A stretch of 27,726 bases of DNA from Nitrospira sp. (GCA_026994095.1 JALWRU010000103.1:1-27726), one strand, 5' to 3'; positions 1-27,726 are shown, numbered from the stretch's first letter. Notes: generated by a model not told the origin, from the sequence alone. Numbers and translations: made by a program.

Positions 1-2
1 AG

Positions 3-863
3 ACCACCAGCGGACCGGCCCGCTATGACGTGGCCATCGTCGGCGGCGGCGCGTCTGGATGGCGACTGGCCACCCGTCTGGGGCCGACCGGCGACATCGC
101 AATACTGGACCGCCTGCCCCACGTGGATGGAATTGACCCGGAGTTGGATGAAGAGCGCAAGGCGGCCTTGAAAGAGGGCGTTACCTGGATTCCCCAGGAG
201 GTCTTCTCCATAGAGCCTGGCGAGGCAGAGATCCGCCTTATAACCGTCGACGATGTGGTGACTGCCCGCCGGGTAGTGATCGCCACCGGGGCCCGCGAGC
301 GGGACGATCAGTTACCCGGCGAAGCCGAGTTGCGCGGGCGCGGCGTAAGCCGCTGCGCCGAGTGTGACCGGGCCTTTTTTACCGGAGCTCCGGTAGTGGT
401 CGTCGGTACCGACGAGCGGGCCGCCAAAGCCGTTGCCATATTGGCTGAGGTCGCCAGTGAAGTCACCTTCATCTGTGGCGACGCAGAGCCTGCCATCTCT
501 CCTGAGACCCTTGCCATGCTGGATACACTGGCCAATGTCACCCTGCGCAACCGCGCCCGCGTGGCCTCGATTGACGGTACCGATCAGGTCACCGGCGTGA
601 GCCTGTCCTGTGGGGAGGAGACTGAACAGCTATCGGTCTCCGGGGTCTTCATGTATCTGAACGGTACCCGCCCGGCTACCGGTTTTGTGGAGCAGCTATT
701 GACCCTGGATAATGCCCAGGCGATTGTCGCCGAGCAGACCGGCCAAACATCGCTGGAGCGTTGTTATACGGTGGGGCCAGTGGCCAGCGCACTGGTTACT
801 GTATCGTCGGTATTTGATTGCCTGCAACGGGACCGCAGCCAACGGACCGCCCCCGCCTCGTAA
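3..863 (+). CDS. Thioredoxin-reductase-like FAD-dependent disulfide oxidoreductase, divergent; 5'-truncated by the window edge
   Basis: Frame is open from nt 3 (TTSGPARYDVAIVGGGASG), so the Rossmann motif begins before the GTG at 30 and the real start lies outside the window. Contains VVIATGA, LPGE.ELRGRGVSR-CAEC-D (CxxC at 354-365) and the VSGVFMYLNGTRP segment typical of TrxB. The NADPH-binding and C-terminal GD motifs are degenerate. Confidence 0.75.
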   Translation, partial: TTSGPARYDVAIVGGGASGWRLATRLGPTGDIAILDRLPHVDGIDPELDEERKAALKEGVTWIPQEVFSIEPGEAEIRLITVDDVVTARRVVIATGARERDDQLPGEAELRGRGVSRCAECDRAFFTGAPVVVVGTDERAAKAVAILAEVASEVTFICGDAEPAISPETLAMLDTLANVTLRNRARVASIDGTDQVTGVSLSCGEETEQLSVSGVFMYLNGTRPATGFVEQLLTLDNAQAIVAEQTGQTSLERCYTVGPVASALVTVSSVFDCLQRDRSQRTAPAS

Positions 864-884
864 AGCGAACCGGCTTCGCGACCG

Positions 885-1664
885 CTAGCGGGTCGGTAGC
901 TCCAGCATCTGCATGAGCGGGCCATAAAGTGGGCCGTTGCTGGCCACCAGCCCTTTGACCAACGGGTCCGGCTGATTAAAACGCTGGGTATCCCGACCGA
1001 GGATACGAAACTGCCCGCCCCCTTCGGTAAGCAGCAGGGTCCCGGCGGCAAAATCCCACTCGTTTTTGGGGGTCAGGGTAAAGGTCAGGTCGGCCTTTCC
1101 CGACGCCACCAACGCCAGCTTATAGGCGATGCTACCGATGGGGGTAATGGTAAAACCATCTTCAAACCGGTCAAACTCGCCACGCGCCACCTCTGACCGG
1201 CTGGCCAGAATCGAGGCCGACTCCAGCACCGCCAACGGGGTGGTCTGGACCGGTTCACCATTCAAGGTCAGCCCCTCGCCTTTCACCGCACAGAACATCT
1301 CGTCCAGCGCCGGGTTGTAAATGACCGCCACGGCGATCTCGCCCTCCACCGCCAGCGCGATGGAGATGGCAAACTGGGGGACTCCCTTGATGAACTCTTT
1401 GGTGCCGTCGATGGGGTCGACAATCCACACCCGAGAGCGGGACAGGCGCTCCGGCGAATCGACGGTCTCTTCGGATAGCCAGCCGTCCTCAGGTCGCGCC
1501 CCCAGCAGGGTGGTTTTGAGGATCTGGTCGGCCTCCAGATCGGCAGTTGTGACCGGGTTATCGACCCCCTTTTCACGCACCTCGAATTCGCTGCGAAAGT
1601 AGCCCCGTACGACCTCGCCCGCCTGACGGGCTGCTTTTTCCGCCAGTACTAAATCTGAATTCAA
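885..1664 (-). CDS. cysQ: 3'(2'),5'-bisphosphate nucleotidase CysQ (inositol monophosphatase family)
   Basis: Motifs NPVTTADLEAD, WLSEE, WIVDPIDGTKEFI, ILASRSE, GSIAYKLALVASG and EWDFAAG. DGTKEF plus SRS favours CysQ over SuhB. TTG at 1664 chosen because GGGGAG lies 6 nt upstream; the ORF track starts at 1688. Confidence 0.75.
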   Translation of the reverse strand: MNSDLVLAEKAARQAGEVVRGYFRSEFEVREKGVDNPVTTADLEADQILKTTLLGARPEDGWLSEETVDSPERLSRSRVWIVDPIDGTKEFIKGVPQFAISIALAVEGEIAVAVIYNPALDEMFCAVKGEGLTLNGEPVQTTPLAVLESASILASRSEVARGEFDRFEDGFTITPIGSIAYKLALVASGKADLTFTLTPKNEWDFAAGTLLLTEGGGQFRILGRDTQRFNQPDPLVKGLVASNGPLYGPLMQMLELPTR

Positions 1665-1730
1665 GCCGGACTCCCCTGCACCAACCAAACCGAGGGCGAT
1701 GCCCCCGCTAACAACGCCCTCATCTACCGC

Positions 1731-2249
1731 TCAGGCTTCCAGCAGGTCCAGTTGGTCTTCTGCTACTTTCGAGAAGGCATCCATCTGCTCTTCATCGGTG
1801 GTCAGACCATCCAGGTTGTTTTCAAAAATCTTGACAACCCAGTCGGACTGGTCGTGGGCGAAGGGCATCTGCTTATACCCTTCGTCGGCGACCAGCATGT
1901 CGATCTGCTCCTGATGAGCGTCGTTGCACTTGACCGCAAATGCAGTATTGATAAAACTCTCGCTGCGGTAGGAGATGCCGTACCAGCAGACCATGTCGTT
2001 ATGGTACGAAAAGATCCAGCCGTAGTAGCCGTCCCAGTCGTACTTTCGCTTGATGGCGATATCGAAGAAACGAGCGATCTCGCCAATCATGGTGCTCATC
2101 AACTTACCGAAGTTGTCTTTGACCAACTCCCGGTAGTTCTCAGCAAGGGCATCAGGAATAGTATCCGGATTCTCTTTCTGGGCGACTTCAAACGCCTTGA
2201 CCAGTTCAAAATCGTCGGAGGTAAAGGCCGCAAACCGGATCATCGCCAT
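1731..2249 (-). CDS. Hypothetical acidic protein, 172 aa
   Basis: GGAGG Shine-Dalgarno about 9 nt upstream of ATG 2249 (MAMIRFAAF). Codons are strongly C/G-ending like the housekeeping genes. No family recognised. Confidence 0.7.
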   Translation of the reverse strand: MAMIRFAAFTSDDFELVKAFEVAQKENPDTIPDALAENYRELVKDNFGKLMSTMIGEIARFFDIAIKRKYDWDGYYGWIFSYHNDMVCWYGISYRSESFINTAFAVKCNDAHQEQIDMLVADEGYKQMPFAHDQSDWVVKIFENNLDGLTTDEEQMDAFSKVAEDQLDLLEA

Positions 2250-2320
2250 CGAACACATCCTCCCGTAGGGGGGTCGCAGGTACAAACACGCGCCCCGTGC
2301 AATAATTTCAATACGCTAGT

Positions 2321-3451
2321 TTACGAGGATTGTGGCCCGTGGTGAAGCGAAAATCCATCGGCGGTGCGCTTATAGACCAATCCGACCGTTGCCACCGCAT
2401 CTACCAGGCCCTCTTTTTGGAGCGTCTGCAAACTGTCGGGGAAGCGTCCGTACACCAGTCGGTAGACCTTAATGGCCTGCCGTACGTTATGGTCGCGATA
2501 GCTGGCAGTGGAGGCCAGCAGACCGGTGCTGGCCTGATCGGTCGCCACCGAACCCATACCGACCACCAGACCCAGACAGAGGGCCATCACCAGCACGCAC
2601 AGCAGGCTTACCAATACCGGTGAACCCCGGCGCGCCCGGTGGCTGGCTGGCGCATCCGGTACCGCAACCACCGGAGCCGCCTGCGCCGCCTTGCGCTGGC
2701 TCACGCCCGACTGGGCAATCATGCCTTTTTCCAGCAACCCGGCCAGCGACTTTGATGAGGTAAACCCATCATAACGGCTGAGTTCATGGATCTCCCACAC
2801 ATCCCGATGGCCGTCCACCAGTTGCAGGATATGCTGCTCCTTGGCGGACAGTACATCCCATCCGGGCAGACCATCCACCCCTTCGGTGGCATCCAGCGCG
2901 GGGGCGTCTCCCGCGACGTTATGAAAAATCTGGTTGCCGTTGGAGATGTGTTGTTCGATCAGCGGCCACTCGTCAGCCCGCTGGGATGCCTCCATCAGGA
3001 TATCGTGGGTATCGATGGCCGACAGGGCCGCAGTCACCGGCAACGGCAGGGTCGCGTCACCACTAAAGGTGTAGTCGCCCTCCAGCCAGCCAAACAGTGA
3101 AAACATGGCGTTGCGACGATACTGATCCACCTGCTCCAGCAACAACGCCTGAGCCTCGTCGCTGGCACTTTCCAGCCCTCGATCAAGAGAGGTGCCGTCG
3201 GAACGGAACTTGTCTACAGCCCGCTGCCATGCACGTCCCGACACGCCGCCTTCACGCACCATCCGCCGACCCAGCTGGTCGAGAAACGGGGTGTCCGGAC
3301 TGTCGGCAAATACCAGGTCGCCATCCTGAAACGAAAACGACAGGGTCGACGTACGGGAGACTACTGTCAGCACACCGGTCTTGGCCTGCATCTTGATCAG
3401 TTGCAGAATATCGGTGGCGTTAAAATCGAGAAGCGATCCACTTAATGCCAT
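2321..3451 (-). CDS. DUF4388-like N-terminal domain membrane protein with a GspG-like C-terminal motif
   Basis: N-terminus MALSGSLLDFNATDILQLIKMQAKTGVLTV...FQDGDLVFA and LFSLFGWLEGDYTF match the DUF4388 pattern. Followed by a helix-turn-helix-like segment (LSAKEQHILQLVDGHRDVWEI), one hydrophobic TM (VLVSLLCVLVMALCLGLVVG) and the tail VRQAIKVYRLVYGRFPDSLQTL. Start set at ATG 3451; ORF track starts at GTG 3460. Confidence 0.7.
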   Translation of the reverse strand: MALSGSLLDFNATDILQLIKMQAKTGVLTVVSRTSTLSFSFQDGDLVFADSPDTPFLDQLGRRMVREGGVSGRAWQRAVDKFRSDGTSLDRGLESASDEAQALLLEQVDQYRRNAMFSLFGWLEGDYTFSGDATLPLPVTAALSAIDTHDILMEASQRADEWPLIEQHISNGNQIFHNVAGDAPALDATEGVDGLPGWDVLSAKEQHILQLVDGHRDVWEIHELSRYDGFTSSKSLAGLLEKGMIAQSGVSQRKAAQAAPVVAVPDAPASHRARRGSPVLVSLLCVLVMALCLGLVVGMGSVATDQASTGLLASTASYRDHNVRQAIKVYRLVYGRFPDSLQTLQKEGLVDAVATVGLVYKRTADGFSLHHGPQSS

Positions 3452-3488
3452 CGCCAGCACCCTTGTTCTATGGACCGAGCAGGACCCA

Positions 3489-5369
3489 TCAACTCACCTT
3501 TTGACGTTCGATCGCGCCGGTACGCAGGTAGACCCACAGCAGATGGGCGCACAACAGCGCACCACCCGCCAGACGGGCGACCGGCCAGCCGTCCTGGGGG
3601 ACACCCACCGACCACTCGGGAATGGTGCCCAGCAGCACCACCCACCAGCCCATGAAGGCAAACAACATCAGGTGCGCAGTGGCGCGGCCATAACGCTGCC
3701 GCTGCACCTCCTGAACGCCGGGAATCAAGCGCGCTGCAAGATGCCACGGAATCCGGCTGACAAAACGAAAACGATCCCGGGCGATGGCCACCTGTAGCGG
3801 AGAGACCTCGCTATGCCCCAAATGGTCGCCGCAGGACCGGCACAGGTGCAGATCCCCGACAAAGCTCATACATTTCTGGCATACCCCGGTATGGCAAAAA
3901 TCGCAGGGGATCACCCGTCGGGCCGCTTGCAAACGCGCAAGTACCACCGTTAACACCGTAAAGAGAAGCAACAGCACGGGCGCAAACAGGGGCGGGACGC
4001 CACCAAATAGCGCCTGCCACAACACCACTGCGGCCTGATTCCAGCCGCTGGAACTGGACAGTAAAATGGTGCGGGAGTCGATGTTGGTCAGCCCCATGGG
4101 TACCAATACCGCTTTGCCATCTTCATTGCCCACGCGAGAGACCCGCAAATAACCGTCTGCATCGATCTGTCTGGCCCGGTCGAAGCTGATGCGGGCACCA
4201 TCGAAATCGAGCATCCGGGACTGGGTCTGGCCCAGATTGTAGAGCGTCTCTACCGGCACCTTGTCGCCCTTGCTGATCTGCAAAAACAGCTGATAGGCCT
4301 CATTCACCTGGCCGGAACGAAAACGGGCAGTCGCTACATTGTGGGCGATGCGTATCGGGTCGCCCCCCAGATCCTGCGCCCTGGCATACCAGCCGATGGC
4401 CTGATCGTACTGGCCTGCGCGCAAAGCACCGTTGCCCAGTGCAAAGGCCACCTGCCAGCCACCTTGATGGCCCTCTTTGGGGAGTTTGCCTACCTGTGGA
4501 GTGAGCGCGCCCTGGCTCTCTTTCATGGCCAGATAGGCCAGCCCCTTGTTCGGTTCAGAGATCGCCAGCATGGGCGACACCATCCACGGGCCCAGCAGGA
4601 CTCCGACCAGCAGCACCACCTGCGCCTTGCGCAGCCGTTGACGGTCCCCCGCCCACGCCACCATGGCCCAGATCAAAACGACCCACCCAATCCCCCAGTC
4701 GGCGGCAAACGGTAGCGCCAGCAGGGCCAGCAGGGCCCCCCACGCCAACAGACCGGGAACCCGCAAGCCACCCGCCTCCTGCACCAAATGATGGCAGGAG
4801 ACCAAACTGGCTTTTAAACCGGGGATCAAAAACACCACCAGACAGGTGGCAGCAGCCAACCAGAATACGATGACCCCGTAGCTCATCCACACCAGCCCCA
4901 CCCACGGGTGGGAGACGCCGACTGCCGCCGCTTTTAACATCCATGCAATGGCCAGCGGAATACGATGCTGCTTCCAGTAGACCGATGACAGTGAGAGATA
5001 TCCCTCCGGCACGCCGGGGGCCACCAGTATCGCGGCCTGAGCAAAGACCTCGGCCTGGCGGTATTCATTTGCCAAAGAGGCCTCGCGGGCCCAGCGCGAC
5101 AGGGCCAGTGCGGGGGCTTCGAGATTGTGTAAACCTTGTGCGTCTCGAGCCACGATCAACGTGCGTATCGCTGGCCCCAGTTCTACATCGACCTTGCCGT
5201 TGAGTGCCACCTGACGGGCAGCCTCCCAGGCCGAGGGAAGGTCGGGTCTGTTGGGTACCGGCTCGGCGCTATGACCTGTGGGCACAACGCTCAGTAATAA
5301 CCCTGCCATCAGCAACCCGATCGACAGCCACAAACGGGCGCGACGATATGAAGGGTCAAGGCGCGCCAT
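3489..5369 (-). CDS. Multi-pass membrane protein with TPR repeats and a six-Cys zinc-finger-like cluster
   Basis: Signal-like N-terminus. TPR-like helices (A..LAPGVPEGYLSLS; ALGNGALRAGQYDQAIGWYARA; LYNLGQTQSRMLDFDGARISFDRARQID), about 7 hydrophobic segments, and CDFC-x4-CQKC-x9-CRSC. Starts 2 nt after the plsY stop. Confidence 0.75.
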   Translation of the reverse strand: MARLDPSYRRARLWLSIGLLMAGLLLSVVPTGHSAEPVPNRPDLPSAWEAARQVALNGKVDVELGPAIRTLIVARDAQGLHNLEAPALALSRWAREASLANEYRQAEVFAQAAILVAPGVPEGYLSLSSVYWKQHRIPLAIAWMLKAAAVGVSHPWVGLVWMSYGVIVFWLAAATCLVVFLIPGLKASLVSCHHLVQEAGGLRVPGLLAWGALLALLALPFAADWGIGWVVLIWAMVAWAGDRQRLRKAQVVLLVGVLLGPWMVSPMLAISEPNKGLAYLAMKESQGALTPQVGKLPKEGHQGGWQVAFALGNGALRAGQYDQAIGWYARAQDLGGDPIRIAHNVATARFRSGQVNEAYQLFLQISKGDKVPVETLYNLGQTQSRMLDFDGARISFDRARQIDADGYLRVSRVGNEDGKAVLVPMGLTNIDSRTILLSSSSGWNQAAVVLWQALFGGVPPLFAPVLLLLFTVLTVVLARLQAARRVIPCDFCHTGVCQKCMSFVGDLHLCRSCGDHLGHSEVSPLQVAIARDRFRFVSRIPWHLAARLIPGVQEVQRQRYGRATAHLMLFAFMGWWVVLLGTIPEWSVGVPQDGWPVARLAGGALLCAHLLWVYLRTGAIERQKVS

Positions 5370-5371
5370 CG

Positions 5372-5959
5372 CTATCCGCTGGCACCTCCTGTCAATTGGC
5401 GAATATTATCTTTGTGGCGCACCAGTACCAACGCCGACAGGGCGCAACTGAACCACACCAGTCCGGGGGTGGTGGCCCAGCCCGCCAGCGTCAAACCACC
5501 GGTCACCAGCGGCAGGCTGCCGTAGGACGTCAACGCACCCACCGCAGAAATGTGGCTCAACCTGGCCGCAAGCAGCCACACCACGAATGCGATCAACGCT
5601 GTCGGTAAATTGAGCACCATCAATACTCCAAACCCGGTGGCCACTCCCTTGCCACCGCGAAAACCCAAATAGACCGGGAAGATATGCCCGATCACCGCCG
5701 CTCCTGCCGCAACCACTGCCAACGAGTCTCCCCCCCAGTAAACCGCCAGCCATACGGCCAGCGCCCCTTTGCAGGTATCCCCCGCCAGGGTCAGCGCTCC
5801 CGCGCGTTTACCGAGCACCCGTGCGGCATTGGTTGCACCAATATTACCGCTGCCGTGGTCGCGCAGATCGACTGCGCCACTCTTGGCAATCAGGTGGCCA
5901 AACGGCACTGCGCCGATCAGATAAGCCACCATTACCAAGGCGAACTCCATCCAGTTCAT
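5372..5959 (-). CDS. plsY: Glycerol-3-phosphate acyltransferase PlsY
   Basis: YLIGAVPFG, GSGNIGATNAARVLG, DTCKG, GHIFPVYLGFRGGKGVATG and RHKDNIRQL motifs. GGAG 7 nt upstream of the ATG. Confidence 0.95.
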   Translation of the reverse strand: MNWMEFALVMVAYLIGAVPFGHLIAKSGAVDLRDHGSGNIGATNAARVLGKRAGALTLAGDTCKGALAVWLAVYWGGDSLAVVAAGAAVIGHIFPVYLGFRGGKGVATGFGVLMVLNLPTALIAFVVWLLAARLSHISAVGALTSYGSLPLVTGGLTLAGWATTPGLVWFSCALSALVLVRHKDNIRQLTGGASG

Positions 5960-6091
5960 CGGTCTACTCCGTACAAAAGTTGATGCCGGATCGGACGTAA
6001 ATACAGGAATATGGGCAGGATGTCAGACAACAAACCAGCCCGTTGACGGGGTTTATCGCTGCCGCTGCCCAGCACAAGGCAGCCGCGCTAC

Positions 6092-6652
6092 TCAGGAATC
6101 CTTGACCGGTGCGCCGGCTGCACCATTGATATAGGCAACCCCGTACCGAATGCCGGAATAGAGTGCCAATAGAAGCGAACCCCACAGCACCCAGGTGCCG
6201 ATTATCGCCACATTGAAGATCCAGAACTGCCAGCCCAACACCAACATGATGATGGCGGTGATCTGGGCGACGGTTTTCCATTTACCCCAATCGTCGGCGG
6301 GCATGACGACCCCCTCTGCGGCGGCAATGGCCCGCAAGCCGGTTACCGCCATCTCACGCCCCAGGATGAGAATCACGATCCAGGCCGGAGCCAGACCGCG
6401 CTCCACCAGCATGACCAGCCCGGCGATAATCAGCAGTTTGTCGGCGATGGGGTCGAGCAGTTTGCCGAGGGCAGTTACCTCGTTGTTTTTACGGGCCAGA
6501 TAGCCGTCCACAAAGTCGGTCACCGCTGCCACCAGAAAGACCAGCGCAGCCCAGAAATCGCGCATGGGATCGGCCTCGAACATCAGCACCACAAACACCG
6601 GAATGAGTGCAATGCGCGACAGGGTTACGCTGTTGGGAGCATTCAAACTCAT
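6092..6652 (-). CDS. pgsA: CDP-diacylglycerol--glycerol-3-phosphate 3-phosphatidyltransferase
   Basis: NAPNSVTLSRI, CDP-alcohol phosphotransferase motif TDFVDGYLARK...GKLLDPIADK, REMAVTGLR and GKWKTVAQ. ATGA overlap with kdsC. Confidence 0.93.
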   Translation of the reverse strand: MSLNAPNSVTLSRIALIPVFVVLMFEADPMRDFWAALVFLVAAVTDFVDGYLARKNNEVTALGKLLDPIADKLLIIAGLVMLVERGLAPAWIVILILGREMAVTGLRAIAAAEGVVMPADDWGKWKTVAQITAIIMLVLGWQFWIFNVAIIGTWVLWGSLLLALYSGIRYGVAYINGAAGAPVKDS

Positions 6653-7188
6653 TGGAAACGTGCCAAAAATGCCGCCCAGCGACCCTGTGATTTCAACACC
6701 AGTTCCGCGACCTCCCGCACTGCCCCCAAGCCACCACTGGCCTGTGTTACATAGTGGGCCACGGCACGCACATCAGAGACCCCGTTGGGGACCGCACAGG
6801 CCAGCCCTACAACCTTTAACAGGGACAGGTCAATCAGGTCATCCCCCACAAAAGCGACCTGCTCCAGGGACAGGCCCCGGCTGGGTAACAGGGCCTCTGC
6901 TGCGCCACGTTTGTCGCGGCAGTGCTGCTCGACAATGTGAATGTCCAGTTCGGCCGCCCGGTTGGACACCACCGACGCGCCACGACCGGAGATAATTCCC
7001 ACCTCAATACCGGATTTTTGCAGGGCGCGAATGCCCAGCCCGTCCAGGCTGTAAAAGGTCTTGCCCTCACCCTGATCGGTCATGTGAATATGGCCATTGG
7101 TCATCACCCCGTCCACATCCAGCAGCACCAGCCGAATGGCATCGGCGCGGCTGCGAACGTCGTCGGATACCAGATCAATATCGACCAT
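6649..7188 (-). CDS. kdsC: KDO 8-phosphate phosphatase (HAD family)
   Basis: LLDVDGVMTNG, DGLGI, IISGR, VGDDLIDL and GGLGAVREVAELVL motifs; located in the kds cluster. Confidence 0.92.
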   Translation of the reverse strand: MVDIDLVSDDVRSRADAIRLVLLDVDGVMTNGHIHMTDQGEGKTFYSLDGLGIRALQKSGIEVGIISGRGASVVSNRAAELDIHIVEQHCRDKRGAAEALLPSRGLSLEQVAFVGDDLIDLSLLKVVGLACAVPNGVSDVRAVAHYVTQASGGLGAVREVAELVLKSQGRWAAFLARFQ

Positions 7189-7191
7189 CGT

Positions 7192-8175
7192 TCAGCCCAG
7201 CCCCAACTGTAGTAGATCGTGCAGATGCACCAGTCCCACCAGCTTGCCATCTTGTGCCACGACCAGACTGGTAATGGCGTGTTGTTCCATCAATACCACC
7301 GCCTCCGCCGCCATGGTGTCGGGTGTGACCTGTTTGGGCGAGGCGGTCATCATCTGTTGTGCCGAGGCATCTAAAAAATCGGCCCCGTCGGTCAGGTGCC
7401 GCCGCAGATCGCCATCACTGATGACCCCCAGCAAGCGACCATCGTCGTCGATGACCGTGGTAATGCCCAGCCGCTTTTGGGTGATCTCGACGATGGCCTC
7501 GCGCATGGGGGTGTCCGGGCCGACGGTGGGCAACTCGTCGCCCGTGTGCATACCGTCACGCACCCGTGTCAACAGCCGCCGTCCCAACGCCCCGCCCGGA
7601 TGAGACAGGGCAAAATCCTGCTCGCCAAACCCCTTACGATCCAGCAGCGCCACCGCCAGTGCATCGCCCATGGCCAAGGATGCGGTAGTGCTGGTGGTAG
7701 GGGCCAGTCCAAGTGAGCAGGCCTCCTCTTTCACACCGACATCCAACACCACTTCCGCCGCCCGTCCCAGACTGGAATCCGCCCGCCCTACCAGCGCAAC
7801 AATCGGTACTTCCAACAGCTTCAACGACGGCAGGATACTCACCAATTCGGCGGTTTCACCGCTGTTGGAGAGGGCCACCACCACATCCTTGCGGGTGACG
7901 ATGCCCAAATCCCCGTGCAGCCCTTCCGCCGGGTGTAAAAAGAACGCCGGAGTGCCGGTGCTGGCCATGGTGGCGGCAATCTTGCGACCAATATGGCCCG
8001 ACTTGCCCATGCCGGTCACCACCACTTTGCCAGTGGTAGTCTCCAGCAGGGTCACCGCCTGCGCAAAGGTGTCATCAATCCGGGCCTTTAAATCCAGAAT
8101 CCCGGCGGCTTCAATCTCCAGCACCCGCTGCCCTTGCAGGATCGCCTGATCGTGGGGGTGAGACGGTCCGCTCAT
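7192..8175 (-). CDS. kdsD: Arabinose-5-phosphate isomerase (KpsF/GutQ family; SIS domain plus CBS pair)
   Basis: VVVTGMGKSGHIGRKIAAT, HPAEGLHGDLG, SNSGET, LAPTTSTTA, HPGGALG and two C-terminal CBS domains. Confidence 0.93.
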   Translation of the reverse strand: MSGPSHPHDQAILQGQRVLEIEAAGILDLKARIDDTFAQAVTLLETTTGKVVVTGMGKSGHIGRKIAATMASTGTPAFFLHPAEGLHGDLGIVTRKDVVVALSNSGETAELVSILPSLKLLEVPIVALVGRADSSLGRAAEVVLDVGVKEEACSLGLAPTTSTTASLAMGDALAVALLDRKGFGEQDFALSHPGGALGRRLLTRVRDGMHTGDELPTVGPDTPMREAIVEITQKRLGITTVIDDDGRLLGVISDGDLRRHLTDGADFLDASAQQMMTASPKQVTPDTMAAEAVVLMEQHAITSLVVAQDGKLVGLVHLHDLLQLGLG

Positions 8176-9017
8176 CGGGGTGCCAGCGGGGTCAAATGCG
8201 GCAGTACCGCAGCCCGTACGTCCTGTAACGATTTCAGCAGTGCGCCGATCTCTGCCAGTGGAATCTGGTTGGGGCCATCGGATTTAGCGCAGGACGGGTC
8301 CGGGTGGACCTCCATAAACAGGCCGTCACAGCCCGCCGCCACCGCCGCGCGGGTGAGGGTCGGCACAAACCGCCGGTCGCCGCCAGAGGTACTGCCCGCC
8401 CCGCCCGGCATCTGCACACTGTGGGTGCCATCAAACACAATCGGGTGGCCGCTCTGGGCCATGATGGGGATGGAGCGCATGTCGGACACCAGGTTGCGAT
8501 AACCAAAGCTGGCACCGCGCTCGGTCAACATGATGCGTTCGCAGCCGGAGGCCTCCAGCTTACCCACCACGTGAGTCATGTCATCCGGTGACAGAAACTG
8601 CCCTTTTTTGACGTTCACCACCTTGCCGGTGGCCGACGCCGCTACCAGCAGGTCGGTCTGGCGACACAGGAATGCCGGGATCTGCAAGATGTCCAGCACC
8701 TCCCCTGCCACCCGGATTTCATGCTCGGAATGCACATCCGACAGTATCGGTACCCCCACCTGCTCCCGCACCCTGGCCAGCAGCGCCAACCCGTCTTCCA
8801 GCCCCGGACCCCGATAGGAGTCGATGGCGGTACGGTTGGCCTTGTCGTAAGACGCCTTGAAGATAAACGGGATACCCAGCTCGGCGGTGATGTCCCGCAG
8901 CCGCTTGGCAGTGTCCAAAATCATCGGGTCGGACTCGATTACACACGGCCCGCCAATAAAAAACAGCGGTCCGCCGCCGCCCAGTGTCAGGTCACCTACG
9001 GAAATGGAACGGCTCAC
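8172..9017 (-). CDS. kdsA: KDO 8-phosphate synthase
   Basis: [57 protein letters not shown] and MEVHPDP motifs. Start corrected to GTG 9017, which gives a GTGA overlap with the pyrG stop and has AAGGGG upstream; the ORF-track start at 9131 lies inside pyrG. Confidence 0.95.
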
Positions 9018-10633
9018 GTATCCCCTTTTTTGGATTGGGTCAGGGCCGCCTCGACAAACCCGGTAAAGATCGGATGGGGGCTGACCGGGGTGGACTGATA
9101 CTCCGGGTGGAACTGCACCGCCAAAAACCACGGGTGGTCGGACCGTTCAACCATCTCGACCAGATTGCCGTCCGGCGAAGTGCCACTGATGGTCAGGCCA
9201 CTCTGCAGAAGCCGGTCCCGGTAAGCGTTGTTGACTTCGTAACGGTGGCGGTGACGCTCAGAGATCTCTGATGTGCCGTAGACCTTCTCTGCCAACGAGC
9301 CCGCCAGGACATGACAGTCGTAGCCCCCCAATCGCATGGTCGCGCCCTTGTTGGTCAACTCCCGCTGACCGGGCAGCAGGTCGATGACCGGGTCCGGGGT
9401 CTCCGGATGGAATTCGGAGCTGTGGGCCTCGGCCAGGCCCAGTATCGACCGCATGGATTCGATCACCACACACTGCATACCCAGGCAGATGCCCAAAAAC
9501 GGGATTTGCTGCTCCCGCGCAAAACGGACCGCAGCCACCTTGCCACGGATACCTCGTTCACCGAACCCGCCGGGCACCAGTACCGCATCGACACCGTTCA
9601 ACAGGTCGCCCACGCCGTCTTCCAGCGTCTCTGCATCGATCCACTTAAGCGCCACCTTGGTGCGGGTGGGAATCCCCCCGTGGGAGAGCGCCTCGCACAG
9701 GCTTTTGTAGGCCTCTTTGAGCTCCACATACTTGCCCACCAGCGCCACAACAACCGTCTCTTTCGGCTCCGACAGGGCGTCTACCACCCGTTTCCAGGGA
9801 GCCATGTCCGGCGGCCCACAGTCGATGCCCAGACGTTCAACAATGACCTGATCCAGCCCCTCTTCGTGCAATTCAAGGGGGACCTGATAGATCACCGATA
9901 CGTCGCGGGCGGTGATGACGGTGCCCAGGTCCATATTGCAGAACAGCGCCAGTTTGCGCTTCAAACCGTCGGTCAACGGATGCTCGGTACGACACAGCAA
10001 TACATCGGGCTGGATACCGATCTCCCGCAGTTTATTGACCGAATGCTGGGTCGGCTTGCTTTTCAGCTCACCGGCGGCACGGATGTAGGGGATCAATGTT
10101 ACGTGGGTATACAGCACGTTGCCGCGCCCAACGTCGTAGGGAAACTGGCGAATGGCCTCCAGAAAGGGCAGCGACTCAATGTCACCCACGGTGCCGCCCA
10201 CCTCAATGATGGCCACATCCACGCCGTTGCCATCGGTGCCCTGCGCCCCCAGCAGGATCGACGACTTGATCTCGTCCGTTACGTGGGGGATCACCTGTAC
10301 GGTACCGCCAAGGTAGTCCCCCCGGCGCTCTTTGGTGATCACCTGATGGTAGATTTTGCCGGTGGTAAAGTTGGCGTTCTTGCCCAGCCGCACCGAGGTA
10401 TACCGCTCGTAATGGCCCAGGTCCAGATCGGTCTCGGCACCGTCGTAGGTGACGTACACCTCGCCGTGCTGATAGGGGCTCATGGTGCCTGGATCCACGT
10501 TCACATACGGGTCCAGCTTCTGGAACGTCACCGACAGGCCACGGGCCTCCATCAGGTTGCCGATGGAGGCGGCAGCGATGCCCTTGCCCAGCGATGAGAG
10601 GACCCCGCCGGTGACAAAAATATACTTGGTCAT
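9014..10633 (-). CDS. pyrG: CTP synthase
   Basis: [77 protein letters not shown] and QFHPE motifs. Confidence 0.98.
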
Positions 10634-10652
10634 GACACCCTTCTTGACCCGT

Positions 10653-11426
10653 TCATGGGGTGGACTCCCCCGTCGTTTTCATCAATCGGGCGACCTCCAC
10701 CAAGTCGCCCGGCGTATCCACCCGATAGGCGGTATGTTCTGTTGATAACACCTTGATCCTATAACCGGCCTGAAGGAATCTCAACTGTTCCAGCTTTTCC
10801 ATCTCTTCCAGATTGGATTTGGGCAGCCCGGAGAATGCTGCCAGCGCCGATTTGCGATAAATATAGATGCCAAAGTGGCGATAGAACACCCCCGCTGGCA
10901 CCGACAGGTGGGCGCCCTGCTCCCGCACAAACGGAATCTGCGAACGCGAGAAGTAGAGCGCGAACTCCTGCCGATCCCGCACCACCTTGACCACATTGGG
11001 GTTGCCCAGATCGGCCAGATCGTCCAGCGGATGGCAAAGAGTGCCTACTGTAAGCGATTCGTCTTCAGAGAATGTGCGGATCAGCGGCGTCAACATGGAC
11101 GGCTCGCTTAATATCTCGTCTCCCTGAATGTTCAGGTAGAGTTGTGCGTCGATGGCCTCGGCCACCTCGGCAATGCGGTCGCTGCCGGTGTCGTGGTCGC
11201 CACGGGTCATCACCCACTCACCACCAAACCCGGCCACACAGTTGCCAATGCGCTCATCATCGGTGGCCACCACCACCCGATCCACACCGGGAATGGCGGC
11301 GGCAGCCCGATAGGAGTGTTCAATCAACGGGCGACCCAACAGGTCTGCCAGCGGTTTTCCGGGAAAGCGGGTAGAACCGTAGCGGGCGGGCAACACCCCC
11401 AGCACATGGGTGCCAGCGGCGCTCAT
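10653..11426 (-). CDS. kdsB: CMP-KDO synthetase (3-deoxy-manno-octulosonate cytidylyltransferase)
   Basis: [57 protein letters not shown] and VDTPGDL motifs. TAATG overlap with lepB. Confidence 0.95.
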
Positions 11427-12046
11427 TACATCAAATTGCCGATCCGGCCCAGACGGGTGCCGGACCAGTAGATAATGACCGCCTTGCCCTGAATCTTTTG
11501 CCGCTTCACAAACCCCCAGTAACGAGAGTCCAGGCTGTGGTCGCGGTTATCACCCATCACAAAATAGGAGTCATCCGGCACGGTCACCCGGCCCAGATTG
11601 TCACGCGGCATCAGCTCTGCCGGGTAGATGTTGGGGTCGTCGTTGTGAGCAGTCGGGGTAATGTACGGCTCACCGTTTAAGTAGACCACCTTGTTGACCA
11701 CCTCAATGGTGTCACCGGGCAGGCCGATCACCCGCTTGATGAAAAACTTGGTTTCATCCTCCGGGTACCTGAACACGATCACATCGCCGCGCTGCACATC
11801 CCGCAGGGCCAGAATGCGGGTATCGGTAAACGGCAATTTGGTGCCGTAGATGAACTTGTTGACCAGCAGATGATCGCCGATCTGGAGGGTTTCCTCCATG
11901 GAGCCGGAGGGGATTTTAAACGCCTGAATAATGTAGGTACGAATGACCAGCGCCAGCACCACCGCAATGGCCAACGCCTCGGCATACTCCCGAAACTTGG
12001 AGCGGGGGGCCACCTCAGGTACCTGTCGTTCCAGTTCTTCTGACAT
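11426..12046 (-). CDS. lepB: Signal peptidase I
   Basis: FKIPSGSMEETL (catalytic Ser), FIKRVIGLPGD (catalytic Lys) and GDNRDHSLDSRYWG; single N-terminal TM. TAATG overlap with lepA. Confidence 0.96.
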   Translation of the reverse strand: MSEELERQVPEVAPRSKFREYAEALAIAVVLALVIRTYIIQAFKIPSGSMEETLQIGDHLLVNKFIYGTKLPFTDTRILALRDVQRGDVIVFRYPEDETKFFIKRVIGLPGDTIEVVNKVVYLNGEPYITPTAHNDDPNIYPAELMPRDNLGRVTVPDDSYFVMGDNRDHSLDSRYWGFVKRQKIQGKAVIIYWSGTRLGRIGNLM

Positions 12047-13842
12047 TACTCGTCCACCCGCAACACCGCCAGAAAGGCCTCCTGCGGGACCTCTACACTA
12101 CCCACCTGTTTCATACGCTTTTTCCCGGCCTTCTGCTTCTCCAGCAGTTTTCGTTTACGGGTAATATCGCCACCATAACACTTGGCGGTAACGTTCTTGC
12201 GCAAGGCCTTGACCGTGGTACGGGCAATCACCTTATTGCCAATCGCTGCCTGAATCGCCACATCATACATCTGTCGGGGGATGAGCTCTTTCATCTTTTC
12301 GGCGATCACCCGACCACGCTGCTGGGAACGCTCTTTATGCACGATAAACGACAACGCATCCACCGTCTCACCATTCAGCAAAATATCCACCCGTACCAAG
12401 TCCGCCAGCCGGTAGTCGATCGGCTCATACTCGAACGAGGCATACCCCTGAGTCGCGCTTTTGATGCGGTCGTGAAAATCGAGAATCACCTCGTTAAGCG
12501 GTAATTCAAAGGTCACCGACACCCGTTCCCCGCCCAGATACTGCATGTCGCCCTGAATGCCCCGGCGTTCGTGGCACAGGGTCATCACACTGCCTAAATG
12601 CTCCTCCGGGGTGATGATGCTGGCGCGGATATACGGCTCTTCCAGTTTGTCGACCTCGTTCAACGGAGGTAACCCGGCCGGGTTGTCGATCTCGACTACC
12701 ACACCGTCGGTGCGGGTTACCCGGTAAACCACCGTAGGCGCGGTAGAGACCAGAGTCAGTGCATACTCCCGCTCCAGCCGCTCCTGAATAATCTCCATGT
12801 GCAGCAGGCCCAAAAACCCGCAGCGGAACCCAAACCCCAACGCCAGCGAAGTCTCCGGCTCAAACACAAACGAGGCGTCGTTGAGTTGCAGCCGCTTGAG
12901 CGCCTCACGAAGGTCTTCAAACTGGGCCGCGTCAGCCGAATAGAGGCCACAATACACCAGTGGCCGAATCTGCTTGAATCCGGGCAACGCCTCGGCACAG
13001 GGCGCGACGTCGTCGGTGATGGTGTCACCTACCCGACAGTCGTTCAACGACTTGATGGCGGCAGTAAAATACCCCACCTCCCCGGCCAGCAGTTGCCCGG
13101 TGACGCTGATGGCCGGTAAAAACGTCCCGACTTCGGTCGTTTCAAAGGTGCTGCCGGTGTGCATGGCACGTAGCAACTGGCCCTTTTTCAAGGTGCCCTC
13201 AATCATCCGTACCAGCACCACCACCCCCCGGTAATTGTCGTACCAGGAGTCGGTGACCAACGCCTTTAGCGGCGCATCCGTGGCACCGGTCGGCGGAGGA
13301 ATGCGATGGACAATGGCCTCCAGAATGTCTTCAATGCCGATCCCCATCTTGGCACTGGCGGGAATGGCATCTTCAGCCGGCAAACCGACCATCTCCTCCA
13401 CCTGCAACTGGGCGGCGGTCACATCTGCCGACGGCAGGTCGATCTTGTTGATGACCGGCACGATCTCCAGGTCCAGGTCCACCGCCTGATAGAGGGTTGC
13501 CAGCGTCTGTGCCTCGACCCCTTGTGTGGCGTCCACCACCAGCAGCGCCCCTTCACAGGCGGCCAGTGAGCGCGACACCTCGTAGGTAAAGTCCACATGG
13601 CCGGGGGTGTCGATCATATTGAGCAGATATTCGTTACCATCTTTGGCCCGATAGGTCATGCGGACCGCGTGGGCCTTGATGGTGATGCCCCGCTCCCGTT
13701 CCAGGTCCATGTCGTCCAGCAACTGGTCCTGCATCTCGCGCTTTTCCACCGAACCGGTAAACTCCAGCAAACGATCCGCCAGCGTAGATTTGCCGTGGTC
13801 AATGTGGGCGATGATGGAGAAGTTTCGAATATGCGAGAGCAA
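12046..13842 (-). CDS. lepA: Elongation factor 4 (LepA)
   Basis: [52 protein letters not shown] and [25 protein letters not shown] motifs. TTG start. Confidence 0.98.
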
Positions 13843-13891
13843 AGGGGTGTTCCACTTTCGTCCACCGAAAGCGATGGAAATGAATCCCGCA

Positions 13892-13921
13892 AGTATAAGG
13901 GTTTACCGGTGGGAGCCACAA
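13892..13921 (-). promoter_or_regulatory. Candidate sigma70 promoter for the lepA operon
   Basis: Minus strand reads TTGTGG-N18-TATACT, with the -10 element ending 50 nt upstream of the lepA start. The -10 is good; the -35 and spacing are suboptimal. Confidence 0.45.
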
Positions 13922-14006
13922 GCCTGAACCGAAGGGTAAGCGGTTACACAGGAGGGCCGGAAAGAGGCGATGCGGTAAAATTACAGCCCCGTAAGGCGGC
14001 GGTCAG

Positions 14007-14022
14007 AAAAAAGCCGCTCGGC
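14007..14022 (-). terminator. Possible weak intrinsic terminator after the 290-aa gene
   Basis: Minus strand reads GCCGAGCGGC followed by TTTTTT, 6 nt after the TAG. The stem is only 3-4 bp. Confidence 0.25.
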
Positions 14023-14028
14023 AGTTGC

Positions 14029-14901
14029 CTAGGGCAGTAGTAATAACTCAGCAGATGGAGCCGACTCACAACCGGCTCCGGATACCGCCACAATGCGGTA
14101 GGCCACAGTGCTGGTCTGACCGACTACGCTCCGGTCAATAAAACGCGGTTCCGTGAGTGCTGCTGATGTGATCCGCGTCACCGTGCGTGCTGCCGGATCG
14201 GTAGGCGAATCGATACGCTCTACGTGGTAGCCCATCACCCCACTGGCCAGCGGGGTCCAGACCAGAATGACACCGCGCCGTCCCTGACTGGGAGAGAGGG
14301 GCGGGTCAGGGGCCAGAGGGATGGCCCCGCTGGAGAGGGCAGAGCCAATCGTTAGTTCAGCGGTGTAGATCCCCGGCACTGCAGAGGGCGGCATCACGAT
14401 TTGTTGCTCGGTAGCAAGATTATGGCTGACACCGTTGGCATCCACCAATGTCATGCTGCGCACCGCACACACCCCGCCAGTATTGACCGGCGGTTTCCAG
14501 GACAAGGTCACCGGCGTATCGGAGGTGAGCCCTCCGGTGATGGTGTTGTAGGGGGTATGAACCTCCAGCGACCACACCTCTGGTGTACTGCCGGAACGGA
14601 TATCGTGTTTGTAATAACGCCCGGCTTCCGGCTCAGACGGGTGCACAAACCAGGCCTGCACCGGCCCCATGCGGAACGCCAACGCATCATAACCGCCATC
14701 AAAACCGGTGCTCGCTGCAGCGTCAATCCCGGCGATGAGTCCGGTGCCCGCCGACGCTCCATCAAATGGCCCGGTCACGGTGAACTGCACTGACATTGCG
14801 GGCGTCTGGCCATAGGCCCCTGTCACCAACAGTACCGGCAACAACAGGGGTAATAACAGGGCGCCTGCCACCCGGCGACACATGGTGAAAAGGAGGGTCA
14901 T
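14029..14901 (-). CDS. Secreted 290-aa protein with a C-terminal FN3-like domain; partner of the giant protein
   Basis: ATGA overlap with the giant gene's stop and GGAGGT 9 nt upstream. Signal peptide (RR, hydrophobic core, AYG|Q). C-terminal FN3 pattern VILVW...GYHVER...FIDRSV...YRIVAV..AGCESAPS. Confidence 0.8.
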   Translation of the reverse strand: MTLLFTMCRRVAGALLLPLLLPVLLVTGAYGQTPAMSVQFTVTGPFDGASAGTGLIAGIDAAASTGFDGGYDALAFRMGPVQAWFVHPSEPEAGRYYKHDIRSGSTPEVWSLEVHTPYNTITGGLTSDTPVTLSWKPPVNTGGVCAVRSMTLVDANGVSHNLATEQQIVMPPSAVPGIYTAELTIGSALSSGAIPLAPDPPLSPSQGRRGVILVWTPLASGVMGYHVERIDSPTDPAARTVTRITSAALTEPRFIDRSVVGQTSTVAYRIVAVSGAGCESAPSAELLLLP

Positions 14902-17900
14902 GGGTGAACCACCTCCACAAAGTAAGACAGCGCCCCGTTAGGTGTGCCACCAAGCTGAATGAAGTAGGCCCGGAAGGGCAGCAACATATCGCTGGCGGTC
15001 ACCGGCTGGATCTGTAACACGCCGTTCACTACGGTAGAGAATCCCAACTCCGGATTGATCACCCCGTCGGTTACTGCGGTCGTAAACGGCTGGTTGTATT
15101 GCACCACATTGGCCCCATCCACACCCACAATACGCAGGCTGCTGACAGCCACTGGCTGGGCATAGGGATTCCCTATCAGACCGGCGTTCTGGTTGGGGAT
15201 GGCCACCCGCGTAAAGCTGGGCTGGTCCAGACCTTCAACATCCAGCACCGATTGGCGACCGATCGCCTGGACGAAGATCCCCTCACCCGGAACAAACCGA
15301 TCCGGCGTAGCGTCGGTAAAGTCGATGGGAACAAAATCACCACCCGTGGCCGCATTCACCGTCGGGTCCCAACGATAGGCGGTGACCACCGGTGTCTCTC
15401 CGTTGGCACACGCCGGTACCGGGCCCACGCCGGTGGTCGGCGCGTTGGCAGGCACACAACTACCGACCAGTGGCGACAACAGTGGCAGAATGTCCGGGGT
15501 CACCAGCGCACCAGGTGGCGAAATGGGGTTGAGCCCGCGGCGCAGCGCCGTATGAATGATCACCGTATTGGAAAGGGTCGAGGCAAATCCAGAACGAGAG
15601 TAGCCGATCACAGTGACATACAACCGGGCATTCTCCGGCAGATCTGTCAGCGTGAACGTCTGCACCAGATTGGTGACGCCGGGCAACAATGGTAGCTGCA
15701 CCGAGTGAATATCGGCTGCCGTTGCCACGGCCATTGGTACGGTGGACCAACGAATCTCATAGCGCTCAACGCGCCCTTCCGGTGATAAGGGTGAAGTCCA
15801 CCGAAGACCCACGGCATCGTTTCGTACGGTCCCGGCAATCACCGACAAGTCGGACACCGCACTGGGCTGCGTGGGGTTTATGCCCGGATCAGTCAAGGTC
15901 GTTCCAGAAGCCAGTGCCAACGGCGGAGCCAACTGGGTCAACACGCCGTTGTTGCTCTCGTAGCGAACCGGCACCACCGCCATGTAATAGAGCTGCCCTG
16001 GAGAAAGTCCCGTCACCGTGAACGATTGGCGCAGACCCGCCGCCACTGGTGCTGGCGGATGCAGGGCTGCCTGGGCGAGGGAGAAGCAGATCTGGCCTGC
16101 CAGCGCCGCACAATCGGCCACTGCGCTGTCGTCCACAATCGGGGTCGATGCCACACGGACTTCGTAACCGACCGGGTTGCCGGTGGGAACCGTCCAACTT
16201 AAGGTCAGGGCATTCTGTCCGCGACTGCTGACCACCAGATCGCCGATGGCCGATGGTACCGCGCTGGCGGTTCGTAGGCTGGGCACGTTGGAAATCGGCG
16301 CGTACTGCGTGCTGTCTTCATCTTCACCCTTCACGGCAAAGTAGTATGTCGTACCAGCATTCAGGCCAGTCACCAGGAAGCTGTTACTGACACCTCGGGT
16401 ATTGCCCGCTCCATCCACAGACGGAGTGAGTCGCTCGGTACGGGGCACCCGATCAAACGGAGTGAAGAAGTTGTTGTTACCACCCACCTCGGAGATATTA
16501 ATGGTGGAAATTCGCAGATCGTAAGACTGCACCGGGCCGTTAGCGGGCACCCCGGCGTCGTCAGCAACACCGGTCCAGCTCAACTGGATCATGGTCTCCG
16601 GGTTGGCTCCGGCCACGGCGGCAAGGTCGGTCACCGCCTCCGGTGGAACCGGATCGGCTGCCAGAGTCGTCACCGTCAGGACATTCGACAGCGCGGATAC
16701 ATTGACCCGCAACGACTCCTGCCCGTTCGCCAGTTTCAGGCTGGGACGATCACCGGTCTTCAACGCAACGGTATAGCTTCCTACCGCACCAAAATCGACC
16801 ACTACCTGCTGGACTGTTCCGGCAACCCCCGGCAACGGCGGGTTTGGCACCTGGTTGGCATCCGAGAAACGTATCTCCCCAGGCAGCACAGTCGCGTCGT
16901 CGTCCACGATGGTGAGGTGAGACCAACGGATATCGTAGCCTCCGGCCTGCCCGTCGGTTGCCCCATTGTCGCCGGGTGCTGCCCACTGGACTGTAGCACT
17001 GGCTGAGCCGACCCCAACCTGGCTCAACGATACTGCTGCAGGGGCTGCCGCGTCAGTACGGTAAGCCACCGTACCGGTTCTGCCAAAGTGGTTCACCAGG
17101 TCGGGCTTACCCGGCCGTGATGCCCGCAGTACATGATTGGTAGTGGCGTTAGTAAGCTCATCTGCTGTCGACCAGCCAAACCCGTTCCAGCGATACAGAT
17201 AGGTCGTCTGTATTTTAGGGGCAGAGTTATCGGTGATTCCGTCATCGACTACGACTACTGCCAGCATGTCGTTTGACTCTGGATCCTTGGAGATATCGAC
17301 TGATGTCTGGATCGGACCATGAATTGGCAGGTCCACACCCACCTGCCAGACACCTTGCGGCGCTGCAGATGCCTCCCAGGTCCGGTACTGAATATTGCCC
17401 CGGAATGTCTTAAACCTGCTGACAGCAAAACCGTACAGCGCAACCAGCTTGGTGGGTGATACCCATTCCAGATCAAAGTTTTGGGCCTCTTTTACCTGGC
17501 TGGACGGACCCAGCGCCAAACGCGGGGAAAGCACTGTACCGGAACTGGGAACCCAGCCACCATCCCAGAATGTTGCTACCAACGATCGGTTAAAGTTGGT
17601 CCGGTTAAAGAAAGCCCCGGCCACAGCAATACGGTTTCCAACCGGTGCTGCCCGTGCCGCCAGGAAGGTCGGACCCCGCCCTGGCTGGAGTACAAGACTG
17701 GAGGACGGCTGTACAAATGGCCCGGCCCATCCGTTGACCGGATCCCAAGTGGCTGCCTGCAAATTATCCGGCGTATCGGTACCCCAAAAGGCCACCGCGC
17801 GACCACTCTGGGACTCCCACGCCCCATCGAAGCTGGCCTTGACGAATTCAACCGGGTCCGAGTTCGATGGGCCCTGTGCCGCGTTGTTAGTCAACAAACT

Positions 17901-20900
17901 GCCCGGACCATTCACATCAAACTGGCTGATAAACGCGCCGCTGGTGCCCGCAGCACCATCCCAGATGATGGCCTGAACCTCCATGTTGTGGGTGACATAC
18001 ATCACCAGAATGCGCTGGCTGCCCTTTTGCGGTATCAGTCGCACCCACAGGGGGCGACCGTTGGCATTGGGAGATACCCCACCGATTGATACCACACCAC
18101 CCACATCTGCCACACCCTGCTTCAAACGGACAAAGCTCAGGCCAGGACCGCTGCCATAGACTACCAGCCCGGCACCCGCGCCAGCCTGCTCGTAGGCGAT
18201 ATCAAACGGGTGACCATGCCACTCGGGTGTAGGGAAACCGACACTCGTCAACTCCGCCTGAGTAAAAACAGCGTTCCAGTCGGTCGAGCCGGGTAGCCGG
18301 CGGTAGACCCGCAGGTGAGGCTGGAAATTTTGATCCTTGTAGCGGGCCACAGCCAGCATATACTCGCCTGGGTTGACCGGATTCGAATGAAGCTTGAGTT
18401 GATAATCGGTGGAAGCCGCAGCGTGCGGGAGTTGGGTGCCTGCCGGGTTGGATGCTAATGCCGGGCCGATCGGCCCAACCCCGGCCCAGTCACGCACCTC
18501 CAGTCCATTGGTACCGATCCCCGCAAGATAGGCAACCACTGCATCGCCGTGGCGCGCCGGGGGCTCGACAGGTACCAGAATCCGTCCGACACCTCCATCC
18601 TCGTTGACCAGTTTCAACTCCATGGTGCCACTGGCAGAGGCGGCGGCATCGTACACTATCCGAACCAGATTGCTGGCAATCCAGGCTGGCTGACTACCTG
18701 GTGCGGGATCAAAGTCCCGCAGGGTAATACCGGGGGTAAACACCTCGACTCTCACATCCCGGTCGATGTTGCCACCGTTAATCAGCATGGAAGTAGCAAC
18801 CGTATTACTGGTCACTACCGCCGGCTGGGTAGAGGACAGTACCGGCGACGCGCTGATGATTAGCGCATCTGCCAGGGTATCCTGACCAGCCGCCGACGTA
18901 ACGGTTACTGCAGCAGCGCCCGGTACGGTATCCGGTGGCATGGTCAACGAGAAGGTGACGAGGCCATCGTTCACAACACTCATATTGCTCACGGCCAGAC
19001 CCGCCCGATCAAAGGACACTGCCAAATTAGCAGCCGTAAACCCTTTGCCCAGTAACTGAATATTGTGGACGATTCGGGGCATCCAGCCGATCAGCCCCAG
19101 ACGGTTGACACTGTTTGGCACCAGGATGGCACCCACAGTCGGCCCAACACCGTTAGAGACCAGCAGGAAATTGCGCTGCTCGGCAACGGCTCCGTCGCCA
19201 TTGATGACACGAACCGTGCGCATGCCAGGCAGCGCGGTTCCCCCCACCGTTACAGAATAGGACACGGAGGTAGAGGTCGCGCTTACCCCGGAAGTTTGAA
19301 TCGTACTATCAATACTGCCATCGGCATTCAGGAAGATGACCTGCGGGGTGCCGCTGAAGCCCTGCCCCGACATGCTATCGCCAAGGGTGGCACCTACATT
19401 TACCGCCACCGCAGTACGGGCGTTAATGGTGAACCCGGATGTCACCTCCAGCATGTTGGACTGGCTCTTGCGGCCCCGATCCTTGTTGGCAATAGTGATC
19501 GCGTGACTACCGATCGATGCATCGGTCTCTACCAGTACGGTCGCAATCAACAGGTTGGGGGTCTGCGGTTGCACCGATAGCACCCGCACACCGGCGTCGC
19601 CCAGTCCCCGGTCACAGTCACCACCGATACAAACCCGCGGATTGATCGTGTCAAAGTTAAATCCGGAGATGCTCAGGTCCACCTGGGTGCCACGAATTAC
19701 CGAGCTCGGCGTCACCTGTGAGATGACCGGCGCAGGTGTCACAGTAAACGGATGGCTGGAATTGGTACCGTCCGGGTTCTGGACAGTAATCGTACCCACT
19801 CCAACGTCGGTACCGCTCACCACCCGAATCTGCATTTGACCAGACGTCACTGTCGTACCACCCACATCGATGGAACGGAAGTTAGCCAACTTGGACAAAC
19901 TGCTCGGGGTGCTGCTATCCAACGGGTTATTAGAGGAGCTCAGCCGCTCTACCCCCTCGGCGCTAAACGAAATGTCGTGCAACGACAGATCGGACGACAT
20001 GCCCTGCCCACCCAGCAGGAGTGTAACCCCGGTCGAACGACCGGATACCACAGTACCTCCACCCACACCCACCACCGATGGGGTGACTGACTGAAGGATC
20101 AGTTTCGGACCCACACCAAAGCCGTTGAGCAGCACACCAGACGGTCGGGTACTACGGTTGGTCACGGTCAGATCCCGCGGGCCCACAACGGCATCATTAT
20201 CGGCCCGTGCAGTAATCTGAATCTGGGTGGAATCAACCACCGTAGTACTCAGTACAGTAACCCCGGCACCCAAATCGACCACCGCATCAGAGATGAAGTT
20301 TTTACCAGTGATGGTATAGCTTCCGGTAAGCCCCGGCTTCAGCCCCGAAGTTGGCGACCGCGAAATCACCACCGGCTGAGGATTACCGACCCACGGGGTA
20401 AACAGATCTTCACCGCCATCGGCGTTGGTCACCCGCAAAGTAGTAGACGTTGTTGCAATATCGGTCGGTACGGTCACGGTAGCGGTCAATACCCCGTTGT
20501 TTACCGAGGTCACCCCGACCTGTATCTGCTGGTCGTCCAATGAGATCACCGCACCCGGCTGCAGGTTGCTACCGGTAACGGTAATAACAAACGTCTCCTG
20601 ACCCCGATCGGGTACCACCGTGGCGATGACCGGCGCCGGGTTAATGCGGATACCGCCAACGACAGTGCTGCTACCGGCTGCACCAGTAACGGTCACATCC
20701 ACCAGGCCGCTGGTCACGACGGTGGTATCAAACAGCACATCCAGATGCTGCTCTGCCGCCGGGTTCGGCTCGCAGCCAACAAACTGCTGAGCAGGGGGAT
20801 CGGTGGCTACCCCCGGACAACCGCCCGGCGCAAACCGCATGGAGACCCCCGGGCTGGTACTTACTCCGGTGACATTAAACGCCCCCGGAACTCCAAAATC

Positions 20901-23900
20901 GTACCCCAATACTTGCGCACGAATGGCGCTCAGGCCTGGCCCTGCCTCTGGCAACTGAATTCGGGAGACTGCCGGAATGGCCCCACCGGGGCTCGTTACC
21001 GTAAACCCGTTAGCAAGGGTAAAACTGCCGCCATTGGGCTGTTGCAGGCGGACGTCATAACCGCCCAGCGGTGCATTAGCTGCCGCCGTAACAGTCAATT
21101 TTAGTACCGTGTCAGACGATGTGCCGGTATTGATCGTCGCAGTCACCGGTTGCACCACGCCGCCACGCAAAAACTCAACGGTAGCGCCTGTTACTTCGAG
21201 GAAGCTGGCATTCAGGTCAACCGGCACCACCGCACCTTGCACCATCCGGTTAGGTACCATCCCACGAGCCACCGGCACCGGAGCCACCGGGAACCGGTCA
21301 AACACGATACCGCCGCTGAGGTCCGCATGGCGCAACATCACCGTGTATCGACCCACCGAAGCGGCGCTGTCTGCCGATATCGGTACTGTCAGCCCCGGTG
21401 TGGTGACCGTTCCACCGGTGAGCAGTGGGGACTGGAACAGGATGGTATCGCCCGCCACCACGTTGGCCCCCGTTAACGTAACCGGGAAGTTGGAACTGCC
21501 CTGAATAACACCGTCAGGGACATAGTTGTTCAGACCGGTCAACGGCTGCACAAAGGTGGTACCCGCAGCACCTGCATAGGACGGAATCAAGGTAAAGGGG
21601 CTGGTCCCACCGGGAGCGGTCACCGAGCCAGTAAAGCTGCTGGTACCACTGTAATAAAGCGCAATTCGACCACCGCCACCACCACTGCCAGCCGCATCTT
21701 CATTTGGCGGCGAGGCTAGCCAATTGGAGGCATTCCCCCCTCTGGCCCGAATCGTACCCGAACCGGAAAGGTTACCGACCCCCGGCCCGCCGTTCTGACC
21801 GACCAGCAGGAGGATGCTGCCACCGGCACCACCACCGGCACCCTTGATGTTTGTAGGGTTCCCCGGTGCGATGTCACCTACGCCATCAGTGGCGGAGAAC
21901 GCACCGTTGGTGCCGTCTGCCAGAATGCTTCCATCAATGGTGGCGTTACCCTGGACCTCCAGCACCACCGCACCGCCGCCATCACCACCCTCGTGCCAGT
22001 ATCGACCCGTCTCGTAACCGGCACCACCGCCACTGCCCGGCCGCAGGGGAATACCAGCAAAACAGGTAACCGGTGGGCAGTCGTCACTTAACACATCGTA
22101 GGTATGGCCGCCCTTGCCAGGGAAAAATGCGTCACCGCCTGCACCACCATTACCGCCACCGGTACCGGAGTTTTTACGACGTTCATCACTGACGAACTTA
22201 TCACTATTACTGCCCGCGCCAGGGCCCTGAGCCAAATTAACCTTACCGTTCACACCCGGTTGCAATTTGGCACCAATAAAACCGTTGCCGGACGCATCAA
22301 TCACACCCGCTGCACCAACGATCAGATCCCCCCCGACCCGCAAGCGTACATAGCTGCTGTTCGAGTCGATGACCAAGGTACCGTTGGTGACCTCTACGTT
22401 GTTGATCACGTTGACGACGATGTCACCCTGCAGGGTCAATACCGCACCACCATTCAGGGTGATATGGTCCAGCGACAGGGGCAAGGACCCATCAATGGTT
22501 TGACTACCGCCCACCAGATCAATGCCCAACGGTGCTCCCAGCGGTAACGTAAAGCTCGGCGAACTCTGGCCGTTGGGGTTGGTAATCATCAGATCGACTC
22601 CGGTGGCCGGAGCAAACGTATCCAGGGTGATGTTGATGGCCTGCGCACCCAACACAGTCTGGTTGATCAACTTACCGGAGGCGCTGACTACCGATACCAC
22701 CGCCTCAGGATCAAAGCCGGTACCCGTAATGGATACCGATTGGCTCAACTCTCCGCTGGTCAACTGGCCGGGGTTGAGCCCGGTAATCAAGGGGACCGGC
22801 TCAATCGTCAACAGGGCCCGCGCCTGCCCACCGGTGTCCCGAACCAGTGTCAATACTCGCGGCACGGAGAAATCCGCATCGGTGGCGACCGTCAAATCAA
22901 AGACAACAGAGGTCGCCGTGGCATTTCGTACGTTGGATGCACTTACGCCGGAACCGGATACCAGCACTTGCGACGCATTCAATATGGAACCCAGCCGGGA
23001 CCCACTGACGGTCACGGTGGTGACTTGTCCTTGAGGAACACCCGCCGGGCTGAGACTAAAGATACTCAGCCCATCAGTGACCGACAGTAAACTGGTTGTG
23101 GATATAAATGTGCCGCCGTCTGGATTGGTGACCCTGACCTGCCGCCCGCCGAGCGTGGCAAACGGTAACAAATCGACAGTGACAGCCGCTTCCAGCGGGC
23201 TCACCGGCAGGACGTCACGGACGATAATATCGCCCGCGGGAACAAATTCGAAGACAGCCCCCTCCTGCAGGTTTTGCCCACGTACGGTCAACAGTACTCC
23301 GTGAGCGCCCTGGCCAAGTTGCGGAGCGACCACCGCACCCAACGACACGCTATCCACACGGGTGCTGCTGCGGATCTCCAACTCACCGACAGCCGTACCA
23401 AAACTGCTGTCAGGATTGGTTACTGTAACGTCGATCAATCCCGGAGTGGCATTACCTGCCAAACTGACCAATCCGGTCAGAATGCCCTCATTGGCAGGCG
23501 GACCTGAAAACGAAAACACCGGGGGGGTAATATAATCAATCCCGCTGGCGGCAAAACTTACCGAGGCGCCAGACACAATGCCACGCCCACGCGCCTCCAG
23601 CGCCACCGACGACACATCTTGCAATACACAGCCACTCGCCGCGCCCACCGGCGTACAGGAGCCCACCCCGGTAGCGGACATCCGAATGCCATTGGGCCGT
23701 TCCAGTACCTGCAATCCGCCGGTAAGCAACTGGGGAGCGCCACCCGGATTGGTGAGTTCCAGCGTATAGGAGCCCGGTGCCACATCGCCAATATCGACGT
23801 TAATACGGATCAGCCGGGACGACAGGAAACGGACATCATTGACGGTCACTCCATCCGGAACAAACGTGACTGTCGGCACATTTAAAAAGCCGGCACCTGA

Positions 23901-26900
23901 AATATCAATGGTGCGGTTTACCGCAGTGGCGCCAATCGCCGCTGGAGAGGTGCCGTTACTGGCGGTTGCCGTAACCGTCGGTGCAGAAGGGGGCAGGGAG
24001 AACCGATAAGCAATGTCCGCAGCTTCGGTATTTACCGGTAGCGTCACCCCTTCGTTCCGACCGATTTGCCACGCTATGCCATTCCAGGAATAAACACGCA
24101 GGACACCGTCATCCCCCGGATTGCTGGCGTTTTCATCAACCACAGCGGCCAGCAAATCACCACCACCGGCATCGGCAGTCAATGACACCCAGCGGACCTC
24201 TTCACGATCAGACGGACCATCCAACGACACCACACCACCCCACCCGGTGGCTTCTGTCCACCGTCGAGATCGCGGTGCCGCATTGGGCGGCCCCGGTACA
24301 GTAGCGGGCGGAATAATTGGTGGTGACGCCTTCTGGATACCGTAGACCACCGTCGCTTCGTCAAAGGTGCCAGACCACACCACGTCGAACGGGCGCTGGT
24401 CTCCGGCATAGGAAAGGTGGTCGATATCACTCAACAGCGGGGTGCTCAGTTGGGCGAAGGTTTGGCCCCAGCGGACTCCCCCCCAGATCTGCCCGAACAG
24501 CCCACCACTGGTTGTGCTGTTCACTAACGCAACCAGATTTCGACCGGAGGCAGCGGCCAGGCGTAGCCAGATGATTTCATCTGAGGACGAAGACGAAGCG
24601 GTTAACGCACCCTCCAAGGTCCACGAGGCACCATCCCAATGACCCACACCGGGGATGACATCACCAGCAACCGCCCATGCGACCATGGCTTTCTGGCTAC
24701 CCGAAGCCCCCCAATAGACGGCGTCAAAACCCATCGTGGCTGTAGATACCAGCCCATTGGCACCAATCAGTAGTTGTTCGCTAGCAGCATCAAAACCGCT
24801 GGCGGAGACTGCAGTGCCAGCATGCCAGACAACCGCACACAACGCCCGGTTATCGTTGAGGTAGACAACCAGCGCTTCAGTGCCTGTCGCATTGGCAACG
24901 GTGCGTACCCAGCGCACATCGTGAACACCACCGCATTCAGGGTTGGTGCGAGGAATTGCACCAGAGGTCACCACATTGCCGGGGGCCGCCGGTCCACCAA
25001 TCACTTGATAGGACAGCCCACCATTCGTGCCGTAGGCAACCAGATATCGCTCTGCCAGCACCCCGGACACGGATGCCACATCAACCACACGCTTGCTACC
25101 GACAGCGTTCACTACCGAAATCGGTGCAGAAGGGGCTTGCCAGACAGGGTTTTGCCCGGCGTCCAATAAGCGCTCTTGCAGGTAGAGCGTGCCACCGGCC
25201 AGACTGGCTAACAGCAGTTCTCCGGTTGCTCGCCCGGACTGGGAGACTACCCAGTCCGGCTTGTGCGGAATGAGAGACGCACTGGCATTGCCCCAGCCAA
25301 ACCCATTCCATCGACGGGTAAGCGGTGTCGAGGCACCGGCCTGCGCATAGATCAAATCGGCCTGGGTAATCCCTGCCGGGGGCGCCTCCAGCCGCAAGGA
25401 TAGTGGTGCCGAAACCCCGCCGTCGCCGTTGTCTACAGTCAGGTTACGCAGGTCAAAAGTAGGATCTGGATTTTGTTCTATCAGATTGGCGTCAATCGAT
25501 ACCGATATCACCGCCGTCAACTGGGTAAAGCTGTCGAACTGGACCGACTGAACGGTCGCGCCCGTGCCCGATATATTGACCTGTGCACCGCTGATAAACC
25601 CGCTGCCGGTCAATACCACTGGCAACAATTCACCCACCACCATGGACGGGGGTGTGATTTGAGACAGGATGGGATTGGAGAGAATCGTCAGCGAACGGCT
25701 GTTTAACGATCGGCCCTGATTGCCATTCTGTACCGACACCGCGATCACCTCGGCAACGGCCTGCTCCGACACCTTAACCGGTACAGTAATCCGCGTTCCA
25801 ATACTGTTGACTACGGCCGGACCAGTTGCAGAAATCGAGGCCGGGGTGAAACTCAGTTGGGCGGCACTGTCAAAGTTGGTCCCGACCACTGACAGGGTCA
25901 GGCTTGCGCCTCGATCCACCTGCGTGATTGCCACCCCACCCGATTCCAGACCGGTCATCACCGGGGCCGGAGCCACCGTAAACACCGGAGTCGCTGCAGA
26001 AATCGAGGTGTCCGGGTTGCGGACCTGGGCTGACCGAGGGTTATCAATCGGCAGCGCACTGGCAGTCGGGTCGACAGACAACACAAAAGTAACCAGTGTG
26101 GGGGATGCCACAGCCACCGATGAAATGGTCAGGCCATTGGCCGGAAAACCCTCCGTAGCACCACCAAAGGTCAGGGCAGATCCGACCACAAACCCGGAGC
26201 CCGTCAACGACATGGCCACACCAGTCGCCCCTTGGCCAAGCACGCTGGGGCTCAAGGAAGTTACTACCGGCGGCGGCAGGGCGGGTGCGACGATACAGGT
26301 GCCGGCAGCACCGTCGGTAGAGAGATTATGAGAGGGGGTTCCCCGGAGGCCGCCCACGCACGATACATTGCTGGTCTGACTCAAGGCCGAACTGCCCACG
26401 GGTCCGTTCTGGCCGGTGTAATAGATGGCGATACGGCCACCACCACCACCGCCACCGTTAGCACCGGGGCTGCCTCCCGGGGTACACGCTGAACCGGTAT
26501 AGCCGGGGCCACCCCTGCCGCCTACCGAGCGCACCACCACTGTCCCGACACCGGCGTTGGTCAACAGGTCGCCAGTTCGTAACAGAATAGAACCACCACT
26601 GCCACCACCACCGCTGGCGCGATTGTTGCCCCCCACGCCTGAGATCCCGGCAGCACCATCTACGGTAATCAAGCCATCCAGCGTGGTCGTACCGGCAATA
26701 ATAAGGCGAACCGCTGCACCACCATTACCACCGGCACCCAGCGTCAGCGGCATACCACTACCCGGCTTGCTGTCGCCACCCCGGCTACCGGGTAAGGAGG
26801 GGGCCGACACACTGCCGTACGCACTACCGCCAATGGTTTCGTTTGAAAAAGAGCGGCCAGCGTTACCACCGCCACCGCCACCGCCAGCACCACTACCCGG

Positions 26901-27317
26901 ACAACCAAACTGAAACGGCGTCGCCCCCGCGCCAATCCCCAGCACATTGGCGATGCCACTACCACCCACGCCATTGAGCTGGCCACCGGTGGCCACGGTA
27001 AAGTCGCCACCGACTGTAATCGTCAGCGCCTCGGTGGTACCTATAAGTTGCAGCGTAGCACCCGCCTCGATCACCAGATTGCCAGTCACTACCAAGGTGC
27101 CCGACCCGACCATCGTCGCCTGAACGCCCCCCGCCTGAATGGCAAGGTCGCCGTTGCAGGTCATCGCCTGCAACCCGATACCGCCGGGGTCCATTTCGCT
27201 GGCCACACCACCGCCCGCAGGAGTACACATTGCTGCCGCCTGCGCACCGGACGCGGTCAGGAACAGCACGGCCCCCACACTGAGCAAAATTGTGATTAGT
27301 CGACCCAGAAAAAGCAT
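14898..27317 (-). CDS. Giant (4139 aa) secreted multidomain surface/adhesin-like protein with Gly-rich, IPT/TIG-like Ig, beta-propeller-like and FN3 domains
   Basis: Uninterrupted 12420-nt ORF. An in-frame TAG two codons upstream fixes the start at 27317. The 27-aa signal peptide ends AQA|A. Repeat families are visible by eye (see the repeat features). Confidence 0.9.
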   Translation of the reverse strand: MLFLGRLITILLSVGAVLFLTASGAQAAAMCTPAGGGVASEMDPGGIGLQAMTCNGDLAIQAGGVQATMVGSGTLVVTGNLVIEAGATLQLIGTTEALTITVGGDFTVATGGQLNGVGGSGIANVLGIGAGATPFQFGCPGSGAGGGGGGGNAGRSFSNETIGGSAYGSVSAPSLPGSRGGDSKPGSGMPLTLGAGGNGGAAVRLIIAGTTTLDGLITVDGAAGISGVGGNNRASGGGGSGGSILLRTGDLLTNAGVGTVVVRSVGGRGGPGYTGSACTPGGSPGANGGGGGGGRIAIYYTGQNGPVGSSALSQTSNVSCVGGLRGTPSHNLSTDGAAGTCIVAPALPPPVVTSLSPSVLGQGATGVAMSLTGSGFVVGSALTFGGATEGFPANGLTISSVAVASPTLVTFVLSVDPTASALPIDNPRSAQVRNPDTSISAATPVFTVAPAPVMTGLESGGVAITQVDRGASLTLSVVGTNFDSAAQLSFTPASISATGPAVVNSIGTRITVPVKVSEQAVAEVIAVSVQNGNQGRSLNSRSLTILSNPILSQITPPSMVVGELLPVVLTGSGFISGAQVNISGTGATVQSVQFDSFTQLTAVISVSIDANLIEQNPDPTFDLRNLTVDNGDGGVSAPLSLRLEAPPAGITQADLIYAQAGASTPLTRRWNGFGWGNASASLIPHKPDWVVSQSGRATGELLLASLAGGTLYLQERLLDAGQNPVWQAPSAPISVVNAVGSKRVVDVASVSGVLAERYLVAYGTNGGLSYQVIGGPAAPGNVVTSGAIPRTNPECGGVHDVRWVRTVANATGTEALVVYLNDNRALCAVVWHAGTAVSASGFDAASEQLLIGANGLVSTATMGFDAVYWGASGSQKAMVAWAVAGDVIPGVGHWDGASWTLEGALTASSSSSDEIIWLRLAAASGRNLVALVNSTTSGGLFGQIWGGVRWGQTFAQLSTPLLSDIDHLSYAGDQRPFDVVWSGTFDEATVVYGIQKASPPIIPPATVPGPPNAAPRSRRWTEATGWGGVVSLDGPSDREEVRWVSLTADAGGGDLLAAVVDENASNPGDDGVLRVYSWNGIAWQIGRNEGVTLPVNTEAADIAYRFSLPPSAPTVTATASNGTSPAAIGATAVNRTIDISGAGFLNVPTVTFVPDGVTVNDVRFLSSRLIRINVDIGDVAPGSYTLELTNPGGAPQLLTGGLQVLERPNGIRMSATGVGSCTPVGAASGCVLQDVSSVALEARGRGIVSGASVSFAASGIDYITPPVFSFSGPPANEGILTGLVSLAGNATPGLIDVTVTNPDSSFGTAVGELEIRSSTRVDSVSLGAVVAPQLGQGAHGVLLTVRGQNLQEGAVFEFVPAGDIIVRDVLPVSPLEAAVTVDLLPFATLGGRQVRVTNPDGGTFISTTSLLSVTDGLSIFSLSPAGVPQGQVTTVTVSGSRLGSILNASQVLVSGSGVSASNVRNATATSVVFDLTVATDADFSVPRVLTLVRDTGGQARALLTIEPVPLITGLNPGQLTSGELSQSVSITGTGFDPEAVVSVVSASGKLINQTVLGAQAINITLDTFAPATGVDLMITNPNGQSSPSFTLPLGAPLGIDLVGGSQTIDGSLPLSLDHITLNGGAVLTLQGDIVVNVINNVEVTNGTLVIDSNSSYVRLRVGGDLIVGAAGVIDASGNGFIGAKLQPGVNGKVNLAQGPGAGSNSDKFVSDERRKNSGTGGGNGGAGGDAFFPGKGGHTYDVLSDDCPPVTCFAGIPLRPGSGGGAGYETGRYWHEGGDGGGAVVLEVQGNATIDGSILADGTNGAFSATDGVGDIAPGNPTNIKGAGGGAGGSILLLVGQNGGPGVGNLSGSGTIRARGGNASNWLASPPNEDAAGSGGGGGRIALYYSGTSSFTGSVTAPGGTSPFTLIPSYAGAAGTTFVQPLTGLNNYVPDGVIQGSSNFPVTLTGANVVAGDTILFQSPLLTGGTVTTPGLTVPISADSAASVGRYTVMLRHADLSGGIVFDRFPVAPVPVARGMVPNRMVQGAVVPVDLNASFLEVTGATVEFLRGGVVQPVTATINTGTSSDTVLKLTVTAAANAPLGGYDVRLQQPNGGSFTLANGFTVTSPGGAIPAVSRIQLPEAGPGLSAIRAQVLGYDFGVPGAFNVTGVSTSPGVSMRFAPGGCPGVATDPPAQQFVGCEPNPAAEQHLDVLFDTTVVTSGLVDVTVTGAAGSSTVVGGIRINPAPVIATVVPDRGQETFVITVTGSNLQPGAVISLDDQQIQVGVTSVNNGVLTATVTVPTDIATTSTTLRVTNADGGEDLFTPWVGNPQPVVISRSPTSGLKPGLTGSYTITGKNFISDAVVDLGAGVTVLSTTVVDSTQIQITARADNDAVVGPRDLTVTNRSTRPSGVLLNGFGVGPKLILQSVTPSVVGVGGGTVVSGRSTGVTLLLGGQGMSSDLSLHDISFSAEGVERLSSSNNPLDSSTPSSLSKLANFRSIDVGGTTVTSGQMQIRVVSGTDVGVGTITVQNPDGTNSSHPFTVTPAPVISQVTPSSVIRGTQVDLSISGFNFDTINPRVCIGGDCDRGLGDAGVRVLSVQPQTPNLLIATVLVETDASIGSHAITIANKDRGRKSQSNMLEVTSGFTINARTAVAVNVGATLGDSMSGQGFSGTPQVIFLNADGSIDSTIQTSGVSATSTSVSYSVTVGGTALPGMRTVRVINGDGAVAEQRNFLLVSNGVGPTVGAILVPNSVNRLGLIGWMPRIVHNIQLLGKGFTAANLAVSFDRAGLAVSNMSVVNDGLVTFSLTMPPDTVPGAAAVTVTSAAGQDTLADALIISASPVLSSTQPAVVTSNTVATSMLINGGNIDRDVRVEVFTPGITLRDFDPAPGSQPAWIASNLVRIVYDAAASASGTMELKLVNEDGGVGRILVPVEPPARHGDAVVAYLAGIGTNGLEVRDWAGVGPIGPALASNPAGTQLPHAAASTDYQLKLHSNPVNPGEYMLAVARYKDQNFQPHLRVYRRLPGSTDWNAVFTQAELTSVGFPTPEWHGHPFDIAYEQAGAGAGLVVYGSGPGLSFVRLKQGVADVGGVVSIGGVSPNANGRPLWVRLIPQKGSQRILVMYVTHNMEVQAIIWDGAAGTSGAFISQFDVNGPGSLLTNNAAQGPSNSDPVEFVKASFDGAWESQSGRAVAFWGTDTPDNLQAATWDPVNGWAGPFVQPSSSLVLQPGRGPTFLAARAAPVGNRIAVAGAFFNRTNFNRSLVATFWDGGWVPSSGTVLSPRLALGPSSQVKEAQNFDLEWVSPTKLVALYGFAVSRFKTFRGNIQYRTWEASAAPQGVWQVGVDLPIHGPIQTSVDISKDPESNDMLAVVVVDDGITDNSAPKIQTTYLYRWNGFGWSTADELTNATTNHVLRASRPGKPDLVNHFGRTGTVAYRTDAAAPAAVSLSQVGVGSASATVQWAAPGDNGATDGQAGGYDIRWSHLTIVDDDATVLPGEIRFSDANQVPNPPLPGVAGTVQQVVVDFGAVGSYTVALKTGDRPSLKLANGQESLRVNVSALSNVLTVTTLAADPVPPEAVTDLAAVAGANPETMIQLSWTGVADDAGVPANGPVQSYDLRISTINISEVGGNNNFFTPFDRVPRTERLTPSVDGAGNTRGVSNSFLVTGLNAGTTYYFAVKGEDEDSTQYAPISNVPSLRTASAVPSAIGDLVVSSRGQNALTLSWTVPTGNPVGYEVRVASTPIVDDSAVADCAALAGQICFSLAQAALHPPAPVAAGLRQSFTVTGLSPGQLYYMAVVPVRYESNNGVLTQLAPPLALASGTTLTDPGINPTQPSAVSDLSVIAGTVRNDAVGLRWTSPLSPEGRVERYEIRWSTVPMAVATAADIHSVQLPLLPGVTNLVQTFTLTDLPENARLYVTVIGYSRSGFASTLSNTVIIHTALRRGLNPISPPGALVTPDILPLLSPLVGSCVPANAPTTGVGPVPACANGETPVVTAYRWDPTVNAATGGDFVPIDFTDATPDRFVPGEGIFVQAIGRQSVLDVEGLDQPSFTRVAIPNQNAGLIGNPYAQPVAVSSLRIVGVDGANVVQYNQPFTTAVTDGVINPELGFSTVVNGVLQIQPVTASDMLLPFRAYFIQLGGTPNGALSYFVEVVHP
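15550..17050 (-). repeat. Four tandem FN3-like domains in the giant protein (protein-level repeat)
   Basis: P.AV.DL...L.W....Y(D/E)(I/L/V)R.S..P(I/M)...V.GL.....YY pattern, e.g. WAAPGDNG...GYDIRWS, LSWTG...SYDLRIS, LSWTVP...GYEVRVA, LRWTSP...RYEIRWS. Boundaries are approximate. Confidence 0.75.
17055..18550 (-). repeat. Trp-rich 8-repeat beta-propeller-like domain 2
   Basis: Eight repeats of about 55-75 aa with W-x-G-x-x-W-like cores (IIWDG, WDPVNGW, FWDGGW, WNGFGW). Aligns repeat by repeat with domain 1. Confidence 0.6.
18560..21545 (-). repeat. Ten tandem IPT/TIG-like Ig domains
   Basis: Units of about 85-125 aa beginning P.(V/I)..V.P, with an (I/V)TG.NF/GF motif and a V.N(P/A)DG turn (VTNADGG, VQNPDG, VINGDG, LVNEDGG). 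Confidence 0.7.
21545..22530 (-). repeat. Glycine-rich domain 2
   Basis: GGDGGGAVVLEVQGNATIDG, GAGGGAGGSILL, GSGGGGRIALYYSG and GAAGTTFV are collinear with Gly-rich domain 1. Confidence 0.7.
22530..23990 (-). repeat. Five tandem IPT/TIG-like Ig domains
   Basis: Same unit pattern (LTNPGG, VTNPDS, VTNPDGG, ITNPNG). Confidence 0.7.
23990..25370 (-). repeat. Trp-rich 8-repeat beta-propeller-like domain 1
   Basis: Eight repeats with cores WNGFGW, WDGASW, WGGVRW, WTEATGW and WNGIAW. Confidence 0.6.
25380..26280 (-). repeat. Three tandem IPT/TIG-like Ig domains
   Basis: PVVTSLSP...LTGSGF...VRNPDT; ...VVGTNF...VQNGNQG; PILSQITP...LTGSGF...VDNGDGG. Confidence 0.7.
26281..27236 (-). repeat. Glycine-rich domain 1
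   Basis: GAGGGGGGG, GGNGGAAVRLIIAGTTTLDG, GGGGSGGSILL, GGGGGGRIAIYYTG and GAAGTCIV. Confidence 0.7.
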
Positions 27318-27374
27318 CCACTACCTGCGTTTGCTGCTACCGGTGTGCGCATCACACCCGTACACAGCCTCATA

Positions 27375-27453
27375 AACCTACCCACGATACTACCGAATTT
27401 TATGCACAGACCTTGCCGAAAACCGGCCTCCTGGCGAAAAATAACCTACCCAC
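27375..27453. repeat. 11-bp direct repeat AACCTACCCAC, two copies (27375-27385 and 27443-27453)
   Basis: Exact match read from the sequence. The copies are 68 nt apart and flank the sigma54-like site upstream of the giant gene. Confidence 0.6.
27402..27419 (-). promoter_or_regulatory. Candidate sigma54 (-24/-12) promoter of the giant gene
   Basis: Minus strand reads TCGGCAAGGTCTGTGCAT: GG-N10-GC spacing with GGCA and TGCA matching the TGGCACG-N4-TTGCW consensus, 85 nt upstream of the ATG. Confidence 0.4.
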
Positions 27454-27535
27454 CACCACAACCGGAGCCTGTGCCGCACCCTTACGGTTTACCACCGGAC
27501 CACCCATACCGGCCACACCCGCCGTTATTGGGTGG

Positions 27536-27557
27536 ATTGGGAAAAACAATGCCCAAT
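27536..27557. repeat. Inverted repeat ATTGGG-N10-CCCAAT
   Basis: Read directly. It lies 10 nt downstream of the FGE-like stop codon and about 120 nt upstream of the sigma54-like site. Confidence 0.4.
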
Positions 27558-27567
27558 ATTTGGACCG

Positions 27568-27726
27568 TCACTGCCCGTTTACGACACATCGTACCCCAAA
27601 ATCCGGCTGATTCAGGGTGCTGATCACTGCGTATCGATTTGCGGCACGTAAATAGGCCAGTGAGGAGATCCATCCCCCTCCCTTGAGTACATGGAACTTT
27701 TCACCAAACGCCTGTCGCTTCAAAGT
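27568..27726 (-). CDS. 3' end of an FGE-sulfatase domain (SUMF1/EgtB/PvdO family) protein; partial and missing from the ORF track
   Basis: Manual translation from 27726 gives TLKRQAFGEKFHVLKGGGWISSLAYLRAANRYAVISTLNQPDFGVRCVVNGQ*. This matches the family C-terminal signature V.(R/K)GG.W....LR.A.R........GFRC. Confidence 0.8.
   Translation of the reverse strand, partial: TLKRQAFGEKFHVLKGGGWISSLAYLRAANRYAVISTLNQPDFGVRCVVNGQ

What the first reader, a model, noticed from the sequence alone, without database searches (positions are those of the whole stretch)
14898..27317. 4139-aa secreted protein built from a duplicated [Gly-rich]-[Ig]n-[propeller] super-module
Seen: signal peptide (aa 1-27), GR1 (~28-346), 3 Ig, WP1 (~650-1110), 5 Ig, GR2 (~1596-1925), 10 Ig, WP2 (~2923-3421), 4 FN3, CTD. 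GR1/GR2 and WP1/WP2 align motif by motif, so an ancient duplication placed two pairs of putative binding heads at different heights on an Ig stalk. I do not recognise this architecture among described giant adhesins (LapA/Bap, SiiE, RTX ice-binding adhesins, CdiA/FHA, invasins). Inference: a multivalent adhesin, biofilm scaffold or cell-contact appendage.
Basis: partly seen in the sequence, partly recalled or inferred. Interest (0 to 1): 0.8.

Follow-up and report, generated by a model that had tools for sequence, protein, structure and literature searches.

The report
Giant four-headed Nitrospirota surface fibre protein
This is a real, intact gene for a 4139-residue secreted fibre protein that one family of Nitrospirota bacteria keeps in unchanged form: two glycine-rich modules and two eight-bladed propellers spaced along a stalk of 22 small domains, with an end domain predicted to dock onto the protein of the next gene. 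It is probably an attachment fibre, and its parts are of known kinds.

Summary
Window 14898-27317 (-) is one 4139-aa ORF: signal peptide, GR1, 3 Ig, WP1, 5 Ig, GR2, 10 Ig, WP2, 4 FN3 and a C-terminal domain (CTD).

- **Paired heads are homologous.** hhalign gives GR1/GR2 at 99.5% and WP1/WP2 at 99.4%.
- **WP1 is an eight-bladed beta-propeller** (AlphaFold2 pLDDT 88).
- **GR belongs to a widespread domain family that Pfam does not cover.** Its only named relative is the AgmC N-terminal domain (NCBIfam NF047640). I did not model its fold.
- **The architecture is fixed.** Seven orthologues at 38-52% identity are collinear, and each of the 18 Ig positions is its own orthologous clade.
- **Distribution is narrow.** The gene was found in all 6 other sampled genomes of this Nitrospirota family, always with a 278-314-aa secreted partner gene overlapping its stop.
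- **The CTD is predicted to bind the partner** (ipSAE 0.84, best control 0.00). CTD-like domain plus partner gene also follows unrelated cargo proteins in other Nitrospirota families.

One duplication of a whole super-module is possible but not shown.

The scan found an orthologue fragment before on other DNA (e1-1479014), with the same reading.

Verdict: a new variant of the giant modular adhesin-like kind. The function is inferred, not shown.

The parts
27237..27317 (-). Sec signal peptide, aa 1-27 (cleavage read as AQA|AA)
   Evidence: Sequence: basic n-region, hydrophobic core, AxA site. No lipobox. Read by eye; no predictor was run.
26277..27236 (-). GR1, glycine-rich module, aa 28-347, with six invariant Cys
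   Evidence: Conserved in orthologues. Homologous to GR2. Member of the widespread GR family, which is related to NCBIfam NF047640 AgmC_N. Three rungs of about 30 aa with a GGGxGG-[AS]-I...G.I.A.GG.G pattern suggest a beta-solenoid; this is inference.
25389..26276 (-). Ig-like repeats 1-3, aa 348-643
   Evidence: Iterated HMM. NCBIfam NF058597 CoaZ_rpt_PGGG and Pfam TIG. Best-modelled region of the first AlphaFold2 model (10-residue block mean pLDDT mostly 70-87 within aa 450-640).
23988..25385 (-). WP1, eight-bladed Trp-rich beta-propeller, aa 645-1110
   Evidence: AlphaFold2 with a 33-row alignment: pLDDT 88.3, pTM 0.91. VIA-align Z 23.8-21 to eight-bladed propellers. AFDB clusters at TM 0.71-0.78 are uncharacterised proteins.
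22554..23987 (-). Ig-like repeats 4-8, aa 1111-1588
   Evidence: Iterated HMM. Each position is an orthologous clade.
21543..22550 (-). GR2, second glycine-rich module, aa 1590-1925
   Evidence: hhalign to GR1: 99.5%. Weak NF047640 hit, E 0.0017. GR2 forms a clade with 100% support.
18582..21542 (-). Ig-like repeats 9-18, aa 1926-2912 (repeats 11 and 14 carry insertions)
   Evidence: Iterated HMM. The best NF058597 and TIG stretch is aa 2313-2391.
17049..18575 (-). WP2, second Trp-rich propeller-type domain, aa 2915-3423
   Evidence: hhalign to WP1: 99.4%, 395 columns. HMM cross-hits. The fold is inferred from this homology and was not modelled.
15576..17048 (-). Four FN3 domains, aa 3424-3914
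   Evidence: Pfam PF00041 at 83.3 bits. Four units by iterated HMM. This is the most conserved stretch among orthologues.
14901..15560 (-). C-terminal docking domain (CTD), aa 3920-4139, ending ...YFVEVVHP
   Evidence: Conserved in 7 orthologues. No Pfam, NCBIfam or PDB relative. Predicted to bind the partner. CTD-like domains end other cargo proteins in other Nitrospirota families.
14029..14901 (-). Partner gene, 290 aa: signal peptide, N-terminal CTD-binding domain (aa about 43-122), middle domain, C-terminal FN3. Its ATG overlaps the giant gene's stop (ATGA).
   Evidence: for conservation. The overlap recurs in L001, L002, L007, L008 and a further contig. FN3 hit to titin FN3, E 7e-8. Complex score 0.84 against 0.00.

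Best explanation
The gene encodes a Sec-exported, disulfide-containing fibre that would be roughly 100 nm long if extended. It is made by one family of Nitrospirota.

A stalk of 18 IPT/TIG-type Ig domains and 4 FN3 domains holds four globular heads at fixed positions. Two are AgmC-N-like glycine-rich modules, probably beta-solenoids. Two are eight-bladed Trp-rich propellers.

The C-terminal domain docks onto the N-terminal domain of a small secreted protein. That protein is encoded by the overlapping next gene and is probably made by translational coupling. This two-gene docking cassette is also used by other cargo proteins in other Nitrospirota families.

The most likely job is multivalent attachment to a surface, a glycan matrix or another cell, with the propellers as lectin-like binding heads.

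Shown: the gene, the domain map, the homology of the paired heads, the propeller fold of WP1, the fixed architecture, the family-wide conservation, and the gene pairing.

Predicted: the contact between the CTD and the partner.

Inferred: the GR fold, location on the cell surface, which end is proximal, and any binding function.
For: - Intact ORF with a signal peptide. It has 20 Cys, mostly in close pairs, as expected for an extracytoplasmic protein.
- NCBIfam NF058597 at 144.5 bits in 11 stretches, and fn3 at 83 bits.
- WP1 model: pLDDT 88.3, eight-bladed. The PDB hits with the highest sequence identity among the strong VIA-align matches (12-13%) are the PLL, BP39L and CV39L propeller lectins at Z about 20-21. 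Fucose lectins AAL, AFL and RSL make up most of the top of the Foldseek list, at TM 0.35-0.40 by the query and 0.47-0.61 by the shorter lectin chains.
- GR and WP domains recur in many other giant secreted proteins.
- Seven orthologues at 38-52% identity have no gap of more than 26 aa. All 18 Ig positions are separate orthologous clades.
- The giant gene is present in 6 of 6 other genomes of the family.
- The partner gene overlaps the stop in every contig examined.
- Complex prediction gave ipSAE 0.84 against a best control of 0.00. In the tool's calibration, 58 of 80 solved complexes and 2 of 110 mismatched pairs reached the mark.
- A CTD-like domain followed by a partner-like gene sits behind non-orthologous proteins of 692-1745 aa in three other families.
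- The genome has at least 3 secretin genes, so a route across the outer membrane exists.
Against: - There are no expression, localisation or binding data.
- No outer-membrane export or anchoring signal was recognised on either protein. The partner has no lipobox, barrel or transmembrane tail.
- PDB matches of the propeller are generic: TM by the query is under 0.5 in Foldseek, and WD40, cd1 nitrite reductase and BamB score as high as the lectins.
- No sugar-binding residues were tested.
- The GR fold was not modelled here. The 4-row model was poor (pLDDT 25-40 in GR).
- The complex score is a model's confidence and was obtained with shallow alignments of my own.
Confidence: 0.55

Rival explanations
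1. It is a structural envelope component rather than a ligand-specific adhesin. It would act as a spacer, sheath, S-layer-like canopy or biofilm-matrix scaffold whose fixed length sets a distance, and the heads would mediate self-association.
For: - The domain number and order are strictly fixed across 7 genera, with no repeat turnover. Adhesins under diversifying selection would not be expected to stay so fixed; this expectation is from general knowledge.
- It is single-copy and present in every sampled genome of the family.
- It sits beside envelope housekeeping genes lepB, kdsA, kdsB, kdsC and kdsD.
Against: - No SLH or other S-layer family was hit at E up to 1 in Pfam or NCBIfam.
- Synteny within a single family may simply be inherited.
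- Propeller and solenoid heads on an Ig stalk are typical of binding proteins.
Confidence: 0.22
2. It is a tethered enzyme or carbohydrate-processing protein. The propellers would be sialidase- or glycosidase-like, or the glycine-rich solenoids would be polysaccharide lyase-like catalytic domains.
For: Foldseek and AFDB lists include sialidases and a GH74-type xyloglucanase. Beta-helices often carry polysaccharide-degrading sites; this is general knowledge.
Against: - These matches have TM under 0.5 and 9-13% identity.
- There is no BNR, glycoside hydrolase or lyase hit in Pfam or NCBIfam, even at E 5.
- The best structural matches are non-catalytic eight-bladed propellers.
Confidence: 0.07
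3. It belongs functionally to the upstream conserved block of multihaem cytochromes, NHL-repeat proteins and two FGE-sulfatase-like enzymes. It could, for example, be a scaffold for extracellular redox proteins or a substrate of the FGE-like enzymes.
For: The order cytochrome, FGE x2, giant, partner recurs in L001, L008 and this genome, and FGE x2, giant, partner recurs in L007. A conserved Cys in a CTPAG context lies at the mature N-terminus.
Against: - All these genomes belong to one family, so the synteny is weak evidence.
- A gap of about 250 nt separates FGE2 from the giant gene.
- The giant protein has no CxxCH motif.
- The FGE motif CxPxR lacks its Arg here.
Confidence: 0.08
4. It is an assembly artefact or a decaying pseudogene.
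For: The genome is a fragmented MAG of 542 contigs.
Against: The 12.4-kb frame is open. Seven collinear full-length orthologues come from independent assemblies. Open frames of 3786-4418 aa occur in six related genomes.
Confidence: 0.01

Closest known systems
N-terminal domain of Myxococcus adventurous-gliding protein AgmC (NCBIfam NF047640, gliding_AgmC_N)
   Same: It is the only named relative of the GR modules. Of 85 GR-family domains, 44 hit it (best E 2.8e-11), and GR2 of this protein hits it at E 0.0017. The match covers the Gly-rich second half of the model, positions about 216-406.
   Different: Scores of 17-35 bits are far below the 275-bit cut-off. Only part of the model is matched. 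The host protein, its architecture and the phylum all differ. I found no paper on AgmC function in the library.
PLL/PHL family of seven-bladed Trp-rich propeller lectins (Photorhabdus PLL, PDB 5c9o; BP39L, 6gxr; CV39L, 6gxs; papers PMC6943638, PMC5584973)
   Same: Both are beta-propellers with a recurring Trp motif in the blades. VIA-align gives Z 19.9-21.2, with the highest sequence identity (12-13%) among the strong PDB matches.
   Different: This domain has eight blades, not seven. It has no Pfam DUF346 or Beta-prop_PLL hit. It is embedded twice in a 4139-aa fibre rather than being a free lectin. Sugar binding was not tested.
Giant Ig-repeat adhesins of diderm bacteria (the LapA/SiiE/ice-binding RTX adhesins exported by T1SS; invasin and intimin; FHA-type TpsA)
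   Same: All share the general plan of a very long stalk of Ig-like domains carrying ligand-binding modules and held to the cell at one end.
   Different: This protein has a Sec signal peptide. It has no RTX repeats, TPS domain, autotransporter or intimin barrel, and no T9SS or PEP-CTERM tail. The end domain instead pairs with a separate secreted protein. The repeat number is fixed rather than variable.
NCBIfam NF058597 choice-of-anchor Z repeating domain (CoaZ_rpt_PGGG), an IPT/TIG-like Ig repeat
   Same: The stalk repeats are members: 144.5 bits against a 30-bit cut-off, in 11 stretches.
   Different: This is a domain-level family only. It says nothing about GR, WP, the CTD or function.
Uncharacterised AFDB propeller clusters (A0A3A0CF34 'ASPIC/UnbV domain-containing', A0A7C4DZ33 'DUF2341 domain-containing', A0A3M2DDQ6, A0A842QTD4)
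   Same: They match nearly the whole of the WP1 model: TM 0.71-0.78, E 1e-19 to 8e-22.
   Different: Identity is 15-20%. All are predicted models with no studied function, and they sit in different host architectures.

Membership tests
NCBIfam NF058597 CoaZ_rpt_PGGG / Pfam PF01833 TIG (Ig-like stalk repeats) | Score above the curated cut-off of the domain model | tested here: met
   NF058597: 144.5 bits against 30, in 11 stretches. TIG: 28.8 bits against 20.9.
Pfam PF00041 fn3 | Score above the gathering threshold | tested here: met
   83.3 bits against 25. Four units were delimited.
AgmC (NCBIfam NF047640, equivalog domain) | Score at or above the 275-bit cut-off over the 412-position model | tested here: not met
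   GR2 scores 17.4 bits, E 0.0017, over model positions 216-403 only. GR1 has no hit. The relation is a distant domain homology, not membership.
PLL/PHL propeller lectins | Seven blades | tested here: not met
   The top VIA-align matches are eight-bladed propellers: a designed 8-blade Bagel, cd1 nitrite reductase, NirF, BamB and Ika8.
PLL/PHL propeller lectins | Match to Pfam DUF346 (PF03984) or Beta-prop_PLL (PF26607) | tested here: not met
   No such hit for WP1 or WP2 at E up to 5, nor for the whole protein at E up to 1.
PLL/PHL propeller lectins | Fucose or other sugar sites between blades | not testable with these tools
   No ligand modelling or model coordinates were available.
T1SS RTX giant adhesins (LapA, SiiE, MpIBP) | C-terminal RTX nonapeptide repeats and secretion signal, with no Sec signal peptide | tested here: not met
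   No HemolysinCabind or RTX family at E up to 1. A Sec-type signal peptide is present.
Type V secretion (autotransporters, TpsA/FHA, intimin/invasin) | Beta-barrel translocator domain, or an N-terminal TPS domain with a neighbouring TpsB | tested here: not met
   No such Pfam or NCBIfam hit in the protein or in its neighbours.
Sorting-tail families (T9SS CTD, PEP-CTERM, LPXTG) | Recognised C-terminal sorting domain | tested here: not met
   The CTD (aa 3920-4139) has no Pfam or NCBIfam hit at E up to 5 and has no hydrophobic tail.
Split CTD-partner docking cassette (provisional, defined here) | A CTD-like domain at the cargo C-terminus immediately followed by a partner-like gene | tested here: met
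   Met in 6 orthologous loci and in 5 non-orthologous loci from 3 other Nitrospirota families.
Split CTD-partner docking cassette (provisional, defined here) | Physical binding of the CTD to the partner | tested here: inconclusive
   Prediction only: ipSAE 0.84 against a best control of 0.00. In calibration, 58 of 80 solved complexes and 2 of 110 mismatched pairs reached the mark.

The most novel reading that the evidence does not exclude
The CTD plus the overlapping partner gene is an undescribed, general two-gene docking system by which Nitrospirota mount different cargo proteins on their surface. This giant would be its largest client: a fixed-geometry 'ruler' that presents four heads, two of each of two kinds, at set heights, rather than a variable adhesin.
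Probability: 0.3. Interest if true: 0.6.

Novelty: new variant of a known kind. Interest (0 to 1): 0.45.

Why it matters
Nitrospirota of this kind are uncultured groundwater and sediment bacteria, and almost nothing is known about their surfaces. This protein takes up 12.4 kb of a genome of about 2.5 Mb and is kept, domain for domain, across at least seven genera, so it is probably important to them.

It gives three testable handles:
- Two domain families with no Pfam entry and no solved relative by sequence: the AgmC-like glycine-rich module and the eight-bladed Trp propeller.
- A predicted split docking module that could explain how a Sec substrate with no known sorting signal is held at the cell.
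- An unusual case of a repeat-rich giant protein with no repeat turnover.

None of this overturns current ideas. The parts and the general plan are of familiar kinds, and the function remains inferred.

Tried and rejected
- **First structure job.** AlphaFold2 of aa 1-1125 with a 4-row alignment gave pLDDT 51.5. Only the Ig domains were usable, and GR and WP were unreliable. I drew nothing about GR from it.
- **Combined alignment.** I tried one deep alignment (A7) so that GR1 and WP1 could be modelled in a single job. MAFFT placed the WP fragments on the GR region, so I dropped it. The last structure job went to WP1 alone, and GR stayed unmodelled.
- **ESM Atlas feature searches** for WP1, GR1 and the CTD returned only unnamed clusters.
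- **PDB profile searches.** GR gave only a Gly-linker artefact (2l6h). WP and the CTD gave nothing, and the partner gave only its FN3 domain.
- **Search for stand-alone WP proteins** of 260-820 aa found none.
- **Paralogues in the own genome.** No other GR or WP copy was found.
- **Literature.** I found nothing on AgmC. The 'choice-of-anchor' hits were unrelated.
- **Ig tree.** It could not link stalk block 1 to block 3, so it neither supports nor refutes a super-module duplication.
- **Polyglycine-II bundle for GR** (note e1-5284697). I consider it less likely than a solenoid, because the Gly runs alternate with hydrophobic strand-like stretches at a period of about 30 residues (consensus). 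This was not tested structurally.
- **Fused CTD-partner proteins** (claimed in e1-1479014). I saw none in the loci examined and did not search further.

Full report
**1. The gene is real and the domain map is right.**

The minus strand of window 14898-27317 holds one open frame of 4139 codons. It starts with a typical Sec signal peptide (MLFLGR, a hydrophobic core, AQA|AA). This is read from the sequence.

Pfam finds FN3 (83 bits) and weak TIG. NCBIfam finds the curated Ig-like repeat NF058597, 'choice-of-anchor Z repeating domain', at 144.5 bits in 11 stretches.

An HMM iterated on the protein itself delimits 18 Ig-like repeats in blocks of 3, 5 and 10 and four FN3 domains.

The protein has 20 cysteines, mostly in close pairs. 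That fits an extracytoplasmic, disulfide-bonded protein.

**2. The paired heads are homologous.**

Using alignments of four orthologues for each domain, profile-profile comparison gave these results:

| Pair | Probability | E-value | Collinear columns |
|---|---|---|---|
| GR1 vs GR2 | 99.5% | 7e-23 | 260 |
| WP1 vs WP2 | 99.4% | 1e-21 | 395 |

Plain BLASTP already hinted at both. Local HMMER cross-hits between the profiles agree, for example WP1 model to WP2 at 6e-13 and GR1 model to GR2 at 3e-16. Those E-values are for a small local set.

Glycine richness could inflate the GR score. However, the alignment is collinear and includes the hydrophobic strand-like stretches.

**3. What the heads are.**

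*WP.* With a 33-row alignment of WP domains, AlphaFold2 gave a confident model of WP1 (pLDDT 88.3, pTM 0.91).
- VIA-align places it with eight-bladed propellers. The top matches are a designed 8-blade 'Bagel' (Z 23.8), cytochrome cd1 nitrite reductase (Z 22.0), NirF, NirN, BamB and Ika8.
- The Trp-rich PLL, BP39L and CV39L lectins score Z about 20-21 and have the highest sequence identity (12-13%) among the strong matches.
- In the Foldseek PDB search, fucose lectins (AAL, AFL, RSL) make up most of the top of the list. TM by the query is only 0.35-0.40; by the shorter lectin chains it is 0.47-0.61.
- The only close structural relatives (TM 0.71-0.78) are uncharacterised AFDB clusters.

So WP is an eight-bladed propeller of an undescribed family. 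A lectin-like role is a reasonable inference, not a result. WP2 was not modelled.

*GR.* I could not obtain a good GR model. The first job, with only 4 rows, gave pLDDT 25-40 there. The second and last job went to WP1.

By sequence, GR is one member of a very large family:
- 202 further copies occur in 38 of the 150 best representative hits, 2-11 tandem copies per protein.
- 165 smaller proteins carry it across many phyla, and every one that carries a source name is called 'hypothetical' or 'uncharacterized' apart from one annotated as a prepilin-type protein; only a few have a precomputed Pfam domain.
- Of 85 family members, 44 hit NCBIfam NF047640, the N-terminal domain of the Myxococcus gliding protein AgmC (best E 2.8e-11). 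No Pfam family matches more than one of them, and those two single hits are weak (E 0.002 and 0.004).

The family consensus shows three consecutive units of about 30 residues with the pattern GGGxGG-[AS]-I ... L.G.G.I.A.GG.G. I read these as beta-solenoid rungs. Earlier follow-ups in this scan reached the same AgmC link and predicted a beta-helix for the family (e1-2871612, e1-2552780, e1-1374012). I did not test the fold here.

**4. Distribution and conservation.**

Full-length relatives exist only as unnamed orthologues. Related contigs are labelled Nitrospirae, Nitrospirales or Nitrospiria.

In a sample of 300 genomes of the phylum, a full CTD match inside an open frame of 3786-4418 aa was found in all 6 other genomes of the window's own family. 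Each belongs to a different genus. No genome of another family had a full match. The own genome has no second GR or WP copy.

Seven full-length orthologues share only 38-52% identity, yet they align with no gap longer than 26 residues. In a tree of all 126 Ig domains, each of the 18 positions forms its own clade, which is the minimum possible 17 changes.

So there has been no gain, loss or homogenisation of repeats since the family's ancestor. From general knowledge, that is unlike many repeat-rich adhesins.

**5. Was a super-module duplicated?**

- *GR.* A tree with GR1 and GR2 held together is slightly better than the free quick search (lnL +9.6, p-AU 0.73). GR1 and GR2 may therefore be each other's closest relatives.
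- *WP.* WP1 and WP2 fall in an unresolved polytomy with propellers of three other Nitrospiria giants. An exclusive clade is neither recovered nor rejected (p-AU 0.37).
- *Ig.* The tree gives no correspondence between stalk block 1 and block 3.

A single old duplication of [GR-Ig-WP] is therefore possible but not shown. Separate duplications, or shuffling among giant proteins, would fit equally well.

**6. The C-terminal end and the next gene.**

The last 220 residues form a conserved domain with no Pfam, NCBIfam or PDB relative.

The next gene (14029-14901) overlaps the stop by ATGA. It encodes a 290-aa protein with its own signal peptide and a C-terminal FN3. The same overlap and partner are present in every related contig examined.

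Complex prediction supports a contact between the CTD and residues about 43-122 of the partner. The score was 0.84 against a best control of 0.00. In the tool's calibration, 58 of 80 solved complexes and 2 of 110 mismatched pairs reached the mark. Those counts hold only roughly here, because I used my own alignments.

Independently, the same pairing occurs in three other Nitrospirota families. There, unrelated proteins of 692-1745 aa that end in a CTD-like domain are also followed directly by a partner-like gene. This makes the pair a reusable docking cassette.

How the partner itself is held to the cell is unknown. It has no lipobox, barrel or membrane tail. The genome has at least three secretin genes, so a secretin-based route out of the periplasm is available but unproven.

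**7. Surroundings.**

Downstream lie lepA, lepB, kdsB, pyrG, kdsA, kdsD, kdsC, a CDP-alcohol phosphatidyltransferase and plsY.

Upstream, on contig C390, which overlaps the window's end by 127 bases, lie two FGE-sulfatase-like genes and a multihaem cytochrome. The same order is seen in L001 and L008; L007 shows the two FGE genes, the giant gene and the partner.

All these genomes belong to one family, so this synteny is weak evidence of a functional link.

**8. Verdict.**

The interpretation as a multivalent attachment fibre is plausible but unproven.

No defining feature of the described giant-adhesin secretion families is present, whether RTX/T1SS, type V, T9SS or PEP-CTERM. The parts are nevertheless familiar kinds: Ig/FN3 stalk, propeller, and a glycine-rich module that is probably a solenoid.

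I rate it a new variant of a known kind. The fixed four-head geometry and the split docking cassette are its interesting points.

The scan had already met an orthologue-like fragment in another Nitrospirota genome and read it the same way (e1-1479014).

Noticed in passing
L006 (own genome contig C390) 2-751, 758-1687 and 1579-3462, all minus strand; window 27570-27726: Two FGE-sulfatase-like genes and a multihaem cytochrome lie directly upstream of the giant gene, as in L001, L007 and L008. The mature giant protein begins near a conserved Cys in a CTPAG context. This resembles the FGE target CxPxR but lacks the Arg.
   Followed up: partly
window 27600-27726 and G000:C390:1-127: The window is a whole contig (C103). 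Its last 127 bases are identical to the start of contig C390, so the two contigs probably join there.
   Followed up: partly
P0030 (6719 aa) and P0085 (7926 aa), metagenome proteins: These giants carry about ten or more WP-type propeller domains in tandem. P0105 and P0152 are similar proteins labelled Nitrospiria, and P0152 also has LamG domains.
   Followed up: partly
P0232 (365 aa), labelled Ciona intestinalis uncharacterized protein LOC144746995: A GR-family domain hit (E 4e-34) appears in an animal genome record. It could be gene transfer or contamination.
   Followed up: no
P0243 (495 aa): A GR-family domain sits on a protein with a prepilin-type N-terminal methylation domain and FN3. In some bacteria the module may therefore be carried on type IV pilus-like fibres.
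   Followed up: no
window 2321-3460 (-) and 3489-5369 (-): A DUF4388 protein and a 626-aa TPR protein lie at the far end of the housekeeping block. The TPR gene is also present in L001.
   Followed up: no
WP1 aa 743-746, 862-869 and 975-981; WP2 aa 3036-3043, 3161-3167 and 3279-3286: A recurring [RK]xxFDxA[YW] motif occurs three times in each propeller, apart from the WxGxxW motifs. Its Asp and Phe are nearly invariant across the WP family alignment A8. It could mark binding sites on alternate blades.
   Followed up: no
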